Part shown: positions 1-64,000 of the stretch, piece by piece
Layout: every line of letters starts with the position of its first letter
Position numbering within the stretch: the first letter of the stretch is position 1
From: Escherichia coli
GTDB lineage: Bacteria > Pseudomonadota > Gammaproteobacteria > Enterobacterales > Enterobacteriaceae
NCBI RefSeq assembly: GCF_046105845.1
Contig: NZ_CP151004.1
Direction: 5' to 3' (one strand)
Length of the DNA: 64,000 nucleotides
Notes under the pieces: generated by a model
What the model saw: the letters and a program-made list of their open reading frames with translations, nothing else
What the model was told of the DNA's origin: nothing
Databases searched by the model: none
Translations under genes and position numbers: made by a program

Positions 1-922
1 GCGGTTTATCCACCGCCCACATGTGTGCTTCTGCCATCGTGTCCATCAGCACCTGCGCCGTGCGGGTGTAGTTTTCGAAGGCAAAGAGCGGGTCATCACT
101 CAGGCAGCGGGAACCCCAGAAGCGGAAACCGTCTTTACGCACAAGCGTGGTGACGTCGTTCTGGTTCAGCAGACCTGCATCGGTTGCCGGGTCCTGCAGA
201 TCCCAGAACACATCTGCAGAAATTCCGGTGACACCGTTCACGCCCACGTTGGACAGGCTTTTGTGCCATCCGGTCTGCTCGTCAATTTTGGCGCGCAGAC
301 CAAGCGCACGGGCGGTGGCATATGCCGTTGCTTCGGCATTCAGCACCGTGTCCCAGCCAGTAAAGTCAGGCCAGATCAGCATCCCTTCGCGCTGGCTGAA
401 GTTTTCGCGGTAAGTGATCGCCTCCTGCACTGTCTTGCAGCCATACGCTGACAGGTAAGCAAATCCACGCAGGCTTTGCGCCACGCTCAGCAACTCAGTC
501 GCAACGGCTTTGTTATCGTGACCTGGCACGCCGAGAATGCGCGGTTTAACGCCGAGCTGTGTCTGGGCAGATAACAGGGCTTTCATGCCTGTTTTTTTAC
601 CTTCAGCAGTCACTGCGCCGATGATATTGGTCGTGGTTTCTTCTTCCGTTTCACCCTGCGGCACACGCACAACAACGGTCACGGGTTTTGCCTGGTCAGA
701 GATGGCATCCAGCGAACGGGCCAACGTGCCGGACTCACCCGCTTTACCGCTGGCAGTCAGCACATCAGTGATCAGCACGGGTTTATTAAGAGGAAACATT
801 TTTGCATCGGCATCATCGCCCGTGCAGACCATGCCCACGATGGCGGTGCTCACCGTGGTAATGGATCGGGTACCTTCGTTGACTTCAACAACGCGCACCC
901 CGTGGTGGTAATCCTGAGCCAT
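1..922 (-). CDS. FI: Tail sheath protein (P2 gpFI-like), 3' end beyond window
   Basis: Minus-strand ORF with ATG at 920-922 preceded by AGGAGG; translation MAQDYHHGVRVVEVNEGTRSITTVSTAIVGMVCTGDDADA... resembles P2 FI N-terminus; no stop before position 1. Confidence 0.85.
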   Translation of the reverse strand, partial: MAQDYHHGVRVVEVNEGTRSITTVSTAIVGMVCTGDDADAKMFPLNKPVLITDVLTASGKAGESGTLARSLDAISDQAKPVTVVVRVPQGETEEETTTNIIGAVTAEGKKTGMKALLSAQTQLGVKPRILGVPGHDNKAVATELLSVAQSLRGFAYLSAYGCKTVQEAITYRENFSQREGMLIWPDFTGWDTVLNAEATAYATARALGLRAKIDEQTGWHKSLSNVGVNGVTGISADVFWDLQDPATDAGLLNQNDVTTLVRKDGFRFWGSRCLSDDPLFAFENYTRTAQVLMDTMAEAHMWAVDKP

Positions 923-1064
923 AGTGGCGAACCTCCTGATTGGATTAGGCTTCGCCCTATGTTGAAGTGATTGTGCCTGACAAACAGCTAAGCGCAGTTG
1001 TACCGTTATTCACACAAAATGACGGTATTTGTCTGCTTGCAGGGATAATCAAAATAATGCTGAT

Positions 1065-1631
1065 TCAGGGGGATTCATTACTCTTATTTGCCGGAAATTT
1101 TCTATAAATTGTGGAAACACCCACATCAAAAATCAGTGCAATACGCTGTCTTGATTCTCCGGCCTCGAGTAAGCGTCCAATCTGTGCCCACTGTTCGGTG
1201 GTCAACTTAGGACGGCGTCCACCTACTCTGCCTTTGTCGCGAGCTGCAGCAATCCCCGCCCTGGTACGTTCAACTATCAGTTCGCGTTCCATTTCAGCCA
1301 GGGCACCCATGACATGAAAAAAGAAACGGCCCATTGGGGTACTGGTATCAATACTGTCAGTCAGGCTTCGGAAATTCACGCCACGCTGGCGCAACTCTTC
1401 TATCAGCGTAACAAGATGCCGCATACTGCGTCCCAACCTGTCCAGCTTCCAGACAACCAGCGTGTCTCCTGCCGATAGTGTCCTGAGTAGTTTTTTCAGC
1501 CCCGGTCTGTCGGACTTAGTGCCACTGATTTTATCCTCAAAAATCCGCTCACATCCCGCGCAGTTCAGTGCATTACGTTGCAAATCGGTGTTCTGGTCAT
1601 TTGTTGACACGCGTACATAGCCAATAAGCAT
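1065..1631 (-). CDS. Serine DNA invertase (Gin/Cin/Pin/Hin family)
   Basis: Translation from internal start MLIGYVRVSTNDQNTDLQRNAL...; resolvase catalytic N-terminus with Ser in YVRVST motif and C-terminal HTH; lies next to the invertible segment. Confidence 0.9.
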   Translation of the reverse strand: MLIGYVRVSTNDQNTDLQRNALNCAGCERIFEDKISGTKSDRPGLKKLLRTLSAGDTLVVWKLDRLGRSMRHLVTLIEELRQRGVNFRSLTDSIDTSTPMGRFFFHVMGALAEMERELIVERTRAGIAAARDKGRVGGRRPKLTTEQWAQIGRLLEAGESRQRIALIFDVGVSTIYRKFPANKSNESP

Positions 1632-1658
1632 GATCAATCCCCTGAATAAAAACCGTGG

Positions 1659-2060
1659 ATGATGCCAGTTAGCCATTATCTCTGCATTTTCATAAACGTT
1701 GGTTTGGGAGAAGCGGCGAAAAGGGATGTGGGCACAGGAGAAAATCAGATACCGGATATGTCAGCCTGGAAAAGAAATCCGAGTTCTAATCGCTGGAGAA
1801 AATTGCCTGATGGAACCATCATTCAAATGGGAATATCAGCATCAGGACCATTAGGCTCACCTGTAAATATCACCCTGCCGATATCTTTCAGCAATACCAA
1901 TTATTGTGTTGTTGCATCGTACGATAATGCACGGTCAGGTGTGTCAACAATGGTTAGTTTTGCAGCATTGCCTGTTTCACCATCGCAATTTTCCCTGATG
2001 TCATCTGTGACTGAGCAAGGAATAAATCCTTTTGCTTACTGGATTGCTTTTGGAGATTGA
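1659..2060 (+). CDS. Alternative tail-fibre C-terminal variable segment, silent in the present orientation
   Basis: ORF whose residues NVGLGE (1695-1712) are encoded by the crossover site and match LGLGE at residue ~350 of gpH; inversion would fuse it in frame to the constant part of H. Confidence 0.6.
   Translation: MMPVSHYLCIFINVGLGEAAKRDVGTGENQIPDMSAWKRNPSSNRWRKLPDGTIIQMGISASGPLGSPVNITLPISFSNTNYCVVASYDNARSGVSTMVSFAALPVSPSQFSLMSSVTEQGINPFAYWIAFGD
1687..1712. repeat. gix/hix-like inversion crossover site (left)
   Basis: TTTTCATAAACG-TT-GGTTTGGGAGAA, two 12-bp half-sites around a 2-bp core as in Gin gix; 14 nt (1699-1712) are the exact reverse complement of 3537-3550. Confidence 0.65.
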
Positions 2061-2063
2061 TAA

Positions 2064-2483
2064 ATGGACAGATACTTCTATTCACAAAAAGAAAATGGTT
2101 TTTTTACCGATTTAAATAAAGCACCTTCAGATGCTGTTGAGATAACCACGGATGAATGGCTGTTACTACTGGATGGTCAGGATAATGGCATGAAAATAGT
2201 CAGCAATCAGGAGGGATATCCGGTTTTGATAGAGCAACCACCTTTATCAAAAGAAAACCTTATTGCATTGGTGGAGTTGAAAAAAAGAAAACTTATTAAT
2301 GAAGCCAACGAGCACATGAACAGCAGACAATGGCCAGGTAAAGCGGCTATTGGTCGTCTGAAAGGTGAGGAACTGGCGCAATATAATTTATGGCTGGATT
2401 ATCTGGACGCACTGGAACTGGTTGATCCCTCCAGTGCTCCAGATATTGAATGGCCTACGCCTCCGGCAGTTCAGGCCAGATGA
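2064..2483 (+). CDS. Alternative tail-fibre assembly chaperone (Tfa-like), partner of the silent fibre segment
   Basis: 139-aa ORF directly after the alternative fibre segment; C-terminus ...NLWLDYLDALELVDPSSAPDIEWPTPP parallels the active tfa C-terminus ...LDYIDAVTATDTSTAPDVIWPELP. Confidence 0.7.
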   Translation: MDRYFYSQKENGFFTDLNKAPSDAVEITTDEWLLLLDGQDNGMKIVSNQEGYPVLIEQPPLSKENLIALVELKKRKLINEANEHMNSRQWPGKAAIGRLKGEELAQYNLWLDYLDALELVDPSSAPDIEWPTPPAVQAR

Positions 2484-3057
2484 CATCCGGTGCGGTGCTG
2501 GTATCTGTTGCCGTCACCGCGTCAATGTAATCCAGCGCAGCGTTAAGTCGGGCGGTTTCTGCCTGCGTCAGATTCCGTCCGGCCTGTAATTTCAGTTGAA
2601 TCAGACTGATAGAAGCCATTGCTGTATCAATCAGCGACTGGCGCTGTGCTTCTGCTGCATCTACTACGGCGCTATGCTGTGCCTCGGTATCCGTCACCCA
2701 TTTCTCACCATCCCATTTATCGTATGGCGTTAACGGGGCGATAGTGGTTGTATTATCAGGGTAATCACCCGGTGCTGTGATTTCTTTTGATTCTCCTGTT
2801 TCGGTGCTAAAGACAATTTCACCGCGATGGTCTGGTACATATTCCCATGAGTTAAAATCTGCAGAGCGGCAGATTGCATAACCAGCTTTGTAGGTGCCTG
2901 GAGCATCTAAACAGGAATATGCCGGAATGCCGACACCAACAGCAAGATATTCAGTTGAAGCTGAAATATACTCCCGACTCATGACGTCAAAGTTATAAAC
3001 AGTAATTTCTCCTGCCATAGTGGCAATTAATTCACTGTTTAATTCTGCGTTATTCAT
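2455..3057 (-). CDS. G: Tail-fibre assembly protein (P2 gpG/Tfa-like)
   Basis: 200-aa ORF immediately downstream of H; Tfa-type C-terminal motif. Confidence 0.8.
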   Translation of the reverse strand: MNNAELNSELIATMAGEITVYNFDVMSREYISASTEYLAVGVGIPAYSCLDAPGTYKAGYAICRSADFNSWEYVPDHRGEIVFSTETGESKEITAPGDYPDNTTTIAPLTPYDKWDGEKWVTDTEAQHSAVVDAAEAQRQSLIDTAMASISLIQLKLQAGRNLTQAETARLNAALDYIDAVTATDTSTAPDVIWPELPEA

Positions 3058-4598
3058 TATGCAGCCCTCACAATATAGTTAAAAGCGACATTTCGTGGGC
3101 GTGTTTCATTCGCACCTGCAGGTTTAGTCGTTGCCGCAACAACACCACCCTCTGTAATAGCCGGGTTAGGAATTGGGTAATTATCGAAGTCAATGGCCGG
3201 AGACAGGGGCGTGATTTGTTTTAAAATCGTGGTGCCTGTAAAACTTTCCAGAGTCTGGTCGTTAGTTCGTGAAGTCCAGATTCCCCAATAGTGGTTATGA
3301 CTGACAATCGCACCGTCCTGAAGCGTTAATAATCCCCTTCCGTTATCCACTCCACGTCCGTCATCCCAGCCACGAATAAACTCACCGCGTAAATCAGGCA
3401 ATTTATTTGTCGGGTAAGCCTTTGCCAGTTCCGGGTATTCTTCAGCAGAAAAAGCCGCACCATTGCATTTCAGCCAGCCTGTCGGCGGAGTGGCGGAAGG
3501 CCACGGAACAGGCACACCAACAGGTAATGCAGAGCCTTCTCCCAAACCAAGGTATGCGAGAAGACCAGCTACATCCTTTCCACTCAAATTGGTAAGCGTA
3601 TTGTCCAGCGGTTGTTTACCTGCCAGCGCATTAAGCATTGTCGTGGCAAAGTTCGGATCATTCCCCAGTGCCGCCGCCAGTTCGTTCAGTGTATCCAATG
3701 CCGCGGGTGCAGAACCCACCATTGCTGCAATCGCTGATTTTACAAAAGCTGTAGTGGCAATCTGTGTATTGTTGACCGACTGTGCCGCAGTAGGTGCTGT
3801 TGGCGTTCCGGTGAGTGCCGGACTCGACAGTGGCGCTTTCAGTGCCAGCGCATTGTTAATGGTGGTACTGAATTTCGGATCATTGTTAATGGCTACGGCT
3901 ATTTCTTTCAGCGTGTCCAGCGTGGCTGGCGCACCATTAATAAGAGCCGTCAGTGCCGCCTGAACAAATGCGGTGGTCGCAAGCTGCGTGGTATTATTCC
4001 CCGCCGCTGGCGTTGGCGCTTTGGGGGTTCCGGTAAACGTTGGACTTTCTTTGGGTGCATACTGTGAATGCGGGTCCGGCGCGGCAAGATGTTTTGCCAT
4101 CAGGTCATCCACGTACACCTTCAGCTCCAGTGCCTTGTCATCCACATACTTGCGGGTTGCCAGCACTACTGCAGGGTCGATTTTCAGGGTGATATTGTCC
4201 GTGCTGCTGGTAATCAGCACCATGCGCACGGTCTGGGTGCGCCCGCTGCCTTCAGCCAGTTGCGGCTTATAGCTTTCCGGGCAGTTGCCCACGGCAATCA
4301 ATGCACCTGATTCATCAAACAGGCCCACTTCACGTATCCACCAACCGCCCTCGTTTTCAGGGATCACCTGTTCAGCAATAATCTGGCTGCTGTTCTGCGG
4401 GTCGATATAGAGCATATTCAGCGCAGCCCGGCGTTTCTCATTTACCAGTGCCGTCTGCTTTGCGTCCGGCGTTGGCAATGTTCCGCCGCCATCGCCGACC
4501 GCCATATGGGTAATTTTTAAAGGCACACCGAGCGCGGCGGCGCTGGCAAGTTTCGCCGCGCCAATATCCGTCAGCAGGGTATAAAATTTTGTGCTCAT
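3057..4598 (-). CDS. H: Tail fibre protein (P2 gpH-like) with a Mu S / T4 gp37-like C-terminus
   Basis: 513-aa ORF; N-terminus MSTKFYTLLTDIGAAKLA... typical of P2 H; internal repeats (TTQLATTAFVQAAL / NTQIATTAFVKSAI); C-terminus ...RPRNVAFNYIVRAA. Confidence 0.9.
   Translation of the reverse strand: MSTKFYTLLTDIGAAKLASAAALGVPLKITHMAVGDGGGTLPTPDAKQTALVNEKRRAALNMLYIDPQNSSQIIAEQVIPENEGGWWIREVGLFDESGALIAVGNCPESYKPQLAEGSGRTQTVRMVLITSSTDNITLKIDPAVVLATRKYVDDKALELKVYVDDLMAKHLAAPDPHSQYAPKESPTFTGTPKAPTPAAGNNTTQLATTAFVQAALTALINGAPATLDTLKEIAVAINNDPKFSTTINNALALKAPLSSPALTGTPTAPTAAQSVNNTQIATTAFVKSAIAAMVGSAPAALDTLNELAAALGNDPNFATTMLNALAGKQPLDNTLTNLSGKDVAGLLAYLGLGEGSALPVGVPVPWPSATPPTGWLKCNGAAFSAEEYPELAKAYPTNKLPDLRGEFIRGWDDGRGVDNGRGLLTLQDGAIVSHNHYWGIWTSRTNDQTLESFTGTTILKQITPLSPAIDFDNYPIPNPAITEGGVVAATTKPAGANETRPRNVAFNYIVRAA
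3537..3562. repeat. gix/hix-like inversion crossover site (right), inside gene H
   Basis: TTCTCCCAAACC-AA-GGTATGCGAGAA; inverted relative to the 1687-1712 site. Confidence 0.65.
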
Positions 4599-5200
4599 GG
4601 ATTCACTCTCATTGTGTCAATAACATGGACCGCCCCGCCTTCATGCGCGGTGCCACCGGAAATAATCGTTTCGTTGATATACGGATAGATCGTGATTTCT
4701 TCGCCAAGATAGCTGGCGGCTCCCACCCAATGCGGGCCGCTGGTCTGCAGATTGATGGACATGCCGATCATGTGACGGCTACATGGTTTGGCATCGCTTA
4801 TCAGTCGCTCAAGTTCCAGATAGGTATCTTCAGTGATGCCCTGGTCCTGCACGCCGATATCCAGGCGAAACGTGCCCGGTGCCTCTCCGGTCTGCCACCA
4901 CTCAATAATGCGGATCAGAAAGCCGAACGGCTCCACCACCCGCCGCACGGCACTGGTGGTCCCTTTATGCTGATGAATATAAAAAGCATCCTTCACTACC
5001 TGGCGTTTGACGCTTTCTGTCCAGCCCTCGTCCCAGCGATCCACAGAGAACGCCCAGGCGAGATAAGGCAGGAAACTGACCGGACAGGTTGCCGGATTCC
5101 ACAAGTCACGCAGCGGCACCTGCAGATCAGAAATCCCGCTGCAGGTTTGCGCCAGTCGGCGCTCCAGTGGCGTTGAACCCGGTGGCAGCAGACTATTCAT
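4595..5200 (-). CDS. I: Baseplate protein (P2 gpI-like)
   Basis: 201-aa ORF in conserved J-I-H order; ...WNPATCPVSFLPYLAWAFSVDRWDE... motif. Confidence 0.8.
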   Translation of the reverse strand: MNSLLPPGSTPLERRLAQTCSGISDLQVPLRDLWNPATCPVSFLPYLAWAFSVDRWDEGWTESVKRQVVKDAFYIHQHKGTTSAVRRVVEPFGFLIRIIEWWQTGEAPGTFRLDIGVQDQGITEDTYLELERLISDAKPCSRHMIGMSINLQTSGPHWVGAASYLGEEITIYPYINETIISGGTAHEGGAVHVIDTMRVNP

Positions 5201-6101
5201 CCGTTCCTCCGTTGGTTACGCTCCACTGCGTACATGATGCCGCCTGTGTTTTGTTCAGGACCACATCCGCCAGAGGAGAAGCCAGCTCCACACGCTGCAC
5301 ACCCTCAACATGCAGGGCGGCAAAGATGGCGCTACGGCGAATATCCCGACCAAGACGCGTCTGACTGGCGATGTACTTCTGCAGGCTGGCTTTTGCCGCT
5401 GCCATTACCGGCTCTGCTTCCGGTCCCGGATAGAGAAAAATGGTGGCTTCCACGCGATACGGGATGATTTCTGCGCTGCGAACCGTCAGACGGTCAGCCA
5501 CCGGGCGGAAGTTCTCACTGTTCAGAGCTTTTTCCACCACGTCCAGCAGGTCTTTTTCTGCAGTTCCATCGCCTTCGCGGCTAAGGACAGTCAGCACCAC
5601 CTCTGCAGGTGCCGGGCTGGTTGCACTGGCATCCGCCACCCGACCGTCGGCGCTTCGGGCATGAAATTCATAAGCTGCAGTTGGCCCCGCAACAGAAAGC
5701 CCTTCAAAGGCTGCAGGCACACGCAGGCGTAACGCTTCATCGCTTTCCATCACAGCCGCAATGGGTGGCACAGCGTCATTATCAGCAGGCGTCACCGTCA
5801 GGCGTTTCACGTTGTAGTTGGCAGCGAGCTGGTCAAGATCGCCGCCCATCGCGTAAGCCACCATCACAGCCTGCGCGGCTTCGTTAATGCGCTGGCGCAG
5901 AAGCAACTCACGGTAAGCGTTCTCCTGCAGCAATTTGGTGACGGGTTCAGATTCCAGTTCCAGCGTGCGGATCACTGCTTCCTGCTCATCTTTCGGATGA
6001 AGCGCAACAAATTCGGCCTTGCGTTCGGCAAGCAGCGTCTCAAAGTCCGGCACATCCACAATCTGCGGCGCAGGCAACTGCGAAAGGTCAATCACTGCCA
6101 T
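5193..6101 (-). CDS. J: Baseplate protein (P2 gpJ-like)
   Basis: Start placed at internal Met (MAVIDLSQLPAP...) by comparison with P2 J; ORF track gives 5193..6140. Confidence 0.85.
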   Translation of the reverse strand: MAVIDLSQLPAPQIVDVPDFETLLAERKAEFVALHPKDEQEAVIRTLELESEPVTKLLQENAYRELLLRQRINEAAQAVMVAYAMGGDLDQLAANYNVKRLTVTPADNDAVPPIAAVMESDEALRLRVPAAFEGLSVAGPTAAYEFHARSADGRVADASATSPAPAEVVLTVLSREGDGTAEKDLLDVVEKALNSENFRPVADRLTVRSAEIIPYRVEATIFLYPGPEAEPVMAAAKASLQKYIASQTRLGRDIRRSAIFAALHVEGVQRVELASPLADVVLNKTQAASCTQWSVTNGGTDE

Positions 6102-6447
6102 TCTCTGCTCCTGTTGATACGGAAAGGGAAACAGGCACACCGTTATTACGCCGCCCGGTCAGCTCCACCACCATTGAACCGTCAAAATTGCTGTTAATGG
6201 TGATGGAATCCAGCGTCAGCCGTGGCTCCCAGCGACTCAGCGCCACATACACTGCCGACATGACCTGCAGGCGTAATGCCGGATTTTGTGGCTGGTCTAT
6301 CAGTGCCGACAGCAGGGAACCATATTCCCGACGGGCAATGCGGCTACCCTGCGGCGTCAGCAAAATGTCCCGCACCGACTGGCGCAGATGGTCAATATCA
6401 GTAATGGCTTTACCGCTGGTATTGTTCATCCCGCTATAAAGCGTCAT
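6088..6447 (-). CDS. W: Baseplate wedge protein (P2 gpW / gp25-like)
   Basis: 119-aa ORF MTLYSGMNNTSGKAITDIDHLRQSVRDILLTPQGSRIARREYGS... Confidence 0.85.
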   Translation of the reverse strand: MTLYSGMNNTSGKAITDIDHLRQSVRDILLTPQGSRIARREYGSLLSALIDQPQNPALRLQVMSAVYVALSRWEPRLTLDSITINSNFDGSMVVELTGRRNNGVPVSLSVSTGAENGSD

Positions 6448-7022
6448 ACCGGGCCTCCGGTTGTATCGCCGCCTTTCAGGACGCCAGTATGCTGATGCGC
6501 ATCAACCACGATCCCGTTAGAACTCATCGCTCCGCCGCCCTGAGTAACGCCACCATTGACCACCACTTCGCTGTTAATACGCGTGCACTCAGCCTCCAGC
6601 ACAAACTCACTGGTTTTCAGGGTGATGTTATCGGCAGCCTCAATGACCATGGATTTGATGCCCCTGACATACCAGCGCCCGGTGGCAGGTTCGTATTCAA
6701 ACCAGCCACCGTCAGGATGTTCTGTCACGCAGGCGTCCGCCGACGTCGACGGTGGTGCGAACTGATTCGAATAGATGGCGGGCAGCGCAAAAGCTGTTTC
6801 CAGATTACCGCCCATACTCAGCAGCACCACCTGCTCACCTTCCGATGGTCGCCACCATGTCCGGGCATTCCCGGCACGCAGCGTCAGCCAGCTGATCCAG
6901 TTGGTTTCAAGGTCGCCCGTTTTCACCCGGCAAAGCCAGTTTGTCCTGTCCACTTCGGTGACTACCCCAGTGCGGATCAGGTTGGTGATAAGGCGCATGA
7001 TTTCGGTTAATTGTGCGTTCAT
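6444..7022 (-). CDS. V: Baseplate spike / assembly protein (P2 gpV-like)
   Basis: 192-aa ORF, synteny V-W-J-I. Confidence 0.8.
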   Translation of the reverse strand: MNAQLTEIMRLITNLIRTGVVTEVDRTNWLCRVKTGDLETNWISWLTLRAGNARTWWRPSEGEQVVLLSMGGNLETAFALPAIYSNQFAPPSTSADACVTEHPDGGWFEYEPATGRWYVRGIKSMVIEAADNITLKTSEFVLEAECTRINSEVVVNGGVTQGGGAMSSNGIVVDAHQHTGVLKGGDTTGGPV

Positions 7023-7090
7023 AGTGAAAGGTTGCCATCAGGGGAAGAAAGGCGGCAGTGCTGCAACTTGTATCAGTGCTGATACAAAAA

Positions 7091-7537
7091 TCACCCCGCC
7101 AGCCATTGCAGAATCATGTCGCGGGTCATTGCCTCAACATCATCATTTACACCCAGAAGGCGACGCTCTGCGTAACGGACCTCCGGTCCTTTGCGGCTGA
7201 CGCGATCACGTAAGCCGTAGTGATGAACACGGGCAATGCGCTGTACCTTGCCTTCAAACTGCACGCTGGCAGAGTCGGCGCTGGCGGAAGTTTTCAGGTA
7301 TTTTGTGGTGCGCAGCTTTGCAAACATCTGACGTTTGATACGGCCTTTTTTACTGCGTGCTGTTACCCGTCGCGGTTCATAACTGCTGCCATCTGGATTG
7401 CGCTGCATTCTGATATTTTGCTGCTGTGTCCGGCGTAGTTCCTGCGCCAGCTGGCGCATCATGCGGCTTCTTGCGGCTGGCTCCAGATTCGCCAGCAAGG
7501 CACTCAGCCAGTCGTCCACTTTCTGCAGTTCAGCCAC
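7091..7537 (-). CDS. S: Tail completion protein (P2 gpS-like)
   Basis: 148-aa ORF, synteny R-S-V. Confidence 0.8.
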   Translation of the reverse strand: MAELQKVDDWLSALLANLEPAARSRMMRQLAQELRRTQQQNIRMQRNPDGSSYEPRRVTARSKKGRIKRQMFAKLRTTKYLKTSASADSASVQFEGKVQRIARVHHYGLRDRVSRKGPEVRYAERRLLGVNDDVEAMTRDMILQWLAG

Positions 7538-7982
7538 GTTTCACCGTCCACATTTCTTCAGGTTCATCAGGTTCCGCTATAGCTTCAACGCTCGACACAC
7601 TGCCGTCAGTGCTGACCAGCACACGCTCCGTCAGTTGCAGGTTGAGGCTGATATCACAGACATCGTTGCGCAGAATATCCACCTCAAAGGTGAATAGCTT
7701 TTCCCGTAACGCCGGGTTATTGATGGCATCGGGCTGGTTATCACGCAGCCACAGCAAAACCGGGGCCATCAGCAGATTCTGGTCGCCGCTGAAATCCTCA
7801 ATCACCACGTTCAGGGTGTAGCGGTACTCCCATGACATGGAGCTGGCCCCCGTGGCAACCAGCGAACCGTTATCCACAAACAGATGCAGTTTGTCCGGGT
7901 TATTTCGGACATAAGGCACCGCTTTATTGAGGGCGTGGCGCAGGGATTGTGGTTTGTTCACTGTTTCGCTCCTGACACGCAA
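7530..7982 (-). CDS. R: Tail completion protein (P2 gpR-like)
   Basis: 150-aa ORF; ...RYTLNVVIEDFSGDQNLLMAPVLLWLRDNQPD... resembles P2 R. Confidence 0.8.
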   Translation of the reverse strand: MRVRSETVNKPQSLRHALNKAVPYVRNNPDKLHLFVDNGSLVATGASSMSWEYRYTLNVVIEDFSGDQNLLMAPVLLWLRDNQPDAINNPALREKLFTFEVDILRNDVCDISLNLQLTERVLVSTDGSVSSVEAIAEPDEPEEMWTVKRG

Positions 7983-8214
7983 TAATCATGTCCACTTTGT
8001 CTGCACAGACCGCCCAGGCGGCCTCCGTTTCATCCAGCAACTCGTTCAGGTCACCGTTAGTGCGCGGCGCTGCCTGCCCCAGCCGACACGGCGTCACTCG
8101 CGGACAACCACTGACGGTAAGCTGCACCTCCGGTGAGTGCCGGACGTTCCCGCAGCCGGATAATGTCAGCAGGCAAAGGAGTATCAGCCCAGCGGCGTAA
8201 ATCCTCGTTCTCAC
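7924..8214 (-). CDS. Outer-membrane spanin lipoprotein (LysC/Rz1-like), overlapping the 3' end of the i-spanin gene in another frame
   Basis: 96-aa ORF with signal peptide and lipobox-like LTLSGC, Pro-rich; overlaps 8057-8214 of the LysB-like gene. Confidence 0.6.
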   Translation of the reverse strand: MRTRIYAAGLILLCLLTLSGCGNVRHSPEVQLTVSGCPRVTPCRLGQAAPRTNGDLNELLDETEAAWAVCADKVDMIIACQERNSEQTTIPAPRPQ

Positions 8215-8485
8215 GTTTCAGTTCCTCGATCCGGCGTTGTCGTTGTCTCAGCTGTGCGCTGGTCTGTTCTGCTTCGGCATAGAGCCGCGCCTGCTCCCGG
8301 TTATTGGTTTCAGTCAGAATGGACAGGCTGATAAGCTGGCTGTTGCTCTTTGCCAGTGCCTGGCTTTTGCTCTGCAGCTCGTCTGCCTGCGTGCTGATGG
8401 TCTGGCTGGCATCAGCCAGCCGCCACGTCTGCCAGCCCAGCGCCGCCAGTAATAACGCCAGCACAACCAGCAGCAACCGGTTCAT
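8057..8485 (-). CDS. Inner-membrane spanin (LysB/Rz-like)
   Basis: 142-aa ORF with N-terminal transmembrane helix then coiled-coil-like, charged region. Confidence 0.7.
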   Translation of the reverse strand: MNRLLLVVLALLLAALGWQTWRLADASQTISTQADELQSKSQALAKSNSQLISLSILTETNNREQARLYAEAEQTSAQLRQRQRRIEELKRENEDLRRWADTPLPADIIRLRERPALTGGAAYRQWLSASDAVSAGAGSAAH

Positions 8486-8859
8486 GCTGCTACCTGTTGC
8501 GCCATCTGATTACGGGTGATCCAGAAGGCAATAACGGTCAGTAGATAAAAGACCAGGGTAATAGCCCACCCCGTCCAGGCGAGACTTACAACAATCAGCA
8601 ATCGCATCACCCAACTGGTAAATACGTTTTCTTTTCGGGTAATTGTCTTCAGCAAAGATGCCCTTAACTCCTGCCAGAGCGGGCCATTCTTAATTAACGC
8701 AGCCAGTGCTACCGGAATTACCGCCCATGTCAGCAAACAGGCTACCCAAACGCCGGACGCTGCCAGTACCGGAAAAATCCCCTGCGGATACACCATTGCT
8801 GCGATTAACAGCGCCATCCATAACATCAGAAACAGTCCGCTGATTAATTTCTTTTTCAT
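8482..8859 (-). CDS. Lysis-timing membrane protein (P2 LysA-like)
   Basis: Multi-pass hydrophobic protein from MKKKLISGLFLMLWMALLIAAMV...; ORF track start 8931 is probably an upstream extension. Confidence 0.6.
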   Translation of the reverse strand: MKKKLISGLFLMLWMALLIAAMVYPQGIFPVLAASGVWVACLLTWAVIPVALAALIKNGPLWQELRASLLKTITRKENVFTSWVMRLLIVVSLAWTGWAITLVFYLLTVIAFWITRNQMAQQVAA

Positions 8860-8860
8860 T

Positions 8861-9373
8861 TCAGTTTGCTCCCTGTAAGCACCAGGCCATCTCCCGCGCA
8901 CGGCGGTTATCCAGCCCCTGATTAAAAACACCTTTCACATAAACCCAGCGCGGCAACTGTCGGCACGCATCTGCCCAGCGCCGCTGATTGAGTAATTTCA
9001 CCAGCGTGGAACTGCAGGCATTGCCCGTTCCCACGTTGAAGGCAAACGACACCGCAGCGTCATACACCTTCTGCGGCGGCTGTTGCTTCACACACCTTTC
9101 CAGCGCCCGCTCCACACGCAGCACGTTGGAGATCAGCCCTTCTGCTGCCTGTCGCTCCGTAATGGTTTTGCCGGGAATGACGCCTGACGTATTACCAATG
9201 CCGTCGGTCCAGACACCCGCGCTGCACTGATACGGCTGCAGACGACAACCTTCGTAATCAGCAATCAGTTTCAGCCCCTCCACGGAGGTGTGAAGCTGCT
9301 GAAAACCCGGCAGCGTGGCAGCAATAGCCAGCACGGCCCCGACAAGGCAGCGTTTAACGATTGATGGATTCAT
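8861..9373 (-). CDS. Endolysin (lysozyme family) with N-terminal signal-anchor-release-like segment
   Basis: 170-aa ORF; hydrophobic N-terminus CLVGAVLAIAATLPG then LKLIADYEGCRLQPYQCSAGVWTDGIGNT, lysozyme catalytic region. Confidence 0.85.
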   Translation of the reverse strand: MNPSIVKRCLVGAVLAIAATLPGFQQLHTSVEGLKLIADYEGCRLQPYQCSAGVWTDGIGNTSGVIPGKTITERQAAEGLISNVLRVERALERCVKQQPPQKVYDAAVSFAFNVGTGNACSSTLVKLLNQRRWADACRQLPRWVYVKGVFNQGLDNRRAREMAWCLQGAN

Positions 9374-9569
9374 AGTCCTCCCGCGTGATCTGCCCGTCGC
9401 GCAGAAGCTGGTAGGCTTTGTGTTTGTAGTACCAGTTGATAGCCAGCATCAGCACACCAATCATCAGGCCGCCCAGCGTTGAGGCATCCTTGATGGACAA
9501 ATCGCCCAGCCAGGCCAGCACAACGGCGATGCAGTACGTGATAAAGGCGCTGATTCGCTCAAGCGTCAT
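9354..9569 (-). CDS. Holin
   Basis: 71-aa protein with two hydrophobic helices and a charged C-terminus, directly upstream of the endolysin. Confidence 0.7.
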   Translation of the reverse strand: MTLERISAFITYCIAVVLAWLGDLSIKDASTLGGLMIGVLMLAINWYYKHKAYQLLRDGQITREDYESINR

Positions 9570-9572
9570 AAT

Positions 9573-9776
9573 TCAGTCCCATAGCTGGACGGTCTGCACG
9601 GTGGTGGTAGTCGGAATGTCCGGCAGCTCCACCTGCAGCCCGTGAGGTAAAAAGGGGCCGTATTCGGCAAGCCCCGGATTTGCCTTCAGTACCTGCTCCG
9701 TGACACCCTGCGTGCGCCCGTAATGACGCCAGCAAAGCGCGTCCACCGTGTCATACTGATGCGCACGCACTTTCAT
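9573..9776 (-). CDS. X: Tail protein (P2 gpX-like)
   Basis: 67-aa ORF MKVRAHQYDTVDALCWRHYGRTQGVTEQVLKANPGL..., LysM-like, conserved between L and lysis genes. Confidence 0.8.
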   Translation of the reverse strand: MKVRAHQYDTVDALCWRHYGRTQGVTEQVLKANPGLAEYGPFLPHGLQVELPDIPTTTTVQTVQLWD

Positions 9777-10303
9777 CAGATAAGCTCCACTGTGCAGTGC
9801 GGCGCGTCCTGTACCCGGCTGATGGCCCAGCGGGCGTCACGCCATAAATTACCGCTGGCTTCTGCCAGTTCTTCGCCCCGCTTCACACCGGATGCCGTGG
9901 CGTCATAGTCCTGGTAACGTTCGTTGAGCATGGCGCGTGCCCAGCAGTAAACCGCGTTGAAATAGTGCTGAATGCGCTCGCTTTTGCCGTCCAGATGTTC
10001 TGCCGGAACCTCTGCCAGCGAGGCATACCCCAGCATCTGCTGGCGTCTGCGAAACTCATACAGCTCTGCGTTGACCTCCGAAATTGCCGACAGCGCAACC
10101 TGCTTTAAACGCGGCTGCGTCACCGTGCCATCAGTGCGCATCACGCTGCGAAACTCCGACAGGTCCACATCAGGCCAGAACGGCGTATTTCTGATGATTT
10201 CCGCCTGTTCCGGTGCCTGTTCTGGCGCAACAAACTTCATGCTGCTTTCTCCTGAAATAAAGGGCGGTGGACGGGGTTTTGATGTGGCAGTGCCTTTCGC
10301 CAC
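9776..10303 (-). CDS. L: Head completion / stabilisation protein (P2 gpL-like)
   Basis: ORF in conserved M-L-X order; true start may be the internal Met at 10240. Confidence 0.75.
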   Translation of the reverse strand: MAKGTATSKPRPPPFISGESSMKFVAPEQAPEQAEIIRNTPFWPDVDLSEFRSVMRTDGTVTQPRLKQVALSAISEVNAELYEFRRRQQMLGYASLAEVPAEHLDGKSERIQHYFNAVYCWARAMLNERYQDYDATASGVKRGEELAEASGNLWRDARWAISRVQDAPHCTVELI

Positions 10304-10335
10304 CCCGTGCCGCCCGTGCGCGGGGGCACGTTCTG

Positions 10336-10986
10336 TCAGCGGCTGTCATTGCGCAGTCTGCGCTCCAGCTGCTGTTTGTCTTTTTTCACGCCACAGCGGG
10401 GATCGAGCTGTAACGCATGGTTGAGATGATTAAGGGCGGAAGCCGGATTGCTTTCACTCAGAACAGCGCCAATCGCTTTATGCAGACGCGCCCGTGACTG
10501 GTCCGGCATATCCAGACCGTCTGTCAGCTCCAGCGTCTGCAGCAACAGATCGGCATCAAAGCCGGTGGCGGCAAGCATTGCGCTCTGCGCTGCATCTGCC
10601 ATTTCCTCTGCCAGCACGGTCTGCACATTGCGGTTACCCAGCGGCATCACCCAGCCATGACGCAGGGCATGACGCCCGATCTCCAGCGCCCCGGCATAAT
10701 CTCCGGCATCAATACGCCACAGCATCACGTACATCAGCACGTCATCCTGTTGAGCGCCTCCGGCAGCCAGAACACCCTCCGCCCAGGCGGCGTACTTCGG
10801 CAGCAGCTCCACTTTGATTTCCGCTTTTTTGACCGTGGACTGAACGCCCTTGAGACGGCGTCGGTCTTCCGCCAGTTGCAGCAGCATCAGGTCATAGCCC
10901 GACGCGTGGCGAACGCTGCCGCCCTCGCGGGCGGCCTGTTCAGCCTGAACGCGCAGGCGATGCTGCCGTGCGGGACTCAGGCTCAT
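10336..10986 (-). CDS. M: Terminase small (endonuclease) subunit (P2 gpM-like)
   Basis: 216-aa ORF with ...DDVLMYVMLWRIDAGDYAGALEIGRHAL... motif. Confidence 0.85.
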   Translation of the reverse strand: MSLSPARQHRLRVQAEQAAREGGSVRHASGYDLMLLQLAEDRRRLKGVQSTVKKAEIKVELLPKYAAWAEGVLAAGGAQQDDVLMYVMLWRIDAGDYAGALEIGRHALRHGWVMPLGNRNVQTVLAEEMADAAQSAMLAATGFDADLLLQTLELTDGLDMPDQSRARLHKAIGAVLSESNPASALNHLNHALQLDPRCGVKKDKQQLERRLRNDSR

Positions 10987-10989
10987 GGT

Positions 10990-12045
10990 TTATGCTCCGG
11001 CTTCTACGGCGACGCTGAAGTCGCCAATCTGGATGTTTTCCACCAGTGCTGCGCAGCGGTAGTCCTCAACCACATAGGCTTCGTTAACGGATTCAAAGTT
11101 TTCAATCCGGTCACGTTTCGGGTTGTCGATAACTGAACGGCGGCGGGTGTCTTCCTGCCAGTAGATGGACAGGTTATCCAGACGGGTGATCAGCAGCGCA
11201 TTCGGCGGGAAGAACGGCGCACGCACGGCCTGCAGGCCACCCATGCGTTTCTGGCTGATGATCATATCGGCAGCCAGTTTTTCACTGTTTTCCTGCTCTT
11301 TGTTGACCAGCGGGAAATACTTGTCAGACAACAGTTCACGACCGCAAATCACCACCAGATCGTCATCGTCCTGGTAGACCACGTCGATAAGCTCATTGAC
11401 GGCATCCATCACCACAGCGTCCAGGTTGGCATATTCGCCACCTTTCCCGACTTTCACCGCACCCGGTGTGGTTTCACCGCCCGTGGTGGTGCTGCCCATG
11501 ACGTGATCCGGTGCATCCTCACGGATTTTCTGCAGCCAGCCTTTATTCACATCCTGCAGCAGTGGGTTTTCGCTACGGTTTGAGGTTTTCGCACGCTTCA
11601 CGCCGTTAAAGCCGATCATGATGCGGTCCAGTGCCTGACGTTTCACGATCGCGTCACGAATACGCACCTGGAAATCCTGAAACTTCGCCCACAGGTCCAG
11701 CTTCGCGTAGGTCAGCACCGTGTCAAAGTTGGTCTGCTCGCATTTGTATTCCACATCGACCATCAGCGTCGGATCGACAGGCTCACGCTCTTTTGCGGTG
11801 GTATCAGTGGTTCCGGCAATGGTGCTGCCAACACCCAGCCCCAGCAGCTGACCAGACTGCTCGGTCACTGGCGTGACGTTAATCAGCGTAAGGAAAGCGG
11901 CGGATTGCTGGATCTGGTCTTCCAGCGTCTGCTGCACAGACGGCTCCACGGTGAACTTGCTGGACAGTTCTTCAACTGCCACACCGTTCAGACGCGCCAG
12001 CTGCTGCAGGTAAGCGTTAAAAGCAAAGCGGGTTTTCTTCTTCAT
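10990..12045 (-). CDS. N: Major capsid protein (P2 gpN-like)
   Basis: 351-aa ORF MKKKTRFAFNAYLQQLARLNGV...KFTVEPSVQQTL... closely resembles P2 N. Confidence 0.9.
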   Translation of the reverse strand: MKKKTRFAFNAYLQQLARLNGVAVEELSSKFTVEPSVQQTLEDQIQQSAAFLTLINVTPVTEQSGQLLGLGVGSTIAGTTDTTAKEREPVDPTLMVDVEYKCEQTNFDTVLTYAKLDLWAKFQDFQVRIRDAIVKRQALDRIMIGFNGVKRAKTSNRSENPLLQDVNKGWLQKIREDAPDHVMGSTTTGGETTPGAVKVGKGGEYANLDAVVMDAVNELIDVVYQDDDDLVVICGRELLSDKYFPLVNKEQENSEKLAADMIISQKRMGGLQAVRAPFFPPNALLITRLDNLSIYWQEDTRRRSVIDNPKRDRIENFESVNEAYVVEDYRCAALVENIQIGDFSVAVEAGA

Positions 12046-12061
12046 CGGGTTTTGTGCTCCA

Positions 12062-12895
12062 TCAGCAATTGGTCAGAGTGTCAGCGGGGGCGTTACCGCC
12101 TGTTGCACGCTGGCGGTAGTCCTGGCGGCTGTCTTCATGACTCAGCTTGTCCACCAGTTCGTTAAAGGCGGTTTGCTGTGCCTGCAGGGCAGTCTCCAGC
12201 TCAGACAGGCGTTCTTCCTGCTCAGACAGGGATTTTTCGGTGCGTGCGCTCAGGTTCTGCTGCTCAGTGGCGACCAGCTCCACGGCCTTATGCACATCAG
12301 AGAACCGGGCGTCATCGGACTGCTCTTTTTTGGTAAACAGCGCCGTGACACGGGCAAACAGGGACGGTTTGTCGTCCTGGATTTCTTCCAGTTCGATCAC
12401 CGTTTCCTCTGCAGCGGTAAAGAGATTGGCAGGATTCTGCTTGCGGTTTGCCAGTGGGTTATGGGCTGCACTGGCGCTGAATGTCAGCATTTCCGTACCC
12501 AGACTGGCAGGGTCATCAGTGGCAGCCAGGCCGACCAGGTAGGCTTTGCCCGTATCAGCGAACTTCGGGCTGACTTCCATAGAGGTGAATAATTTCTGGC
12601 CTTTTTTCACCAGTTCCACCAGGGACTCCGTTGGCTCAACGTCAGCATACAGCGCCATCTTGCCTGCCAGCGGACCTTCCGTGATTTCTTCAGCAAACAG
12701 CGCCGTCACCTTGCCGTAGCGGTTAAAGGTGCTGTCCGGCAGATAAGACTTGATGTGCTCAAGGTTAATCAGCGCGGTATACACCGCCGGGTTATAGCTG
12801 GCTGCCATCTGTTCCAGCCATTCACGCTGGATTTCGCGTCCGTCGGTGGTGGCACCTTCCACCCCGATGCGAAAACGCTTTGCTTTCACTGTCAT
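12062..12895 (-). CDS. O: Capsid scaffold protein (P2 gpO-like)
   Basis: 277-aa ORF upstream of N, divergent from P-Q. Confidence 0.85.
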   Translation of the reverse strand: MTVKAKRFRIGVEGATTDGREIQREWLEQMAASYNPAVYTALINLEHIKSYLPDSTFNRYGKVTALFAEEITEGPLAGKMALYADVEPTESLVELVKKGQKLFTSMEVSPKFADTGKAYLVGLAATDDPASLGTEMLTFSASAAHNPLANRKQNPANLFTAAEETVIELEEIQDDKPSLFARVTALFTKKEQSDDARFSDVHKAVELVATEQQNLSARTEKSLSEQEERLSELETALQAQQTAFNELVDKLSHEDSRQDYRQRATGGNAPADTLTNC

Positions 12896-13037
12896 GAGCC
12901 GTGCTCCGTTAGAAAAAACTTACTGGAGCCTTATGGTTGCGGTGATAGGGGCAGTGAAACAATGCGCGGTATTTGTACCGACAACCACACAAACCGCAGG
13001 CGGGGAAAGCCTTCATTCAAGGCTGTAGGTTTGTGCC

Positions 13038-14804
13038 ATGAACACCACACTAACACCCGCAGATCTCGATCCCCGTCGGCAGGCCATGCTGCTGTACTTT
13101 CAGGGATACCGCGTAGCCCGCATTGCTGAAATGCTGGGCGAGAAAGTTGCAACCGTTCACAGCTGGAAAAAACGCGACAAGTGGAGTGACTATGGGCCGC
13201 TGGATCAGATGCAGCTCACCACCGCCGCACGCTACTGCCAGCTCATTATGAAGGAGCACAAAGAAGGGAAAGATTTCAAAGAGATTGACCTGCTGGCGCG
13301 CCAGTCGGAGCGCCATGCGCGGATCGGCAAGTTTAACAATGGCGGCAACGAAGCCGACTTAAACCCTAACGTTGCCAACCGCAACAAAGGCCCGCGCCGT
13401 CAGCCGGAAAAGAACGTTTTCACCGATGAACAGATTGAGAAGCTGGAAGAAATCTTCCATTCCTCCATGTTCAACTACCAGCGCCACTGGTGGGAAGCCG
13501 GAAAAACCAACCGCATCCGCAACCTGCTGAAGTCACGCCAGATCGGCGCGACCTTCTATTTTGCCCGTGAAGCCCTGATTGACGCCCTGCTAACCGGGCG
13601 TAACCAGATTTTCCTTTCCGCCAGCAAGGCACAGGCCCACGTCTTTAAGCAGTACATCATCGACTTCGCCAAAGAAGTGGAGGTGGAGCTGAAAGGCGAT
13701 CCGATGGTGCTTCCTAACGGGGCCACGCTGTACTTCCTCGGCACCAATGCCCGCACGGCCCAGAGTTACCACGGCAACCTGTATCTGGATGAATATTTCT
13801 GGATACCGAAATTCCAGGAGCTGCGCAAAGTGGCTTCCGGTATGGCTATTCACAAGAAATGGCGACAGACCTATTTTTCCACGCCATCCAGTCTGACACA
13901 CAGTGCTTATCCGTTCTGGTCCGGTGCGCTGTTCAACCGTGGGCGCAACAGAGCCGATAAGGTGGACATCGACCTGTCCCACAGCAATCTGGCCCCCGGC
14001 CTGCTGTGCGCAGACGGGCAATACCGCCAGATAGTCACCGTGGAAGATGCGGTGCGCGGCGGCTGTAACCTGTTCGACCTTGACCAGTTGCGCATGGAGT
14101 ACAGCCCTGACGAATACCAGAACTTGCTGATGTGCGAGTTCGTGGACGATCTCGCGTCCGTGTTCCCGCTCAGCGAATTGCAGGCGTGCATGGTGGACAG
14201 CTGGGAAGTCTGGACCGACTTTCATGCACTGGCCCTGCGCCCGTTTGGCTGGCGCGAAGTGTGGATCGGTTATGACCCGGCAAAAGGTACGCAGAACGGC
14301 GACAGCGCCGGATGCGTGGTGGTGGCACCGCCAGCCGTGCCAGGCGGTAAGTTCCGCATTCTTGAGCGTCACCAGTGGCGCGGAATGGACTTTCGCGCCC
14401 AGGCTGACGCCATCAAAAAACTGACCGAACAGTACAACGTGACCTATATCGGCATCGACTCAACCGGCGTTGGTCACGGGGTTTACGAGAACGTGAAAGC
14501 GTTTTTTCCTGCCGTCCGGGAGTTTGTCTACAACCCCAACGTTAAAAACGCCCTGGTACTCAAGGCCTACGACATTATCAGCCACCGCCGTCTTGAGTTT
14601 GACGCCGGGCACACCGACATTGCGCAGTCATTCATGGCAATCCGTCGCGCCACCACCGCCAGCGGCAACCGCCCGACCTATGAAGCCAGCCGCAGCGAAG
14701 AAGCCAGCCATGCCGATCTGGCCTGGGCAACAATGCACGCACTGTTTAACGAACCACTGCAGGGCGAGTCCGCCAATACCAGCAATATTGTGGAGATTTT
14801 TTGA
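13038..14804 (+). CDS. P: Terminase large (ATPase) subunit (P2 gpP-like)
   Basis: 588-aa ORF MNTTLTPADLDPRRQAMLLYFQGYRVARIAEMLGEK... Confidence 0.9.
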   Translation: MNTTLTPADLDPRRQAMLLYFQGYRVARIAEMLGEKVATVHSWKKRDKWSDYGPLDQMQLTTAARYCQLIMKEHKEGKDFKEIDLLARQSERHARIGKFNNGGNEADLNPNVANRNKGPRRQPEKNVFTDEQIEKLEEIFHSSMFNYQRHWWEAGKTNRIRNLLKSRQIGATFYFAREALIDALLTGRNQIFLSASKAQAHVFKQYIIDFAKEVEVELKGDPMVLPNGATLYFLGTNARTAQSYHGNLYLDEYFWIPKFQELRKVASGMAIHKKWRQTYFSTPSSLTHSAYPFWSGALFNRGRNRADKVDIDLSHSNLAPGLLCADGQYRQIVTVEDAVRGGCNLFDLDQLRMEYSPDEYQNLLMCEFVDDLASVFPLSELQACMVDSWEVWTDFHALALRPFGWREVWIGYDPAKGTQNGDSAGCVVVAPPAVPGGKFRILERHQWRGMDFRAQADAIKKLTEQYNVTYIGIDSTGVGHGVYENVKAFFPAVREFVYNPNVKNALVLKAYDIISHRRLEFDAGHTDIAQSFMAIRRATTASGNRPTYEASRSEEASHADLAWATMHALFNEPLQGESANTSNIVEIF

Positions 14805-15832
14805 TGGGAAAGAGTAAGAAGAACCGCGCTGCGGCGACGAAACAGATCCAGCATAAAAACCAGACTTCAGCCGAAGCATTCAGCTTCGGTGATCCCGTTC
14901 CTGTTCTGGACCGCCGCGAACTGCTGGACTATGTGGAATGCGTACAGATGGACCGTTGGTATGAGCCACCAGTGAGTTTCGACGGCCTGGCGCGAACCTT
15001 CCGCGCCGCCGTACACCACAGCTCACCGATTGCAGTAAAGTGCAACATTCTGACCAGCACCTATATCCCTCACCCGTTGCTCAGCCAGCAGGCTTTTTCA
15101 CGTTTTGTGCAGGACTATCTGGTATTTGGTAATGCCTACCTGGAGAAACGCACGAACCGCTTCGGTGAAGTTATCGCCCTTGAACCTGCCCTGGCAAAAT
15201 ACACTCGACGCGGATTAGACCTGGATACCTACTGGTTTGTGCAATACGGTATGGCAACCCAGCCGTATCAGTTCACGAAAGGCAGCATCTTTCATCTGAT
15301 GGAACCGGATATTAATCAGGAGATCTACGGCCTGCCTGGCTATCTTTCTGCTATTCCATCCGCTCTGCTCAACGAGTCCGCCACGCTGTTCCGCCGGAAG
15401 TATTACATTAACGGCAGTCATGCAGGCTTCATCATGTACATGACCGATGCCGCGCAAAACCAGGAAGATGTGAACAACCTCCGCAACGCGATGAAAAGCG
15501 CCAAAGGTCCGGGCAATTTCCGCAACCTGTTTATGTACTCGCCTAACGGCAAAAAAGATGGCATTCAGATTATCCCGTTATCGGAAGTCGCGGCGAAGGA
15601 TGAGTTTTTGAATATCAAGAACGTGAGCCGGGACGACATGATGGCAGCACACCGTGTGCCGCCACAAATGATGGGGATTATGCCTAATAATGTTGGGGGA
15701 TTTGGGGATGTGGAGAAGGCGAGCTTGGTCTTTGTTCGTAATGAACTGATTCCTTTACAAAAAAGACTGATGGAAGTAAATGTCTGGCTCAATGAAGAAG
15801 TGATTGTATTCAATAGATACATTTTAGAGTAA
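14804..15832 (+). CDS. Q: Portal protein (P2 gpQ-like)
   Basis: 343-aa ORF; ATG at 14804 overlaps the P stop (TGATG); ORF track start 14801 is a TTG. Confidence 0.9.
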   Translation: MGKSKKNRAAATKQIQHKNQTSAEAFSFGDPVPVLDRRELLDYVECVQMDRWYEPPVSFDGLARTFRAAVHHSSPIAVKCNILTSTYIPHPLLSQQAFSRFVQDYLVFGNAYLEKRTNRFGEVIALEPALAKYTRRGLDLDTYWFVQYGMATQPYQFTKGSIFHLMEPDINQEIYGLPGYLSAIPSALLNESATLFRRKYYINGSHAGFIMYMTDAAQNQEDVNNLRNAMKSAKGPGNFRNLFMYSPNGKKDGIQIIPLSEVAAKDEFLNIKNVSRDDMMAAHRVPPQMMGIMPNNVGGFGDVEKASLVFVRNELIPLQKRLMEVNVWLNEEVIVFNRYILE

Positions 15833-15860
15833 AAAAATGGGCACCATGAGGTGCCCAAGT
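15831..15860. terminator. Hairpin terminator between the convergent portal and NTPase genes
   Basis: GGGCACC-atga-GGTGCCC stem-loop (15839-15856) flanked by an A7 run, which reads as a U-run for the minus-strand transcript. Confidence 0.5.
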
Positions 15861-15862
15861 TG

Positions 15863-17287
15863 TTACTTACGTGTTTCAACTATATTCAGCCCCTTATAAA
15901 GGCTTTGATGGATATATACAGAACCAGTATTTGGCAACATTAAATCAGCATCTTCACATCGGAATCTAGCCGTACCGGAATTGCCCAACCGGACACCAAT
16001 CACAGAAGCATTAAATAGAGTTTTCATCAATTCACGAGAAGTATAGCGCTTACAAAGGTCAGGCGCTTTCTCTTCAATCTTACTGATGAATTCTTCTGTA
16101 GAATTATATCTATGCTGCGTCTGACGTAAAGATTCCAATAGCTCACCAAAATGAGGGTAGAGCCTTTTGTATTCTTGTTTTAAGTCCTCAACTTTCCAAG
16201 CGCTGTACCGTTCTTCAGCTATTCTAATTATATCCTTTTTTATTTCAGAAGCATTAGCATCACAGCGTTTTTGGCATTCTTGCAAAAACTGAATAACTTC
16301 TCTTGGGCGCAAAAATGTGCGCTTCACCAAATAGTTAAACGGTGAAATACTCCCTCTCATTTCACCTTCCTCAAAAATATCATCTATAGTTATATTTTCC
16401 GGCAATCTGGCGTTCACCATATCTTTCAACAACTCTGGTGTCCAGATTATTTCTTCTTCAATTGCTCGGTGTTTATCTTTATCATCAAATTCCAGCCCTT
16501 GATAAATATCAGAGCGTAAAAATGTTACAATATGAATACCTTTGGCTCTAGTATCAGAATAACTATCATTAATATCTTTTGTTGCCTTCAACAAGCCAAT
16601 CAAAAGGCTTTTGGCATCATCCGATCCATCCCAAGAATCATCTAATCGATCAGTGGCAATTAGCACCCCAATATCTGTACAAATTTCTTTAAGCTCGTCA
16701 AGGATGATTTTTATTATTTGAGGTGTCAATGGTGCTTGCGAAGCATCCTTATTAAACCCCACAGCATATCCGAAAGCCTCAAAATTGAATGAACTTAATC
16801 CCGAGAGTAACTTCCTTGCAGTTCCCAAAGTAGTTGGCGATATACCACCATAGTTATCAGAAACAAATTTTTTAATTCTAGCAAGGGCCTCCCGAGGTCT
16901 TTTCTCTGAAAATTGCCTACCTGACCTAATAATTTCTGCCGCAGCCTCAACAGCTATTGCAAATTTCCAAGCATTACAATGTGCCTGTTCGGGTAACAAC
17001 CCTTGCTCTTGATATTGTTTTAATGCTCCCCAAGCATACTGGTCTGGGGTCATGACATTTACGATAACGTCCTGCCCATATTTTGCTCTTACCAACCTTG
17101 GGAGTTGGGTAAAGATGGATGATTTCCCAGCCCCCTTTCTTCCAAGAAAATGGGCACTATAGAAACTCAGAGCTTGCTCAACTTGAGGAGTATTGATGAA
17201 ATAATCAGCCAACCTTCTATCAGCTTCAGCATCGACAGTACCAAAGTTGAGTCCCTTAACTGTAAGGCCTAACGCATCTAACCGCAC
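15863..17287 (-). CDS. P-loop NTPase, divergent KAP-like (candidate anti-phage or accessory gene)
   Basis: 474-aa ORF with GTG start and AAGGA RBS; Walker A FLGRKGAGKSSIF; Walker B-like VLIATDRLDDSW; visibly AT-rich compared with flanking late genes; lies between the cos-like site and Q. Confidence 0.75.
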   Translation of the reverse strand: MRLDALGLTVKGLNFGTVDAEADRRLADYFINTPQVEQALSFYSAHFLGRKGAGKSSIFTQLPRLVRAKYGQDVIVNVMTPDQYAWGALKQYQEQGLLPEQAHCNAWKFAIAVEAAAEIIRSGRQFSEKRPREALARIKKFVSDNYGGISPTTLGTARKLLSGLSSFNFEAFGYAVGFNKDASQAPLTPQIIKIILDELKEICTDIGVLIATDRLDDSWDGSDDAKSLLIGLLKATKDINDSYSDTRAKGIHIVTFLRSDIYQGLEFDDKDKHRAIEEEIIWTPELLKDMVNARLPENITIDDIFEEGEMRGSISPFNYLVKRTFLRPREVIQFLQECQKRCDANASEIKKDIIRIAEERYSAWKVEDLKQEYKRLYPHFGELLESLRQTQHRYNSTEEFISKIEEKAPDLCKRYTSRELMKTLFNASVIGVRLGNSGTARFRCEDADLMLPNTGSVYIHQSLYKGLNIVETRK

Positions 17288-17374
17288 GATAATTCCTTAA
17301 TTGGTAAACTAAATTTGAACTTGATGCCAACAAAGATAATATCAATTTAATTAAAAAGAAAGCTGTTGCGCGCG

Positions 17375-17393
17375 CTCGTATCCCCGCCACGCC
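17375..17393 (-). other. cos-like cohesive-end site (P2/186 type)
   Basis: Minus-strand reading GGCGTGGCGGGGATACGAG; first 13 nt match my recollection of the 186 cos (GGCGTGGCGGGGAAAGCAT); flanked by repeated TTTCATGCA motifs. Confidence 0.5.
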
Positions 17394-17772
17394 TGCCCGC
17401 TTTATGCAGTGGTTTTCATGCACATGCATGACATGAGCAAAAGCCCGCCAGTTCTGGCGGATCTGAGCAAAGACGATCCTCAATCGATCATGCGATTTCA
17501 TGCAGCATAGTCATGCACTGTCAAAGAAGTAAAAATCCGTATCTGAATGGCCACTTGAAAAACGGATCATACGGGTTTACAAAGATGAATGTTCGCTGTG
17601 AACGGGAAGCGGAAGTTAACTTTCAGATAACATAATCCATATGCACGAGAACCTCTAAAATAGAATGGGACACCTAAGCGGGGTACTTACAACGATTCTT
17701 TCCATATTCACAGTTAACACTCTGTTTGGCGTATTTTTATTCAAATAGCAAACACCAATAAAAGGAGTTTCC

Positions 17773-18108
17773 ATGAACAATATTCCCCCTATACCACAGT
17801 TAGGAATTTATGTCTCAAAAATCGATCCCACCCTACGTATCACTGTAACCGATGTTGATATTGTTGATGGTGAGGATGATTCTCCTGATGATGAATTGTT
17901 TTATTTAGTCCACTGGATCGAGGGGGAAGATGAAAGTGATATGACAGCAATGGGATTTGAGCTAGACCCAGTAGAGTGGCAGGCTTTCGTTGAATCTGAG
18001 CAATTAGTGTTTGAGCGTGATCCGTACATGGATTCAATCCCCGAAAATTCAAACTTGGCAAAGATTCGGGATTTTCTCATGAAGACTAAACAGAATGATC
18101 ATTCGTAA
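17773..18108 (+). CDS. Small highly acidic hypothetical protein
   Basis: 111-aa ORF with strong AAGGAG RBS; Asp/Glu-rich (VDIVDGEDDSPDDELF, IEGEDESDM). Confidence 0.6.
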   Translation: MNNIPPIPQLGIYVSKIDPTLRITVTDVDIVDGEDDSPDDELFYLVHWIEGEDESDMTAMGFELDPVEWQAFVESEQLVFERDPYMDSIPENSNLAKIRDFLMKTKQNDHS

Positions 18109-18300
18109 GTGTAAGCATCCATCAGGAAAATGGTTTTGTAAGTGAATCATCAACTTTTAGAGAGTCTCAGACACTCCCACTTCTGCTTCTGACACAAAGC
18201 GGACGATCACTTATCAAAATAACCGCCCACCTTACGCCTTATTTCACTCATTGCCCAAACTAGCCCCCATCAGAATGAATCCTCCTGGGGGCAACATTTC

Positions 18301-18534
18301 TTAATGCAGCCAGCTGTCGTCCTCCCACACCTTCTGCATAATTTTCATCACTTGTTTTCTTTCTTCATCCAGTTGCAGTCCGGTTAGTTCCACACCGTTA
18401 GAGCTACCTTTGCGAATGCGAATTACCGTTTTGGGATACAGGGGGCGCAGATTGCGGTAAAGCTCGGATTCAAGGGCGTCCAGGGTAGACTGGCTAATCT
18501 TCTGCTCTTTATCGATCATTATTTCAATGCGCAT
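18301..18534 (-). CDS. DinI-family protein (186 Tum-like SOS antirepressor, C-terminal module)
   Basis: MRIEIMIDKEQKISQSTLDALESELYRNLRPLYP...KIMQKVWEDDSWLH aligns with the DinI fold; ORF track extends it to 18606 in the same frame. Confidence 0.7.
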   Translation of the reverse strand: MRIEIMIDKEQKISQSTLDALESELYRNLRPLYPKTVIRIRKGSSNGVELTGLQLDEERKQVMKIMQKVWEDDSWLH

Positions 18535-18544
18535 AAAAGTCACC

Positions 18545-18733
18545 TCAGCTGATGACATCCATTGAGCGGTTGTATTCGTGGCTTCTGATTTTTGCCATGA
18601 GTTCATCAGTCAATTCAGAAACCCACTGCAGAGCCAGCCCCTTCTCTTCATCACTACACTCACTAGCCGCTACAAGCTTAAGAAAAAAATCAATGCGCTG
18701 GAGCTTCAAAGACTCCAAAAAATAGTCCTGCAT
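18545..18733 (-). CDS. Small hypothetical protein, first gene of the LexA-boxed operon
   Basis: 62-aa ORF directly downstream of the LexA box, upstream of the DinI-like ORF, in a different frame. Confidence 0.5.
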   Translation of the reverse strand: MQDYFLESLKLQRIDFFLKLVAASECSDEEKGLALQWVSELTDELMAKIRSHEYNRSMDVIS

Positions 18734-18764
18734 CTTTCCTCCTATAACACCAAAACAATACTGT

Positions 18765-18780
18765 ACACATAACCACTGTT
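18765..18780. promoter_or_regulatory. LexA (SOS) box
   Basis: CTGTTTATATTTACAG, a perfect CTGT-N8-ACAG box about 30 bp upstream of the 18733 start. Confidence 0.6.
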
Positions 18781-18885
18781 TATATTTACAGTATATAATA
18801 ATCTTACTGATGTAAAACGTTTTTTTACGTTCATCGGCCTGATATGCCTGGTATTATTAAGAGCACGAATTGTTAACCCGCGTAA

Positions 18886-21300
18886 TTAATATAGGTTCCG
18901 CCACTTATCATCTTCCTTCAGACGCTGGTTCCGATAGAAGATACGCAGGCCTGCTCCTGACGGAATACTGCCGCCGCGAAGGAGCAAATCGACTTCTTTC
19001 TCGCTGCCATCAAATCCCCTGGACTTCAGTTCATAGACGAGCTGCTGTCGCTGATGGTCTGTAATTCGCTGTTTGTAGTCTTTACGCCGTTTCGGTTTCA
19101 CCTGGCGTAACCTTGCAGCCAGTTCCCGGCGCTCTTTTTTGCTCATACTGTGCAGGTAATCGTGCAACTCCTTGTCATTCATACGGGTAATATCCGTTCT
19201 GGAGTCCGCATCAGCTGATTTGTCTTTCCCTTGTTGGTTCAAATTTTCAGCAAGGGGACAGTTATTGCCACGAGTCCAAGGGGCGCAAGCGCCCTGGTCG
19301 GCTGCCGCCTCCTGAACGTCAACGACCTTACGAACCATTTTCCATTTCATTGCATGAGTGCAGATCTTGCCCTGTACAATGGGTGACCAGATGCCATAAA
19401 TACGAATACCGTGATCGCCATAAGCGGTCGGCTCTTCGTTAATTTCATAAGCTGTTCTGATAAGGTGATATTTGCGGGGAACCAGTACGCCGCCCTGCTT
19501 CATGATGTAGGTGGCAAAACAGCCAGCATCAGCGGCAGCCAGGATGGCATCAAGGCGCGGGTCATCCAGTACCGGCGCACCTGCTTTTTTGTCACCCTGT
19601 TGCCTTGCCGCCTGACCAGCCAGCAAGCGAAGTTCACGGTACGCCTGACGCCCCGGAATACCAAAGAAGCGGAACTGCTGAACACGATGCAGAGACGCCC
19701 AGGCATTAACGTATTCGGCGTTATCACGCAGGGATTTACCCGTTTCCTTGCTGATCTCGCCAGCCAGACCACGTCCGTCAATGTTCTTACTGATGTATTT
19801 CGCGATGTAGCTTGTCGGCGTTCCTTTGCGCGGGTTTATCAGCTCAGACTTAAAGCGTGGACCCGTGTTATTGCCCAGTTCCTCGCGGTCTTCACGGATG
19901 GCAAACTTACGCAACAATGCAGTAATGGCGCGGCGGTCTTTTTTGCGCATGAAACACATGAGATGCCAGTGCACAGTACCGTCATGGTGCGGCTCAGCCA
20001 CCCGCACGCCATACCAGCGCAACCCGGCTTTGTGCATAGCCTTACGAAATGCAGCAAACATGCCGACCAGATAATCGCTGCTTTGTCTTACCGTCGCATT
20101 TGTCCAGGTTGGGTTTGGTCTGCCGTTATTGAGCGTAGAATGGAAACGTGACGGACAGGTAATGGTGTAGAAAACGGCGCAGTCACCACGCATTTCCGCG
20201 ATAAGCTCCAGACCTTTAACACAGGCCATCATCTCATTGCGGCGGTGCGCCGGGTTGCTGCTGCTGGCGTTTACCACGTCTTCCATATCCAGCGTGTCGC
20301 CGTCTTCGTTCACCAGTTCATGAGAACGGAAAAACTCCAGCGACTTGCGGCGCTGCTCACGTTTATGCGTCACTGCTTCATAGCTGACATAGGGAGATGC
20401 TTTTTTGCTGACCAGGCAGACAGCACGCAACTGCTCTTCCCGCCATTCGCAACGTATCTTCCACAATTTTCGATACCACCAGTCGGCGCAAAGCATACGT
20501 GCCAGCGAACCCGGTATGAGTTCATAGGGCACGGGTTTGCGGCGGTTTCTTTTCCGACGGAGTTTCTCAAACGCAGGCGGGATAACATCCAGACGCAGGG
20601 TTTCCGCTGCCACCTTTTCCCATGTCTTGCGGATTTCTTCTGGCTTAACGTCATCGGTGGCATACAAATCACCACAAGCGGCCTCAAGACACATGCTCAT
20701 ATGCGCTGCTACCAAGGTGGACAGGCGTTTTACCTGATCCTGACTCATTTCAGGCAGGATCAGCAGGCCCTCAAGCCCTTGATGGCTTGCCATAAAACGG
20801 AAAGAAGCGGATAGCTGACTGTCGCGTACATACTCCAGTCGCTCCAGACATGACTTAATCGTCTCACGCAAATAGCGGGAATAAGCCTTTGGCCTGCCCA
20901 GGCTGCTGAAGTATTCGATACGTTGCATCAGCGGCTTGCTGATGTGGGTGGGCTGGGCGCTGACGTCCGCCAGAATGACCATGTCCGGGTTAAAACGCTG
21001 CTGCTCATGCGCCAGCTTTGCCCGACTAATGAGATTATCCTGCTCCATTTCGCGCTGGACAGGATCACGGGATTCATTAAAGAAATAACGCTCCCAGACC
21101 TGCTCACTCAGTGCATCGCGGCGCAGCTGTTCCTGCTCGTTATCGGCAGCGTACAGAGTGATCATGTTTGAAAGTGCAGACTCCGGCGCAACTTCCGCCG
21201 GGTCCAGATAAGGGTTAATGGCCTTTTTCGGGCCGTTCCATGAAAATGCTGCAGCGGCCTCGTTAAAGCCGCTAGAGTTGCTCATATCATCATGACTCAT
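18886..21300 (-). CDS. A: Replication initiation endonuclease (P2 gpA-like, rolling circle)
   Basis: 804-aa ORF, characteristic size and position. Confidence 0.85.
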
Positions 21301-22154
21301 ACACGCACCTCGTACACAGCAGAACTATCCACGCCACGCGAAGGATCAAATCCCACCCAGCAGCGCGCCCCGGAAACAGCAATGATTTCTGTTGCAGATT
21401 TACTCTCGCCAGCCGACACGCCGATGCTGCGTTTTGCCTTGATGTAGTGGTGAGTGAAATTGCGATACAGCGAACGAATCAGGGATGTGTCACTGTTAGA
21501 AACAATGACCGGATGACCTTCAGATGATCGATGTTCAAGAACGGATGCCAGGTGATACTGGTCATCCTCAGTGAAGCCATCAGTGTGATAGCCGGAAAAC
21601 GTACCGTCATAAGGCGGATCGCAATACACCACATCCCCCGCCTTCAACATCGCCAGCGTTTCATCAAAGCTGGCGCAGATAAACGTTGCTCGCTGGGCTT
21701 TTTCTGCAAATTTGCGAATTTCTTTTTCAGGGAAATACGGATTTTTATAATTCCCGTAGGGAATGTTGAAATGCCCGCTCTTGTTATAGCGACATAACCC
21801 ACGGTAACCATGACGATTGAGATACAGGAAATATACCGCTTTCATGAAATCAGTAATTTCAGTGGAGTAATTAAACTCCTGCCTTATGTTGTAATAAGCC
21901 ACCTCCCTGTTTGCTTCCTCAAATAAAGCTCTGGCACGAGATATAAACGCCTCGCAATCAGCAGCAACCTTTTTATAGAGGTTGATTAAATCAGGATTAA
22001 TATCCGCAACAAGATAGCTGGGGTAATCCGTCTCTATCATCACAGCACAAGAACCCGCGAAAGGTTCAACCAGTCGCGGGCCAGCAGGAAGGTATTTTTT
22101 CAGTTCTGGCATAATGGCGGTTTTATTACCCGCCCATTTCAGGATGGTGCTCAT
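21297..22154 (-). CDS. DNA adenine methyltransferase (Dam family)
   Basis: From internal start [11 protein letters not shown]...; motifs LVEPFAGS and DPPY; stop overlaps the A start. Confidence 0.85.
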
Positions 22155-22378
22155 ACAGCACCTCCGTTGTAATGTTTGCCTTTCAGCTCTGCGATTTCCT
22201 GACAGGTAATGCAAAGCTGCACACCCGGAATGGCGCGACGTCGTGCTGGCGGAATTGGTGCTTCACACTCAATGCAAAGCACGCGGGATACGCCCGGCGT
22301 TTTGGCGCGGGCAGCACGGATATGACGCTGGCGTTCTTCTTCAACGCGCTGCTGTACGAGATCCATTGCATCAGCCAT
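22151..22378 (-). CDS. DksA/TraR-type C4 zinc-finger protein
   Basis: 75 aa, CIECEAPIPPARRRAIPGVQLCITCQ. Confidence 0.7.
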   Translation of the reverse strand: MADAMDLVQQRVEEERQRHIRAARAKTPGVSRVLCIECEAPIPPARRRAIPGVQLCITCQEIAELKGKHYNGGAV

Positions 22379-22617
22379 CAGTGGATCTCCTGCGCTTCGT
22401 TCTGGATTGCTTCAGCAGTCACACGCAGCAGTTCTGCCGCTTCGACGTGGTTTAGCTGGCGGGATGTGATATGAGACGCCAGGCTATCAAGGCGAGCTGC
22501 CATTGCTTCAGCCCTTGCCCGGCGTTCTTCCAGACGAGCCTCTGTCAGTAAAATATTAAGCCCTGCATCATCCGGTCCGGTTTTAGTCATGAGGGTTTCA
22601 ATATTACGCATAATCAA
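22378..22617 (-). CDS. Hypothetical phage protein
   Basis: 79-aa ORF in the early operon, tightly packed with neighbours. Confidence 0.5.
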   Translation of the reverse strand: MIMRNIETLMTKTGPDDAGLNILLTEARLEERRARAEAMAARLDSLASHITSRQLNHVEAAELLRVTAEAIQNEAQEIH

Positions 22618-22678
22618 TTCTCCTGAATTTAGATAAAGGGATGCCTGGCGGGTTTACGCCATGAATTTCATTAGTTGG

Positions 22679-23020
22679 TTAATTCGGCATGGTTAGCCGT
22701 CTGGGAAATAAGCTCACCACTGCACGAAAATGATTCATTGCTTTAATCAGCTCCCGCTTTTCGTCAGTGGTCAGCTCATTAATGCTGATGCTATGACGTT
22801 CAGCTGGAATTTTTGCCATAAAGAATATGGCAGCCAGTGCCCGTTTATTTTGTTCATTATTGATATCCCGTGGATCACGCATATCTTTAATAAACCGCTC
22901 AAGCTCTGACTCAATATTCAGGCCAAAAACTTTCGCTCTTAATTCCGCAATATGATTAAGTCCATTCAGGCGTTCACCGGGGCTTAATGGAACAGTCGCC
23001 GCAGCGCCTTCAATAGCCAT
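22679..23020 (-). CDS. Hypothetical phage protein
   Basis: 113-aa ORF in the early operon. Confidence 0.5.
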   Translation of the reverse strand: MAIEGAAATVPLSPGERLNGLNHIAELRAKVFGLNIESELERFIKDMRDPRDINNEQNKRALAAIFFMAKIPAERHSISINELTTDEKRELIKAMNHFRAVVSLFPRRLTMPN

Positions 23021-23214
23021 TGGTTCCCCCGTTTTTTCGTTGATAGTTCTGCCAGCAATTCATCTTGTGAACGGCACGGATGCCAGCGTTTACCATCCTC
23101 ACCCATGATCCAGCCGTGACCGTAGTGCATTGCCGGACTTTGTTTTACCAGCAGCGATGCAAATGATGGTTCTTTCGTCAGCATAAGCACCTCACAGCAA
23201 ACCGAATGAAGCAC
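22984..23214 (-). CDS. Hypothetical phage protein
   Basis: 76-aa ORF overlapping neighbours by a few codons; start uncertain. Confidence 0.4.
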   Translation of the reverse strand: MLHSVCCEVLMLTKEPSFASLLVKQSPAMHYGHGWIMGEDGKRWHPCRSQDELLAELSTKKRGNQWLLKALRRLFH

Positions 23215-23701
23215 CGAGGCCAGTCACGGTATCAACTGCACTCGCCATCGCAGGATTAGCCTGTAAACGGGCCTGCAATGAAACAGCAGCCAGCGCCATC
23301 AGTCGTGTAACAGAGTTAATGCTGCTGATCGCATCACGACGGCCTGCACTGGTTTTTACATCGCCAGAAACCGCACCTGCCGCGACACGCCCTATCTCTG
23401 CAGTTGCACTCATGACGTAATGCGGCAGTTTCTCTTTTGCCACCTCATTAATCGGTACACATGGCAGGCAGTGAATCTGTGCCAGAAAGCCATCTACCAG
23501 CGTTGAATCTTCAGTCAGATCGGTAAGCAGCCAGATTTCTGGCGCATTGAGCTGATGCGGTTGATCTGGGTTGAGTTTGTTTCGCAGAGTCTGGACATTC
23601 ATTCCTGCACGTTCTGCCAGCTTCGCCATATTGTGACGAAGTGCAAAAGCTCTACAGGCTTCATCAAAATGCGGGTGTTTGGAAACTTGGTAATCAAACA
23701 T
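23192..23701 (-). CDS. cII: Lysogeny establishment regulator CII (186 type)
   Basis: [50 protein letters not shown]... resembles 186 CII. Confidence 0.85.
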
Positions 23702-23733
23702 GGTCAATGCCTCTGATGTATTTCAGAATCGAA

Positions 23734-23955
23734 CTAATTAAGGTTTAGATTGCATTCTGAAAGCGCATCAACGGTCATGGCTGCTATGTTGATCATCACT
23801 TTTTCGCGTTTTTTATCTTTCCGCAGACGGTGACGGATAAGACGTCCATCAGCCAACATGTCATTGATAGTATCGATGGATAGCCCTGTCAGCTCGCTAT
23901 AACGTTCAATAGTCACATGAGGCGTGGTAAGAGTGATTGAAATGTTAGGTTTCAT
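23734..23955 (-). CDS. apl: Apl/Cox-like excisionase-repressor
   Basis: 73-aa HTH protein, first gene of the lytic operon, divergent from cI. Confidence 0.65.
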
Positions 23956-24080
23956 GATGCAACATTCCTCGTTTAATGTTGATTAATCAGGACGAATACG
24001 GATCGTTTGTATTTTGTGAACATCATAAACATACGATCGCATAATGAAATCGTCAAGACAAAAGTTCACTTGGAGTGACC
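23956..24080. promoter_or_regulatory. Lysis-lysogeny switch region (face-to-face pR/pL type, inferred)
   Basis: ~120-bp AT-rich interval between divergent apl and cI with short repeats (ATACGGATCG / ATACGATCGC). Confidence 0.45.
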
Positions 24081-24650
24081 ATGAATTTGGAGAAAGGCGG
24101 ACGAGGCGCTATAGAGCGCATGGTAGAAGCATATGGCTTCAAGACTCGACAGGCGTTGTGCGATCACTTAGGAATCTCTAAAAGTACTCTCGCCACACGC
24201 TATATGCGTGACTCATTCCCTGCTGAATGGGTAATCCAGTGCGCACTTGAAACGGGCGCCTCGCTTAACTGGCTCACGACCGGACATGGTTCAAAGCAAA
24301 CTTCAGGTAATACAAATACTATGGAAGTCGTTAAATATGTATTATCTGATGGAACCTTGCAGGAAGATGGTTTTTATATTTTCGATAAAGAATTTCTACC
24401 ATCTACGCTCAAAAATCCGTTTGTAATCACCGATAACAATTCCGTTTTTATTTGCGATAAAGAGTTTAACGATATTCGTGACGGCAAATGGGTAATAAGT
24501 ATTGATGCCGAAGTAACAATCCGCGATATCACTCGTTTACCTGGTGGAAGAATCTTAGTTGAAGGTGGAAATAGGGCTTTCGAATGTAAAAAAGAAGAAA
24601 TCGAAATTATTGGAAAAATTATAAGCATAACAGTTAAGTACTTTGAGTAA
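24081..24650 (+). CDS. cI: Immunity repressor CI (186 type)
   Basis: ATG at 24081 after a GGAG RBS; ...IERMVEAYGFKTRQALCDHLGISKSTLATRYMRD..CALETGASLNWLTTG...ITRLPGG...FECK... Confidence 0.85.
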   Translation: MNLEKGGRGAIERMVEAYGFKTRQALCDHLGISKSTLATRYMRDSFPAEWVIQCALETGASLNWLTTGHGSKQTSGNTNTMEVVKYVLSDGTLQEDGFYIFDKEFLPSTLKNPFVITDNNSVFICDKEFNDIRDGKWVISIDAEVTIRDITRLPGGRILVEGGNRAFECKKEEIEIIGKIISITVKYFE

Positions 24651-24700
24651 TATAGGAATGTTTTTATGCTTGGTAAAGCATTTGTTGTGGTGTAAAAAAT

Positions 24701-25624
24701 ATGTCAACTCAAAAATTAAAATTTAGCCATATCAAAAACGATCTGAAAGCAATAGTTATGCAGAATCGTGGAGGGCAAAAAGTTATTGAGCGTATACTCC
24801 TAGCCTATGGCTTCAAGTCACGACAGGCATTATGTAATCATCTAGGTATTTCCCAAAGTACTATGGCCAACAGATATGCACGTAATACCTTTCCTGCAGA
24901 TTGGGTTGTTATATGTTCCATAGAAACAGGAGCATCAATTGAATGGTTAGTTCTTGGTTCAGATACTGCTCCTTCATCAGAGCAATATTCTGAAAAACAT
25001 GCCGTTAATGGCCTTTGCAATGAAGTATACATTCCCACTATAAAGTTCGATAATGAAAAACTCATGAATTTTAACCGAGGGGGTAAGGCAACAATAGAAC
25101 GAATTGTCGAGGCTTACGGTTACAAAACGCGCCAAGCATTAGCTGATCACCTAGGTATTTCAAAAAGCACATTAGCCACACGATACATGCGTGACATTTT
25201 TCCTGCAGACTGGGTTTTGCAGTGTGCAATAGAAACGGGCCATTCTATTGAATGGATTTCATTTGGTACAGGAGAAATGAAAAACACAAAAAATAAAGAT
25301 ACTTTAACATTAGTGAAAAAAGTATTAATCAATGGCAAGTTAATAAATGATGGCTCATATTTATTTGACCCATGCTTTCTACCTTCCAATTTAAAAAATG
25401 CATTCGTAGTATCTACCGAAGACTCTGAATTAATATGTGAAATGGGTTTTAAAGATGTACATGATGGTAAGTGGCTAGTAAATATTGATGGAGAGAATTC
25501 ATTTAGAATGATAACTCGACTACCTAAAGGACGAGTTTATATTTCATCCCAAAATCACTCTTTTGAATGTTCGCTTACAGACATTGAGTTTATTGCAAAA
25601 GTTATTATAAGTTGTTTACATTAA
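24701..25624 (+). CDS. CI paralogue with tandem duplicated N-terminal HTH domains plus a CI-like C-terminal domain
   Basis: 307 aa; residues ~22-90 and ~125-190 each resemble the CI N-domain (the second carries ISKSTLATRYMRD, identical to CI); C-terminal FECSLTDIEF region parallels the CI C-domain. Confidence 0.8.
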   Translation: MSTQKLKFSHIKNDLKAIVMQNRGGQKVIERILLAYGFKSRQALCNHLGISQSTMANRYARNTFPADWVVICSIETGASIEWLVLGSDTAPSSEQYSEKHAVNGLCNEVYIPTIKFDNEKLMNFNRGGKATIERIVEAYGYKTRQALADHLGISKSTLATRYMRDIFPADWVLQCAIETGHSIEWISFGTGEMKNTKNKDTLTLVKKVLINGKLINDGSYLFDPCFLPSNLKNAFVVSTEDSELICEMGFKDVHDGKWLVNIDGENSFRMITRLPKGRVYISSQNHSFECSLTDIEFIAKVIISCLH

Positions 25625-25649
25625 GTAAATTTTTCATGGAGACTTCATA

Positions 25650-27167
25650 GTGAAATGTGGTGATTGTAATTGGAACTGGGATGAAGAAACTACCTTTATA
25701 TTAGACGACGAAGAGGAAATTCTTTCCAAAGACAAACTTAATCGGAGACACTATGCAGAATATCTATATTTTTATCTTAAGGAAAAGGGGCAAAAGAACA
25801 ACACGGTAATCAACCTTAATGCAGAATGGGGAGCTGGTAAAAGTTTTTTCATAAAGAGATTTTATAACTCAATAAAAGATGCACACCCATGCGTTTACAT
25901 TGATGCCTGGAAGCAAGACTTTTCTGATGATGCATTTTTAACCCTTTTTTCTTCTTTGTCACAACAATTGCAAACATATGCAGGAAAACTTGATGCTCGA
26001 TTGATACAAAGCGGCCATGCTATCGGACGCTTTACAAAAGGTGTTCTACCTGAAATCATATCTGGCCTAATCAAGACTTATGCAGGAGTAGATAACGTAG
26101 GTGATATAGCCAAAGAAGCCTCATTAATAATGCTGAAGGAACACCAGGAAAAACTGAAGAGCATTAAGGTATTAAAAAAAGAACTAACGTTATGGTCTAG
26201 GTTGGCATATGAAAATAGTTTTTCATGTCCTATATTTATCTTTATAGATGAATTAGACAGATGCAGGCCAGATTATGCAATTTCTCTTTTAGAGATTGTT
26301 AAACATATATTCGATATTAAAAATTTTGTCTTTATTATTGCTACTGACACAGATCAATTACAACATTCAATCAAGAATGTTTACGGTAATGATTTTTCCG
26401 CAAATGACTATTTAGGCCGTTTTTTTCATAGAAGATTTACTTTAAAACAACCTGAACTTAAAGATTTAATTAATGGTGTTATTGGTGATTATATTGGTAC
26501 CGATTTTGAAAATATCACATCAAAAACATACCCACTAACAGCAACATTAGAAGACTTTTCAATAAATATTTCCAACGTATTTGAAGCATTTGGGTTAAAT
26601 CTAAGAGACTCAATCCGAAATACTGAAAGGTTAATAGACATTCTTAAATCTGATTTAGTCAAAAAGAAAGTAGATTATATTTTTATAATTTCGCTAATGA
26701 TTATATATGATAAGGATCGTCAAATTATAGATGGACTAATTGGTCGAAGAAATGCAGCACAACGTTTCACTGATTCGATAAAGCAAAGCTCCAATTTAAA
26801 AGGTGTTTCTCAAGCCATCCTTGAATTAAATCTTGATACAAATCAGCAAAGAATAGGTGTCAATTATATCTATAGAACGGCGAGCAGTAGATTATTCATC
26901 TCACAGATCGAGCCCAAAATAAATTTAACATTAATAAATTACTTAGATGTTGCATTGTATTTTATTAATAATATAAACATGCTTAAATCAAGTATAAAAA
27001 ACAATGGGCAAAATTCACTAATGATTATATCTCAACAAGGCCCTATTGATGGTGATACAGCTATAAAGTATTTGCAAGGAGCCCTTATAGAGAATGGTCT
27101 GAATACATCTTTTTATGCCTTACATAATTACATTGAATTAATTGAACTGGCCACATCATTTGATTAA
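25650..27167 (+). CDS. KAP-family P-loop NTPase
   Basis: 505 aa, GTG start with GGAGA RBS; NLNAEWGAGKSFF (Walker A), IDAWKQDFSDDAFLTLF, IFIFIDELDRCRPDYAISLLEIVKHIF (Walker B), all hallmark KAP motifs; AT-rich. Confidence 0.85.
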   Translation: MKCGDCNWNWDEETTFILDDEEEILSKDKLNRRHYAEYLYFYLKEKGQKNNTVINLNAEWGAGKSFFIKRFYNSIKDAHPCVYIDAWKQDFSDDAFLTLFSSLSQQLQTYAGKLDARLIQSGHAIGRFTKGVLPEIISGLIKTYAGVDNVGDIAKEASLIMLKEHQEKLKSIKVLKKELTLWSRLAYENSFSCPIFIFIDELDRCRPDYAISLLEIVKHIFDIKNFVFIIATDTDQLQHSIKNVYGNDFSANDYLGRFFHRRFTLKQPELKDLINGVIGDYIGTDFENITSKTYPLTATLEDFSINISNVFEAFGLNLRDSIRNTERLIDILKSDLVKKKVDYIFIISLMIIYDKDRQIIDGLIGRRNAAQRFTDSIKQSSNLKGVSQAILELNLDTNQQRIGVNYIYRTASSRLFISQIEPKINLTLINYLDVALYFINNINMLKSSIKNNGQNSLMIISQQGPIDGDTAIKYLQGALIENGLNTSFYALHNYIELIELATSFD

Positions 27168-27229
27168 AAGCATTGTTTGAATAAACTAAACCATACATTG
27201 ACCACTGGTCAAACATACAGTTAAATTTA

Positions 27230-27253
27230 GCCCTCTGATATGAGGGCTTTATT
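27230..27253 (+). terminator. Weak hairpin upstream of int
   Basis: GCCCTC-tgatat-GAGGGC followed by TTTATT. Confidence 0.35.
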
Positions 27254-28306
27254 ATGGCAGTACGAAAACTCACCACAGGAAAATGGCTTTGCGAATGTTA
27301 CCCCGCCGGACGTAGTGGGCGTCGTGTGCGTAAACAATTCGCCACCAAAGGCGAAGCACTGGCTTTTGAGCGTCACACGATGGAAGAAACCGAAGCAAAG
27401 CCCTGGCTGGGTGAATCAGTGGATCGTCGAACACTGAAAGACGTGGTTGAGCTATGGTTCAAACTACATGGTAAATCTCTGACTGCTGGGCAGCATGTCT
27501 ATGACAAATTGCTGCTGATGGTTGACGCTCTGGGCAATCCCCTTGCAACTGATCTAACCTCTAAAATGTTTGCCCACTATCGAGATAAACGCCTGACAGG
27601 TGAGATCTACTTCAGTGAGAAATGGAAGAAAGGAGCAAGCCCGGTCACCATTAACCTGGAGCAAAGCTATCTAAGTAGTGTTTTTAGCGAACTATCCCGC
27701 CTGGGCGAATGGTCGTATCCGAACCCACTGGAGAACATGCGAAAATTCACCATCGCAGAAAAAGAGATGGCATGGCTTACCCATGAGCAGATTGTTGAAT
27801 TACTAGCTGATTGCAAACGTCAGGACCCAATTCTGGCACTGGTAGTTAAGATATGCTTAAGCACAGGCGCACGCTGGCGAGAAGCCGTAAATCTTACCCG
27901 CTCACAGGTGACCAAATACCGAATTACCTTTGTAAGAACGAAGGGGAAGAAAAACAGAAGCATCCCTATCAGTAAAGAGCTTTACGAAGAGATCATGGCG
28001 CTTGATGGGTTCAATTTCTTCACAGACTGCTATTTTCAATTTTTATCCGTGATGGAAAAAACGTCTATCGTGCTCCCTCGCGGTCAACTCACACACGTTC
28101 TGCGCCATACGTTTGCGGCGCACTTCATGATGTCGGGTGGAAACATTCTGGCTTTACAAAAAATTCTCGGACACCACGATATAAAAATGACTATGCGTTA
28201 CGCACATCTGGCACCGGATCATCTGGAAACGGCGCTCCGTTTCAATCCTCTGGCAACGCTGCCAAGTGGCGACAAAGTGGCGGCAGCGGTTGGCATTACC
28301 CCGTAA
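27254..28306 (+). CDS. int: Tyrosine integrase (P2/186 Int family)
   Basis: 350 aa; C-terminal catalytic region ...HVLRHTFAAHFMMSGGNILALQKILGHHDIKMTMRYAHL. Confidence 0.9.
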   Translation: MAVRKLTTGKWLCECYPAGRSGRRVRKQFATKGEALAFERHTMEETEAKPWLGESVDRRTLKDVVELWFKLHGKSLTAGQHVYDKLLLMVDALGNPLATDLTSKMFAHYRDKRLTGEIYFSEKWKKGASPVTINLEQSYLSSVFSELSRLGEWSYPNPLENMRKFTIAEKEMAWLTHEQIVELLADCKRQDPILALVVKICLSTGARWREAVNLTRSQVTKYRITFVRTKGKKNRSIPISKELYEEIMALDGFNFFTDCYFQFLSVMEKTSIVLPRGQLTHVLRHTFAAHFMMSGGNILALQKILGHHDIKMTMRYAHLAPDHLETALRFNPLATLPSGDKVAAAVGITP

Positions 28307-28442
28307 TAACCACCACTGACCACCAACCCAACTTATTGTTTTTACTCTAAGTTATTGTTTTCATTAACCCGTTTACATAAATGGGTAATTTGTATTGTTG
28401 AATAGCATCTGATGAGAAATTGATGCTAATATTATAAACATA
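28307..28442. other. Junction between the P2/186-like prophage (int side) and the lambdoid element; expected position of the P2-type att core
   Basis: AT-rich 136-bp interval between the int stop and the first lambdoid gene. Confidence 0.4.
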
Positions 28443-28616
28443 CTAGATTAAATCAATCTTGATATCATAGCTTTCAAGACCAGTCATTTTTTCCCGTGCA
28501 GTAAACTGGATACTGGTAACTTCTTTCCCGGTCTTTTTCTTAAGCTCAATGATTTTTTTTGTTATATATTCAGAAATATCTGCTTCTGTTTTTGTTTTTA
28601 ACTCTTCAATGTTCAT
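28443..28616 (-). CDS. GnsA/GnsB-family protein
   Basis: MNIEELKTKTEADISEYITKKIIELKKKTGKEVTSIQFTAREKMTGLESYDIKIDLI resembles E. coli GnsB. Confidence 0.7.
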   Translation of the reverse strand: MNIEELKTKTEADISEYITKKIIELKKKTGKEVTSIQFTAREKMTGLESYDIKIDLI

Positions 28617-28788
28617 CATTTCCTCTTTTAGTCTGTTATGACTTTCCTGGTACACAGTAGTGTCAATTATATGGAGCAAACGTATAAAAGATAAGATGAA
28701 ACATCGCAATAATCAACATACGACGGTCTAAATTTCACACAAACAGATAAAGATGATTATCATTTATTATCAATGCATTAGAATCAAA

Positions 28789-29019
28789 TCAATTCAAGAG
28801 TCTCATTGCTGCTTCCAGAATTTCTTCTGAAGTTACATGTCGATCCGCTGCTACATAAATGACTTTATGATCTCCGGTCAGAGATGGAAACCCTGCAGCC
28901 ATTACAGTGAGGTGTGTTGTTTCGCCATTTGGATATTCACGCATGATGGTGTTAACTCCGGTCATCACTGGCACTACCATTGCTGGTTCAGAGTTAAAAA
29001 AAACTATTATTTTTTTCAT
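28789..29019 (-). CDS. Hypothetical small protein
   Basis: ORF MKKIIVFFNSEPAMVVPVMTGVNT...; start uncertain. Confidence 0.4.
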   Translation of the reverse strand: MKKIIVFFNSEPAMVVPVMTGVNTIMREYPNGETTHLTVMAAGFPSLTGDHKVIYVAADRHVTSEEILEAAMRLLN

Positions 29020-29290
29020 AATGTTACCGTAATATGTGAGTATCCATCGACTAGACACTAAGCAAAAAAGCTCCCGAAGGAGCCTTCATTTTCACTTTCT
29101 TAAATCTAACGACAGACGGCTAACATTTAAGTATTGTGAAATATTATCAAATGTAATCATCATTGATTTACAAAAGATACATTTTGCCCCGAAAGGATTC
29201 CTGTCAGAAACATCAAAAGATGATGTTCTATACTGAGAACCATGGCAACACGGGCATCTAAAGTGAATATGGTTTGTAATATTTTCTACC

Positions 29291-29506
29291 TCAAAGTGCC
29301 ACTACATGAACAGCCGCGGGGCCTTTAGGTCCGTTCTCAATACCAAATTCGACTTCCTGATTCTCAGTTAACGTTTTGAAATCGTTGCTCTGAATAACTG
29401 AGAAATGGACAAACACATCTTTGCTACCATCTTTCGGCGTGATGAAACCAAAACCTTTTTCAGGGTTAAACCATTTCACTAAACCAGTCATTTTGTTAGA
29501 CATCAT
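29291..29506 (-). CDS. Cold-shock protein (CspA family)
   Basis: [23 protein letters not shown]...VFVHFS, RNP motifs. Confidence 0.85.
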
Positions 29507-29866
29507 TATTACCTTTTGAAGAAGTTAGCCCTTGGGCAGAATGGTCCGAAAAAAAATATCAGAGAGAAAAACCAACAAGGAGATCTCAAGAGGTACAAAT
29601 AATAAAATTATAACAATGACTGCTTCAGATAATTTTGTAACAAACCAGAACACCATTAACGCATGATTAACCAACCATAGCAAGGATTACTTTTGTAAAG
29701 AAAAACACACGAATGAAACAATAGCTTTATTTATTAATAAAACGTGTCATTCTGTCTAATGACCTTTTATCTTACCCTTAAGATTTCAAGGATTTTGACT
29801 CATGGAAGAGTCCTTTTTATTTAAATTTCACATTCAGCGCTAAAAATAATCCGATTTAATATTAAT

Positions 29867-30894
<1,028 letters not shown>

Positions 30895-31215
30895 GGATAT
30901 TTATCAGGATTTATCGGCTTCAAATCCCCGGATATGTTAAATCTTACCTCACCAGTGATGGGCACTGGCGGGAGGAGGATGTCAATCTGATAAACACAGA
31001 GGTGACTATGGATTACACAAATCTACCAAAACAAACTTTTGCTGATTTAATCGCACTCAGGCAAGCAGTCGTAGCTCTAATCAACTTGTTGCCGGAGAAG
31101 GAAAAGGAATTAGTTAAAGCGCTTCTTAACAGAACTGCCGCCGATTTTTCATCATATCCACTGACAGATGACCTTGCGGACCTTCCTGAATTAATTGCAG
31201 CGTCCGCCATTAAGC

Positions 31216-31767
31216 TTACTGAAGAGATTTACCCTCCTCAAAAATCTTCACAAAATTCCTGCGAGTAACTTCAATGCAATAATCGTAAAACGCCGCAAAC
31301 TGCTCATCGCGGCGTTTTTTTTCATCTTCAGAAGGGATCAGCACCGACAATTTTTTATTCAGATCAGCGACGCTGCCCTCCAGTTTTTCAATGGGCGATT
31401 CAATATCATCTTTTTCTGACCGCAATGCCGTCGGTGGCGTCTTCAGAGAACCAGTAATTCTTCCCGGTAGCTTTCCTTTGTAGGTTATCCACACATTCTG
31501 CGCCTCTAAAATTATGGGGCGCTTTTCCGGCGACTGCTCATCCCCTACACATAACCCGGCAGCAACATCCAGGAATACCTGTCTGATTCTCATTCTGGCT
31601 GCTGCCTCATAAAACTCCAGCGCGGCACCTTCAACACGGTCCAGCGAGATGTCCAGGTCAAAAATTTCACCGTCAAAGCGTTTTTTGTCCCGTAAGGCTA
31701 CAGTTACCGCCACTTTATTCTCAAAATTGCGGACTCCTTTCACAACCAGTTCATAGTCTTGTGTCAT
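31216..31767 (-). CDS. YdfR-like protein (DUF1327-type), between holin and lysozyme
   Basis: Position matches Qin essQ-ydfR-rrrQ; family assignment from memory only. Confidence 0.5.
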   Translation of the reverse strand: MTQDYELVVKGVRNFENKVAVTVALRDKKRFDGEIFDLDISLDRVEGAALEFYEAAARMRIRQVFLDVAAGLCVGDEQSPEKRPIILEAQNVWITYKGKLPGRITGSLKTPPTALRSEKDDIESPIEKLEGSVADLNKKLSVLIPSEDEKKRRDEQFAAFYDYCIEVTRRNFVKIFEEGKSLQ

Positions 31768-31771
31768 TGGA

Positions 31772-31987
31772 TTACTCTCTTCTCGCAACCTTACGCCTGT
31801 CTTCTTTAATCTTGAAATAAAGGTTTGTCAGATACGTCAGCAGGCCAAAAACCAGACTACCCAGCACACCGATTGCAGCCCACTGTGACGGAGTTACTTT
31901 ATCGAGTAACTGCAATGCCCAGAAACCAGCATTACCAGCCGATGTGCCATAGGCGATACCTGTTGTTAACTTATCCATTGATTTCAT
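31772..31987 (-). CDS. Holin (EssD/EssQ-like)
   Basis: [66 protein letters not shown]. Confidence 0.85.
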
Positions 31988-32205
31988 ATCCTCACCCCGA
32001 TGTACACAGATGGTGCAATATGTTTGAAAAGATCGGAGTCTATGGGTTAGTTTTTATAGCAAACGTTGTTCTCAACGGCGCTAAAAAACAGACACATTAA
32101 AAATGTGGGTAATTATTTTAAAAGAAAATCATATATTAAATAATAATACGAGATATGTTTTCATATTTAGTGTACTGTATACGGCCATTTATACAGGAAA
32201 AGCCT

Positions 32206-32376
32206 ATGTCAGAACGTAAAGACTCAAAATCACGCCGTAATTATCTCGTTAAATGTTCCTGCCCAAACTGCACCCAAGAGTCAGAACACAGTTTTTCAAG
32301 AGTACAAAAAGGTGCCCTTTTGATCTGCCCTCATTGCAACAAAGTATTCCAGACAAATCTTAAAGCTGTAGCTTGA
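32206..32376 (+). CDS. Small zinc-ribbon protein (hypothetical)
   Basis: ATG at 32206 after an AGGAAAAG RBS; CSCPNCTQ...CPHCNK, two CxxC pairs. Confidence 0.5.
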   Translation: MSERKDSKSRRNYLVKCSCPNCTQESEHSFSRVQKGALLICPHCNKVFQTNLKAVA

Positions 32377-32739
32377 TTGATTTTATTCGTAACAAGTATT
32401 TTTTATATTTTAATAACATATTTAAAGCAGATAATAAAAAACCCGCCTGAGCGGGTTTAATATTGTGGTACTTTTTGTGGGAGTCATCCACTTACGCACT
32501 TTGTTTTGCTATGCCAGCAGTTAGCTTCTGCTGTAAAACTATTCATGCAGCAAACCTGCACTTCACCACAATGGTTAGCATACTTTTCCTGATTAAGTTA
32601 TTGCCAAATATGCTGGCCATTGTTTCATGTATTGGACCTCCTTACTATTTATTAAAGAGATCCAATATTCACCACTCTGTCTGTATCTCCACTCAGGCAT
32701 CAGCCTTCTTCGTTATCGTATACAGACAAACTATGAATT

Positions 32740-32955
32740 TTAATCAGTAATTATGACATTTGCTGCTGCAGGACCTTTAGCACCACTCTCTACAGAGAAG
32801 GTAACCTTTTGACCTTCAAATAAGGTTCGAAAATTATCATTCTGAATCGCAGAAAAATGCACAAACACATCTTTACTACCATCAACAGGAGAAATAAAGC
32901 CAAAACCTTTATCAGCGTTAAACCATTTTACTAAACCAGTCATTTTATTTGACAT
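32740..32955 (-). CDS. Cold-shock protein (CspA/B/G family)
   Basis: [23 protein letters not shown]...VFVHFSAI. Confidence 0.85.
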
Positions 32956-33255
32956 TCTACATTCCTTAACTTGAGCCTTTCGGCATAAATGGCTTGTATA
33001 ACAGAAACGACTTCGTACTTAATTGGAGAGACTCAAAGAAGGAATAAGTGAATAACACCTGAAATGAGAACTGCTTTAGTAAACTACTTCGTATATCGTC
33101 TGTTCTTCAAACCGACGCAATCATTAACGCATAGTTGAACATATGAAGCAATGTTTATTTTAGACATCCAGCCATCTTCAACCCCATCAAAAAACTATAG
33201 CTTTCTTCAGGAACGTGTGTATAGTGCGCCCAGTTATCAGTATTAAGGAATTTTT

Positions 33256-33468
33256 TTGTCCCGTAAAATGACAGGAATTGTCAAAACCTTTGACGGCAAA
33301 AGCGGCAAGGGTCTTATCACCCCATCCGATGGTCGTATCGATGTCCAGCTTCATGTTTCAGCGCTCAATCTCCGCGATGCAGAAGAAATTACCACCGGAT
33401 TACGCGTGGAATTTTGCCGGATAAATGGTCTGCGTGGCCCTTCAGCTGCCAATGTTTACCTTTCATGA
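33256..33468 (+). CDS. Cold-shock-like protein (CspF/CspH type)
   Basis: [37 protein letters not shown]...[16 protein letters not shown]. Confidence 0.8.
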
Positions 33469-33883
33469 GCTATATTAAAGCTTTAATTTCAGGCCCCATC
33501 GAATCAAACATGGAGAGTTTTCATGAATAACCCCGTCTGTCTTGATGACTGGTTGATTGGCTTTAAAAGCTTATGCTGTACTTTGACCGTAATAGCTCTG
33601 CTAATAATGTAATATGCAGACTCATTGTATCTAGGGACATAGTACTGGAAGAAAACATTTTAAACATCAGGCAAAGTCACCCGATAAATAATAAGTAAAC
33701 AAACATGAATCCCGGAATGAGATTCAACATCTCTATTACCCTATTTAAAGCACAAAAACCCGCTCATCAGCGGGTTTTCTACTTTTTCTTAACGTCGGGT
33801 ATATAAAGCCCATCGTTGAAAAAATTTTATCCATATTTTTTGAAAAATGCAAGCATTACGTCGCCATCTTCGGCGAAAATCAT

Positions 33884-34636
33884 TTATCTCGTCACTTTTC
33901 TTAATTGCACCTCAGCATATGCTTCTTCCTGCCAGCACTTTGTAACCAGTTTATCAATGACATCTGCATATCCTTTGTACCACTGATAATCAGTCAGGTC
34001 TGGTACCAGCTTCTGGACATGACACCGCGCCAGTGTCGTTGGTAAACGACTAAACCGGTTTCCATTGCAACGCCCACAAATCTTATAAACAGGCGCGCCA
34101 TGAAGCCGGGTCCTTTTTTCATCCAGGACAATACCTTTACCCTTACACCCTCTGCACGCTGTGCTGACTTCTCCCTTACCATGACAATGCTGACATAGTT
34201 CCTTCACCCACTCTTCCTTGATAACAGACTCCCCGCTTCTGGAGTATTTCACCACTTCGCGCAATACATTATGAAATCCAGTACCAGCACAAGGCTCACA
34301 GCGAGCCTTACTTGCCGCAGACCTGGAATAATCAGCAAAGGCAAAACTCACAAGGTAAGGGATGATCTGTAACCGGATTTCTTCACTCAATTTGTTCAAT
34401 GTCGGGTTATCCAGTGCCATCGCGTAATTGAGCAGACCTTCAATCGCAAACTGAGGATCCTGAACGCCAGCTTTTGCCAGGAATAAGGCAAACCCAAGCG
34501 GTGCTTTCGACTGCACCATCCCCTGCGCAGCCATCACATCCGTAATCGTTAAACCACCTGAGCCTGTCGCCGGTGCGGCATCACTCAATTTTGGAGATTT
34601 TGGGGAGTAATATTTTGGTAAGGCTTCAAGGTTCAT
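33884..34636 (-). CDS. Late-gene antiterminator Q (QuuD/QuuQ type)
   Basis: From MNLEALPKYY...; Cys-rich zinc-binding region CEPCAGTGF...CQHCHGKGE...CRGCKGKG...CGRCNGN. Confidence 0.8.
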   Translation of the reverse strand: MNLEALPKYYSPKSPKLSDAAPATGSGGLTITDVMAAQGMVQSKAPLGFALFLAKAGVQDPQFAIEGLLNYAMALDNPTLNKLSEEIRLQIIPYLVSFAFADYSRSAASKARCEPCAGTGFHNVLREVVKYSRSGESVIKEEWVKELCQHCHGKGEVSTACRGCKGKGIVLDEKRTRLHGAPVYKICGRCNGNRFSRLPTTLARCHVQKLVPDLTDYQWYKGYADVIDKLVTKCWQEEAYAEVQLRKVTR

Positions 34637-34649
34637 GCTCGTTCTCCAC

Positions 34650-35645
34650 TTACGCCAGTACGCCAATTGCCAGCGCACGATCGATAAAACGAAATATCAG
34701 CTCCAGTTGGGAGCCATACTTCTCTTCAAATGTCACGGTATCCGCATGCAGCTCGTCGTGATGCTTTCTGCACAAAGGCAACACAAAGAGATCATGCGCT
34801 TTTGTACCCATTCCACCCTGACCGTGGCCTATCAGGTGGTGGGGATCATCAGCTGGCTTTCCACAACATGCGCACGGCTGCGTCTTAACCCAGCGCGTGT
34901 ACTTTTCATTAACCCAGCGGCGACGTTTGGGGCGTAACATAAAAGACTCCGGCGACTCCGGATCCACTTTCAGCGCCAGCACCTTTTTCGCTTTATCCTG
35001 GATGATGCTGGTGGCAGGAACCGAAGGCACAAGGTCACTTTCCCGGGTGACAGATGGCACAACAGGCTTCGGTAATCTCAGTGCCTTACGGGCTGCACTT
35101 TCCGGTAAGGCATCCGCCAAATCATTACGAACCAGCCACCAGCACAGTTCCGGCATTGTCACAACGTGACTGTCATCAAAACCGAGATCCCGACGCACGA
35201 CAGACAACACCCAGCGGGCACAGTTATCCGTTGCCATTGATTCCAGCCGTTCCGTGAACTGGTCACGCAGCTGGTTATCGCAGTGCCAGCACAGACGAAT
35301 TGCTCCCGGAGCGTGCCGCATTGTGGTCATGTTCTCGCTGTGCCAGTCGGAATGAGGCCACTGACAGCCCTTTTCACGAAGTAACCAGCTTTCAAGACAT
35401 TCCACGCCACCAGCACGACGGATCACTGCCTCATTGCGGAACACGGCCCGAACGGCAGGATCATCCGCCAGCGGTTGTGATGCCGCCGGAACGGCACCAC
35501 TGGCGAAAGATGAATAACGTTCCGGCTCAGGCTCCAGCAGGACACGCCCCTGCATAAACAGGGGCATCAGCTCTGAACCTGGCCTGAACAATACAATCCC
35601 CATACGCGGGGCAATTTCAGGGGTCAGTAGTGCTCTCACGGTCAC
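34650..35645 (-). CDS. YdfU-like protein (DUF968)
   Basis: 331 aa; C-terminal ...CACCGKPADDPHHLIGHGQGGMGTKAHDLFVLPLCRKHHDELH; Qin-like position upstream of Q. Confidence 0.75.
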   Translation of the reverse strand: MTVRALLTPEIAPRMGIVLFRPGSELMPLFMQGRVLLEPEPERYSSFASGAVPAASQPLADDPAVRAVFRNEAVIRRAGGVECLESWLLREKGCQWPHSDWHSENMTTMRHAPGAIRLCWHCDNQLRDQFTERLESMATDNCARWVLSVVRRDLGFDDSHVVTMPELCWWLVRNDLADALPESAARKALRLPKPVVPSVTRESDLVPSVPATSIIQDKAKKVLALKVDPESPESFMLRPKRRRWVNEKYTRWVKTQPCACCGKPADDPHHLIGHGQGGMGTKAHDLFVLPLCRKHHDELHADTVTFEEKYGSQLELIFRFIDRALAIGVLA

Positions 35646-35646
35646 C

Positions 35647-36444
35647 TCAATGAACGGTATCGAGCAGCTTTAACAGCTCAGGGAATCGGGATTCGAAGAA
35701 ATGCGGCTGCGTCTCGCGCGGATTTGCAGGACTGGTGATGTTCTTGCCGAACATGCAGCCTTTCGCCGTCAGCGACCAGAATTTTTTGATGTTGTTAATC
35801 GCGGTACGGCTGTATCGTTCGCGTTGTTCAACGATCCCCAGCTTCACCATCTGGTGATATGCCTGATTAGCCGTCAGGCGGATACCATACTGCCTCAGCA
35901 GTGCACTCAGAGACAGCGTGGGGCGACTTGAGCCATCGTGTGCATCAGCAGGAGCATCAATGGCATAGCGCGGTGCCAGATTCGGTAAGCCAACAGCCTC
36001 CTGGAGTTTCTGGCAGGCACCAAGCACTGAAGAGTTAGACAGGTTTAATTCCCGGCGCATAAAGTCCAGCAGAATCACACCAGCCTGCATCTTGTCAGCA
36101 GCCTGTCCGGATAATTTTTCCGGTGCGCTGGTTACCATGTCGAAAGTACGGATCACCTTCAGATGGAATGACGGGCTGATCCACATTGCATAGGCATACA
36201 CCAGTTCTTTGCAGACATACGTCCCCTGGTTATTTCCGCCACGAATAACGTTAACTGGCTCTATATTGACCGAGTTGCAAATCTGCAACTCGCTTATTAA
36301 ACGCTCAGTTTGCTCATTGCGGAGCCAGAATGCGGGCTTATGCTTATCCAGAGAACCAGCAGCCCTGTGCAGATCGTTCAGGCTGTAACGCCCATAAGCA
36401 TCACGACGAACTTCAATACCATCAATAACCATCAGATTATTCAT
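35647..36444 (-). CDS. KilA-N domain protein (antirepressor-like)
   Basis: N-terminal VIDGIEVRRDAYGRYSLNDLHRAAG...KPAFWLRNEQTERLISEL. Confidence 0.75.
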   Translation of the reverse strand: MNNLMVIDGIEVRRDAYGRYSLNDLHRAAGSLDKHKPAFWLRNEQTERLISELQICNSVNIEPVNVIRGGNNQGTYVCKELVYAYAMWISPSFHLKVIRTFDMVTSAPEKLSGQAADKMQAGVILLDFMRRELNLSNSSVLGACQKLQEAVGLPNLAPRYAIDAPADAHDGSSRPTLSLSALLRQYGIRLTANQAYHQMVKLGIVEQRERYSRTAINNIKKFWSLTAKGCMFGKNITSPANPRETQPHFFESRFPELLKLLDTVH

Positions 36445-36463
36445 ACTTCGTTTCTCCTCTTAA

Positions 36464-36853
36464 TCAGGCGGCTGCACCCGCCGTTTTCTCGTACTTACTG
36501 ATAGTGATCTCGACCTTCCCTTCCGGGATAACCGGTCCCCACTCCACCAGCATTCTTTTCACCTGACTGTCGTCTTCCCACACACCCGCGTGGGTCAGGG
36601 CGTCAAACAGCGCCTTGTTATAGTTGTCCAGATCGCGGATCCGGTTATCCGGAGGAAACAACACGATCTCCACTGAAGCAGGTGCCGACGTTGGTTTTGG
36701 CAGACGACGTAACTGCTCAAATATTGCTGCACACGCCGCGCTCTGGAATTTGCGCCCCGCCGCGCTTATCAGGCTCTTACCAGCAAACGCCCCTTTGTTG
36801 GGGTGTCGCCAGTACGTGTTCACGCTGGGCGGGAAAGGCAGGATCAGCTTCAT
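36464..36853 (-). CDS. rusA: Holliday junction resolvase RusA
   Basis: MKLILPFPPSVNTYWRH...DLDNYNKALFDALTHAGVWEDDSQV. Confidence 0.85.
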   Translation of the reverse strand: MKLILPFPPSVNTYWRHPNKGAFAGKSLISAAGRKFQSAACAAIFEQLRRLPKPTSAPASVEIVLFPPDNRIRDLDNYNKALFDALTHAGVWEDDSQVKRMLVEWGPVIPEGKVEITISKYEKTAGAAA

Positions 36854-37176
36854 ACTTTCAGGCCCCTCTCATGTAACCAGTGGGCTGCACGCAGTCTGGC
36901 GTTTTCCTCACCGGCAAGCAGTGCGCGGATAATCCCGGCTGCCTCGCTGTCGTCGTCCTTCACTGTGGTATGAAGCGTGATACCCCGGGCCACGCCACGC
37001 TTTATCGTGATGACGCCTTTTTTCTCCAGTGCGCGAAGATGCTCCACCGCTGCATTCACCGAACGGTATCCCAGCATGGCTGCCACCTCCTGATTGGTTG
37101 GCGGGAAACCACGTTCTTTCTGATAAGAAATCAGCATATCCAGCACCTGCTGCTGGCATTGAGTTAACGTCGTCAT
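36850..37176 (-). CDS. LexA-N-terminal-like winged-helix DNA-binding protein
   Basis: LTQCQQQVLDMLISYQKERGFPPTNQEVAAMLGYRSVNAAVEHLRALEKKGVITI parallels the LexA DNA-binding domain; no S24 peptidase domain. Confidence 0.6.
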   Translation of the reverse strand: MTTLTQCQQQVLDMLISYQKERGFPPTNQEVAAMLGYRSVNAAVEHLRALEKKGVITIKRGVARGITLHTTVKDDDSEAAGIIRALLAGEENARLRAAHWLHERGLKV

Positions 37177-37664
37177 TAAGCCCACACGTAATTCCCTGAC
37201 AGATACCACTCATCACCCGATACAGCGCGCTTGCTGCTTTTCCGTAAGCACCGCTCACGGCGCGCCAGAAAATTGTTTCGTTCTGACTGGGAGTGGCTTT
37301 CACGGAATGCCGCCATCCACACGGTTGCAGCACGACGGTATAAGCCCCTGGACTCCAGTTCTTCAGCCTGGCGGGTCAGGCACAAAATTACCCGGGGATC
37401 GTTAGTGCCGACATAGAAATTGCGCACAGGTCTGGTTTCACGAACTGGTTGTGGTTCCGGCTCCTGCGCTCTCTCAGTCAGGCGCGGGAAATGTCTGCGT
37501 GTATTTCCTTCACAACGGTGAGCCACACGCCCACTCTGACGTAACTTGCTTGCTGACTGCAGAACGCGCTGCCGTGAGTAACCTGCAAAAGCATCTGCAA
37601 TGTCTCCGGAAGTACACCCCGGATGGGCTTCAATGAATTTCTGAACTTCATTCAAAAGACTCAT
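37176..37664 (-). CDS. PerC/ANR-like small regulator (hypothetical)
   Basis: C-terminal ELESRGLYRRAATVWMAAF resembles the PerC-family signature. Confidence 0.5.
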   Translation of the reverse strand: MSLLNEVQKFIEAHPGCTSGDIADAFAGYSRQRVLQSASKLRQSGRVAHRCEGNTRRHFPRLTERAQEPEPQPVRETRPVRNFYVGTNDPRVILCLTRQAEELESRGLYRRAATVWMAAFRESHSQSERNNFLARRERCLRKSSKRAVSGDEWYLSGNYVWA

Positions 37665-37666
37665 GA

Positions 37667-38485
37667 TTACCCCCTGAATCCTGCCGGGATCTGGCTGTAG
37701 TCCACGTTGTCGTAACTGGCTTTGAAGTACGGGTCCTCGCGTCTGGCTGCAGATACCGCAGGAACTTCCCAGGATTCTTCGAAATGACGATCCGGACCAA
37801 AGAACGTGACAGCCTGTTTCACAAATTGTGTGCCGCTGTTACCCATCGCAGATACCCAGCCCGCGTAGCGTTTCACACCTTCCAGCATGGTTTCGGGTTT
37901 TACCCCCTCATTCAAACGGGCTTTCCAGGCTTTGAAGGCTGCAGATTTTGAATTGCCACCAGCACGTTTGGGGTATGCCAGCCATGCCTGCTCAAACTCC
38001 GGAGAGTATTCCGGTCGGTTTGAACGAACTCGCACAGACTCATCAGCAGATGCACCAACAGCTATTGGTTCATTGACTGGTTCTTTGACTGGTTCAAAAG
38101 AGTGACTGGTTCTGGGTGAATCTCCTGCACCACCCCCTGGTGCAACTCCTGCACTACCTGGTGAATTTGCTGCACCAGATAGTGAATTATTTGCACTACC
38201 CCCTAGTGAATCTCCTGCACCATCAAGATGAAGGAGATAGATATTACTTGAGTTACCTTTTTCACCTTTCCGGGTGACTTTTTTTACCAGCCCGGAATCA
38301 CAAAGGGCCGCAATATGATTCATCACAGAACGTTTGCTAATCTCGCACTGGTCAGCAATATGCTGGTAGCTGGGCCAGCACTCACCCTGATCGCTGGCAT
38401 TATCAGCCAGCTTGATCAGAACCAGTTTTCGCAATGGATTACCCACTCGAATTTTCATCGCTTTAACCATCAGCTCCATACTCAT
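37667..38485 (-). CDS. Replication initiator (lambda O-like) with N-terminal winged HTH and DnaT-like C-terminal tail
   Basis: Start at 38485 after a GGAGG RBS; low-complexity middle encoded by iterons; C-terminus ...DYSQIPAGFRG matches host DnaT ...[10 protein letters not shown]. Confidence 0.7.
   Translation of the reverse strand: MSMELMVKAMKIRVGNPLRKLVLIKLADNASDQGECWPSYQHIADQCEISKRSVMNHIAALCDSGLVKKVTRKGEKGNSSNIYLLHLDGAGDSLGGSANNSLSGAANSPGSAGVAPGGGAGDSPRTSHSFEPVKEPVNEPIAVGASADESVRVRSNRPEYSPEFEQAWLAYPKRAGGNSKSAAFKAWKARLNEGVKPETMLEGVKRYAGWVSAMGNSGTQFVKQAVTFFGPDRHFEESWEVPAVSAARREDPYFKASYDNVDYSQIPAGFRG
38040..38230. repeat. Iteron-like direct repeats inside the initiator gene (putative replication origin)
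   Basis: Repeated TTGACTGGTTC units and ~21-bp units ending in ...CCTGCAC or TTTGCAC (e.g. CCCTGGTGCAACTCCTGCAC, TACCTGGTGAATTTGCTGCAC, CAGATAGTGAATTATTTGCAC, CCCTAGTGAATCTCCTGCAC). Confidence 0.6.
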
Positions 38486-38718
38486 GCTGCACCTCCGAGA
38501 TGCTTCATGTTTTTTCCGGAGCAAAAGGCTATAAGCGGCATACTGATGCGGTAATTACGGCCCAGCGGTTCACAAATCACCTTCTGACATTCACGGTCAA
38601 CCAGGCTAACACGTAGAACATGCCCTGCAGGCGTGGTGTACCACTGCCCAACTGTAGGAATTGATGTTTTTTTACGCTGAAGCAAACGGCAAATATTGAG
38701 GATCAACGGATTAAGCAT
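38482..38718 (-). CDS. Hypothetical protein
   Basis: 78-aa ORF translationally coupled to the initiator. Confidence 0.4.
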   Translation of the reverse strand: MLNPLILNICRLLQRKKTSIPTVGQWYTTPAGHVLRVSLVDRECQKVICEPLGRNYRISMPLIAFCSGKNMKHLGGAA

Positions 38719-39547
38719 GACGATGCCCTCCGCTGATATTCAGGAGACGGTGAATATGAAAATTAGCCTTATCCGCCAGACGAATACGTTCAGCCTGCAA
38801 GTTAAGAAGGGTTTCTACCAAAACCTGATGCGCCTGCGGATCCGAAAGAGTTACCTTGCGCAGAGCACGTAGTGCAGTTGTTACATAACTGAGTTTATGT
38901 AAGTCTTCATCATTCAGACGAGTGAGGGCTGGGACAGTAGCCATGATGGCAGCCTCCGATAACAGTGAATTACCTTCACCACCGGAAACGCCAATTTCGC
39001 TGGTGGTGAACTGAACGGGGTTGGCGTAACCGGCGTTATCGGAAACCGGCGCACCTTTCGGTGCCCCCGTCCAGCCCACCATAATTTGGGTGTGCACAGA
39101 CACAGACGATAAAAAAGACGCTGGCGCGTCATATATCGCCGATAACATTTCCAGGACGCCAATCCCGTCACCCGCTTTATAAGGTGCCTGAACAGTGTAA
39201 CGTCCCGGAATGGCAGAATCAATGTGCTGGTGGTCCTTCACACTCAACAAAATCACGCCTGAATTTCCACAAAGGACTAAAGCACTCATGCGGGTAGTCT
39301 TTGCGAAGATAGATAACGCGCTGTGTTTCTGGTTCCCAACGAATAACATGGACATAAAGCCCTCTTCCGTCACGAAACCAGCGGTTAAGTTCCCGCACAA
39401 CTCGCCCCCCACAGTCAGGTAAAGTTCTCTGTGGTTACTTACAGCCAGGTGATTTGGTAATCTGCATTCATGCCGTAACAACAGGTGTTCAGCGACACTG
39501 ACCACCAGCTGTTGCGACAAACGGTTATTTGCCGTTAAACTGTTCAT
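38711..39547 (-). CDS. Hypothetical phage early protein
   Basis: 278-aa ORF in the cro-proximal early-right operon. Confidence 0.5.
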   Translation of the reverse strand: MNSLTANNRLSQQLVVSVAEHLLLRHECRLPNHLAVSNHRELYLTVGGELCGNLTAGFVTEEGFMSMLFVGNQKHSALSIFAKTTRMSALVLCGNSGVILLSVKDHQHIDSAIPGRYTVQAPYKAGDGIGVLEMLSAIYDAPASFLSSVSVHTQIMVGWTGAPKGAPVSDNAGYANPVQFTTSEIGVSGGEGNSLLSEAAIMATVPALTRLNDEDLHKLSYVTTALRALRKVTLSDPQAHQVLVETLLNLQAERIRLADKANFHIHRLLNISGGHRHA

Positions 39548-40107
39548 GCGTTAGTTTCTCCACAGACACAAAACGCCACGACGCCCGGAGCTGCACACTC
39601 GCGGGCGTCACTCTTTTCTGGAGCGCAAAAGATTTTGTAGACCAGTGCTGCATGCTCTTGGAGCTTCGAAATTGACAGATACAACTCATCATTAATTGCT
39701 GTCTGCTCGTGTGGCTCCACGACCCCATCTTCGATTGCCGAACGAATCTGCTTTGAGTAATTCCCGATCTGTTCGATGACTTCCAGCAGGCGCTGGTTTA
39801 TATCGGCGTTCTCTACTTCCTCAATTTCAGGAAGCGATACGAACACCCCACCAGCAGACTGTGCGACAGCATCCGCAATGTAGTGAGTGTCAGCCGCGCG
39901 CTGTAAAACCATTGCCCATCCCAGCGGGAAAATCTGATCGCCATCGGCACGAAGGCGGTTAAATAATGCGTTCTCTGTTACATCCAGCCAGTCAGCTGCT
40001 TCAGCGTAACCACCCGGCAACGCTGCGATAGTTTTTCTGACAGCTTTCACGTACCACTCAGGCTGTTTTTCTACTTTCCAGTGATACTTACCCACGGTTA
40101 GCCTCAT
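39544..40107 (-). CDS. Hypothetical early regulator (YdaT/CII-like position)
   Basis: 187-aa ORF immediately downstream of cro; family not confirmed. Confidence 0.45.
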   Translation of the reverse strand: MRLTVGKYHWKVEKQPEWYVKAVRKTIAALPGGYAEAADWLDVTENALFNRLRADGDQIFPLGWAMVLQRAADTHYIADAVAQSAGGVFVSLPEIEEVENADINQRLLEVIEQIGNYSKQIRSAIEDGVVEPHEQTAINDELYLSISKLQEHAALVYKIFCAPEKSDARECAAPGVVAFCVCGETNA

Positions 40108-40138
40108 CGTTCTGTGGTTAAAAATTGAAGGTGTTCTG

Positions 40139-40339
40139 TTAATCTTTCGGATAGATATCCGGTCTTAAGTCAGATTTCGTAATTGCACCTGACGTGCATT
40201 GCTCAAGTTTTTTCGCCAGCACAAAACTGGCTTTTTTATAACCATTGAAAACCAGCCGTAAGTAGCCAGGTGTTGAGCCAACTTTTCCGGCCAACTCGCC
40301 CTGCTGTTCTTTGGTTAAAGAGTCCCAATACGCTTTCAT
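40139..40339 (-). CDS. Cro-like HTH repressor (YdaS-type)
   Basis: From MKAYWDSLTKEQQGELAGKVGSTPGYLRLVFNGYKKASFVLAKKLEQ with GGAGG RBS; divergent from cI. Confidence 0.6.
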   Translation of the reverse strand: MKAYWDSLTKEQQGELAGKVGSTPGYLRLVFNGYKKASFVLAKKLEQCTSGAITKSDLRPDIYPKD

Positions 40340-40429
40340 ACAATATGTACCTCCAGTATACATATTACATGATTGAAATGAACCTTCAAGATACTTGTAC
40401 CTTATCGGTACAAAGGTTTTAATTTCGTT
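40340..40429. promoter_or_regulatory. cro-cI intergenic switch with palindromic operator-like sites
   Basis: Imperfect palindromes ATATGTAC-ctccag-TATACATAT and CTTGTACC-ttatc-GGTACAAAG sharing a TGTAC core. Confidence 0.5.
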
Positions 40430-41104
40430 ATGAAAACAATCCATGACATCCGGCGGTCTAACGCCAGAAAACTGAGAGATGGTGTTGGCGGAAATTCATC
40501 CTTTGCCACCATGATTGATCGCGAGCCAACCCAAACCAGCAGGTTTATGGGGGATGGCGCTACTAAAAATATCGGTGACAGCATGGCACGGCACATCGAA
40601 AAATGTTTCGACCTGCCTGTCGGATGGCTTGATCAAGAACACCAGACAACGAACATCACAAAAAAACCTGATGTTTCAATCACTAACAAACAAATAACGT
40701 TAGTCCCTGTCATATCATGGGTACAGGCCGGAGCATGGAAAGAAGTTGGCTATTCTGAGGTTGATTTGAGCACAGCAGAAACGTATCCCTGCCCTGTACC
40801 CTGTGGCGAAATGACTTATATCTTGCGGGTGATTGGTGATTCAATGATTGATGAGTACCGCCCTGGAGACATGATTTTTGTTGATCCCGAAGTCCCTGCC
40901 TGCCACGGTGACGACGTTATTGCATTGATGCACGATACAGGCGAAACCACCTTCAAGCGATTGATAGAAGATGGAACACAGCGTTATCTCAAAGCATTAA
41001 ACCCAAACTGGCCTGAGCCTTACATTAAGATTAACGGTAATTGCTCTATAATTGGTACAGTGATTTTCTCGGGAAAACCAAGAAGATACACAATAAAGGC
41101 CTAA
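40430..41104 (+). CDS. CI-type repressor (HTH plus S24 LexA-like peptidase domain)
   Basis: C-terminal ...VISWVQAGAWKEV...LRVIGDSMIDEYRPGDMIFVDPE...TFKRLIEDGTQRYLKALNPNWPEPY... closely parallels the lambda CI C-domain with Ser and Lys catalytic pair. Confidence 0.85.
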   Translation: MKTIHDIRRSNARKLRDGVGGNSSFATMIDREPTQTSRFMGDGATKNIGDSMARHIEKCFDLPVGWLDQEHQTTNITKKPDVSITNKQITLVPVISWVQAGAWKEVGYSEVDLSTAETYPCPVPCGEMTYILRVIGDSMIDEYRPGDMIFVDPEVPACHGDDVIALMHDTGETTFKRLIEDGTQRYLKALNPNWPEPYIKINGNCSIIGTVIFSGKPRRYTIKA

Positions 41105-41116
41105 TCAATATTTATG

Positions 41117-41140
41117 AACCTGCTTCGGCAGGTTTTTTTA
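41117..41140 (+). terminator. Rho-independent terminator after cI
   Basis: AACCTGC-ttcg-GCAGGTT followed by TTTTTT. Confidence 0.65.
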
Positions 41141-41589
41141 TACTTGACAATGTACCTATGAGATACATAATGTATCCAAAAGAAACATGAGGCAGGCAAG
41201 ATTCAAACAAAATTTGGTTGTAACACGGCGTATGGCACATGCGTCGTTAGCGGTCTGGGGACGTTAAAGGGGACAATCCACTCCTTGCTAGGGCAAACAA
41301 ACCAGGTAGCCGGAATGTGCAAGTCAATGATGATGCTGATAAGACGCCTAACCAGCGTGGCGATCCGGTTTGACGCCTGGGAAGAGACCAGGGTGCAACG
41401 ATGAGGGCATTTATGGAGCCGCGACAAAGTGTGGTGCCGTAACTGGCTAAGTGCTCTCAGCGTTGTGGTCATCCGCGAAATGGCGCGGCGGTAAGTATGG
41501 CTGGGTTACTCTTTCCCCGTTGAGGACACCGGATTGTCAGGTTGACCATACGCCTGAGTGACAACCCCACCACAACAGCCACTGCTTTG

Positions 41590-41635
41590 GCGGTACCAGT
41601 TTGTACACTTGCTTCCGGCTGGTACCGCTCTTTTT
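41590..41635 (+). terminator. Rho-independent terminator-like hairpin in the cI / early-left intergenic region
   Basis: GCGGTACCAG (41590-41599), 19-nt loop, CTGGTACCGC (41619-41628), then TCTTTTT. Confidence 0.5.
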
Positions 41636-41724
41636 ACAAAACAGAGAAGAGCATCACCGGACGACGGGCTCATAACCCAATCCATCCGGGCGGCTGCCAC
41701 CGCAGGTGTTCTTCTCTGTTTTGT
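41636..41724. repeat. Perfect 15-bp inverted repeat with 59-bp spacer
   Basis: ACAAAACAGAGAAGA (41636-41650) and TCTTCTCTGTTTTGT (41710-41724). Confidence 0.6.
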
Positions 41725-41772
41725 GGAGAAACCAACCGACCTTGCAGGGTCGATATGATGAGGAGCAGCAAA

Positions 41773-42135
41773 ATGGCTAGCGAACGCAGTACTGATGTGC
41801 AGGCATTTATCGGGGAGCTGGACGGCGGCGTATTTGAAACCAAAATCGGCGCAGTTCTCAGTGAAGTCGCTTCCGGTGTGATGAACACGAAAACCAAAGG
41901 TAAGGTCTCACTCAACCTGGAAATCGAACCATTTGATGAGAACCGTGTGAAAATCAAACACAAACTCTCATATGTTCGCCCGACTAACCGCGGGAAAATT
42001 TCCGAAGAAGACACCACCGAAACGCCGATGTATGTCAATCGCGGTGGTCGCCTGACTATTCTGCAGGAAGACCAGGGACAATTACTGACTCTTGCCGGTG
42101 AACCTGACGGAAAACTACGCGCAGCAGGTCATTAA
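41773..42135 (+). CDS. YfdP-like early protein (hypothetical)
   Basis: Start at 41773 after an AGGAG RBS, 120 aa; upstream part of ORF track 41542..42135 spans the terminator hairpin. Confidence 0.55.
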   Translation: MASERSTDVQAFIGELDGGVFETKIGAVLSEVASGVMNTKTKGKVSLNLEIEPFDENRVKIKHKLSYVRPTNRGKISEEDTTETPMYVNRGGRLTILQEDQGQLLTLAGEPDGKLRAAGH

Positions 42136-42200
42136 TATCGTTCTTAATTAACTGATTATTTATCTCATCACTGAATATCTTTATATAGTGAGGACTTATT

Positions 42201-43025
42201 ATGTCTCAGAACTTAGACGCAACCGCAATTAATCAAATCCATGCCCTTATTTCTGCTCAGGGTGTTAATGAAATTATCAGTAAGATTGGTGCCGATGCTG
42301 TGGTATTGCCTGAGAATTTCCGCATTCATGATCTGGAAAAATTTAATTTAAATCGCTTCCGTTTCCGTGGTGCGCTTTCCACTGCCAGCATCGATGACTT
42401 TACCCGTTATTCTAAAGATCTTGCAGATGAAGGCACCCGCTGCTTTATCGATGCTGATAATATGCGTGCCGTCAGTGTACTTAACCTGGGTACTATTGAT
42501 GAACCAGGTCACGCAGATAACACCGCCACTCTCAAACTGAAAAAGACAGCACCGTTCTCTGCCCTGTTGTCTGTTAACGGCGAGCGTAACTCCCAGAAGT
42601 CACTGGCAGAATGGATTGAAGACTGGGCCGACTACCTTGTGGGCTTTGATGCTAATGGTGACGCTATTCAGGCAACAAAAGCGGCTGCGGCAGTCCGTAA
42701 AATCACGATTGAAGCAAACCAGACCGCTGATTTTGAAGATAATGACTTCAGCGGCAAACGCTCCCTGATGGAATCTGTCGAAGCGAAGACCAAAGACATT
42801 ATGCCAGTGGCATTTGAAATTAAATGCGTTCCGTTTGAAGGTCTGAAAGAACGTCCGTTTAAATTACGCCTCAGCATTATCACTGGCGATCGTCCTGTAC
42901 TGGTTCTGCGCATTATTCAGCTGGAAGCGGTGCAGGAAGATATGGCTAACGAATTTCGTGATCTGCTTGTTGAGAAATTCAAAGACAGCAAAGTAGAAAC
43001 CTTTATTGGTACTTTCACCGCCTGA
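42201..43025 (+). CDS. YfdQ-like protein (DUF2303-type)
   Basis: 274-aa ORF; family assignment by recollection of CPS-53 synteny yfdP-Q-R-S-T. Confidence 0.6.
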
Positions 43026-43152
43026 TTTCATTACTGCAAATGCCCCTGCGGGGGCATTTATGGAAACGTAATTAACTCAATAATCACCGGATGGTGAGGG
43101 CTTCCTTTTACCCAAACTCAGCGCGGTGCAGCGCATATACGTGGAGAACAAA

Positions 43153-43689
43153 ATGTCATTTATTAAAACTTTTTCCGGGAAGCATTTTTATTATGACAAG
43201 ATAAATAAAGACGACATCGTGATTAACGATATCGCGGTTTCCCTTTCAAATATCTGCCGCTTTGCCGGTCATCTTTCTCACTTCTACAGTGTCGCCCAAC
43301 ATGCGGTGCTTTGCAGCCAGCTGGTGCCGCAGGAATTTGCTTTTGAAGCGTTAATGCATGATGCAACAGAAGCGTATTGCCAGGATATTCCCGCTCCACT
43401 GAAACGCCTTCTTCCTGACTATAAACGGATGGAAGAAAAAATTGACGCCGTAATCCGTGAGAAATACGGGTTACCCCCAGTTATGAGTACGCCCGTGAAA
43501 TATGCCGATCTTATCATGCTGGCAACCGAACGCCGCGATCTCGGGCTTGATGATGGCTCTTTCTGGCCTGTACTGGAAGGCATCCCGGCAACAGAGATGT
43601 TCAACGTGATTCCACTGGCACCTAGCCATGCCTACGGGATGTTTATGGAACGTTTTAACGAGTTATCGGAGTTACGCAAATGCGCATGA
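43153..43689 (+). CDS. HD-domain phosphohydrolase (YfdR-like)
   Basis: ATG at 43153 after a GGAGA RBS; HD-type metal-binding motifs ...SVAQHAVLCSQ...ALMHDATEAY. Confidence 0.75.
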   Translation: MSFIKTFSGKHFYYDKINKDDIVINDIAVSLSNICRFAGHLSHFYSVAQHAVLCSQLVPQEFAFEALMHDATEAYCQDIPAPLKRLLPDYKRMEEKIDAVIREKYGLPPVMSTPVKYADLIMLATERRDLGLDDGSFWPVLEGIPATEMFNVIPLAPSHAYGMFMERFNELSELRKCA

Positions 43690-44042
43690 ATGTTTTCGAA
43701 ATGGAAGGGTTTCTTCGCGGTAAATGTGTACCGCGAGATCTGAAAGTGAACGAAACAAATGCTGAGTACCTGGTACGTAAATTCGACGCGCTTGAAGCTA
43801 AATGTGCGGCACTGGAAAACAAAATAATACCAGTGTCAGCTGAACTGCCACCAGCAAATGAAAGTGTTCTGTTATTTGATGCTAACGGAGAAGGCTGGCT
43901 GATTGGCTGGCGTTCTCTCTGGTACACCTGGGGACAAAAAGAAACCGGAGAATGGCAGTGGACATTTCAGGTCGGGGACCTTGAAAACTTCAATATCACT
44001 CACTGGGCAGTAATGCCAAAAGCGCCGGAGGCTGGAGCATAA
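43680..44042 (+). CDS. YfdS-like hypothetical protein
   Basis: 120-aa ORF overlapping the previous stop; synteny. Confidence 0.55.
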   Translation: MRMNVFEMEGFLRGKCVPRDLKVNETNAEYLVRKFDALEAKCAALENKIIPVSAELPPANESVLLFDANGEGWLIGWRSLWYTWGQKETGEWQWTFQVGDLENFNITHWAVMPKAPEAGA

Positions 44043-44662
44043 TGACCACATTTACCAATAAAGAACTGATTAAAGAAATCAAAGAACGAATCAGCAGCCT
44101 AGAGGTTCGAGACGATATTGAGCGCCGTGCTTATGAAATTGCTCTGGCATCGCTAGAAGAGGAGCCGGTGGCATGGCTGCATTCAGAAAATGGCTTAGGT
44201 ATTCCGGCAATAACGAGGAGTAAAAACATTGCTGACAGTTGGTTATCAAAGGGCTGGTATGTTCAGCCGCTATATATAGCCAAGCCAGTGCCGGTGGTGC
44301 CAGATGCTCGTCCGTCTTTAAATAATGGCATAGTCGGCTTTGATGAAGGCTGGAACGCCTGCCGCGCCGCCATGCTTAATGGTGCCGAACCTGTAAGCCA
44401 GACTTACAAGTTGAACGAGCTGTCGGGCAACTCTCCGGTAACTCCGGATGGTTGGATAAGCTGTAGTGAGCGAATGCCGAACGATAAACAGTATGTTTGG
44501 TGTTGGGGTAAGTCTTACGGCTGGACTGAGTACGATACCTTCGAAGGGTATTACGATTGTTCGAGAAACAAATGGTGGGCAGTTACTGACAATGGGGAAG
44601 AACCGGCATCGAAAGTAACCCACTGGATGCCGCTACCGGAGCCGCCGCAGGAGGTGAAGTAA
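44042..44662 (+). CDS. DUF551-domain protein (YfdT-like)
   Basis: C-terminal ...DGWISCSERMP......THWMPLPEPP typical of DUF551. Confidence 0.7.
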   Translation: MTTFTNKELIKEIKERISSLEVRDDIERRAYEIALASLEEEPVAWLHSENGLGIPAITRSKNIADSWLSKGWYVQPLYIAKPVPVVPDARPSLNNGIVGFDEGWNACRAAMLNGAEPVSQTYKLNELSGNSPVTPDGWISCSERMPNDKQYVWCWGKSYGWTEYDTFEGYYDCSRNKWWAVTDNGEEPASKVTHWMPLPEPPQEVK

Positions 44663-44856
44663 TGAACAACTTAATGACAACTAAACAAGTCGCCGATTTC
44701 TGTGGTGTTTCAGTATCGACAGTTCTTCGCTGGAACAGCGTAAACAGGAGAACTGGCCAGAAATACAGGCCTGACTTTCCAGATCCTGATATTAAATCCT
44801 GCCCAAATAAATGGGCATCACACAAGATTTACAGATTTGCGGGAGTGATTGATTAA
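44662..44856 (+). CDS. AlpA/Xis-like excisionase HTH protein
   Basis: MNNLMTTKQVADFCGVSVSTVLRWNS..., MerR-type HTH, int-proximal. Confidence 0.6.
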   Translation: MNNLMTTKQVADFCGVSVSTVLRWNSVNRRTGQKYRPDFPDPDIKSCPNKWASHKIYRFAGVID

Positions 44857-45138
44857 TATGTATTAGCTTAGATGTGAGCTGACACATCTATGATTAGATG
44901 CCAAACCAAATCTGAGCGTCCACTCTTTAACAAGAGCGGACGTTACCAATGACCATATGACATGAATCGATAAGATCAAAACATTATCGCCAAGAAATGT
45001 CATACCATTGATACAAATAAAATTGATTACCCCCTTACTCTTGTTGAAAAGTTAGTCGTAGAGTACCTATCGCAATGTAATCAGCTTTAATCATCTGAAA
45101 ATTACTCCTTAAAAATTAGCTTTTATATACTGAACAAA

Positions 45139-45858
45139 TTAAATCTCTGTTTCTTTTCCTGTTCGGCTCAACCAATACTCCATTGTTTGAGTATGAATCT
45201 TTTCAGCGTATATTTTATCAATTAATTTATCTCGTTTTTCTTTAATGACTTTACGCAGTGAATCATATAACATAAAAAAACGTTCATCATCTTCCTCATT
45301 ATTACCATAATTTATTTGATTGAGTTCTGAAAAAATATGATAGCACCTTTTTTTCTTGGTCCCCGGCAATATTAAAACCAAGCCACATTGATCATATTCA
45401 AATTCACCTTTATGGGCAGCAAAGTTATGTCTAACATTCATAATAGAATCATGTAAATCTCTGTATTTTTCTGGCACATGCTTTCTCTGCAATGTGAATC
45501 GACGCCCTTTCGCCTCTGTAAAACACTTACCGTAAGTAACAACTTTTGATATAAATAAAGACTTTAATATTAGATTCTTTTCTAAATCAGGATAAATAAA
45601 GTGTTGTTCTCTATTAATGTTATTACAAATGTTTTTTATTATATTCTCCCAACCAATAACATTCCGAAGATCTTTATCCAGCAACTGTAAGGCCACATAT
45701 TGTTCTACAAAGCGGCCTTTTAAAGGTATTCGTGGTAATATTACACCTTTCTGCTTATAAACTCTTTCTATCGTATTATCTGGATATTGGATCTTCCTTA
45801 TTTCTATTCCGTCTTCTTCTGATACCCTTACTAATGGTTCATTTTTTAACTTTGACAT
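45139..45858 (-). CDS. AT-rich hypothetical protein between xis and int (candidate accessory or defence gene)
   Basis: 239-aa ORF in a very AT-rich stretch with GAGGG RBS and ATG at 45856-45858; no motif I recognise. Confidence 0.6.
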   Translation of the reverse strand: MSKLKNEPLVRVSEEDGIEIRKIQYPDNTIERVYKQKGVILPRIPLKGRFVEQYVALQLLDKDLRNVIGWENIIKNICNNINREQHFIYPDLEKNLILKSLFISKVVTYGKCFTEAKGRRFTLQRKHVPEKYRDLHDSIMNVRHNFAAHKGEFEYDQCGLVLILPGTKKKRCYHIFSELNQINYGNNEEDDERFFMLYDSLRKVIKEKRDKLIDKIYAEKIHTQTMEYWLSRTGKETEI

Positions 45859-46143
45859 GTTAACCCTCTTAAATAAAAAACTAACTTTATCCAGATAGTG
45901 TCCGTTAAGAAGTTTTCGTTACAACTAAGTTTCTAGGTAAATCATGAATCAACCTATAGTATCAAAAACATTTGGTGGTAAACATCTGCATTTATCAAAT
46001 AGCAGGAGCGATTTAGGGGCATAGGGATAGTGATGATATCTATACCCGTGCCCTCTTATGTCAACACAATGGCGTAAACTTAACGCTCACATCTCGCTCA
46101 AAGTGTGCTAGGAGATTTGGTTATGTTCAGGTGATACAAACCG

Positions 46144-47367
46144 TCAGTTTGAATCAGAGATAGTACAATTAACAATCGATTCAACCCTCTTCCACCATGC
46201 CAGGTAAGCTTTACGCTGTTCTTCTAGATAATCGCTCTTATCATAAACTTGCCATACCCCTGGCAGCTTATGACCAAGCATAATTTCTGCGATATGAGGC
46301 GCAGTAAGATCAGAAAAATTTGTTCGTGCTGTCCGTCTCAAGTCATGAAGAGACCAATGAGGGAATTGATATCCTAAACGCCGCCACGCGTACTGCATTA
46401 AATTGTAAGGCAGCGACTGTAATGATGTCCTACCGACTGGCTCCCTGCTTCCTTCCTTAGTAAAAAGCATATCGGAACCGTTGTTCATAGAGATAACGTA
46501 TTTTATAAGCTCTTCAACCGGTTCAATAATGGGCCGCTTTAGCGGTTCGCCTGTTATGTCCCCTGTCTTATGTCGTTCAGGTGGTACAGTCCATACCTTA
46601 TTTATGAAATCAAAATCACCCACCCTAGCAGTAATTAGCTCCGAACTACGGCAACCAAAATGCAGTAATAGTTTAATGAAGGCCCGGTATTTGGGAACCA
46701 TTCTAGAGCCATCGATCGCAGCATAAAGAATTTTAATTTCATCGTGTGTCAGAAACCGTTTCTTCTGACCTTTACGGATATCCATATCTTTACCCGTGAT
46801 ATCCGACAGCGGGCGAGTTTCAATAAGCTTTCTCTTATACGCCCAGACATGGGCCTGCTTTGCGTTAATTAGCAATCGGTCTGCTATTGCTGGAGTCTTA
46901 GTGCTAAGAGGCTCCAGGACTTCTAACCAATCATGCAATGTAGCTGCATCGTGAGGGATATTCCCGATTTTAGAGAACAGGTGCAGCTCAAACGAGCGGA
47001 GTATCTGTTCAGAACCCTTTTTATTTTTTACACAATATGCTTCATACCAGGCACGGATCACAGACTCTACCGTCATGGCTTCAGTAGCTTTTCGTTTTTC
47101 AGCCTGCTTGACCAATCGTGGATTACGGTTTGACTCGAGTTCACCACGGAGACGGATAACTTCTTCTCTGGCCTCTTTTAATCCAGTTGCCGGGTAAGTT
47201 CCGATATCAAGACGCTCACCTTTCCCTGCCCATTGATAACGATATTGAAACACTACGCGACCTTTCGGTGATACTCTGACAGACAGACCATCACGATCGG
47301 ATTTAACCAAAACCTTATCACGTTCCTTTCCAACGACTGAACGCAACCACGCATCAGACAGCGCCAT
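46144..47367 (-). CDS. int: Tyrosine integrase (P4-like, arm-binding N-domain)
   Basis: 407 aa; N-terminal ...LSVRVSPKGRVVFQYRYQWAGKGERLDIGTYPATGLKEAREE; C-terminal ...HDLRRTARTNF...IMLGHKLPGVWQVYDKSDY. Confidence 0.9.
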   Translation of the reverse strand: MALSDAWLRSVVGKERDKVLVKSDRDGLSVRVSPKGRVVFQYRYQWAGKGERLDIGTYPATGLKEAREEVIRLRGELESNRNPRLVKQAEKRKATEAMTVESVIRAWYEAYCVKNKKGSEQILRSFELHLFSKIGNIPHDAATLHDWLEVLEPLSTKTPAIADRLLINAKQAHVWAYKRKLIETRPLSDITGKDMDIRKGQKKRFLTHDEIKILYAAIDGSRMVPKYRAFIKLLLHFGCRSSELITARVGDFDFINKVWTVPPERHKTGDITGEPLKRPIIEPVEELIKYVISMNNGSDMLFTKEGSREPVGRTSLQSLPYNLMQYAWRRLGYQFPHWSLHDLRRTARTNFSDLTAPHIAEIMLGHKLPGVWQVYDKSDYLEEQRKAYLAWWKRVESIVNCTISDSN

Positions 47368-47376
47368 TACTCACCT

Positions 47377-47433
47377 TGTACAAATCGCAAAACACCTCTG
47401 CTGCTTTGTACATTATGTACAAGCATATGTACA
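47377..47433. repeat. Cluster of four TGTACA hexamers upstream of int (possible arm or operator sites)
   Basis: TGTACA at 47377, 47407, 47416 and 47428. Confidence 0.4.
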
Positions 47434-47587
47434 GATTTTTGATGAAAGCAACCTGATCGATTTAAAGTTACATGAAAGAATTTTCAATTAAAGAAGCCAC
47501 ATAACTATATGTATTTAAATGAGTTATATAACCAGACCTCAATTAACTGAAAGGATTTTGAAAGAGTAAAAGAGCTTTAATTTGGGA

Positions 47588-47662
47588 TTAATTATTGGGG
47601 TGAGAAATAATGGCAAAAGTGCGGCGCTTCGCCACCTCTTGCAAATAAGGAGACAACGTCAT
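47588..47662 (-). pseudogene. prfC: prfC (peptide chain release factor 3) 5' fragment, truncated at the prophage junction
   Basis: Minus-strand ATG at 47660-47662; [22 protein letters not shown] then NN-stop; the host reading ...HPDAGKTT is lost at ~47597. Confidence 0.8.
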
Positions 47663-47752
47663 AATTCTTTCTTCTTGAGTAAGCGGCATCGCGCCGCGCT
47701 TGTTGAAAACGAAAAATTGCGGCTATTTTACCCATCAACGGGGGGGAGGCAA

Positions 47753-48430
47753 TCAGTGTTTACACAGGAGCTGCTCCAGTTCGTGCAACGAAGAAACTGT
47801 CCAGGTGGGCGCGATGCCTTCTGGTTGCTCGCGATTGTGCGCATTCAGCCAGCAGGTCGCAAGCCCGGCGTTGATGCCACCGAGAATATCGGACTCGGCA
47901 GTGTCGCCAACCATCAGCACGCGTGAACGGTCAGGATTGCCCGCCTGTTCCAGCGCATAATCGAAAATTTTCTTATTCGGTTTGGCAACGCCAACTTCTT
48001 CGGAAATCACCAGCAAATCGAAATAATCACGCAGGCCCGTGCGTTCCAGACGCACTTGCTGCAAAGCGCTAAAGCCGTTGGTGATGATGCCAATTTTAGC
48101 ATTGCCACGAATGGCGTTAAGCAGAGAAACCGCGCCCGGCAGCGGCGTACAGATTTCCGCCATCGCATTAATAAAGGCTTCGTTGAGTTTACCCGGCTCG
48201 ACGTTCAGCCGTTCGGCCCAGCTCTCAAACCGCCCGTGCTGAAGCTGTAATGAAGTGATCGCGCCGTTTTGATAATCCACCCACAGTGGCTTGTTAACGG
48301 CCTGATAGTCCTGAAAATCTTCAGCGGTAAAGGTGACGCTGTAATCAAGAAACATCCGCTGCAGGCCGGTGAATGAGTCAAAGGTAAACAGCGTTTCATC
48401 GGCATCAAAGAAAATCCAGTCCCACTTCAT
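47753..48430 (-). CDS. yjjG: Pyrimidine 5'-nucleotidase YjjG (HAD family)
   Basis: 225 aa, [15 protein letters not shown]... Confidence 0.9.
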
Positions 48431-48444
48431 TATTCCACCTTGTC

Positions 48445-48891
48445 TTACATACTGATTGGCAACGCCATGATGATGGCGTCTTCGCGACCGTCCGTGGTGG
48501 GGTAGTAATTGCGGCGAATCGTCGCCTCGTTAAAGCCTAAACTTTCGTACAGTGCAATGGCGGCAGCGTTTGAGGCACGGACTTCCAGCCATAGCGTCGC
48601 CACGCCGCGTTTTTCCAGTTCGTCGATCAGATGTTCCAGCAGCGCCCTTCCCAATCCCTGACGCTGATAGTCAGGATCGACCGCAATATTGAACAATGTA
48701 GCTTCATCCAGCACCACTTGCGTAATCGCAAACGCCGCCATTTTGCCGTTTTGCGTTAACTGAAAGTTGAGATAACGCTCGCCCTGGTTGCTGGCAAAGG
48801 TTTTTTCACTCCACGGAAAGGCGTGGGCGCGTTGTTCAATGTGGTAAGCCGCTGGTAAATCAGTCGTTTCGAGGGAAGAAATCGTGTTCAT
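48445..48891 (-). CDS. rimI: Ribosomal protein S18 alanine N-acetyltransferase
   Basis: 148 aa, GNAT motifs ...[13 protein letters not shown]... Confidence 0.9.
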
Positions 48892-49273
48892 ATGTGCAAA
48901 TTTGTTGCCATAACGCGGCGCGTGCCGTTGGGTTTGCCCGTAATTCGGTGAGCGCCGGTGATGCCACCTGAGCGCCTTCCAGTGATAGCGGTTCGTCAGT
49001 ACCCAACCGCCAGCTGTTGCAGCGACTGCCTTGCGGCAGCATCGCGATTTTTTCTGGCGTCAGTTGCAGCACTTGATCGGGGCTGACGGTTAATGCGCGC
49101 AGAACATCGCTCACTAAAGGATCAGTCAGGGCGGGAAGATCGTTTGCCACCATCACCAGACGGACGTGTGCCGGGATCGCAATGGCAATCTCCCCCTGCA
49201 ACGCGCCAGGGCGACGCAGCGACCACTGGGTAATGCCCAGTTGCTGTAACTGCCAGTCTCGTCGGGATGTCAT
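48860..49273 (-). CDS. holD: DNA polymerase III psi subunit
   Basis: 137 aa, MTSRRDWQLQQLGITQW...; overlaps rimI start as in E. coli. Confidence 0.9.
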   Translation of the reverse strand: MTSRRDWQLQQLGITQWSLRRPGALQGEIAIAIPAHVRLVMVANDLPALTDPLVSDVLRALTVSPDQVLQLTPEKIAMLPQGSRCNSWRLGTDEPLSLEGAQVASPALTELRANPTARAALWQQICTYEHDFFPRND

Positions 49274-49375
49274 AGCGAATCGCTCCTGTTGTCAGGGGCG
49301 CAAATATAGCAAATTCGTCGATACCGCGCCAACATATGGCTATAATCGCCGCCAGTATCAATTGAGGAGCATTCC

Positions 49376-50407
49376 ATGTCTGCATTTACCCCGGCAAGTG
49401 AAGTCTTGCTGCGTCACAGTGATGATTTCGAACAAAGCCGTATTCTTTTTGCCGGAGACTTACAGGATGACCTGCCCGCGCGTTTAGATACCGCGGCCAG
49501 CCGTGCTCATACCCAGCAATTCCACCATTGGCAGGTGTTAAGCCGCCAGATGGGGGATAACGCCCGTTTTAGTCTGGTCGCCACGGCGAATGATGTCGCA
49601 GATTGCGATACGTTGATTTACTACTGGCCGAAGAACAAACCGGAAGCCCAGTTCCAGTTGATGAATTTACTTTCTCTGCTGCCGGTGGGCACGGATATTT
49701 TTGTCGTTGGCGAGAACCGCAGCGGCGTGCGCAGCGCCGAACAGATGCTGGCAGATTATGCGCCGTTGAATAAAGTCGACAGCGCCCGTCGCTGTGGCCT
49801 CTATTTTGGTCGTCTGGAAAAACAGCCGGTGTTTGATGCCGATAAATTCTGGGGCGAATACAGCGTCGATGGCCTGACGGTCAAAACGCTGCCGGGCGTG
49901 TTTAGCCGCGACGGTCTGGATGTCGGTAGCCAGTTGCTGCTCTCGACGTTAACTCCGCACACGAAAGGTAAAGTGCTGGATGTCGGCTGTGGCGCGGGCG
50001 TGCTTTCTGTTGCCTTTGCGCGCCATTCGCCGAAAATTCGTCTCACTCTGTGCGATGTCTCTGCGCCAGCGGTAGAAGCCAGCCGCGCAACACTTGCCGC
50101 CAACGGTGTTGAAGGTGAAGTCTTTGCCAGTAACGTCTTTTCCGAGGTGAAAGGTCGTTTTGATATGATCATCTCCAACCCGCCGTTCCACGATGGGATG
50201 CAAACCAGCCTCGATGCGGCGCAAACGCTGATTCGCGGCGCGGTGCGTCATCTTAATAGCGGCGGCGAGCTGCGAATTGTAGCGAACGCCTTCCTGCCTT
50301 ATCCGGACGTGCTGGATGAGACATTTGGCTTCCACGAAGTGATCGCGCAAACCGGGCGCTTCAAGGTGTATCGCGCCATTATGACCCGCCAGGCGAAGAA
50401 AGGTTAA
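49376..50407 (+). CDS. rsmC: 16S rRNA m2G1207 methyltransferase
   Basis: 343 aa, ...[12 protein letters not shown]...IISNPPFH... Confidence 0.9.
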
Positions 50408-50420
50408 GTATCTGATATCT

Positions 50421-50460
50421 GTCGCCGCATACCGTGTCGGATGCGGCGTACACGCCTTCT
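50421..50460. repeat. REP-like palindromic element
   Basis: CGCCGCAT-accgtgtcgg-ATGCGGCG then TACACGCCTTCT. Confidence 0.4.
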
Positions 50461-50606
50461 CTGACCGACAAACGAATTATCCACAATCCGCTGATGGACA
50501 TTTTTCCAGCAATTACACCTCCGGCGATAATTAACTATTGACGAAAAGCTGAAAACCACTAGAATGCGCCTCCGTGGTAGCAATTCTTTTTAAGAATTGA
50601 TGGTAT

Positions 50607-50693
50607 GCGAAGGTGGCGGAATTGGTAGACGCGCTAGCTTCAGGTGTTAGTGTCCTTACGGACGTGGGGGTTCAAGTCCCCCCCCTCGCACCA
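50607..50693 (+). tRNA. leuQ: tRNA-Leu (anticodon CAG)
   Basis: GCGAAGGTGGCGGAATTGGTAGACGCG...CTTCAGGTG...GGTTCAAGTCCCCCCCCTCGCACCA; long variable arm; first of three tandem copies. Confidence 0.95.
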
Positions 50694-50721
50694 AAAACCA
50701 CGTTGATATTGCTCGCACTGG

Positions 50722-50808
50722 GCGAAGGTGGCGGAATTGGTAGACGCGCTAGCTTCAGGTGTTAGTGTTCTTACGGACGTGGGGGTTCAAGTCCCCCCCC
50801 TCGCACCA
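50722..50808 (+). tRNA. leuP: tRNA-Leu (anticodon CAG)
   Basis: Second tandem copy, one substitution in the variable arm (GTGTTC vs GTGTCC). Confidence 0.95.
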
Positions 50809-50842
50809 AACGAGGCGATATCAAAAAAAGTAAGATGACTGT

Positions 50843-50929
50843 GCGAAGGTGGCGGAATTGGTAGACGCGCTAGCTTCAGGTGTTAGTGTCCTTACGGACG
50901 TGGGGGTTCAAGTCCCCCCCCTCGCACCA
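50843..50929 (+). tRNA. leuV: tRNA-Leu (anticodon CAG)
   Basis: Third tandem copy, identical to the first. Confidence 0.95.
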
Positions 50930-50967
50930 ATTATCTTTACTTCCTTTCTTGTTGCTTCCCTGTTTTA

Positions 50968-51204
50968 TCATCCCTGCTTCAAATTCATTATCATCAGCAT
51001 GATGCCAGCAATAAGCGCCAGGCACGATGGCAGCAAAACGTAATGCCGCAACTGTTTGTGATACAGCATCACCGGCGTCAATACTAATCCCATCAGAATG
51101 ATAATCCGCCATTGATCCGGCGATAAATCCGCATACATCAGCCCTGCAATCAGCAATCCCGGCAGCAACACTCCCCAGCCACTGCCCAGCGTACGTTGCA
51201 ACAT
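50968..51204 (-). CDS. yjjZ: Small inner-membrane protein YjjZ
   Basis: From MLQRTLGSGWGVLLPGLLIAGLMY..., 78 aa; divergent from fhuF. Confidence 0.7.
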   Translation of the reverse strand: MLQRTLGSGWGVLLPGLLIAGLMYADLSPDQWRIIILMGLVLTPVMLYHKQLRHYVLLPSCLALIAGIMLMIMNLKQG

Positions 51205-51220
51205 GGTTTCATCTCTTTCA

Positions 51221-51262
51221 TTGATAATGATAACTAATATCATATGATAATTTTTATCATTT
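51221..51262. promoter_or_regulatory. Fur boxes (iron box) in the yjjZ-fhuF divergent promoter
   Basis: GATAATGATAACTAATATCATATGATAATTTTTATCATT, overlapping GATAAT hexamers. Confidence 0.6.
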
Positions 51263-51310
51263 GCAAGCCAGAGAAATCCCTTGCTATCGGGTAAACCTAT
51301 CGCTAGGATT

Positions 51311-51328
51311 AGCAATCATTATCATTTA
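51311..51328. promoter_or_regulatory. Second Fur-box-like site proximal to fhuF
   Basis: GCAATCATTATCATTTAG. Confidence 0.5.
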
Positions 51329-51344
51329 GATTACTATCCCGATT

Positions 51345-52133
51345 ATGGCCTATCGTTCCGCACCGCTCTATGAAGATGTTATCTGGCGAACGCATCTCCA
51401 GCCGCAGGATGCTGGGCTTGCACAAGCCATACGGGCGACGATCGCCGAACATCGTGAACATTTGCTCGAGTTTATCCGCCTGGATGAACCCGCTCCGCTT
51501 AACGCCATGACGCTGGCGCAATGGTCATCAACGAATGCGCTAAGTTCTCTACTCGCGGTCTATTCCGATCATATCTATCGCAACCAACCAACGATGATCC
51601 GCGAGAACAAACCGCTGATCTCACTATGGGCGCAATGGTATATCGGCCTGATGGTGCCACCATTAATGCTGGCGCTACTGACGCAGGAAAAAGCATTAGA
51701 TGTGTCGCCGGAACATTTCCACGTTGAGTTTCACGAAACCGGACGCGCCGCCTGTTTCTGGGTCGATGTGTGTGAAGATAAAAACGCAACACTACATTCG
51801 CCGCAGCAGCGAATGGAAACGTTAATCAGCCAGGCGCTTGTTCCGGTTGTGCAGGCACTAGAAGCGACGGGAGAGATCAACGGCAAACTTATCTGGAGTA
51901 ATACCGGTTATTTGATCAACTGGTATCTCACTGAGATGAAGCAGCTGCTTGGCGAGGCGACGGTTGAATCGCTGCACCATGCCCTCTTTTTTGAGAAAAT
52001 GCTCACGAACGGTGAAGATAATCCACTCTGGCGTACCGTGGTACTGCGCGACGGCCTGCTGGTGCGCCGCACTTGCTGCCAGCGTTATCGCTTACCGGAT
52101 GTGCAGCAATGTGGCGATTGTACGCTGAAATGA
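51345..52133 (+). CDS. fhuF: Ferric-siderophore reductase FhuF
   Basis: 262 aa; C-terminal Cys cluster CCQRYRLPDVQQCGDC. Confidence 0.9.
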   Translation: MAYRSAPLYEDVIWRTHLQPQDAGLAQAIRATIAEHREHLLEFIRLDEPAPLNAMTLAQWSSTNALSSLLAVYSDHIYRNQPTMIRENKPLISLWAQWYIGLMVPPLMLALLTQEKALDVSPEHFHVEFHETGRAACFWVDVCEDKNATLHSPQQRMETLISQALVPVVQALEATGEINGKLIWSNTGYLINWYLTEMKQLLGEATVESLHHALFFEKMLTNGEDNPLWRTVVLRDGLLVRRTCCQRYRLPDVQQCGDCTLK

Positions 52134-52170
52134 AAGCACTGCCGGGGAAGTAAACCCGGCATCATGCGGA

Positions 52171-52848
52171 TTAATAGGGATGCAACACATTACTTGCTTC
52201 GCAATGCCGCATACATAACAGAATATCTGCGGCCTCCAACAACCCTGCGTCAGAACTTACGCCCAGTTTCGACATCACATTAAATTTATGTGCACGGATC
52301 GTTTTGATATTGCGTTTAAGCTGCTCGGCAATTTGTGTCATTGAGTAGCCACGCGACATAAAGCGCAATATTTCTCTCTCCGTCGGGCTTAGCGTCCGGC
52401 TTTGGTTAATGTACCACTGATTGTTCAGTCGGTCGGTCGCCTGACGTACACCATTTAATGACAAAAAGAGTTCCTGATGAAAAATCTCCAGCGTTGACGC
52501 TTTACTTAATACACCGTCCAGCGGTGATGGCGACAATGAACCAATCAGCCGAGCTTCAATATCATCATCCGCAATAACTAAACGCCGGGTACGCGGAAAC
52601 TTAATCGCCAGTTCAGTCAGGCAAGATAATCCCTCTCTGCGCTCACTTCTCATGGCAGAAAAAGAAAAAATGACCGCCGCAAACGAGATCCGCGACATGG
52701 CATCCTGAAATGACTCCTGACTGGTATAGGTATGGAGCTTATAAGGGTTACCCGCAAACTTTCTGAATAAACTCTCAATACCGATACTACTCATGACGCA
52801 TTTTTCTATGAGTGCGACATTTCTCTTCTTAATTCGGCTGTGTTCCAT
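52171..52848 (-). CDS. bglJ: LuxR-family transcriptional regulator BglJ
   Basis: 225 aa, C-terminal LuxR HTH ...[25 protein letters not shown]. Confidence 0.85.
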
Positions 52849-53531
52849 TCTGCGGCATCTCCATAAACAGAAGGCAAGTTAAGTTCTCTTGCACCCTGCG
52901 CGCTATTTATCCATGCATACATTTCAGCGTTGCTGTGAATTGCCAGTCGACGCATCGCACTGTTTTTTTGGGCGCTGATAGTTTTATTACTTTTCTTAAG
53001 CAATGAAGCTATCTGGTTGATGCCCCATCCTTTACCTAATAGCCGCAGTACCTTGCGCTCTGAAAGAGTGAGAATGACGGAGCGATAGCTAAAATCATGA
53101 GTTTCAATCATTGCCGGAGAGGTCAGCATGGCGCTGATACGCTCTGAGTGCGTATTGCCGGAACGTACGGTCTTGACCAGATTCTCAATGGGTTCAACAT
53201 CAGACAATAACGTCGCCGTAGGGCACATGAGCATTTCTACTGCCTGGGAATACCAGGAACGTGACACCATGAAAACCCAGTGAATTTCCCGATATTGTGA
53301 GATTAAAGAATAATAATGTTCACAAACAGAACGTGGATCTTCACTTTCACCGGCTAAATCAGCAATGACTAATCCGGAACGACGTAATTGTAATAAGGTA
53401 AGGTCCTCCGCAGAGGCGCTGGATATTATTTCATATTCAGGGAAGTGAGTCCTCATGACCTCTTTTAACCCTGCTTGCATAACAGGTATTTTACTGATAA
53501 CAATTCCATTTTTGCAGCATCCTGGCAACAT
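52806..53531 (-). CDS. yjjQ: LuxR-family regulator YjjQ
   Basis: 241 aa, ...[23 protein letters not shown]; overlaps bglJ start. Confidence 0.85.
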
Positions 53532-54150
53532 ATTTCCTCCACATCCACTGTCTATAAATCATGATGGTTTATTCAGGATATTCATCCCTTAAATATTTTC
53601 AGCAAATTAATAGATTAAGCGAATAAATTATCCTTTGCATTCACTTTTATATCAGCATACTCCTGCTGCACATTAACTCCACTGCATGTGTCAGAAGGTT
53701 AGCATCAAATGATAACCTGGTGAAATAGCCTGGAGACATTTAAAATATCTACATTAAGTTGTTAGAAATACTTAATGAAAAACAGAAATCTCATTCATTT
53801 AATTTATAATTAAATGATATCTCTTCTCGCAGAATGCGGGAATCACACAATCAATATTTATTCAATAAAATCTAATGGTTTTAACTTGTTAACATTAAAA
53901 AACGCGCCCAGCTATCTATTATCCTGACTCGTAAAGGTCAAACAATAAATTCATTATAGTGATAATATTCATTCGATAGTTTGTTTACGGCGAGAGATAA
54001 TTCGCTTTTTATCACCAAGCGTCTCCCGATAACCAGGATTAATCAGCGCAATTTTGATCTTAACCTACCGCAAAACAGCCGTGCTTCATGATACAAATGG
54101 ATTCTCATTATCTGAACAATACGCAGCACGTCTATGACAAAGGGCGAGTT

Positions 54151-54921
54151 ATGCAAACTGAGCAACAGCGAGCCGTAACACGGCTTTGTATCCAGTGTGG
54201 ATTATTTCTTTTGCAACATGGTGCGGAAAGCGCGTTGGTTGATGAGCTTTCCTCACGACTGGGTCGGGCGCTGGGAATGGACAGCGTCGAAAGTTCTATC
54301 TCTTCGAACGCCATAGTGCTGACAACTATTAAAGATGGGCAATGCCTGACATCGACACGAAAAAATCAAGATCGCGGCATTAATATGCATGTGGTGACTG
54401 AAGTCCAGCACATTGTGATTCTGGCGGAGCATCATCTGCTGGATTACAAAGGTGTAGAGAAACGATTTAGCCAAATTCAGCCATTACGTTACCCGAGATG
54501 GCTGGTAGCCTTAATGGTCGGCCTTTCTTGCGCCTGTTTCTGTAAACTCAATAAAGGTGGCTGGGATGGTGCCGTCATCACCTTCTTTGCCAGTACGGTC
54601 GCGATGTATATCCGCCAGCTACTGGCACAGCGTCATCTTCATCCACAGATCAACTTTTGCCTCACCGCTTTCGCCGCCACCACCATTTCCGGATTGCTTT
54701 TGCAACTTCCCACTTTCAGCAATACCCCCACCATCGCGATGGCCGCCAGCGTTCTGCTGCTGGTGCCGGGCTTTCCGTTGATTAATGCCGTCGCCGATAT
54801 GTTTAAAGGCCACATCAATACCGGACTGGCACGCTGGGCGATCGCCAGTCTGCTGACACTGGCTACCTGCGTCGGCGTAGTGATGGCACTGACGATTTGG
54901 GGGCTACGCGGATGGGTGTGA
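54151..54921 (+). CDS. yjjP: Inner-membrane protein YjjP (ThrE/succinate exporter family)
   Basis: Start chosen at MQTEQQRAV...; ORF track begins 54088. Confidence 0.8.
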
Positions 54922-55385
54922 TCGAATTTCTGTTAGCGTTGGCGCAGGATATTATCCTCGCCGCCATTCCTGCGGTCGGCTTTGCGATGGTGTTCAACGT
55001 TCCCGTGCGGGCGTTACGCTGGTGTGCGCTGCTTGGCGCGATTGGTCATGGTTCACGAATGATCTTAATGACCAGCGGGCTGAATATTGAGTGGTCAACC
55101 TTTATGGCCTCCATGCTGGTCGGCACCATTGGTATTCAATGGTCGCGCTGGTATCTGGCGCATCCGAAAGTGTTTACCGTGGCGGCTGTTATCCCCATGT
55201 TTCCGGGCATATCGGCTTATACCGCAATGATTTCGGCGGTAAAAATCAGCCAGCTAGGTTACAGCGAACCGTTGATGATTACCCTGTTAACCAACTTTCT
55301 TACAGCTTCATCGATTGTTGGTGCGTTATCTATCGGTCTTTCCATTCCTGGATTATGGTTGTACCGCAAGCGCCCTCGCGTATAA
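54912..55385 (+). CDS. yjjB: Inner-membrane protein YjjB
   Basis: From [13 protein letters not shown]..., 157 aa; overlaps yjjP stop. Confidence 0.8.
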
Positions 55386-55491
55386 AATTGCCTCGCTTAA
55401 GCACACGGATGAGAGACAGCCTCCTCTCCTCCGTGTGTTACTATAAAAGTTATCTCCCTTCTCGTTCATCGTTCCATATTTGAGAAACAGT

Positions 55492-56031
55492 ATGTCTTCC
55501 AGAGTTTTAACCCCGGACGTCGTTGGTATTGACGCCCTGGTACACGATCACCAAACCGTTCTGGCAAAAGCTGAAGGCGGTGTGGTTGCCGTATTTGCTA
55601 ACAATGCCCCGGCGTTTTATGCCGTCACGCCTGCACGCCTGGCTGAACTGCTAGCGCTGGAAGAAAAGCTGGCGCGTCCGGGAAGCGATGTCGCTCTGGA
55701 CGATCAACTCTATCAGGAACCGCAAGCTGCTCCCGTTGCTGTACCCATGGGGAAATTCGTCATGTATCCGGACTGGCAACCCGATGCCGACTTTATCCGC
55801 CTGGCGGCGCTATGGGGCGTGGCACTAAGAGAGCCGGTGACCACCGAAGAACTGGCCTCATTCATTGCCTACTGGCAGGCGGAAGGTAAAGTCTTTCACC
55901 ATGTGCAGTGGCAACAAAAACTGGCGCGCAGCCTGCAAATCGGTCGTGCCAGCAACGGCGGACTGCCGAAACGAGATGTGAATACGGTCAGTGAACCTGA
56001 CAGCCAAATTCCACCAGGATTCAGAGGGTAA
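55492..56031 (+). CDS. dnaT: Primosomal protein DnaT
   Basis: From [17 protein letters not shown]...; C-terminus ...[13 protein letters not shown]. Confidence 0.9.
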
Positions 56032-56033
56032 CG

Positions 56034-56771
56034 ATGAAAAACGTTGGCGACCTGATGCAACGCCTGCAAAAAATGATGCCTGCCCATATCAAACCTGCTT
56101 TCAAAACGGGTGAAGAACTACTGGCCTGGCAGAAAGAACAAGGGGCGATCCGCTCCGCCGCTCTCGAACGTGAAAATCGGGCGATGAAAATGCAGCGCAC
56201 CTTTAACCGCTCCGGTATTCGTCCACTGCATCAGAACTGCTCCTTTGAGAACTATCGCGTTGAGTGTGAAGGGCAAATGAATGCGTTAAGCAAAGCGCGC
56301 CAGTATGTCGAAGAGTTTGACGGCAACATCGCCAGCTTCATCTTTTCTGGTAAGCCAGGAACCGGCAAAAACCATCTGGCGGCGGCAATCTGCAACGAGC
56401 TGCTGCTACGCGGTAAATCCGTATTGATCATCACCGTGGCCGATATTATGTCGGCGATGAAAGATACCTTCAGGAATAGCGGTACCAGCGAAGAACAACT
56501 GCTTAACGATCTGAGCAACGTTGATCTGCTGGTGATCGATGAGATCGGCGTGCAGACCGAATCGAAATACGAAAAAGTGATCATCAACCAGATCGTCGAT
56601 CGCCGCTCTTCTTCCAAACGCCCAACCGGGATGCTGACCAACAGTAATATGGAAGAGATGACCAAGTTGCTGGGCGAACGCGTGATGGACCGTATGCGCC
56701 TGGGTAATAGTTTGTGGGTGATCTTCAACTGGGATAGCTACCGTAGTCGGGTAACGGGTAAAGAGTATTAA
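56034..56771 (+). CDS. dnaC: Helicase loader DnaC
   Basis: 245 aa, Walker A GKPGTGKNHL, Walker B LLVIDEIG. Confidence 0.9.
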   Translation: MKNVGDLMQRLQKMMPAHIKPAFKTGEELLAWQKEQGAIRSAALERENRAMKMQRTFNRSGIRPLHQNCSFENYRVECEGQMNALSKARQYVEEFDGNIASFIFSGKPGTGKNHLAAAICNELLLRGKSVLIITVADIMSAMKDTFRNSGTSEEQLLNDLSNVDLLVIDEIGVQTESKYEKVIINQIVDRRSSSKRPTGMLTNSNMEEMTKLLGERVMDRMRLGNSLWVIFNWDSYRSRVTGKEY

Positions 56772-56816
56772 TCTCCGTTTCTGGCGGTATACTGCGACAC
56801 AATTCCACCTTGAGTA

Positions 56817-57314
56817 ATGATGATGAAAACTGTTAAACACCTTCTGTGCTGTGCCATTGCCGCCAGCGCATTAATTTCCACCGGGGTGCATGCTGCGTCC
56901 TGGAAAGATGCGCTCTCCAGCGCCGCCAGCGAACTTGGCAACCAAAACAGCACGACACAAGAAGGCGGTTGGTCGCTCGCGTCATTAACTAACTTGCTTA
57001 GCAGCGGGAATCAGGCCTTAAGCGCAGATAACATGAACAACGCCGCAGGCATTCTGCAATACTGCGCGAAGCAAAAGCTGGCTTCGGTAACCGATGCCGA
57101 AAACATCAAGAATCAGGTACTGGAAAAACTGGGCCTGAACAGTGAAGAGCAAAAAGAAGACACCAACTATCTGGATGGCATTCAGGGTTTGCTGAAAACT
57201 AAAGATGGTCAGCAACTCAATCTGGATAATATCGGAACGACTCCGCTGGCAGAAAAGGTGAAAACCAAAGCCTGCGATCTGGTGTTAAAGCAGGGGCTGA
57301 ACTTCATTTCCTGA
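56817..57314 (+). CDS. yjjA: Periplasmic protein YjjA (signal peptide)
   Basis: 165 aa, MMMKTVKHLLCCAIAASALISTGVHA... Confidence 0.8.
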   Translation: MMMKTVKHLLCCAIAASALISTGVHAASWKDALSSAASELGNQNSTTQEGGWSLASLTNLLSSGNQALSADNMNNAAGILQYCAKQKLASVTDAENIKNQVLEKLGLNSEEQKEDTNYLDGIQGLLKTKDGQQLNLDNIGTTPLAEKVKTKACDLVLKQGLNFIS

Positions 57315-57567
57315 ACCGCGAAACGCCGCGTTTTAGCTGTTACCCGGCTGACGCGGCTCTCTCCTGCCCTTTTCCCTGCTCCTGGACGGTTTTCCCCCTG
57401 TTACACGGGAAGCGACCGTAATCAAAAAAGTCTGTTTATAAACTAATTCCTAACAACATCGCATTTTTTTGACACTAGAATTGCAGCAATATGGCGACGC
57501 CATTACATTGTGCTTCTCAAAAAGCTTAAACGTTGGCTAAACGGCCCGGTTTAGTGAGGATCGCCCG

Positions 57568-59859
57568 TTGTCAGAACTACTCTCTTTCGCCCTTTTTCTC
57601 GCCTCTGTGCTGATTTACGCATGGAAAGCGGGACGTAACACCTGGTGGTTTGCAGCCACATTAACGGTACTGGGGCTATTTGTCGTTTTAAATATCACCC
57701 TGTTTGCCAGCGACTATTTTACTGGCGATGGTATTAACGACGCGGTTCTCTATACCTTAACCAACAGCCTGACCGGTGCTGGTGTCAGCAAATACATTCT
57801 TCCGGGTATCGGCATTGTGCTGGGGCTGACGGCGGTGTTCGGTGCGCTGGGCTGGATCCTGCGCCGTCGTCGCCATCATCCGCACCATTTTGGTTACAGC
57901 CTGCTGGCACTATTACTGGCGCTGGGTTCAGTGGATGCCAGCCCGGCATTTCGTCAGATAACGGAACTGGTGAAATCCCAGTCACGCGACGGCGACCCGG
58001 ACTTTGCGGCTTATTATAAAGAGCCGTCGAAAACTATCCCTGACCCGAAACTCAACCTGGTTTATATCTACGGCGAAAGTCTCGAGCGAACCTATTTTGA
58101 TAACGAGGCTTTCCCGGATCTCACGCCTGAACTGGGCGCGTTGAAAAATGAAGGCCTGGATTTCAGCCACACGCAGCAGCTGCCAGGAACGGATTACACG
58201 ATTGCGGGCATGGTGGCTTCTCAGTGCGGAATACCGCTGTTTGCCCCATTTGAAGGCAACGCCTCCGCTTCTGTTTCCAGCTTCTTCCCGCAGAACATCT
58301 GTCTGGGCGATATCCTGAAAAACTCGGGTTATCAGAACTATTTCGTGCAGGGCGCGAATCTGCGTTTTGCCGGTAAAGATGTGTTCCTGAAGTCGCATGG
58401 CTTCGACCACTTATATGGCTCAGAAGAGCTGAAAAGCGTGGTGGCCGACCCGCACTATCGCAACGACTGGGGATTCTACGACGATACCGTTCTCGACGAA
58501 GCGTGGAAAAAGTTTGAAGAGCTTTCCCGCTCAGGTCAGCGATTCTCACTGTTTACCCTGACAGTCGATACCCATCACCCGGATGGTTTTATCTCGCGCA
58601 CCTGTAACCGCAAAAAATATGATTTTGACGGTAAGCCTAATCAGTCATTCAGCGCGGTAAGTTGCAGCCAGGAGAACATCGCGACGTTTATCAACAAAAT
58701 CAAAGCGTCACCGTGGTTTAAAGATACCGTCATCGTCGTCTCTTCTGACCATTTAGCGATGAACAACACGGCGTGGAAATACCTCAATAAGCAGGATCGC
58801 AATAACCTGTTTTTTGTCATCCGTGGCGACAAGCCGCAGCAAGAGACGCTGGCAGTGAAGCGTAATACGATGGATAACGGCGCGACGGTGCTGGACATTC
58901 TCGGTGGCGATAACTATCTCGGACTTGGTCGTAGCAGTTTATCCGGGCAGTCAATGTCGGAAATCTTCCTCAATATCAAAGAGAAAACATTGGCGTGGAA
59001 GCCGGATATCATCCGCCTGTGGAAATTCCCTAAAGAGATGAAAGAGTTCACCATCGACCAGCAGAAAAACATGATTGCCTTCTCGGGTAGCCATTTCCGT
59101 TTGCCGCTGCTGTTGCGGGTTTCAGACAAGCGCGTAGAACCGCTGCCGGAAAGCGAATACTCAGCACCGCTGCGTTTCCAGCTGGCCGATTTCGCTCCAC
59201 GCGACAATTTCGTCTGGGTTGACCGTTGCTACAAGATGGCACAACTTTGGGCTCCGGAACTGGCACTCTCCACCGACTGGTGTGTCTCGCAAGGGCAGCT
59301 TGGCGGTCAGCAAATTGTCCAGCATGTTGATAAAACAATGTGGAAGGGCAAAACGGCATTTAAAGATACGGTCATCGACATGGCGCGTTACAAAGGCAAT
59401 GTCGATACGCTGAAGATTGTTGATAACGATATTCGCTACAAAGCCGACAGTTTCATCTTTAACGTCGCCGGTGCGCCAGAAGAGGTGAAACAGTTTAGCG
59501 GAATTTCCCGTCCGGAGTCGTGGGGCCGCTGGTCCAACGCTCAGCTGGGCGATGAAGTAAAAATCGAGTACAAGCATCCGCTGCCGAAGAAATTTGACCT
59601 GGTGATTACCGCCAAAGCATACGGCAATAACGCCAGCCGTCCTATTCCGGTACGCGTAGGCAATGAAGAACAAACCCTTGTGCTGGGCAATGAAGTGACC
59701 ACCACCACACTGCATTTCGATAACCCAACCGATGCAGGCACACTGGTAATTGTGCCGCCGGAACCTGTCTCAACCAACGAAGGGAATATCCTCGGACACT
59801 CGCCGCGTAAGCTCGGGATCGGCATGGTGGAAATTAAAGTGGTAGAACGTGAAGGGTAA
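57568..59859 (+). CDS. opgB: Phosphoglycerol transferase I (OPG biosynthesis)
   Basis: 763 aa, N-terminal transmembrane helices plus sulfatase-like domain. Confidence 0.9.
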
Positions 59860-59865
59860 TTCCTG

Positions 59866-59915
59866 ACTGATGTGTAGGTCGCATAAGGTGCGACCTACAC
59901 ACCTTCTCCGGCCTA
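59866..59915. repeat. REP element
   Basis: GTAGGTCGCATAAGGTGCGACCTAC palindrome then CACACCTTCTCCGGCCTACAAAA. Confidence 0.55.
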
Positions 59916-59997
59916 CAAAACATCATTGAGAAACAGAAAAAAACAGCGCCCAACACTTCCCCGGACGCTGCATGGCAACTTTAATAATCTCGCCTTA

Positions 59998-61020
59998 TCA
60001 GAAAGTAATTACACCCTTAATCAACTCACGATTGTTAATCACATCGCGCTCGTAGGTTTCTGCCAGCGTGGCGAACGGATAGCGATGGGTTAACATCATG
60101 TCGGCAGTGATTTTCCCTTCCGCCATCAGTCGACCGACTTTAGCGAAATCTTCTGGCGTGGCGTTGCGGCTGCCCATCATCGTCGTTTCTTTTTTATGGA
60201 ATTCCGGATCGGAGAACTGCAACTCACCTTTAAACAGGCCGACAAATACCACCGTGCCGCCGTGACGAATCAGATTCACGGTGTTATTCATCGCATGTTG
60301 ATTACCTGTCGCGTCGATCACTTTCTGCGCCAGAGAACCACCAAACTGCGCCCGCAGCTGCGCGTCAAAATCTTCGGCTGACGGGTCCAGTACAGGTAAT
60401 TCCAGACGCGTTGCCACATGTTCACGGCGCGCCGGACTGGTATCCGCCACCACCACCTGTGCGCCATCGGCTTTAGCGATTGCCGCCGCGCCCAGACCGA
60501 TTGGCCCCGCCCCGACCACCAGCACCTGCTCGCCGGGAGCAATGGCTGCGCGACGCACCGCATGAGCGCTAATAGCGAAAGGTTCAATTAATGCTGCCGC
60601 CTGCGGGTCAATACCGTCTGCGGGCAAAATGTTCGCCACCGGCACGCTCAAATACTCACTAAAACCGCCATCCTGATGCACGCCAATGACTGAAATTTTT
60701 TCACAGCAATTGGTACGACCGCTTTTACATGCAGGGCATTGCTGACAGGCAACATAAGGGATCACAGCAACTTGCTGACCATTTTTAAGATCAGCAATAT
60801 TTTTACCCAGCCCAACAATCTCCCCACATATTTCATGGCCTAAAACACGTGGATAACTAAAAAATGGTTGATTTCCACCCCAGGCATGAATATCGGTACC
60901 GCAAATCCCGACAGACTTAATTTTTATTAATGCTTCATTGTCACCCGGAATAGGTATCTCGCGTTGTTTCCAGACTAATTCTTTCGGCTGCTGGCAAATT
61001 AAAACATTCATCGTAGACAT
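59998..61020 (-). CDS. lgoD: L-galactonate 5-dehydrogenase (Zn-dependent ADH family)
   Basis: From MSTMNVLICQQPKELVW...; GHEICGEI Zn motif, GAGPIGLG NAD fold. Confidence 0.85.
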   Translation of the reverse strand: MSTMNVLICQQPKELVWKQREIPIPGDNEALIKIKSVGICGTDIHAWGGNQPFFSYPRVLGHEICGEIVGLGKNIADLKNGQQVAVIPYVACQQCPACKSGRTNCCEKISVIGVHQDGGFSEYLSVPVANILPADGIDPQAAALIEPFAISAHAVRRAAIAPGEQVLVVGAGPIGLGAAAIAKADGAQVVVADTSPARREHVATRLELPVLDPSAEDFDAQLRAQFGGSLAQKVIDATGNQHAMNNTVNLIRHGGTVVFVGLFKGELQFSDPEFHKKETTMMGSRNATPEDFAKVGRLMAEGKITADMMLTHRYPFATLAETYERDVINNRELIKGVITF

Positions 61021-61158
61021 GATTCGGCTCTCCATTTTTTGTTGCCTTAGATATCAATGAAAATGAAAAATGGCAGCGGAACGGAAAATCTATTTTGTGA
61101 AAACACACGCATAAAAATGTTTTAAATCGGGTTTTAATGGACTCACAAGGAGGAAAAT

Positions 61159-62073
61159 ATGAGTCGTTCACAAAATTTACGCCACAATGTGATTAACCAG
61201 GTCATTGATGATATGGCGCGGGGTCATATCCCTTCCCCACTTCCATCGCAAAGTGCGCTGGCGGAAATGTACAACATCAGCCGCACTACAGTGCGTCATA
61301 TTCTCAGCCACTTACGCGAATGCGGCGTCTTAACGCAGGTTGGAAACGACTATGTTATTGCGCGTAAACCTGACCATGATGACGGTTTCGCCTGTACTAC
61401 CGCTTCAATGAGTGAACAAAACAAAGTGTTTGAGCAGGCTTTTTTCACGATGATAAACCAGCGCCAGTTACGCCCTGGGGAAACTTTTTCTGAACTGCAA
61501 CTGGCTCGGGCCGCGGGTGTCAGCCCGGTTGTAGTAAGAGAATATCTTTTAAAATTCGGCCGTTATAATCTTATTCAAAGCGAAAAGCGCGGCCAGTGGA
61601 GCATGAAGCAATTCGATCAATCCTACGCTGAGCAGCTGTTTGAGCTACGCGAAATGCTCGAAACTCATTCACTTCAGCACTTTCTCAACCTGCCTGATCA
61701 TGATCCTCGCTGGCTGCAGGCGAAAACCATGCTCGAACGTCATCGGCTACTGCGTGACAACATCGGCAATAGCTTTCGCATGTTCTCGCAACTTGACAGA
61801 GATTTTCACTCCTTACTGCTTTCAGCTGCCGACAATATCTTTTTTGATCAATCGCTTGAGATCATCTCAGTCATCTTTCATTTTCACTATCAATGGGACG
61901 AAAGCGATCTTAAACAGCGCAATATCATTGCCGTCGATGAGCATATGACCATTCTCAGCGCTCTGATTTGCCGCAGTGACCTTGATGCCACCCTTGCGCT
62001 CCGTAACCATTTGAATTCAGCTAAACAATCAATGATTCGATCCATTAATGAGAACACGCGTTATGCTCATTAA
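61159..62073 (+). CDS. lgoR: GntR-family regulator LgoR (YjjM)
   Basis: 304 aa, N-terminal GntR HTH ...SQSALAEMYNISRTTVRHIL. Confidence 0.85.
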   Translation: MSRSQNLRHNVINQVIDDMARGHIPSPLPSQSALAEMYNISRTTVRHILSHLRECGVLTQVGNDYVIARKPDHDDGFACTTASMSEQNKVFEQAFFTMINQRQLRPGETFSELQLARAAGVSPVVVREYLLKFGRYNLIQSEKRGQWSMKQFDQSYAEQLFELREMLETHSLQHFLNLPDHDPRWLQAKTMLERHRLLRDNIGNSFRMFSQLDRDFHSLLLSAADNIFFDQSLEIISVIFHFHYQWDESDLKQRNIIAVDEHMTILSALICRSDLDATLALRNHLNSAKQSMIRSINENTRYAH

Positions 62074-62287
62074 GTACGGATTAAAAACAGCAAACTATTA
62101 GCGGGTGCACGGTTTTATCAAAAGATAAATACCGGGAAATTCCCGCTTACCTATGCTCACAATCAGTCGACTAAAAATGTTTTTGTGAGCGGTAGTAAAG
62201 TCCTAAAACTTTAACCTGCCGTTAATGTCAACCTTGCGTAATGCACAATTACGTAAACAATTAAAATTATAAATACAGGAGTCCGGC

Positions 62288-63649
62288 GTGGAAAAAGAAA
62301 ATATCACCCTCGATCCGCGTTCTTCATTTACTCCATCTTCGTCGGCAGATATTCCCGTGCCACCAGATGGATTAGTTCAACGCAGTACCCGAATTAAACG
62401 CATTCAAACCACCGCCATGTTGTTATTATTTTTTGCGGCGGTAATCAATTATCTCGACCGCAGTTCGCTGTCGGTAGCAAATTTAACGATTCGTGAAGAA
62501 TTGGGATTAAGTGCCACCGAAATCGGCGCTTTGCTCTCCGTGTTTTCACTCGCTTACGGGATTGCGCAACTTCCTTGCGGCCCACTATTGGATCGTAAAG
62601 GCCCACGCCTGATGCTGGGACTGGGGATGTTCTTCTGGTCACTGTTCCAGGCCATGTCTGGCATGGTGCACAGCTTTACGCAGTTCGTGTTGGTGCGTAT
62701 CGGTATGGGAATTGGTGAAGCGCCGATGAACCCATGCGGTGTAAAAGTCATTAACGACTGGTTCAACATCAAAGAGCGCGGACGCCCGATGGGCTTCTTC
62801 AACGCAGCTTCTACCATTGGCGTTGCCGTAAGCCCACCGATTCTGGCGGCGATGATGCTGGTGATGGGCTGGCGCGGGATGTTTATTACCATTGGTGTAC
62901 TGGGGATTTTTCTCGCCATCGGCTGGTATATGCTCTATCGCAACCGCGAGCACGTAGAACTGACTGCCGTTGAACAAGCTTATCTCAATGCAGGTAGCGT
63001 CAATGCCCGCCGAGATCCGCTCAGTTTTGCCGAATGGCGCAGCCTGTTCCGTAACCGCACAATGTGGGGAATGATGCTCGGATTCAGTGGCATCAACTAC
63101 ACTGCGTGGCTGTATCTGGCCTGGCTTCCTGGTTACCTGCAAACAGCCTATAACCTGGATTTAAAAAGCACAGGGTTGATGGCGGCTATCCCTTTCCTGT
63201 TTGGGGCTGCCGGGATGCTGGTCAACGGTTACGTTACTGACTGGCTGGTCAAAGGGGGAATGGCTCCGATTAAAAGCCGTAAGATCTGCATTATTGCCGG
63301 GATGTTCTGTTCTGCCGCCTTTACGCTGGTCGTACCGCAAGCGACAACATCCATGACGGCGGTTCTGCTGATTGGCATGGCACTGTTCTGTATTCACTTT
63401 GCCGGAACATCCTGCTGGGGCTTGATCCACGTCGCAGTTGCTTCTCGCATGACGGCATCGGTGGGCAGTATCCAGAACTTTGCCAGCTTCATCTGCGCCT
63501 CTTTCGCGCCGATCATTACTGGTTTTATTGTTGATACCACCCACTCATTCCGTCTGGCACTAATCATCTGCGGTTGCGTCACTGCAGCGGGGGCACTGGC
63601 GTACATCTTCCTGGTTCGTCAGCCGATCAACGACCCGCGTAAAGATTAA
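62288..63649 (+). CDS. lgoT: L-galactonate:H+ symporter (MFS)
   Basis: 453 aa with about 12 transmembrane segments. Confidence 0.85.
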   Translation: MEKENITLDPRSSFTPSSSADIPVPPDGLVQRSTRIKRIQTTAMLLLFFAAVINYLDRSSLSVANLTIREELGLSATEIGALLSVFSLAYGIAQLPCGPLLDRKGPRLMLGLGMFFWSLFQAMSGMVHSFTQFVLVRIGMGIGEAPMNPCGVKVINDWFNIKERGRPMGFFNAASTIGVAVSPPILAAMMLVMGWRGMFITIGVLGIFLAIGWYMLYRNREHVELTAVEQAYLNAGSVNARRDPLSFAEWRSLFRNRTMWGMMLGFSGINYTAWLYLAWLPGYLQTAYNLDLKSTGLMAAIPFLFGAAGMLVNGYVTDWLVKGGMAPIKSRKICIIAGMFCSAAFTLVVPQATTSMTAVLLIGMALFCIHFAGTSCWGLIHVAVASRMTASVGSIQNFASFICASFAPIITGFIVDTTHSFRLALIICGCVTAAGALAYIFLVRQPINDPRKD

Positions 63650-63658
63650 ACTCCCTAT

Positions 63659-63691
63659 GCCCGATAACATTTTGCTTATCGGGCATTTTTA
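63659..63691. terminator. Bidirectional rho-independent terminator between lgoT and tsr
   Basis: GCCCGATAA-cattttgc-TTATCGGGC followed by ATTTTTA. Confidence 0.65.
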
Positions 63692-63697
63692 TGGCGA

Positions 63698-64000
63698 TTA
63701 AAACGTTTCCCAATTCTCGCCGCTATCTGCCACGGCCATTTTACGCGGCGTAGCTGGCGTCACGGTTTTTACTACAGCCGATGTTTCACGCTGCTGTTGC
63801 TGCTGTTGCTGAATCCGGAACACTGCCACAGCTTCGGTCAGGCGACTGGCCTGCTCTTCCAGCGCGGCGGCGGCGGCGGCAGATTCTTCCACCAGCGCGG
63901 CGTTCTGTTGAGTTACCCGGTCCATCTCAGCAACCGCTAAGCCAACCTGATCGATACCACGGCTCTGCTCATCAGAAGCAGAAGCAATTTCGCCCATAAT
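63698..64000 (-). CDS. tsr: Methyl-accepting chemotaxis protein Tsr, C-terminal part (5' end beyond window)
   Basis: Ends ...[40 protein letters not shown] with the NWETF pentapeptide. Confidence 0.85.

Follow-up and report, generated by a model that had tools for sequence, protein, structure and literature searches.

The prophage locus studied here raises the question of whether a small serine recombinase gene, lying beside two convergent chaperone genes and a silent plus-strand ORF, belongs to a switch that exchanges the end of the tail-fibre protein H, and whether such a switch turns. A first-pass annotation of the window (the whole 64-kb stretch of Escherichia coli DNA that was analysed) had proposed a host-range switch of the Mu G / P1 C type. 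We are highly confident that the locus gives a P2/186-like E. coli prophage a host-range switch with two states, driven by an invertase: the parts are in place, the reading frames fit, and inversion occurs naturally at exactly these sites in near-identical prophages, among which both orientations are found.

The host element is a P2/186-like prophage of E. coli with an apparently complete tail module. This module encodes a Baseplate J-like protein, and the product of the upstream gene I matched TIGR01634 (tail_P2_I; E 2e-57). The genes follow the order I, H, chaperone, [inverted chaperone and tip], invertase, FI, which is that of the P2-like (Peduoviridae) tail-fibre module (J - I - H - G(chaperone) - [cargo] - FI). 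Of the tail sheath gene FI, the 5' part lies at 1-922 on the minus strand and runs past the left end of the window; its ATG was read directly from the sequence, and in a 98%-identical locus (L001) the PGAP feature "phage tail sheath protein" ends at the equivalent of position 922. The P2 reference carries fun(Z) between G and FI, and gene order here agrees with it in placing the invertase and its segment at the P2 Z/fun position, as had been annotated. The ORFs are likewise those described before, namely an invertase gene, H (3057-4598, minus strand), a convergent pair of chaperone genes and, on the plus strand, a tip that is silent. A consensus scan for promoters and terminators over 850-3700 gave counts no higher than those of shuffled sequences, and identified neither an invertase promoter nor an operon terminator in that interval.

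The recombinase gene (1065-1631, minus strand) encodes a DNA invertase of the Gin/Pin/Fin type with 188 residues. Its product matched phrog_125 ("DNA invertase") with an E value of 1e-100, and residues 1-184 aligned end to end with the Mu Gin structures 3UJ3 and 4M6F (E 6e-93); NCBIfam gave no model at its cut-off for the invertase or for the fibre parts. The protein has the architecture of small serine recombinases (about 190 residues, with an N-terminal catalytic domain containing a nucleophilic serine and conserved Arg/Asp motifs, and a C-terminal helix-turn-helix domain), retains the nucleophile as Ser9, and shares with Gin the motifs YVRVSTNDQ, DRPG and VVWKLDRLGRS. Identity was 86% to e14 PinE, 85% to Fels-2 Fin, 77% to P7 Cin and 74% to Mu Gin. 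It is known that contacts with Fis and the enhancer involve basic residues at Hin positions 47, 48 and 51 together with Gln151, Arg154 and Leu155, these three being located in helix 1 of the DNA-binding domain (PMC3798978). On the Gin alignment, the equivalents of Hin K47, R48 and K51 are K46, K47 and R50, and helix 1 reads Q-I-G-R-L in the window protein and Q-A-G-R-L in Gin, the pattern Q-x-G-R-L being conserved, so that the residue set specific to Fis-dependent invertases is present. The serine invertase of the first-pass annotation is thus intact, but its start had to be moved from 1676 to the ATG at 1631, as PGAP calls it in 98%-identical prophages (L001, L003).

The sites on which this enzyme would act are two inverted, imperfectly palindromic 26-bp sequences of the gix/cix type with identical central dinucleotides, as expected for its class. 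The left one, beside the invertase gene (1687-1712), consists of an outer half (1687-1698), the core TT (1699-1700) and an inner half (1701-1712), and reads TTTTCATAAACG-TT-GGTTTGGGAGAA. The right one, inside H (3537-3562), consists of an inner half (3537-3548), the core AA (3549-3550, TT on the other strand) and an outer half (3551-3562), and reads TTCTCCCAAACC-AA-GGTATGCGAGAA. A repeat search returned them as inverted arms at 1687-1713 and 3536-3562 (27 nt, 81% complementary), and 21 of the 26 positions match after one site is reverse-complemented. Careful alignment confirmed the gix-like repeat as real, a point on which the first-pass annotation had staked its proposal. The right site codes for LAYLGLGE in H, with the crossover inside the Leu codon CTT, which agrees with the earlier placement of the crossover at the LGLGE codons.

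Taken alone, an inverted repeat of such quality is unremarkable, since 12 other pairs occur in 7 kb, and the two sites might be a chance repeat beside a resolvase-type recombinase with another role (e.g. cointegrate resolution), with no inversion of fibre genes. Searching with the bare 12-bp palindromic core AAACCNNGGTTT, one mismatch allowed, matched only these two sites; as about 2.3 chance matches are expected in 64 kb, we did not take this as evidence on its own and used the half-site consensus GGTTTnnGAnAA instead. Both sites scored 17 of 18 against it, no other 26-mer in the 64-kb window reached 13 of 18, and none of 200 first-order Markov simulations produced a site at 16 of 18 or above; the scan also returned exactly the annotated Mu gix sites, P7 cixL and two sites in Fels-2. 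The score is therefore far above chance. Moreover, each site coincides in frame with a tip boundary, and the enzyme, with the 74-86% identity to proven invertases given above, is only distantly related to resolvases. Together with the exact inversion seen in relatives (see below), which effectively refutes it, this leaves the chance-repeat explanation with practically no probability.

The same scan bears on the number of states. Some P2-like loci of E. coli carry three inverted repeats and produce four variants (PMC4272514). We considered a shufflon-like system of this kind, in which three or more crossover sites would allow the fibre more than two forms; the second P2-like prophage in EPEC E2348/69 is an example. 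We rejected this reading as very improbable, because the window contains no third site even at 13 of 18 and the locus does not qualify as a multiple-inversion system; in addition, the segment holds just two pairs of tip and chaperone. The absence of a third site is also the reason for which we describe the switch as two-state.

The invertible segment spans 1699-3550 (1852 bp), an interval that forms an exact reverse-complement block in two strain pairs. H itself is an uninterrupted ORF of 513 aa (3057-4598, as above), in which residues 1-150 match Pfam Phage_tail_fib (PF12571). Its N-terminal and shaft part (3551-4598, minus strand), common to both fibre forms, is 84% identical to that of Fels-2 H. 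Tandem Repeats Finder reported nothing in H; a duplication in the shaft is visible only at the protein level. The variable C-terminus now expressed (tip A; 3057-3548, minus strand, 163 aa) carries a Tail Collar domain (Collar, PF07484, H residues 361-408), is 58% identical to the C-terminus of e14 StfE, and corresponds to the fibre tip that the first-pass annotation took to be expressed in this orientation. It is followed, at the position of P2 G, by its expressed TfaE-like chaperone (2455-3057, minus strand, 200 aa; phrog_105, E 9e-96), which is 87% identical to e14 TfaE. On the opposite strand lies the silent alternative end of H (tip B; 1701-2060, plus strand, 119 aa), with a Gp53-like_C domain (Pfam PF21882, E 2e-13) and matches to the tail-fibre families phrog_2557 and phrog_1396. 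Its silent TfaP-like chaperone (2064-2483, plus strand, 139 aa) matched phrog_188 ("tail fiber assembly protein", E 3e-51) and is 53% identical to e14 TfaP. The 3' ends of the two chaperone genes overlap by 29 nt, and comparison of tip A with tip B detected no similarity. Among the 50,697 phage records searched, the best identity for tip B was 51%, and near-identical copies occur in some E. coli prophages.

Both silent ORFs are intact, neither being broken by a stop or a frameshift. The segment of about 1.85 kb with a silent pair had been correctly recognised; however, the first 14 codons of the ORF annotated at 1659-2060 fall outside it, and the tip begins at 1701. When 1699-3550 was flipped in silico, the resulting H' stayed in frame, ended in ...LGLGEAAKRDVG...AFGD* and was followed by the second chaperone gene, so that frame and tip-chaperone order are kept and inversion swaps the H C-terminus together with its chaperone, as proposed. 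In agreement with this, PGAP annotates a fused "phage tail protein" of 469 aa in flipped records.

Among complete E. coli genomes carrying at least 80% of the locus, 30 had the segment in the orientation of the window and 27 had it flipped. In strain 13TMH22, the chromosome and a 36-kb circular phage record (an excised circle) display opposite orientations, and so do two assemblies of ATCC 8739. Within each pair, the one difference is that the segment is present as its exact reverse complement, with breakpoints inside the predicted sites; the widest extent of the inverted block corresponds to 1699-3550 of the window and the narrowest to 1714-3535. The left breakpoints of both strains lie within the equivalent of 1699-1713, and a polymorphic base of the inner half moves with the segment in the same-strain pairs. 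The segment thus actually inverts in prophages 95-98% identical to that of the window. The first-pass annotation had allowed that its proposal would fail with a single orientation and a dead invertase; both orientations are public in near-identical prophages, and the invertase is intact.

From these relatives we infer that the copy in the window flips as well. A frozen switch, with all parts present but with changes private to the right outer half-site or to the invertase that stop inversion and leave the plus-strand pair as a silent relic, seems unlikely to us. It could be argued from the differences between the window and the two demonstrably flipping relatives, which are a C instead of a T at 3557, in the right outer half-site, and four to five invertase residues (R29, I127, D132, E146, K183 and S184 are involved). 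However, none of these touches a consensus site position or a conserved catalytic motif: 3557 is an "n" position of the consensus, variable among gix, cix and Fels-2 sites, and the catalytic and Fis-contact motifs are the same as in Gin. Furthermore, the undamaged state of the silent tip and chaperone ORFs is not what would be expected after long disuse.

Invertases of this class work with a recombinational enhancer in cis, which holds two Fis sites and lies within the 5' part of the invertase gene. A degenerate Fis-motif scan of the 5' region of the invertase gene gave no clear pair of sites either in the window or in Mu, and the enhancer was placed instead by homology to P7, in whose record the cin enhancer is annotated at cin nt 19-86. 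The homologous stretch, a putative Fis-dependent recombinational enhancer equivalent (1546-1613, minus strand; invertase nt 19-86), gives a gap-free alignment with it and does not differ at all from the stretch in ATCC 8739, where the segment has flipped between assemblies. On this basis, Fis binding and dependence on the enhancer may be presumed here.

In the mechanism that we propose, dimers of the invertase would occupy both inverted 26-bp sites, that inside H and that immediately upstream of the invertase gene. With host Fis bound to the enhancer in the 5' part of this gene, cleavage at the central TT/AA, subunit rotation and rejoining would then invert 1699-3550. The late operon would read H from a fixed promoter, so that the constant N-terminal part of 349 residues would end in either of two tips. 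At present this is tip A with its collar domain, followed by the TfaE-like chaperone; after inversion it would be tip B with its gp53-like C domain, followed by the TfaP-like chaperone. A lysogen population would therefore release two kinds of virions that differ in their receptor-binding tips. The two tips would recognise different receptors and probably reach two sets of hosts.

There is nothing out of the ordinary in this device, which has been described in phages before, and published cases include invertases located at the Z/fun hotspot of P2; the finding raises no new question on inversion systems. It has practical consequences nonetheless. The ORFs labelled "gp53-like" and "tail fiber assembly" on the plus strand should be annotated as the alternative end of H and not as orphan genes, and it is legitimate for two assemblies of one strain to disagree at this segment. 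In prophage induction, fibre host-range engineering and tailocin work, lysates are to be expected as mixtures of two fibre types. We consider it possible, though rather doubtful, that tip B recognises a receptor that has been assigned to no phage fibre, or that the invertase acts in trans on the segments of co-resident prophages. For Salmonella LT2, action in trans by a second invertase is reported in the reference list of PMC4272514; action of this kind, if true here, would couple the host-range states of prophages sharing one cell.

With regard to known systems, Mu G/Gin and P1/P7 C/Cin represent the same mechanism class. They have 26-bp sites of the same half-site consensus, one of them within about 60-70 bp of an invertase gene that follows it and carries the enhancer at its 5' end. 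As here, crossover takes place within the fibre gene, and a constant N-terminus is thereby combined with alternative C-termini that have their own chaperones. In contrast, their phage backbones differ and their segments are longer than the 1.85 kb of the present one, at about 3 kb for Mu and about 4 kb for the P7 record. The Mu allele set was also tried as a match for the cassette and discarded, as a BLASTP comparison with Mu S, S', U and U' returned no match for any tip or chaperone. The P segment of e14 in E. coli K-12, whose inversion has been demonstrated experimentally (PMC4272514), is homologous to the present cassette part for part, with tip B 30% identical to StfP and the same tail-to-tail overlap of 29 nt between chaperone genes. 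However, e14 is a defective lambdoid element in which stfE is a pseudogene, whereas here the cassette is fused to a P2-type H shaft. In the P2-like Salmonella phage Fels-2, the locus (H/G - G'/H' - fin - FI) is laid out in the gene order given above, from I to FI, and likewise has two consensus sites, of which one falls within H. It has, however, other tip and chaperone alleles (only tfaB, the chaperone gene of tip B, resembles Fels-2 G', at 32%), the core dinucleotide TC/GA instead of TT/AA, and chaperone genes that do not overlap. Further counterparts are other invertases at the Z/fun hotspot and the inverting P2-like prophages of EPEC E2348/69; in P2-like prophages of EPEC, sequencing and PCR revealed an inversion of about 1.8 kb, and a two-variant inversion is documented for a P2-like E. 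coli prophage (PMC4272514). From these the present locus shows no substantive difference, and what it has of its own is the pairing of its tip alleles.

The window opens with 9 kb of a P2/186-like prophage's tail module, read on the minus strand. The module comprises baseplate gene J (5193-6140), a P2-type gene I (4595-5200; TIGR01634, E 2e-57), the tail-fibre gene H (3057-4598; Phage_tail_fib N-terminal domain plus Collar domain), a gene for a 200-aa tail-fibre assembly chaperone (2455-3057) and, beyond a serine recombinase, the 5' end of FI, the tail sheath gene, whose ATG is at 922 and which leaves the window. The same gene set is annotated by PGAP at a 98%-identical E. coli locus. Since fun(Z), together with a terminator and the pF promoter, lies between G and FI in the reference record of P2 itself, the first-pass annotation was correct in placing the invertase and its segment at the Z/fun position.

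The rest of the window showed several further features. A CII-like activator at 23192-23707 marks the control region of the prophage as 186-like, not P2-like. Two adjoining plus-strand ORFs (24075-24650 and 24701-25624) match the phage CI-type repressor family phrog_4; in the second (307 aa) the matched stretches are repeated, which suggests a duplicated or fused repressor. Between these genes and the integrase lies a 505-aa ORF (25650-27167, plus strand) that hit PDC-S20, a candidate defence family in PADLOC, at E 9e-78, with weaker matches to PifA and QatA; it appears to be defence cargo occupying the third P2-like hotspot. Where P2 has its old/tin hotspot, between gpA and Q, a 474-aa ORF (15863-17287, minus strand; phrog_13260) adjoins the portal gene and had no match in PADLOC. 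Rfam hits on the right-hand side of the P2-like integrase comprise a pair of cspA-type thermoregulator leaders and, side by side, C4 antisense and isrK RNAs (29245-29650, 32677-33116, 38999-39187); they suggest that a second prophage or prophage remnant lies there. Three tRNA-Leu(CAG) genes stand in tandem at 50607-50929 (plus strand), and the host is E. coli, with opgB-lgoT-lgoD-lgoR-tsr (57.5-63.8 kb) sharing 99.2% identity with chromosomes of that species.

The top pair in a search for inverted repeats had arms at 1687-1713 and 3536-3562 (27 nt, 81% complementary). Length and identity alone are not remarkable: twelve other inverted pairs were found in 7 kb, and chance would supply the 12-bp core, one mismatch allowed, about 2.3 times in the window. 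What singles out the two sites is their match to the invertase-site consensus, not the quality of the repeat. The 26-bp left site reads TTTTCATAAACG-TT-GGTTTGGGAGAA and the right one TTCTCCCAAACC-AA-GGTATGCGAGAA; after reverse complementation of the latter, 21 of the 26 positions agree, the central dinucleotides included. With GGTTTnnGAnAA as the half-site consensus, applied from the centre towards either end (18 positions scored), both sites reached 17/18 and no other 26-mer in the 64-kb window scored even 13/18, while 200 first-order Markov simulations gave an expected number of 0 at 16 or more and 0.04 at 15 or more. The consensus was partly drawn with these very sites in view, but this is offset by its recovery of independently annotated ones: applied to known loci, it returned both annotated Mu gix sites, the annotated P7 cixL, two Fels-2 sites and nothing more. 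The inverted sites proposed at 1687-1712 and 3537-3562 are thus real. As no third site is present in the 64-kb window, the switch is a two-state one.

The right site, inside H, codes for LAYLGLGE, and the crossover dinucleotide falls in the CTT Leu codon directly before GLGE, where the crossover had been predicted. The plus-strand codons of the left site include ATA AAC GTT GGT TTG GGA GAA (INVGLGE). H is now uninterrupted with tip A (163 aa, Tail Collar domain), in keeping with the claim that this fibre tip is in the expressed orientation. In silico reverse complementation of 1699-3550 yielded an uninterrupted H' of 469 aa, in which the same 349-residue N-terminal part continues into GLGEAAKRDVGTGENQ...AFGD and the stop, and a 139-aa chaperone gene starts three bases later. 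Exactly this fused 469-aa H' is annotated by PGAP in flipped public records. The proposed swap of both the H C-terminus and its chaperone is supported. The silent pair (1659-2060 and 2064-2483) stands as the alternative tip and chaperone, except that 1659-2060 begins with 14 codons from outside the segment, which do not belong to the tip. Tip B, the silent one (119 aa, Gp53-like_C domain), had no detectable similarity to tip A, and its closest relative among the phage records searched was at 51%. The two chaperones have only their C-terminal ~70 residues in common (36% identity). The convergent chaperone genes share their last 29 nt (2455-2483) tail to tail, both C-termini being coded by the same DNA on opposite strands. 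In the H shaft (3590-4050, minus strand; residues ~185-335) a ~74-aa unit occurs twice, with 60% identity between the copies; the single shaft copy of Fels-2 H aligns to both, and the window H therefore has one shaft repeat more.

We searched complete E. coli genomes with window positions 900-4700, as is and flipped in silico. At least 80% of the locus was present in the window orientation in 30 genomes and flipped in 27. Both orientations occurred within single strains: in 13TMH22, the chromosome has the window orientation and a circular record in that assembly (36,172 bp) the flipped one; in ATCC 8739, CP033020 has the former and NC_010468 and CP022959 the latter. One record pair per strain (CP033020 and NC_010468 for ATCC 8739) was compared over 6.8 kb. 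In both pairs the flanks were identical and the middle block was an exact reverse complement with zero mismatches. In window coordinates, the inverted block is at largest 1699-3550 and at smallest 1714-3535, so that the exchange took place within the predicted sites, in their inner halves. As expected, the base that ends the inner half-site, polymorphic in ATCC 8739, travels with the segment there. These relatives share 95-98% identity with the window. The left outer half-site is the same as that of ATCC 8739; in the right one, a single position that is not part of the consensus sets the window apart from both relatives (C vs T at 3557). By analogy, the window's own copy would be expected to flip. 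The circular 13TMH22 record was deposited as a plasmid, p13TMH22-1; across the 6.8 kb compared, it differs from the chromosomal prophage by the flipped segment only, and it is probably the excised phage genome, not a plasmid.

The longest invertase ORF (1065-1676) carries a 15-codon N-terminal extension. It encodes a serine invertase, as proposed, but its true start is the ATG at 1631 annotated in relatives (188 aa). Residues 1-184 align at E 6e-93 to Mu Gin as crystallised; the protein has the nucleophilic Ser9 and shares YVRVSTNDQ, DRPG and VVWKLDRLGRS unchanged with Gin. Identity was 86% to e14 PinE, 85% to Fels-2 Fin, 77% to P7 Cin and 74% to Mu Gin, and 4-5 non-motif residues differ from the 13TMH22 and ATCC 8739 invertases. 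Residues specific to Fis/enhancer-dependent invertases are basic ones at Hin 47, 48 and 51, plus Gln151, Arg154 and Leu155 (McLean et al., PMC3798978); their equivalents in the Gin alignment, K46, K47, R50 and Q-I-G-R-L, are conserved. In the P7 record, cin nt 19-86 are marked as the cin enhancer, and the homologous window stretch, 1546-1613, aligns to it without gaps and has every base as in ATCC 8739. Because a crude Fis-motif scan was uninformative, we infer a recombinational enhancer at 1546-1613 from homology only; the switch would be Fis and enhancer dependent. On every feature testable in silico, the switch is a member of the Gin/Pin/Fin family.

Taken together, the earlier observation is confirmed and its interpretation as a Mu G/P1 C-type switch supported, with small coordinate corrections. 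This is a system of a well-known kind at a well-known place. GenBank phages with 94%-identical loci and an annotated 'DNA invertase' include Escherichia phage 500465-1 and Klebsiella phage KP12. By sequencing, Goldberg et al. saw inversion both in e14 and in two EPEC E2348/69 prophages of the P2-like type; PCR confirmed it for the e14 locus and for the P2-like locus with three repeats (four variants), and the other P2-like prophage has a two-variant switch (PMC4272514). The order and spacing of site, ~55 bp and invertase start are those of Mu gixR-gin, the gene order I, H, G, G', H', invertase, FI is that of the Salmonella P2-like phage Fels-2, and each part of the cassette has its counterpart in the e14 P segment, down to the 29 nt by which tfaP and tfaE overlap tail to tail.

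Follow-up and report, generated by a model that had tools for sequence, protein, structure and literature searches.

A Single-Gene Cassette in the gpA–gpQ Hotspot of an Escherichia coli 186/P2-like Prophage Encodes a Distant Homologue of Fun(Z) with a Predicted Anti-Phage Role

The Gene and Its Locus

We analyzed a window of 64,000 nt from an Escherichia coli contig (NZ_CP151004.1, assembly GCF_046105845.1) that includes a 186/P2-like prophage. An open reading frame on the minus strand (15863..17287, stop codon at 15863-15865) encodes a protein of 474 aa with a GTG start, which is supported by the homologues aligning from residue 1 (MRL..G.T). The gene is flanked by the portal gene Q (14801..15832, plus strand) and by the cos site (17375..17393, minus strand). 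A preliminary description of this DNA had placed a cos-like site there, and that call was correct: the cohesive-end 19-mer GGCGTGGCGGGGATACGAG is identical to one within the annotated cos of phage Cartapus, and the 19-mer, the reverse complement of 17375-17393, matches P2 cosL at 14 of 19 positions. The GC content of the gene is 39.6%, compared to 54.3% for P and Q together and 53% for A, or about 54% for the phage genes on either side. The AT-rich gene of 474 aa noted earlier between Q and cos is real.

The expression signals that had been described for the gene (its own ribosome-binding site, the GTG start, a terminator, and convergence on Q) were all confirmed. A Shine–Dalgarno sequence AAGGA (17294-17298, minus strand) is located 6 nt 5' of the GTG codon. 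A bidirectional intrinsic terminator hairpin common to the ATPase gene and Q (15838-15857; 8-bp stem, seven T residues on the minus strand) lies 6 nt past the stop codon of Q, and transcription of both genes thus ends convergently at a single terminator. A candidate extended −10 promoter element, TGaTATTAT (17336..17344, minus strand), was read by eye and with a regular expression, and a two-hexamer scan upstream of the gene yielded no strong or consensus promoter. The open reading frame is uninterrupted and of full length, its coverage relative to homologues being 100%. Because full-length homologues number in the hundreds, with E-values down to 1e-290, it is not a chance open reading frame.

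The extent of the inserted DNA was estimated by comparison with related phages. A cassette of 38.7% GC (15806..17364) lacks homology to most of them: their homology ends at 15766-15805 and restarts at 17365-17368, which places the left junction inside the last ~30–65 nt of Q and the right junction 8–10 bp beyond the cos 19-mer. In P2, cos and Q are separated by just a 186-bp spacer with a terminator, in agreement with the earlier remark that P2 is not known to carry a gene of this size at this position. Comparing the cos–Q interval across relatives, as had been suggested, showed that the slot is variable and that its other occupants are defence-type genes, namely AbiU-like, Hypoth_Ymh/HEPN/PD-Lambda-3_B-like, and DUF4145/PD-T7-4-like genes.

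The locus is not new. It lies within a defence hotspot that Rousset et al. 2022 (PMC9122126) and a 2026 preprint described in P2-like phages, the gpA–gpQ hotspot, whose other boundary is the replication endonuclease gene A (18886..21300, minus strand), and the gene is a one-gene cassette there. WP_087601614 is not among the rows listed in the tables of Rousset et al. 2022. The P2 cargo genes old and tin lie on the A side of cos, whereas this prophage and many 186-like phages have a separate slot on the Q side, with a junction into the 3' end of Q.

Architecture of the Protein

The protein was examined using an AlphaFold model (pLDDT 85.5), which comprises a nucleotide-binding domain, a helical lid, and a winged helix, together with alignments of the superfamily. 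All segments described below are encoded on the minus strand. The N-terminal segment (residues 1–45; 17153..17287) is acidic (pI 4.5) and carries a motif found family-wide in the alignments, G16..D19-A20-E21..L26..F30, which is also present in P2 Fun(Z) and in the defence protein DS-41. The nucleotide-binding alpha/beta domain follows (residues 46–282; 16442..17152). Its Walker A motif, read from the sequence as G49-R-K-G-A-G-K55-S56 (17120..17143), is part of the string GRKGAGKSS at residues 49–57, and five of its residues (G49, K51, G52, G54, and K55) do not vary in the superfamily alignment. The Walker B region, V208-LIAT-D213-RL-D216-D217-SW219 (16631..16666), contains the string VLIATDRLDD at residues 208–217, followed by SLLIGLLKATKDI; D213 and D216 are superfamily-invariant, P2 Fun(Z) included. 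The proposal of a P-loop NTPase with these two motifs was thus borne out.

Downstream of the Walker B region, a sensor-1-like motif, F256-L-R258-S-D260-I-Y (16502..16522), follows strand beta4 (residues 250–258 in the model). R258 and D260 are invariant, and the motif may be the counterpart of the STAND hhhTTR motif with its invariant arginine. A conserved charged loop, F267-DDKDKH-R274 (16466..16489), includes the invariant K272. The helical lid, delimited with the model and the alignment (residues 283–378; 16154..16441), bears the motif R323-TFL-R327-P328-R329-E330, in which P328 and R329 are invariant and whose counterparts are YYRPRD in P2 Fun(Z) and SPRE in DS-41. The RPR motif is a candidate sensor-2 or adenine-contact element. 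The C-terminal winged-helix-like domain (residues 379–474; 15866..16153), modelled as helices and a beta-hairpin by AF2, is basic (pI 8.7). Its H460, within YIHQSL, is near-invariant (conserved in at least 90% of sequences) and may resemble the STAND MHD motif; it appears not to be conserved in P2 Fun(Z). All superfamily invariants (K55, D213, D216, R258, D260, P328, and R329) are kept, and the conserved motif set (N-terminal DAE, Walker A, DxxD, LRxD, DK.K loop, and RPR) is complete.

The predicted fold is that of a bare AAA+/STAND/ORC-like module. The core takes up the full length of the protein, and neither Pfam nor the AlphaFold model reveals an effector or sensor domain in its 474 residues. 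Pfam returned no domain at E ≤ 10, apart from a lone spurious match to MAD. A sequence-profile search of the PDB gave matches at the P-loop level only (E > 0.4), and a Foldseek search of the viral structures in BFVD gave nothing at E ≤ 0.001, with all TM-scores at or below 0.30. The closest structural neighbours include ATPase_2, ORC/Cdc6, STAND, TnsC, MuB, and DnaA.

Relationship to Fun(Z) and Other Systems

The family of the protein was assigned by profile comparison. NCBIfam model NF047389, "P-loop ATPase, Sll1717 family", matched with 284 bits against a cutoff of 75, aligning residues 15–467 with the entire profile (1–454 of 454), and P2 Fun(Z) scored 209 bits against the same model. Both also belong to PHROG phrog_13260, in which the window protein matched at full length with an E-value of 4e-38 and P2 Fun(Z) scored 706 bits. 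The alignment of the family profile to P2 Fun(Z) with hhalign had 92% probability and an E-value of 5e-7 over 346 columns, and the matches of a Foldseek search of AFDB include entries named "FunZ protein" (TM ~0.8). On these comparisons, the gene is a distant homologue of fun(Z), and its product a member of the Fun(Z)/Sll1717 family of P-loop ATPases. The preliminary description had regarded the gene as cargo analogous to old, tin, and fun. Its status as cos-proximal, horizontally acquired single-gene cargo stands; the gene is, however, more than analogous, being a homologue of fun(Z) itself, and its locus had already been described.

P2 Fun(Z) (NP_046777, 528 aa) and the window protein are collinear over ~350–450 residues and share the N-terminal G..DAE, GxKGxGK[ST], hhhhDxhD, [LI]RxDI[FY], and RPR[ED] motifs. 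Both genes are single-gene, AT-rich, opposite-strand morons of P2-like phages, although they occupy different sites: fun(Z) lies in the P2 tail-gene cluster, with G and FI on either side, and the window gene at cos–Q. P2 fun is reported to have inverted repeats on both sides (Nilsson 2004, as cited in PMC8987985), whereas no inverted repeats other than the terminator hairpin were found flanking the window gene.

P2 Fun(Z) is the product of a lysogenic-conversion or Abi gene that excludes T5, for which cloned fun(Z) alone suffices (note in the P2 record). It blocks T5-like, T-even, rV5-like, and Felix-O1-like phages and was among the broadest in the BASEL screen (PMC8594841). The T5 block and the FUdR sensitivity of lysogens have been described for P2 Fun(Z) alone; as the two proteins are 17% identical, with a pairwise BLASTP E-value of 0.03 that is not significant, phenotype and target range are not transferable. 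Literature searches returned no paper for "Sll1717" and nothing on mechanism for FunZ and phages.

A far more remote similarity links the protein to DS-41 ("AAA2", WP_033812887.1), a single-gene system of about 500 aa validated in DefensePredictor, with experimentally shown protection of, for example, ~3.6 log against Bas63 (PMC13092281). The N-terminal motif, Walker A, a DKLDE Walker B, and the lid SPRE occur in DS-41 in the same order, although it lacks the sensor-1-like arginine (WIAFVWD). The DS-41 model (NCBIfam NF053860, DS41_1) gave 25.9 bits for the window protein against a cutoff of 370 (E 4.5e-6, residues 188–371), and hhalign of DS-41 against the window family gave an E-value of 8e-4 over only 120 columns, which were collinear. 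DS-41 is a very distant relative from a different family. Neither the window protein nor its P-loop strings were found in the DefensePredictor supplements.

The protein shares the core of nucleotide-binding domain, helical domain, and winged helix with STAND NTPases (Avs/AVAST, CED-4/Apaf-1, and plant NLR NB-ARC), but these carry an N-terminal effector and a C-terminal repeat or sensor region, whereas the window protein corresponds to the switch module alone. It is 10–13% identical to archaeal ATPase_2 proteins (SSO1545, PAB2304) and initiator-type AAA+ proteins (ORC/Cdc6, TnsC, MuB); there is no sequence-level membership in these groups, and the context, that of phage cargo, differs. PADLOC produced only PDC-M28C at an E-value of 0.025, which is noise, and the same was true of P2 Fun(Z). 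Since PADLOC lacks a Fun(Z) model, this result is uninformative rather than negative.

Distribution and Genomic Contexts

The Sll1717/Fun(Z) superfamily contains about 4000 clusters at 50% identity, and VWA, EAD7, and other domains of conflict systems are found fused to its distant members. Homologues of ~600 aa were considered as carriers of an N-terminal effector; this was rejected, as their extension is C-terminal and has no Pfam match. The clade that includes the window protein is 50–70% identical across E. coli phages, Armatimonadota, Opitutales, Chromatiaceae, and Actinobacteria. Such very high conservation across phyla is atypical for defence genes and counts against a defence cassette. 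It also suggests that the target, or whatever is sensed, is highly conserved and not a fast-evolving phage protein.

Within E. coli, the gene was present in one of 5426 complete genomes. Searching 50,697 phage records by tblastn gave no match for the protein, and the same search with P2 Fun(Z) matched P2 itself only. This near-absence of the window gene from the relatives of the phage indicates that it is not a core phage function. An orthologue in prophages of Klebsiella pneumoniae is 92% identical at the protein level, compared to ~82% identity in the surrounding DNA.

The neighbourhoods of homologues were diverse. One homologue is located in the cargo of a Tn7-like element with SIR2_2 and HEPN_AbiU2 genes, apart from TniB and TniQ. 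Another shares its island with RVT_1 (reverse transcriptase) and SNIPE/T5orf172 genes. A further island, located inside a flagellar operon, also encodes an AAA_15/21 ATPase and a DEAD helicase, and elsewhere the neighbour is an integrase gene. In four of the ~11 contexts examined, the homologue stands alone among housekeeping genes and has no defence neighbours. These solo contexts, like the lack of a strong two-hexamer promoter upstream of the window gene, count against a defence cassette. No conserved transposase or replication partner was found beside the homologues in the contexts examined.

Proposed Role and Alternatives

An anti-phage function is the best-supported role of the gene, and it is a prediction. 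We consider it probable that the cassette is a one-gene superinfection-exclusion or abortive-infection determinant of the 186/P2-like prophage, with a product of the Fun(Z)/Sll1717 family.

A different role, which we regard as unlikely, would lie outside defence: the moron would encode an ORC/TnsC/MuB-like ATPase that binds DNA and works for the element or the host, for instance in controlling replication, selecting targets, or maintenance, and its place in a permissive slot would be incidental. The initiator and transposition ATPases (Cdc6/ORC, TnsC, MuB, and DnaA) among the best structural neighbours are consistent with such a role, as are the homologue within a Tn7-like element and the several solo homologues; the cross-phylum identity is also more typical of housekeeping-like constraint. 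Against it, hardly any relatives of the phage have the gene, the slot is otherwise occupied by defence-type genes, and anti-phage phenotypes have been demonstrated for P2 Fun(Z) and, distantly, DS-41. In addition, no transposase or replication partner is conserved alongside, and the Tn7-like homologue sits with the SIR2 and HEPN cargo rather than with TniB and TniQ.

The gene could also encode one part of a multi-component system that is inactive alone, with a partner elsewhere, either a host factor or the KAP NTPase of the same prophage (25650-27167, annotated as KAP in RefSeq). The absence of an effector domain would fit this, the EAD7 adaptor or VWA domains of distant family members imply partner recruitment, and both cargo genes, the ATPase and the KAP gene, co-occur in E. 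coli strain 100181. We nevertheless find it improbable: the K. pneumoniae prophages that carry the 92% identical orthologue lack a KAP gene in the interval from integrase to CI, homologues are found inserted singly and without a conserved neighbour, T5 is blocked by cloned P2 fun(Z) on its own, and the DS-41 system consists of one gene.

That the gene is a decaying or silent passenger with no current function is very hard to credit: its rarity in E. coli and the missing consensus two-hexamer promoter would agree with decay, but the frame is intact at full length and 100% coverage, every superfamily-invariant catalytic residue is kept, protein identity to the Klebsiella orthologue exceeds that of the surrounding DNA (92% versus ~82%), and the gene has a Shine–Dalgarno sequence, a terminator, and what could plausibly be an extended −10 element.

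The preliminary description had read the protein as a second KAP-type NTPase of the prophage. We see hardly any chance that it is a divergent KAP-family defence NTPase with a mechanism like that of QatA, RdrA, or PifA-type KAP NTPases, as the comparisons already contradict KAP membership at the family level. Pfam KAP_NTPase (PF07693) did not match at E ≤ 10, and the profile alignment with the genuine KAP protein at 25650 (hhalign) had 0.4% probability over 15 columns, confined to the P-loop. The KAP protein matches PDC-S20, PifA, and QatA in PADLOC, and the window protein matches none of them. ATPase_2, ORC-Cdc6, and STAND are closer folds than KAP, and the relatives of the protein match Pfam ORC-CDC6-like, AAA_16, nSTAND1, and ATPase_2, not KAP. 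In many KAP proteins, the NTPase domain contains an inserted transmembrane or hydrophobic segment; the window protein has none, its maximum 19-residue Kyte–Doolittle mean being 1.19, below transmembrane grade.

Possible Mechanism and Significance

For the exclusion or abortive-infection cassette, we propose that the ATPase would idle in the lysogen as a monomer with bound nucleotide. When a heterologous lytic phage infects the cell, exchange or hydrolysis of the nucleotide, together with oligomerization, would activate the protein, and the infection would be aborted. As the protein has no effector domain, the killing or blocking step is purely conjectural. One guess, to which we attach a low probability, is that ATP-dependent assembly on DNA or replication intermediates blocks DNA replication of the phage and possibly of the host. 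It is based on the assembly on DNA of the nearest structural neighbours (ORC/Cdc6, TnsC, MuB, and DnaA), on the basic C-terminal winged helix, and on the protein having no enzymatic effector or repeat sensor domain.

A more far-reaching reading, which we hold to be possible but doubtful, is that the family represents a widespread effector-less immune ATPase, a minimal STAND/ORC-like switch that stops phages by a mechanism new among defence systems. Examples of such a mechanism would be ATP-driven assembly on DNA or replisomes, or the sensing of a conserved infection-induced state such as nucleotide-pool collapse, the latter idea stemming from the FUdR phenotype of Fun(Z). If the family is such an effector-less switch, its compact, conserved clade would be a good starting point for working out the action of Fun(Z), a question that has stood for decades.

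Fun(Z) is among the oldest known phage-exclusion genes, and its absence from PADLOC means that relatives like the window gene escape defence flagging. The anonymous "Sll1717 family" annotation is now tied to Fun(Z), and the fold of the family is predicted to be a bare STAND/ORC-like switch. The compact, highly conserved clade occurs in P2-like hotspots, Tn7-like cargo, and defence islands and moves between them, which makes it a tractable candidate for mechanistic work and argues for including the family in defence-annotation tools. In the genome analyzed here, the result is an ordinary one, another cassette in a known prophage defence hotspot.

The canonical G–FI locus of the prophage was also considered as a site for a Fun(Z) gene; that edge of the window is instead occupied by a serine invertase gene and alternative tail-fibre segments.

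Cassette and insertion site

The gene under study encodes a 474-aa P-loop ATPase and occupies 15863..17287 on the minus strand. Its GTG start is supported by homologues whose alignment begins with their own residue 1 (consensus MRL..G.T..D.DLG.VDAEAD), and a Shine–Dalgarno sequence, AAGGA, is located 6 nt 5' of the GTG. A GC-rich hairpin with an 8-bp stem (15838-15857) and a T7 tail on the minus strand lies just past the stop codon of the portal gene Q (14801-15832), so the gene and Q converge on one bidirectional terminator. GC content was 39.6% for the gene versus 54.3% for P and Q and 53% for the replication endonuclease gene A (18886-21300). The cos 19-mer at 17375-17393 (reverse complement GGCGTGGCGGGGATACGAG) is identical to a 19-mer inside the cos site annotated for phage Cartapus, and agrees with P2 cosL at 14 of 19 positions. 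P2 carries only a 186-bp spacer with the terminator tQ between cos and Q. The preliminary description of an AT-rich GTG gene with its own ribosome-binding site and terminator, placed between a cos-like site and Q where P2 has no gene of this size, was therefore accurate in each of these respects.

The E. coli host carries the gene in a 186-type P2-like prophage that includes CI, CII, Fil, Dam, A, DinI/Tum, then cos, Q, P, O, N. Homology to related phages (Cartapus, vB_EcoM-813R9, and Klebsiella Kapieceevirus) ends at 15766-15805, in the last codons of Q, and restarts at 17365-17368, 8-10 bp past the cos 19-mer. These breaks delimit an exchangeable cassette (15806-17364) holding a single gene, complete with its own signals for translation and termination. 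At the 3' end of Q (15766-15832), portal homology stops 30-65 nt short of the stop codon, and thus cassette exchange also replaces the C terminus of the portal protein. The slot is occupied in relatives by a Hypoth_Ymh protein matching the PD-Lambda-3_B and HEPN models, a 580-aa AbiU-like protein, or a DUF4145 protein matching PD-T7-4. The entire gpA–gpQ interval is a published cos-proximal defence hotspot of P2-like phages (Rousset et al. 2022, PMC9122126), confirmed by a 2026 preprint. The proposal of anti-phage cargo at a cos-proximal position thus held for the variable, defence-type slot, but the locus itself was already known. What is new, modestly, is that the Q side of cos forms a discrete slot with a junction reaching into Q.

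The cassette was found in one of 5,426 complete E. coli genomes (strain 100181, same prophage), and a 92%-identical orthologue occupies the same slot in K. pneumoniae 186-like prophages; a tblastn search of 50,697 phage records with the protein gave no match. In strain 100181 (NZ_JBRERE010000002.1), the whole prophage lies on a 149.8-kb replicon labelled plasmid, with a serine acetyltransferase gene flanking the integrase gene; either the prophage has inserted into a large plasmid or the contig was mis-assigned. The A side of cos has a variable segment as well (17520-18290). It includes an ORF at 17773-18108 (+) for a strongly acidic 111-aa protein (WP_001059831, hypothetical in RefSeq) with no match in NCBIfam or PADLOC; Rousset et al. 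list it in many of the P2-like hotspot arrangements of E. coli.

Relationship to Fun(Z)

A Pfam search with the protein found nothing, and PADLOC gave no credible match. The protein matched the NCBIfam model NF047389 ("P-loop ATPase, Sll1717 family") over its full length with 284 bits (cutoff 75), and PHROGs placed it in phrog_13260 (E 4e-38). As its AFDB Foldseek neighbours included proteins named "FunZ protein" (TM ~0.8), the exclusion protein Fun(Z) of phage P2 (NC_001895 15675-17261) was tested directly. Fun(Z) matched NF047389 over its full length (209 bits) and phrog_13260 (706 bits), and the family profile aligned to it over 346 columns (92% probability, E 5e-7). Pairwise identity was just 17%, and BLASTP alone was non-significant. 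Shared models, the profile alignment and the low identity together assign the gene, at the sequence level, as a distant homologue inside the Fun(Z) family.

The cloned P2 gene blocks T5 and confers FUdR sensitivity, according to the P2 record, and Fun(Z) inhibited all Markadamsvirinae, Tevenvirinae, and Vequintavirinae plus a Felixounavirus in the BASEL study (PMC8594841). P2 Fun(Z) itself obtained only the same weak PDC-M28C match in PADLOC; the library thus lacks a Fun(Z) model, which accounts for the empty defence annotation of the gene studied here. A second, more distant relative is DS-41, an experimentally validated single-gene system from DefensePredictor (NCBIfam E 4.5e-6; collinear with the family in hhalign, E 8e-4). 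The Fun(Z)-family Abi ATPase, the P2 cos-proximal hotspot, and the family name in RefSeq are already known. The link between "Sll1717 family" and Fun(Z) is new and is absent from PADLOC, the one defence-annotation library tested here; also new is the clade of the present protein as a candidate for defence.

Family breadth and genomic context

A profile search of 1.84 billion representatives recovered 4,065 clusters at E<=1e-3, 2,020 at <=1e-10, and 355 at <=1e-30. The clade is unusually conserved, with 65-69% identity to Armatimonadota, Opitutales, and Chromatiaceae MAG proteins and >50% to actinobacterial proteins. Some members (P0080, P0090, P0100, P0105, P0121, and P0130; ~600 aa) bear a conserved ~115-aa C-terminal extension with the motif ...LSALPMQDL.FL...P.P......F..CA.ALG... 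and no Pfam match. In more remote members the ATPase is joined to VWA domains, EAD7 adaptor domains, or coiled coils; fusions to a second P-loop domain and to a caspase-like His/Cys segment were read by eye.

About eleven contexts of close homologues were sampled, with no statistical test. They comprised P2-like hotspots in Klebsiella; cargo of a Tn7-like element, adjoining SIR2_2 and HEPN_AbiU2; an island with RVT_1, DUF4379, and SNIPE/T5orf172; sites adjoining integrase genes or DUF4062; and solo positions among housekeeping genes (Aeromonas, Comamonas, Methylocystis, and an actinobacterial metagenome contig). In Thiohalobacter thiocyanaticus (AP018052, 6942-13697), a small island between fliK and fliL splits the flagellar operon and encodes DUF6338, the Sll1717-family ATPase, a 606-aa AAA_15/AAA_21 ATPase, a DEAD helicase, and a 225-aa protein. 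A single, mobile gene with patchy spread and frequent defence neighbours in these contexts fits an autonomous defence gene.

Structure and proposed function

The AlphaFold2 model, built on a 30-sequence alignment (pLDDT 85.5, pTM 0.84), comprised a short N-terminal segment (residues 1-45), an alpha/beta nucleotide-binding domain (46-282), a helical lid (283-378), and a winged-helix-like C-terminal domain (379-474). Structural neighbours were the archaeal ATPases SSO1545 and PAB2304 (scores 13.2 and 12.0), Cdc6/ORC (11.5), TnsC (11.4), CED-4 (11.3), an NB-ARC resistosome (11.2), BrxC (10.6), Avs5 (9.8), RdrA (9.3 and 8.6), and Avs3 (9.1). Across 35 superfamily members, P2 Fun(Z) among them, Walker A residues G49, K51, G52, G54, and K55 were invariant, as were W107, D213 and D216 of the Walker B region, R258 and D260 after beta4, K272, W282, and lid residues P328 and R329; winged-helix H460 was kept in >=90% of sequences. 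The P-loop NTPase assignment is upheld. STAND proteins have a sensor-1 Arg in an hhhTTR motif and an MHD motif; R258 and YIHQ may be their respective counterparts. The protein has no transmembrane-grade hydrophobic segment and leaves no space for domains of the effector or repeat-sensor type, and the modelled fold is switch-only, STAND/ORC-like. The pI is 4.5 for the acidic N-terminal segment and 8.7 for the basic winged helix.

The family tie to a proven exclusion protein, the hotspot site, and the intact ATPase motifs were all found here, and the gene is probably an anti-phage exclusion gene. Its product would be a nucleotide-dependent switch, off in the lysogen; infection would trigger oligomerisation of the ATPase and be aborted. 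For the output, ATP-dependent binding to DNA or replication intermediates is a tentative suggestion, favoured by the lack of an effector, the likeness to DNA-assembling ATPases, and the basic winged helix. Both the FUdR phenotype of Fun(Z) and the strong conservation across phyla hint at a conserved cellular state or machine as the cue or target, rather than a variable phage protein. A DNA-binding moron with no role in defence, set beside the Fun(Z) tie and the hotspot site, appears unlikely. No conserved partner gene was seen across the roughly eleven contexts, and a component needing a partner would have it encoded elsewhere, an arrangement we judge still less probable. The compact, conserved clade would be a good model for the mechanism of the whole Fun(Z) family.

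A KAP-type protein, as originally proposed, is very improbable. Walker A (GRKGAGKSS, residues 49-57) and VLIATDRLDD (208-217), with SLLIGLLKATKDI directly after, do invite comparison with KAP proteins, and the parallel of DRLDD...SLL..LK with DELDRC...SLLEIVK is visible; it reflects the Walker B–helix–beta4 layout common to this ATPase class and not KAP kinship. The KAP profile did not match the protein. The true KAP protein of the prophage (25650-27167) shares only the P-loop with the family (hhalign probability 0.4%) and matches different PADLOC models (PDC-S20, E 9e-78; PifA; QatA), and relatives of the ATPase match the Pfam families ORC-CDC6-like, AAA_16, nSTAND1, and ATPase_2. KAP identity was rejected on these grounds, and with it the idea of two KAP-type NTPases in one prophage. 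A silent passenger gene, set against the intact motifs and dedicated expression signals, is hardly credible.

Other features of the window

The KAP-family NTPase gene at 25650-27167 (+) encodes 505 aa and lies between CI-like genes and the integrase gene, in an int-proximal hotspot. It is a strong match to the PADLOC candidate PDC-S20, with PifA at 1e-16 and a weak QatA match, and is a second P-loop cargo gene unrelated to the ATPase. The matching RefSeq record gives the name "phage repressor protein CI" to both of two adjacent ORFs, at 24075-24650 (+) and 24701-25624 (+); the 307-aa ORF of this pair had no NCBIfam match and only a noise-level PADLOC match, and it may belong to the cargo instead of being the immunity repressor. 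At 1065-2483, beside the gene for tail-fibre assembly and at the locus of fun(Z) in P2, a minus-strand gene for a serine DNA invertase (Mpi/XisF-like, 203 aa) adjoins two small ORFs on the plus strand; the arrangement suggests an invertible switch of tail-fibre host range. Downstream of the P2-like prophage, a second prophage-like region (40000-44000) with yfdP, yfdQ, yfdR, and a LexA-family gene is CPS-53-like.

Follow-up and report, generated by a model that had tools for sequence, protein, structure and literature searches.

Where would the P2-family prophage carried by this stretch of Escherichia coli DNA be cut for packaging, and which bases around the cut make up the signal? The stretch that we analysed, 64,000 nucleotides in length, is referred to below as the window. 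An earlier reading, made from the letters alone, had proposed a cos-like site at 17375-17500, with a cohesive end that resembles the one of phage 186 and with flanking repeats that might bind the terminase. Here we follow up this sequence-only reading by comparing the site with those of related phages, prophages and viral contigs, including relatives whose DNA ends have been annotated or mapped.

Gene order around the candidate site

The genes that frame the site are listed below in the order of their coordinates.

10336..10986, minus strand: gpM, small terminase, the expected cos-recognition subunit (PF05944)
13038..14804, plus strand: gpP, large terminase, the expected cos cutter; it combines an ATPase domain with an RNaseH-like nuclease domain (PF03237, PF17289, PF06056)
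14801..15832, plus strand: gpQ, portal protein gene (PF04860)
15863..17287, minus strand: cargo gene for a 474-aa P-loop ATPase of the Sll1717 family (Walker A motif GRKGAGKS; NF047389)
17773..18108, plus strand: A-side cargo ORF for a 111-aa acidic protein, transcribed away from cos (GC content ~39-40%)
18301-18606, minus strand: DinI/Tum-like gene (PF06183)
18886..21300, minus strand: gpA, replication endonuclease, conserved right-hand boundary of the hotspot (PF05840)

The genes gpM, gpP, gpQ, gpN, gpO and gpL are intact and adjoin the site, with gpL, gpM, gpN and gpO on the minus strand and gpP and gpQ on the plus strand; both cognate terminase subunits, gpM and gpP, are encoded on the same element as cos. 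Beyond gpA there follow genes for a Dam methylase, CII, two CI-like proteins, a KAP NTPase and an integrase.

The local order gpA (minus), DinI (minus), cos, cargo, Q (plus), P (plus) mirrors the P2 map, and the strand that begins with GGCG reads toward Q. On a larger scale, the succession int ... CI ... A - cos - Q P O N M L is that of an integrated P2-type genome, which bears out the permuted prophage expected earlier. Likewise, the gene at 15863-17287, said to sit between cos and Q, is indeed found there and encodes the 474-aa P-loop ATPase. An Rfam scan of 17000-18900 gave no match, and a scan of 17200-18400 for sigma-70 promoters found none.

A sharply bounded cos module

Read on the minus strand from 17393 to 17375, the window gives exactly the 19-nt sequence GGCGTGGCGGGGATACGAG that had been claimed for this position. 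It has a single match in the 64-kb window, even when up to 3 mismatches are allowed. The annotated cos of phage 186 is GGCGTGGCGGGGAAAGCAT (NC_001317, 1-19) and that of P2 is GGCGAGGCGGGGAAAGCAC (NC_001895, 1-19); GGCGTGGCGGGGATACGAG is identical to them at 15/19 and 14/19 positions, respectively. The 13-nt identity to the 186 cohesive end, put forward earlier, holds against the annotated sequence: the first 13 nt are the same, and only the last 6 differ (TACGAG in the window, AAGCAT in 186). The 19-mer also has the 19-nt, GC-rich form GGCG(A/T)GGCGGGGA...... of P2-family cohesive ends. By analogy with P2 and 186, staggered nicks at both of its borders would leave 5'-protruding ends of 19 nt.

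The limits of the signal emerge from a conservation profile anchored on this 19-mer, built from 122 unique sequences out of at least 120 IMG/VR contigs that contain it exactly. Conservation stands at 80-100% from relative position -126 to +25 (17519..17368) and falls to a random 30-40% immediately beyond. The conserved cos module is thus a sharply bounded stretch of 152 bp at 17368-17519; the span proposed earlier, 17375-17500, falls inside it but is too short. A distant blastn search of 50,697 phage records delineates nearly the same island, window positions 17363-17519, which is 83-92% conserved in 83-93 P2-family phages of Klebsiella, Salmonella, Escherichia and Yersinia, with unrelated sequence on both flanks. 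The module is also present, with the same boundaries, in 1264/5426 complete E. coli genomes.

Wherever the flanks are long enough, the IMG/VR contigs with the 19-mer (at least 120) have gpA upstream of it and gpQ downstream on the opposite strand. None of these contigs begins or ends at the 19-mer, the collection being comparative material and not evidence on DNA ends.

On the minus strand, which is the orientation of the P2 map with Q downstream, the module is composed of the following parts.

17489..17519, minus strand: distal triple repeat GTGCATG-N5-CTGCATG-N5-CGCATG, with a spacing of 12 + 11 bp; A-side edge of the module
17474..17489, minus strand: direct repeat GATCG-N6-GATCG, each unit with a Dam site; one more GATC at 17460-17463
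17438..17461, minus strand: GC-rich dyad or hairpin (T)CCGCCAG-AA-CTGGCGG(G) followed by CTTTTG, terminator-like
17416..17431, minus strand: proximal palindrome TCATGCA-TG-TGCATGA, consensus TCATGCAGGTGCATGA
17394..17415, minus strand: cos-proximal stretch AAAACCACTGCATAAAGCGGGCA, abutting the cut site, defined from the alignments
17375..17393, minus strand: 19-nt cohesive end GGCGTGGCGGGGATACGAG, the cosN equivalent; unique in the window and identical to the cos of E. coli HS and of phage SEN8
17368..17374, minus strand: CGCGCGC, directly after the cohesive end on the Q side; last conserved element in the 122 unique sequences

Past the 19-mer, conservation on the Q side is therefore limited to the 7 nt of CGCGCGC; the rest of the module extends toward gpA.

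There are three copies of the 9-mer TTTCATGCA in the window: two on the plus strand of the module, at 17414-17422 and 17496-17504, and one at 14220. Of the two copies placed earlier at about 17412 and about 17487, both exist, the second being some 9 nt away from where it was put. They are complements of TGCATGAAA: the copy at 17414-17422 belongs to the proximal palindrome element, and that at 17496-17504 to the middle unit of the distal triple repeat. As a count, the 9-mer is not significant, with 3 copies in the window against 1.4 expected and 15/100 shuffles reaching 3. The shorter ATGCA, on the other hand, is found 5 times in the 152-bp module, where 0.16 copies would be expected (Poisson 8e-7); nowhere else in the window does it cluster so densely. 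The further CATGCA repeats noticed earlier are also real: plus-strand copies lie at 17417, 17423, 17499 and 17512, making up 4 of the 13 in the window.

Across the family, it is GCATG/TGCAT and not the 9-mer that is the conserved unit. Good candidates for contacts with the small terminase are the palindrome and the GCATG repeats, whose spacing is close to one helical turn. Conservation is likewise what suggests a role for the repeats, the dyad and the GATC pair as a whole. At least two GATC sites are kept in ~111/117 related loci; among the loci with long flanks, the pair shows no strict correlation with a Dam gene on the same contig (33 loci with Dam, 15 without).

An identical 19-mer in E. 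coli HS and in phage SEN8

The closest experimental parallel comes from the prophage of E. coli HS named 'phage 1'. Its cos was reported as 5'-GGCGTGGCGGGGATACGAG-3' at 926016-926034; the prophage had been induced with mitomycin C, and the ends were mapped with PhageTerm and from the start sites of reads (Zünd et al. 2021, Microbiome 9:77, PMC8008629, Suppl. Table 4). In NC_009800 we confirmed the 19-mer at these very coordinates, flanked by a DinI-like gene and cargo on one side and by a cargo gene and the portal gene on the other.

The packaging proteins of the HS prophage are almost the same as those of the window: 586/588 residues are identical in the large terminase gpP (99.7%), 215/216 in the small terminase gpM (99.5%) and 321/343 in the portal, the counterpart of gpQ. 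The two modules share 132/152 positions (87%), and their 20 differences are located mostly in the dyad flanks and the spacers. In both prophages cos lies between gpA/DinI and gpQ, whereas the cargo is unrelated on both of its sides; next to Q, HS encodes a 463-aa hypothetical protein where the window has the Sll1717-family ATPase. The mapping of virion ends after induction, suggested earlier as a check, is therefore available for a prophage with the identical 19-mer and a virtually identical terminase, and the site in the window is very probably a functional cos.

Phage records agree with this assignment. The genome announcement of Salmonella phage SEN8, a Felsduovirus, prints the identical 19-mer as cos (PMC5427200), and the SEN8 record opens with the same 19-mer, annotated as 'putative cos site'. 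The alignment of the right end of SEN8 with the window stops exactly at 17394, directly next to the 19-mer. Its module is 91% identical to that of the window and has the same position between gpA/DinI and gpQ, with a different Q-side cargo, namely a hypothetical protein and an HNH endonuclease in place of the Sll1717-family ATPase. In phage Cartapus, too, the stretch homologous to the site in the window is annotated as cos.

From the family architecture, the position and the identity of the 19-mer to the mapped HS end, the earlier proposal of a cos gains strong support. We conclude that 17368-17519 is very probably the functional cos module of a Fels-2-like (Felsduovirus/Kapieceevirus-type) P2-family prophage in the E. 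coli chromosome. As such, this cos is already known, the identical 19-mer having been published and experimentally mapped. Its correct location fixes the ends of the virion chromosome and brings nothing new on packaging itself. What the present comparison adds is modest: limits of the 152-bp module at the level of single bases, a Q-side breakpoint at its edge and a lineage-specific, conserved pair of GATC sites.

Comparison with P2, 186, P4 and lambda

We aligned with MAFFT nine cos regions: those of the window, SEN8, Cartapus, Fels-2, SopEphi, a Klebsiella phage, a Yersinia phage, 186 and P2. Alignment with P2 and 186, put forward earlier as a check of the proposal, reveals collinear elements that are oriented alike with respect to gpA and gpQ. 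The ends of P4, compared separately, have the same layout as the module of the window. In terms of identity to the latter, the module stands at 67% in 186, 63% in P2 and 68% in P4. Both hallmarks of a P2-family cos, a right arm with TGCAT repeats and a core shared with P4, are found in the window.

The resemblance is closest around the cut. In 186 and PSP3 (Eganvirus), the cohesive end, with its first 13 nt the same as in the window, is preceded by CATAAAG(C/T)GGGCA and followed by (T/C)GCGCGC, as in the window; in P2 and P4 it is preceded by AAAACC...AAGCGGGC and again followed by (T/C)GCGCGC, likewise as in the window. At the place of CGCGCGC, P4 has this same heptamer, whereas P2 and 186 have TGCGCGC. 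The elements AAAACC and AAAG(C/T)GGGC(A/G) of the cos-proximal stretch are common to the window and all three of P2, 186 and P4.

Farther out, the elements of the gpA-side arm recur with more variation. Three distal (T)GCAT(G) repeats occur in P2, 186 and P4 at the same distance from cos as in the window, and P2 and P4 also have one or two proximal TGCAT repeats on the right arm. In 186 and P4, TGCAACTGCAT occupies the position of the window palindrome. The TGCAT repeats and the CGCCAG..CTGGCG dyad of 186 and PSP3 stand at the distances seen in the window. P2 is devoid of the GC dyad, while 186 and P4 have it at the same place but without the T-run. There is no GATC in the cos regions of P2, 186 and P4, in contrast to the pair in the window.

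The surroundings of cos are comparable in outline. As in the window, cos of P2 and P4 lies between the right-end accessory genes and Q; P2, however, has its cargo (old, tin) on the A side of cos only, while the window has cargo on both sides. In 186 and PSP3, a gene-free gap of ~177 bp separates cos from the portal stop, compared to 1542 bp and a cargo gene in the window. A tblastn search with the C-terminal fragment of P4 Psu, covering the loci with the 19-mer, found no P4-like satellite with the cos type of the window. The functional cos of P2 and P4, with 19-nt 5' ends GGCGAGGCGGGGAAAGCAC, was reportedly defined by Ziermann and Calendar in 1990.

Phage lambda offers a more distant parallel. 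In lambda cos, staggered nicks made by the large terminase yield 5' cohesive ends, and a repeat array on one side is the likely loading site of the small terminase. Lambda cos (cosQ-cosN-cosB) has no sequence similarity to that of the window, and its overhang is 12 nt long instead of 19 nt. By analogy, the cos of the window may nonetheless work in a like manner, through nicking and a one-sided, asymmetric repeat array for the small terminase.

Alternative explanations

The gpA-side elements could also be read as transcription elements that do not bind the terminase, with only a core of ~55 bp acting as the packaging signal. In a more specific version, the dyad would be a terminator that shields cos and the Q-side cargo from read-through of gpA/DinI, and GCATG would bind a regulator or a host factor. 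We hold the general form, and equally the specific one, to be unlikely, although either deserves some weight. The dyad with its CTTTTG does score as terminator-like on the minus strand, the strand of the A, DinI and cargo genes; the T-run after it is conserved within the lineage, and citing papers describe the cos common to P2 and P4 as a conserved core of 55 bp. Yet the equivalent dyads of 186 and P4 lack the T-run, and the RNA fold of the dyad in the window, at -13.3 kcal/mol, is unremarkable, no better than that of shuffles (z-score -0.98). Pairing is kept in 86% of alignment cells, against 31-53% in shifted registers, with few double compensations; the dyad is thus conserved mostly at the level of sequence, and whether this reflects a structure or a protein-binding site is ambiguous. 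The three distal repeats, for their part, are equidistant from cos in P2, 186 and P4 despite unrelated genes next to it (old, orf97 and psu), which speaks for a role linked to cos rather than to local transcription. Moreover, the satellite P4 has only the cos region in common with its helpers (Rousset et al. 2022, PMC9122126).

A different doubt concerns not the elements but the prophage: cos could be intact in sequence and still be a dead relic in a defective, non-packaging prophage. On its left side (tail, D, ogr, attR), the prophage extends beyond the window, and P2-like prophages of laboratory E. coli B derivatives, for example that of C43(DE3), have the same module and the same A-side flank; the prophages of such derivatives are often regarded as cryptic. 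Against this, the adjoining packaging and head genes are full length and hardly differ from their counterparts in HS, whose prophage is inducible; functional relatives have essentially the same 19-mer and proximal 45 nt, and replication, repressor and integrase genes are present, so that we give a relic only a small chance. We put still less faith in the conserved island being a small gene and not a DNA site, either a small RNA or the 81-aa ORF at 17256-17501 (minus strand). This ORF spans the region from an ATG start, and several phage records annotate short hypothetical CDSs on the homologous stretch. Conservation, however, ends at 17368 in the middle of the ORF and begins 18 nt upstream of its ATG, there is no match in Pfam or Rfam, and the region agrees to the base with cos ends known from annotation and from experimental mapping; as the boundaries of conservation do not track the ORF, we rejected it as a gene. 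That the likeness to the 186 and P2 cohesive ends is a chance similarity of GC-rich sequences has a negligible probability. A degenerate 13-mer with one mismatch does appear in 12/100 shuffles, but the full GGCGTGGCGGGGATACGAG in 0/100, and coincidence would not account for ~150 bp of flanking sequence that align collinearly, for the conserved synteny or for the mapped site of identical sequence; shuffles, alignment, conservation profile and the mapped HS end together rule it out.

Proposed packaging of the prophage DNA

For a functional cos module, we propose a course of events whose steps are those established for P2, 186 and cos phages in general. After excision and replication of the prophage, gpM would recognise the asymmetric gpA-side arm with its GCATG repeats, dyad and palindrome, and would then recruit gpP. 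The RNaseH-like nuclease domain of gpP would nick the DNA twice, 19 nt apart, at the borders of GGCGTGGCGGGGATACGAG. The expected product, a linear DNA of unit length, would have 5' overhangs of 19 nt as its cohesive ends and would be pumped through the portal formed by gpQ. The substrate may not be the same as in lambda: P2 terminase is said to use monomeric circles (Pruss and Calendar; Bowden and Modrich), whereas lambda packages from concatemers.

With its limits set at the level of single bases, the module could guide the design of minimal cosmids as well as tests of recombination at cos ends.

Cargo genes and the breakpoint at the edge of cos

The 474-aa gene has a GTG start preceded by an AAGGA Shine-Dalgarno sequence and is followed on the minus strand by a terminator, made of a hairpin at 15842-15859 and a T7 run. 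Its product scores 284 bits against NCBIfam NF047389 (cutoff 75), with residues 15-467 on profile positions 1-454/454, and PGAP likewise names a 99.7%-identical copy P-loop ATPase of the Sll1717 family. The score against NCBIfam DS41_1_antiphage stays below threshold (25.9 bits, cutoff 370). Neither Pfam nor PADLOC gave a match for the 474-aa and 111-aa cargo proteins, the DNA of the 474-aa gene matched nothing in the phage collection, and a literature search on Sll1717 and DS-41 brought up nothing relevant. The 111-aa ORF is annotated as hypothetical or as DUF8087 in RefSeq E. coli genomes. The GC content of the 474-aa gene is 36-43%, compared to 53-57% in the phage core.

It is usual for the Fels-2-like lineage, and no oddity, that a gene lies between cos and Q. 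In 91 IMG/VR loci, cos and the Q stop are separated by 160 to 4242 bp (median 1548 bp), against 1542 bp in the window; between the A stop and cos there are 477 to 4789 bp in the IMG/VR loci. The genes between cos and Q are all different in Fels-2, SopEphi, SEN8, Cartapus and the Klebsiella phages. The particular cargo of the window is rare: a homologue of the 474-aa gene was found in 1/120 IMG/VR loci, and the whole arrangement in 1/5426 complete E. coli genomes, where the record concerned bears the label plasmid pE100181_149.

In the published description of the cos-proximal hotspot of P2-like phages, 18,150 E. coli loci fell into 1,650 arrangements (Rousset et al. 2022, PMC9122126). Judged by its sequence, with variable, low-GC genes between gpA and gpQ, the cargo of the window sits in this known anti-phage hotspot. 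The Sll1717-family ATPase gene is accordingly exchangeable cargo that lies outside the packaging signal; its location in the hotspot makes it a reasonable candidate for an anti-phage gene.

How sharply this cargo is set off from cos becomes clear in the closest prophages. In many E. coli prophages, the A-side cargo and the entire cos module match the window at 99-100% identity, and the homology breaks at 17366-17368, 0-2 nt past CGCGCGC (matches to genomes end at 17368 +/- 3). The break is 7-9 nt away from the predicted nick, and it is there that the Sll1717-family ATPase cargo starts. This Q-side boundary falls on the same base in ~1260 E. coli genomes and in the 122 IMG/VR variants.

Because the Q-side breakpoint abuts cos, it is conceivable that the cos cut serves as an entry point for recombination and drives the turnover of cargo, which would fit the speculation of Rousset et al. 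2022 (PMC9122126) on cohesive ends as recombination substrates. We raise this idea tentatively and are inclined to doubt it; if true, cos would be a precise 'hinge' for the exchange of defence cargo. The same doubtful standing applies to a separate idea, in which the GATC pair and the phage Dam would modulate the use of cos. In phage P1, Dam modulates the use of pac. Finally, with the DNA cut at the predicted position, the Sll1717-family ATPase gene would occupy the extreme left end of the packaged DNA.

Cargo exchange next to the cohesive end

From about position 18300 through the entire cos module (the conserved 152 bp at 17368-17519 of this Fels-2-like P2-family prophage), many E. coli prophages match the window at 99-100% identity; they diverge from it 0-2 nt past CGCGCGC, the last conserved element on the Q side. 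The match ends at 17368 ± 3 for nearly all of the ~1260 E. coli matches. We place the cargo-swap breakpoint where this identity ends, just 7-9 nt away from where cos is predicted to be nicked. Features flanking or overlapping cos are as follows:

15863-17287 (-): Sll1717-family P-loop ATPase gene, cargo between cos and Q
17256-17501 (-): 81-aa ORF with an ATG start, overlapping the cos module
17366-17368: cargo-swap breakpoint
17460-17489: three GATC sites inside the cos module, including the conserved GATCG-N6-GATCG
17773-18108 (+): 111-aa ORF on the gpA side of cos, transcribed away from it

On the Q side, the cargo ATPase gene is of low GC content and has a terminator of its own. Its product gives a full-length match to NF047389 (284 bits), no match in Pfam or PADLOC, and only sub-threshold similarity to the NCBIfam anti-phage model DS41_1. 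Among 5426 complete E. coli genomes, just one has the gene at the cos-Q position, as does a single locus (L096, 91.6% amino-acid identity) out of 120 IMG/VR contigs carrying the exact cos 19-mer. We regard it as a candidate defence gene within the known P2 hotspot, the cos-proximal cargo region between gpA and gpQ.

The only E. coli record among the 5426 genomes to share the cos-cargo arrangement of the window is L136 (NZ_JBRERE010000002.1, 128251-142718; 99.7% identical). As its replicon is labelled a circular plasmid, the 149.8-kb pE100181_149, this implies either that a P2-like prophage is inserted in a large plasmid or that the replicon was mis-assigned.

The gpA-side ORF encodes a very acidic protein with no match in Pfam, PADLOC or NCBIfam, annotated in RefSeq as DUF8087 or hypothetical; 100% identical copies occur in many E. 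coli prophages. Over cos itself, stretches homologous to the 81-aa ORF are annotated as 'hypothetical protein' in several phage records. Since the conservation boundaries at cos do not follow this ORF, such annotations are probably spurious.

GATC sites in the cos module

At least two GATC sites are retained in ~111 of 117 related loci, notwithstanding spacer differences, whereas the cos regions of P2, 186 and P4 contain none. The same prophage encodes a Dam methylase:

21297-22214: Dam methylase gene

Strict co-occurrence of the GATC pair and the Dam gene was not found across contigs.

A second cargo position

Near the integrase, the same prophage probably has a second cargo or defence position:

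24075-27167 (+): CI-repressor-like tandem pair and KAP NTPase gene
27254-28306: integrase gene, immediately downstream of the KAP NTPase gene

The tandem CI-like genes encode proteins of 191 aa and 307 aa, the latter with its HTH domain duplicated; the gene after them encodes a KAP-family P-loop NTPase of 505 aa (PF07693) that weakly matches QatA.

Elsewhere in the window, a second integrase and phage-like genes at 44000-51000, adjoining yjjG, are unrelated to the P2-like prophage. Three tRNA-Leu(CAG) genes stand in tandem at 50607-50929.

Follow-up and report, generated by a model that had tools for sequence, protein, structure and literature searches.

T7 Ocr (gp0.3) is built of helices throughout and, as a dimer, imitates bent B-DNA; ArdA is elongated and has three domains. 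The colicin DNase immunity proteins and barstar cover a basic nucleic-acid-binding site, and are often encoded by orphan genes on mobile elements; CarS of Myxococcus is an SH3-like, acidic mimic of operator DNA that sequesters a repressor. The old and tin genes of phage P2 read inward from cos, as does the gene described here, and the cargo known so far from the P2 hotspot consists mostly of multi-domain defence enzymes. The cos-proximal cargo hotspot of P2 is itself known (Rousset et al. 2022, PMC9122126), and the defence hotspots of P2-like elements have been placed at GpA-portal, integrase-att and integrase-primase, with recognisable anti-defence genes in just 28 of 1511 P2 elements (10.64898/2026.02.27.708500).

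We examined a small acidic gene beside cos in a P2/186/Fels-2-group prophage (Peduoviridae) of E. coli; the window is the whole stretch of 64,000 nucleotides that was analysed. The local order is capsid (−), scaffold (−), terminase (+), portal (+, ending at 15832), an ATPase gene and cos, followed beyond cos by the acidic open reading frame (+), a DinI-like gene (−), a 62-aa open reading frame (−), the gpA replication gene (−) and a Dam methylase (−). The acidic ORF occupies 17773–18108 on the plus strand and encodes 111 aa from an ATG start, exactly as in the initial annotation; the coding assignment draws on the ORF listing, a match to phrog_17127 (E 2e-70) and RefSeq PGAP naming. A Shine-Dalgarno sequence, AAGGAG (17762–17767, +), was read directly from the DNA with a 5-nt spacer to the ATG, and is near-consensus, as had also been noted; the ribosome-binding sites of the homologous copies in other genera (below) are the weaker AAGGA, AGGA and AAGGC. 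The accompanying description of the gene as strongly expressed holds for this ribosome-binding site and goes no further, because a scan of 17200–18900 for the sigma-70 consensus found no promoter; by eye, the pair TTCACA-N19-TATTTT and an isolated CATAAT near 17644 came closest, and neither was convincing.

The cohesive-end sequence of cos, GGCGTGGCGGGGATACGAG, was located by pattern search at 17375–17393 on the minus strand, 380 nt upstream of the acidic gene. The cos of the Fels-2-like phage SEN8 is identical (PMC5427200), and on this sequence identity we regard the assignment as firm. With cos so placed, the acidic ORF is the terminal gene at one end of the virion DNA, reading inward. A conserved cos block common to Fels-2-like phages extends over 17365–17519 (blastn matches to Fels-2 and vB_EcoM-813R9 at 17365/6–17516/9, 88–91% identity), and since this block parts the cargo lying between portal and cos from that lying between cos and DinI, the region contains two cargo slots, not one. 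The portal-cos slot holds AbiU in Fels-2 and, in the window, a 474-aa P-loop ATPase of the Sll1717 family (15863–17287, −; NCBIfam NF047389, 284 bits vs a cutoff of 75), which had been called a KAP-like NTPase. The acidic ORF is the occupant of the second slot, running from cos to the DinI/Tum genes. This slot is empty in the otherwise collinear phage vB_EcoM-813R9 and is taken by an unrelated 243-aa gene, STM2726, in Fels-2, in full agreement with the earlier placement of the gene next to cos in a variable region.

On its other side the acidic ORF is convergent with the DinI-like (TumB-type) gene (18301–18534, −; PF06183, E 1.2e-22; PGAP coordinates). Between these convergent genes the sequence itself shows a GC-rich hairpin, GCCCCCA-N16-TGGGGGC (18263–18292), a possible two-way terminator; it was not reported by the terminator scan, as its loop exceeds the limit of that scan. 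The position between gpA and portal lies inside the recognised P2 cargo hotspot, and the acidic ORF is accessory “moron” cargo of this hotspot: it is present or absent among collinear phages, its GC content is foreign (40.5% vs 53–55% in the phage core genes), and it is mobile. In kind, it adds one cargo gene to those already recognised at the cos-proximal hotspot of P2 (PMC9122126).

The product (WP_001059831.1; UniRef name “Ybl33”; PGAP “DUF8087 domain-containing protein”) contains 26 Asp/Glu vs 7 Lys/Arg residues, with a pI of 4.05, a net charge of −19 and two Asp/Glu runs, so that its first description as very acidic was accurate. The acidity is kept family-wide, the median net charge being −17 among close relatives and −12 among distant ones. 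The protein is soluble and without a hydrophobic segment (maximum 19-residue Kyte-Doolittle mean, 0.64). There are 61 homologous clusters at 50–98% identity, nearly all of 108–111 aa and all from Enterobacterales, and precomputed PF26332/DUF8087 assignments are found on all 61, including the cluster with the exact window sequence. A profile search of 1.8 billion representatives yielded 34 clusters (clustered at 50% identity), among them relatives of 68–127 aa that cover residues 1–80. Searches of Pfam (a set without the PF26332 model) and NCBIfam returned no match for the acidic protein; the sole match among the PHROGs, phrog_17127, is an unknown-function family, and 0 of the 5027 PADLOC-DB models matched at E≤1. 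No homology to a structural or housekeeping phage protein was found. A literature search on DUF8087, PF26332, WP_001059831 and Ybl33 found nothing relevant, and the gene is not mentioned in two papers on the P2 hotspots (PMC9122126; 10.64898/2026.02.27.708500). DUF8087 is a sequence family that is already catalogued, with no function attached.

AlphaFold2, run with the family alignment, gave a model with pLDDT 78.8 and pTM 0.64, in which strands are predicted at residues 11–15, 22–31, 43–50, 61–64 and 78–82 and helices at 66–76 and, C-terminally, 94–108; the protein thus models as a small beta-barrel (residues ~11–82) with a C-terminal helix behind it. Both acidic runs form loops in this model, at residues 32–42 and 51–60. 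The family core comprises residues 1–80, with P8, G11 and W69 invariant and Y13, V25, V28, V46, E63 and L78 nearly so. Across the wider family the length of the first acidic loop ranges between 0 and 12 residues; judged from these alignments, it is the overall acidity that is conserved, and not the particular run VDIVDGEDDSPDDE. Foldseek searches of the PDB and BFVD gave nothing at E≤0.001, and the profile, run against every sequence in the PDB, matched none at E≤10. The best structural matches were Pfam DUF1653 (PDB 3be3), FeoA, EF-P domain I and Tudor/CarD barrels, which represent a generic small SH3-like barrel.

Compared with the described systems, the acidic protein resembles T7 Ocr and ArdA in being small, cytoplasmic, extremely acidic, carried by a mobile element and encoded at a genome end; unlike them, it models as a beta-barrel plus helix, and so departs from the all-helical fold of Ocr, and its DUF8087 relatives are found in a lysogeny operon, not in an early-entry operon. 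Ocr, ArdA, Arn, Ugi and the other solved mimics appear in no list of sequence or fold matches; for ArdA (PF07275) and Antirestrict (PF03230) in particular, no Pfam family was matched at E≤1 and there was no fold match. The acidic protein is no member of the Ocr, ArdA, KlcA or PADLOC families. It shares with the acidic, immunity-type nuclease inhibitors the 70–110-residue size class, the acidity and the stand-alone character; unlike the colicin DNase immunity proteins and barstar, it has no homology or fold match to them. A cognate toxin gene was not seen upstream of DUF8087 in any context examined, and no toxin-like ORF lies beside the acidic gene in the window, where the sequence upstream holds just a probable decayed Flk_N tail (below). 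With CarS it has in common, as modelled, a small acidic beta-barrel, which provides, as a lead, a precedent for DNA mimicry by an SH3-like fold. It is like P2 old and tin in its location within the gpA-portal hotspot and its variability between collinear phages; unlike them, it is separated by cos from the main cargo slot, and at 111 aa the acidic protein is far smaller than Old and Tin, whose exclusion phenotypes are known.

The acidic gene was found in 213 of 5426 complete E. coli genomes, with 131 copies at ≥99% identity and 80 at ~90%; the one ~90% copy that was looked at (ECONIH1) is within a genomic island. The flanking block is present in ~1300 E. coli genomes vs the 213 with the gene, and about nine-tenths of the related E. 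coli prophages are without it. Megablast against the same 5426 genomes showed a sharp breakpoint at ~17365 in more than 1000 genomes, and the block comprising cos, the acidic gene and DinI occurs with differing sequence to its left. The identical protein lies beside retron St85/Ec86 in BLR(DE3)/BL21-type strains and in E. coli C, beside a GmrSD endonuclease in E. coli W, and beside an OLD-like nuclease and IS5 in strain MB30; with the ATPase of the window, four different cargoes of the portal-cos slot adjoin one and the same acidic protein. Of 1319 matching E. coli records, a single one contains both the ATPase and the acidic gene. Islands and conjugative elements carry the gene without any Sll1717-type ATPase. 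The acidic gene is therefore independent of the neighbouring ATPase and forms no system with its neighbours. Beyond E. coli chromosomes, tblastn against 50,697 phage records found no copy, tblastn against plasmids found one match, and a pattern scan of species-representative genomes found 4 loci.

The unit common to the copies in other genera and in other kinds of element is a mobile cassette of ~540 bp (17595–18144, +), consisting of a leader, the gene and a 36-nt tail, with boundaries set by blastn against the copies in other genera. Homology to window positions 17595/17610–18144, at 85–88% nucleotide identity, was found in Serratia, Symbiopectobacterium, Lonsdalea, Providencia and Morganella; the proteins of these five genera are 85–90% identical to that of the window and none of the copies adjoins P2 genes. 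A more distant Klebsiella copy likewise stops at 18144. The co-mobilised leader, as aligned, comprises 165 nt upstream of the ATG (17608–17772, +). Between the window and other copies its Jukes-Cantor distance is 0.15–0.19, vs a dS of 0.27–0.41 for the gene, i.e., about half the synonymous rate, and the leader probably carries the promoter and 5′UTR. The leader was also considered as a structured RNA, and this candidate was dropped: an Rfam search of 17200–18400 gave chance-level matches alone and no family for the leader, and the RNAalifold prediction was weak, at −21 kcal/mol over 207 nt, from sequences that vary too little to give usable covariation.

Both flanks of the cassette contain gene fossils, the one at the 5′ side being a probable one. 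At the 3′ side, translation of 18095–18145 (+), which overlaps the 3′ end of the acidic CDS, gives the beginning of a P2/186-type integrase, MIIRKCKHPSGKWFCK, closed by a stop codon. The intact integrase N-terminus, VTVRKLPSGKWLCQCF, is present in P2-like prophages of Klebsiella aerogenes, where it overlaps the DUF8087 stop by 4 nt, and the PSGKW of the fossil is readable in all cassette copies, including those in islands and conjugative elements. At the 5′ side, tblastx and tblastn comparisons tentatively identified the C-terminal tail anchor of an Flk_N-family protein (MGHLSGVLTTILSIFTVNTLFGVFLFK, then a stop) at 17665–17748 (+). The match is weak, with 9 of 19 residues identical between LSGVLTTILSIFTVNTLFG and the Flk_N C-termini LSGAIVGALLVVITNTL and LSGALTGAFFVLFTNTLYG, each of which ends at a stop; the fossil is, however weak the match, collinear with the gene order of the Klebsiella prophages. 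In the Morganella and Providencia copies its ATG has been lost. The 5′ part of the cassette is probably, and not provenly, a fossil Flk_N tail anchor. Together, the integrase-start fossil and the probable Flk_N fossil indicate that the cassette derives from other P2-like prophages, out of a lysogeny operon of the form CI-Flk_N-[cargo]-Int. The fossil-flanked cassette of ~540 bp, with its origin in a lysogeny operon, is newly described here.

Such operons still exist. Prophages of the K. aerogenes type have the order CI repressor-Flk_N-DUF8087-integrase, and a second prophage lineage, with a DUF8087 protein 42% identical to that of the window, likewise has CI-Flk_N-DUF8087-Int; gaps of 10–11 nt and a final overlap of 4 nt indicate that these genes form one operon. 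In a third lineage the order is CI-integrase-DUF8087, with an overlap of 8 nt, at the prophage edge. Between Flk_N and Int lies a swap slot, which holds a 288-aa protein of no known function in the common K. pneumoniae prophage and yet another sequence in phage 520873. The three positions of DUF8087 in P2-like prophages match the GpA-portal, integrase-att and integrase-primase hotspots of the preprint cited above (10.64898/2026.02.27.708500).

Outside P2-like prophages, the cassette is found in CP4-57-like islands together with KlcA-type Antirestrict, DUF932, IrmA and a YeeP-like GTPase; there, a full-length Mokosh type II gene (MkoC, 1497 bits) stands 250 bp upstream of the cassette, and a Morganella island has a separate PF03230 gene 4 kb from the cassette. 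Conjugative elements with the cassette carry a P4-type integrase, DUF2857 and VirB3/VirB4, and one such copy has an Imm42 immunity gene directly downstream. Among more distant relatives, a Nitrosospira copy is in an element with an integrase, an AlpA-like HTH protein, a GPA-type replicase and a TIR-AAA-TPR protein; others are on short metagenomic contigs among toxin-antitoxin pairs. A Pantoea chromosome holds a lone intact copy with its own ribosome-binding site, ~330 nt from a tRNA-Leu/tRNA-Cys cluster; this is the chromosomal site at which a Klebsiella prophage integrates, and no prophage is left there in Pantoea.

Among cassette copies that have left the lysogeny operon dN/dS is 0.07–0.23, and copies from six loci are 96% identical at codon positions 1 and 2 vs 86% at position 3; the ORF is an intact gene under purifying selection. 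Taken as a whole, the initial reading of a real, acidic, small accessory protein in a variable cos-proximal region was upheld, and its link to the ATPase was not.

The explanation that we tentatively prefer, giving it somewhat less than an even chance, is that the gene encodes a free-standing acidic protein, produced in the resident state of the element, that binds and blocks a basic nucleic-acid-binding protein. The acidic loops and the helix would occupy the nucleic-acid-binding surface of the basic target and so block it, the protein acting stoichiometrically as an electrostatic decoy or an “immunity-type” inhibitor; candidate targets would include toxins, host systems, and the nucleases or DNA- or RNA-binding proteins that an incoming phage brings. 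The mimicry in this proposal is suggested by amino acid composition alone. We infer stoichiometric action through binding of a basic surface because the protein has no enzymatic or membrane features and acidity is its most constant trait. The co-transcription of relatives with repressor and integrase genes, and the lone Pantoea copy, suggest that the protein is probably made while the element is resident; and expression in the resident state would make the target more likely to be something held in check within the cell or element than the restriction that incoming DNA meets. These points favour a function in the lysogen, protective or modulating, over one like that of Ocr during DNA entry. 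The lysogeny-operon ancestry bears on the timing of expression of the relatives, and not on that of the window copy, whose expression at the window location is putative, no consensus promoter having been found in the cassette. A stand-alone protective factor of 111 aa would be unusual among the cargo of P2 hotspots. The more specific proposal, that DUF8087 represents a new family of nucleic-acid-mimic inhibitors with its own small beta-barrel fold, expressed by resident elements, among them the P2-like prophage of BL21(DE3), E. coli C and W, and serving either as a minimal single-protein protective factor against a DNA-binding protein or nuclease of incoming phages or toxins, or as a broad anti-defence protein, is possible, although we would not rely on it.

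An Ocr- or ArdA-style DNA mimic, made early after entry and blocking type I restriction-modification, BREX or another DNA-binding defence, was the possibility raised initially, and we consider it unlikely. Its size, pI and charge are typical of known DNA mimics, with the acidity extending through the family; the spread over phages, islands and conjugative elements is that of ArdA/KlcA-type genes; the gene is terminal in the linear virion DNA and reads inward, 380 nt from cos; and anti-restriction and anti-CRISPR genes are present in a few P2-like prophages. Against this, there is no sequence or fold likeness to any solved mimic, the first acidic run is dispensable in relatives, relatives lie in a repressor-integrase operon, the Pantoea chromosome has kept its copy with no mobile element around it, and the 50,697 phage records contain no copy. 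The cos block lies almost wholly on the gene side of cos and, by a weak analogy with lambda cosB, this end of the DNA might be packaged first and ejected last, which would be ill suited to early expression at entry.

A role as regulator of the phage's own lysis-lysogeny decision or integration, in which the protein would serve as a decoy for CI, for the Tum/DinI antirepressor, for the antirepressor of an incoming satellite, or for integrase, is in our view quite improbable. In three prophage lineages DUF8087 is translationally coupled to int, which it either precedes or follows, the window copy is convergent with the DinI/Tum genes, and CarS offers a general precedent. However, purifying selection keeps the cassette, at 85–90% protein identity, in conjugative elements and CP4-57-like islands without P2 regulators; unrelated cargo takes the same position before int elsewhere; and some nine-tenths of the related E. 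coli prophages do without the gene.

That the protein once partnered the tail-anchored membrane protein Flk_N, as its antidote or regulator, and is now an orphan kept for cross-protection, we regard as highly improbable. Flk_N stands directly before DUF8087 in two divergent prophage lineages, with paired locus tags, and a decayed Flk_N 3′ end next to an intact small gene is what is seen in decaying toxin-antidote pairs. However, Flk_N greatly outnumbers DUF8087, so that the two are no obligate pair, and what comes after Flk_N is usually other cargo; DUF8087 follows int without Flk_N in the third lineage, the Nitrosospira and Pantoea copies are likewise without Flk_N, and the orphan copies are still under purifying selection.

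It is likewise highly improbable that the gene is a hitch-hiking remnant without function at the window location. The gene fossils on both flanks and the want of a recognisable promoter would fit such a remnant; the intact state of the gene in 213 E. coli genomes, the low dN/dS of cassette copies outside the operon, a leader that evolves about half as fast as synonymous sites, and a near-consensus ribosome-binding site in the window that is stronger than those of other cassette copies all speak against it. The remaining suggestion, that the acidic protein is a partner or regulator of the adjacent Sll1717-family ATPase in a two-gene system, has proximity in its favour (486 nt, with the genes divergent on opposite strands) and is effectively refuted by the independent assortment of the two genes, which are separated by cos and coincide in a single record, while an identical protein adjoins a retron, GmrSD or an OLD-like nuclease elsewhere.

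If the acidic protein should prove to be inert, the finding is an ordinary one, of one more DUF in a known variable region. The fossil-flanked cassette provides a clear, small example of cargo moving between P2-like prophage hotspots, islands and conjugative elements, and records the export of cargo from a lysogeny operon to other hotspots and other kinds of element. The same protein is encoded unchanged in the workhorse strains BL21(DE3) and its derivatives, E. coli C and E. coli W, and yet has no function on record. An inhibitor role, whichever side of the phage-host conflict it served, would if true give the few known acidic mimic proteins a further fold, and the protein could then alter the phage-host behaviour of BL21(DE3), C and W.

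Relatives of the DUF8087 gene, which in the window encodes the acidic 111-aa protein, were found in several surroundings in other genomes. Klebsiella and related P2-like prophages (loci L019–L023, L010 and L032–L034) carry a lysogeny operon arranged as CI, Flk_N, variable cargo and Int; the cargo following Flk_N is exchangeable, being DUF8087 in some cases, an unknown protein of 288 aa or something else in others. Flk_N, which is encoded by the phage and carries a tail anchor, is homologous to the N-domain of Flk, a flagellar regulator (NF007987, E 3e-16); it is very common, with a single variant occurring on >750 contigs. In a CP4-57-like island of Morganella and Providencia (L015–L018), a full-length gene for the Mokosh type II protein MkoC (3242–6751; 1497 bits) lies immediately 5' of the DUF8087 cassette, and a KlcA-type Antirestrict gene is also present in the island. 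In Pantoea (L036, 7001–7309) a DUF8087 gene stands alone, equipped with an RBS and a terminator-like hairpin of its own, and adjoins tRNA-Leu(taa)/tRNA-Cys beside pgsA-uvrC. This position is the attachment locus of the Klebsiella prophage; no integrase remnant was detectable beside the Pantoea gene.

Some distant DUF8087 relatives (L026–L028; proteins P0072, P0074, P0075, P0079 and P0085) have a basic N-terminal extension, MGxAKxRGxxxxRIxxA, and the same start is found in an unrelated 103-aa ORF neighbouring such relatives. The L026–L028 contigs consist of runs of small ORFs, including BrnT/BrnA and HigB/HTH pairs, and these strings are reminiscent of integron cassette arrays.

Within the window, an 81-aa ORF on the minus strand (17256–17501; phrog_28685, E 1.7e-27) spans the cos cut, so linear virion DNA cannot contain it whole; the call is probably spurious and maintained through conservation of cos. 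The block around cos that Fels-2-like phages have in common (17365–17519) is lopsided, covering only about 10 nt on the portal side of the cut versus about 125 nt on the opposite side, which suggests that the terminase-binding part of cos is on the DinI/gpA side. The DinI-like gene, which PGAP annotates at 234 nt, and the 62-aa ORF preceding it (18301–18733, minus strand) may represent an SOS-controlled antirepressor of the 186 Tum type that has been split in two, since annotations in related phages label the DinI-like gene either TumB-like or an SOS induction modulator.

The slot between portal and cos is occupied in the window by the gene for a 474-aa Sll1717-family P-loop ATPase (15863–17287, minus strand; NF047389, 284 bits), with a GC content of 39.6%. 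The complete 15800–18700 stretch was recovered at 99.7% identity from a sole record (NZ_JBRERE010000002.1, "plasmid pE100181_149"), a 150-kb plasmid-labelled sequence carrying the same P2-like prophage, which may be a mislabelled chromosomal contig instead of a plasmid. The cargo found in this slot in related phages is a retron, GmrSD, an OLD-like nuclease, AbiU or a protein with a Hypoth_Ymh domain. The OLD-like nuclease gene of E. coli MB30 (L001, 2991–5613) may have been truncated by an insertion, as an IS5-family element lies directly against it and P2 Old is longer. The ATPase shows weak similarity to NF053860, a model named "anti-phage protein" (E 4.5e-6), as well as to PADLOC PDC-M28C. 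Given what this slot carries in related phages, the ATPase is a candidate single-gene defence.
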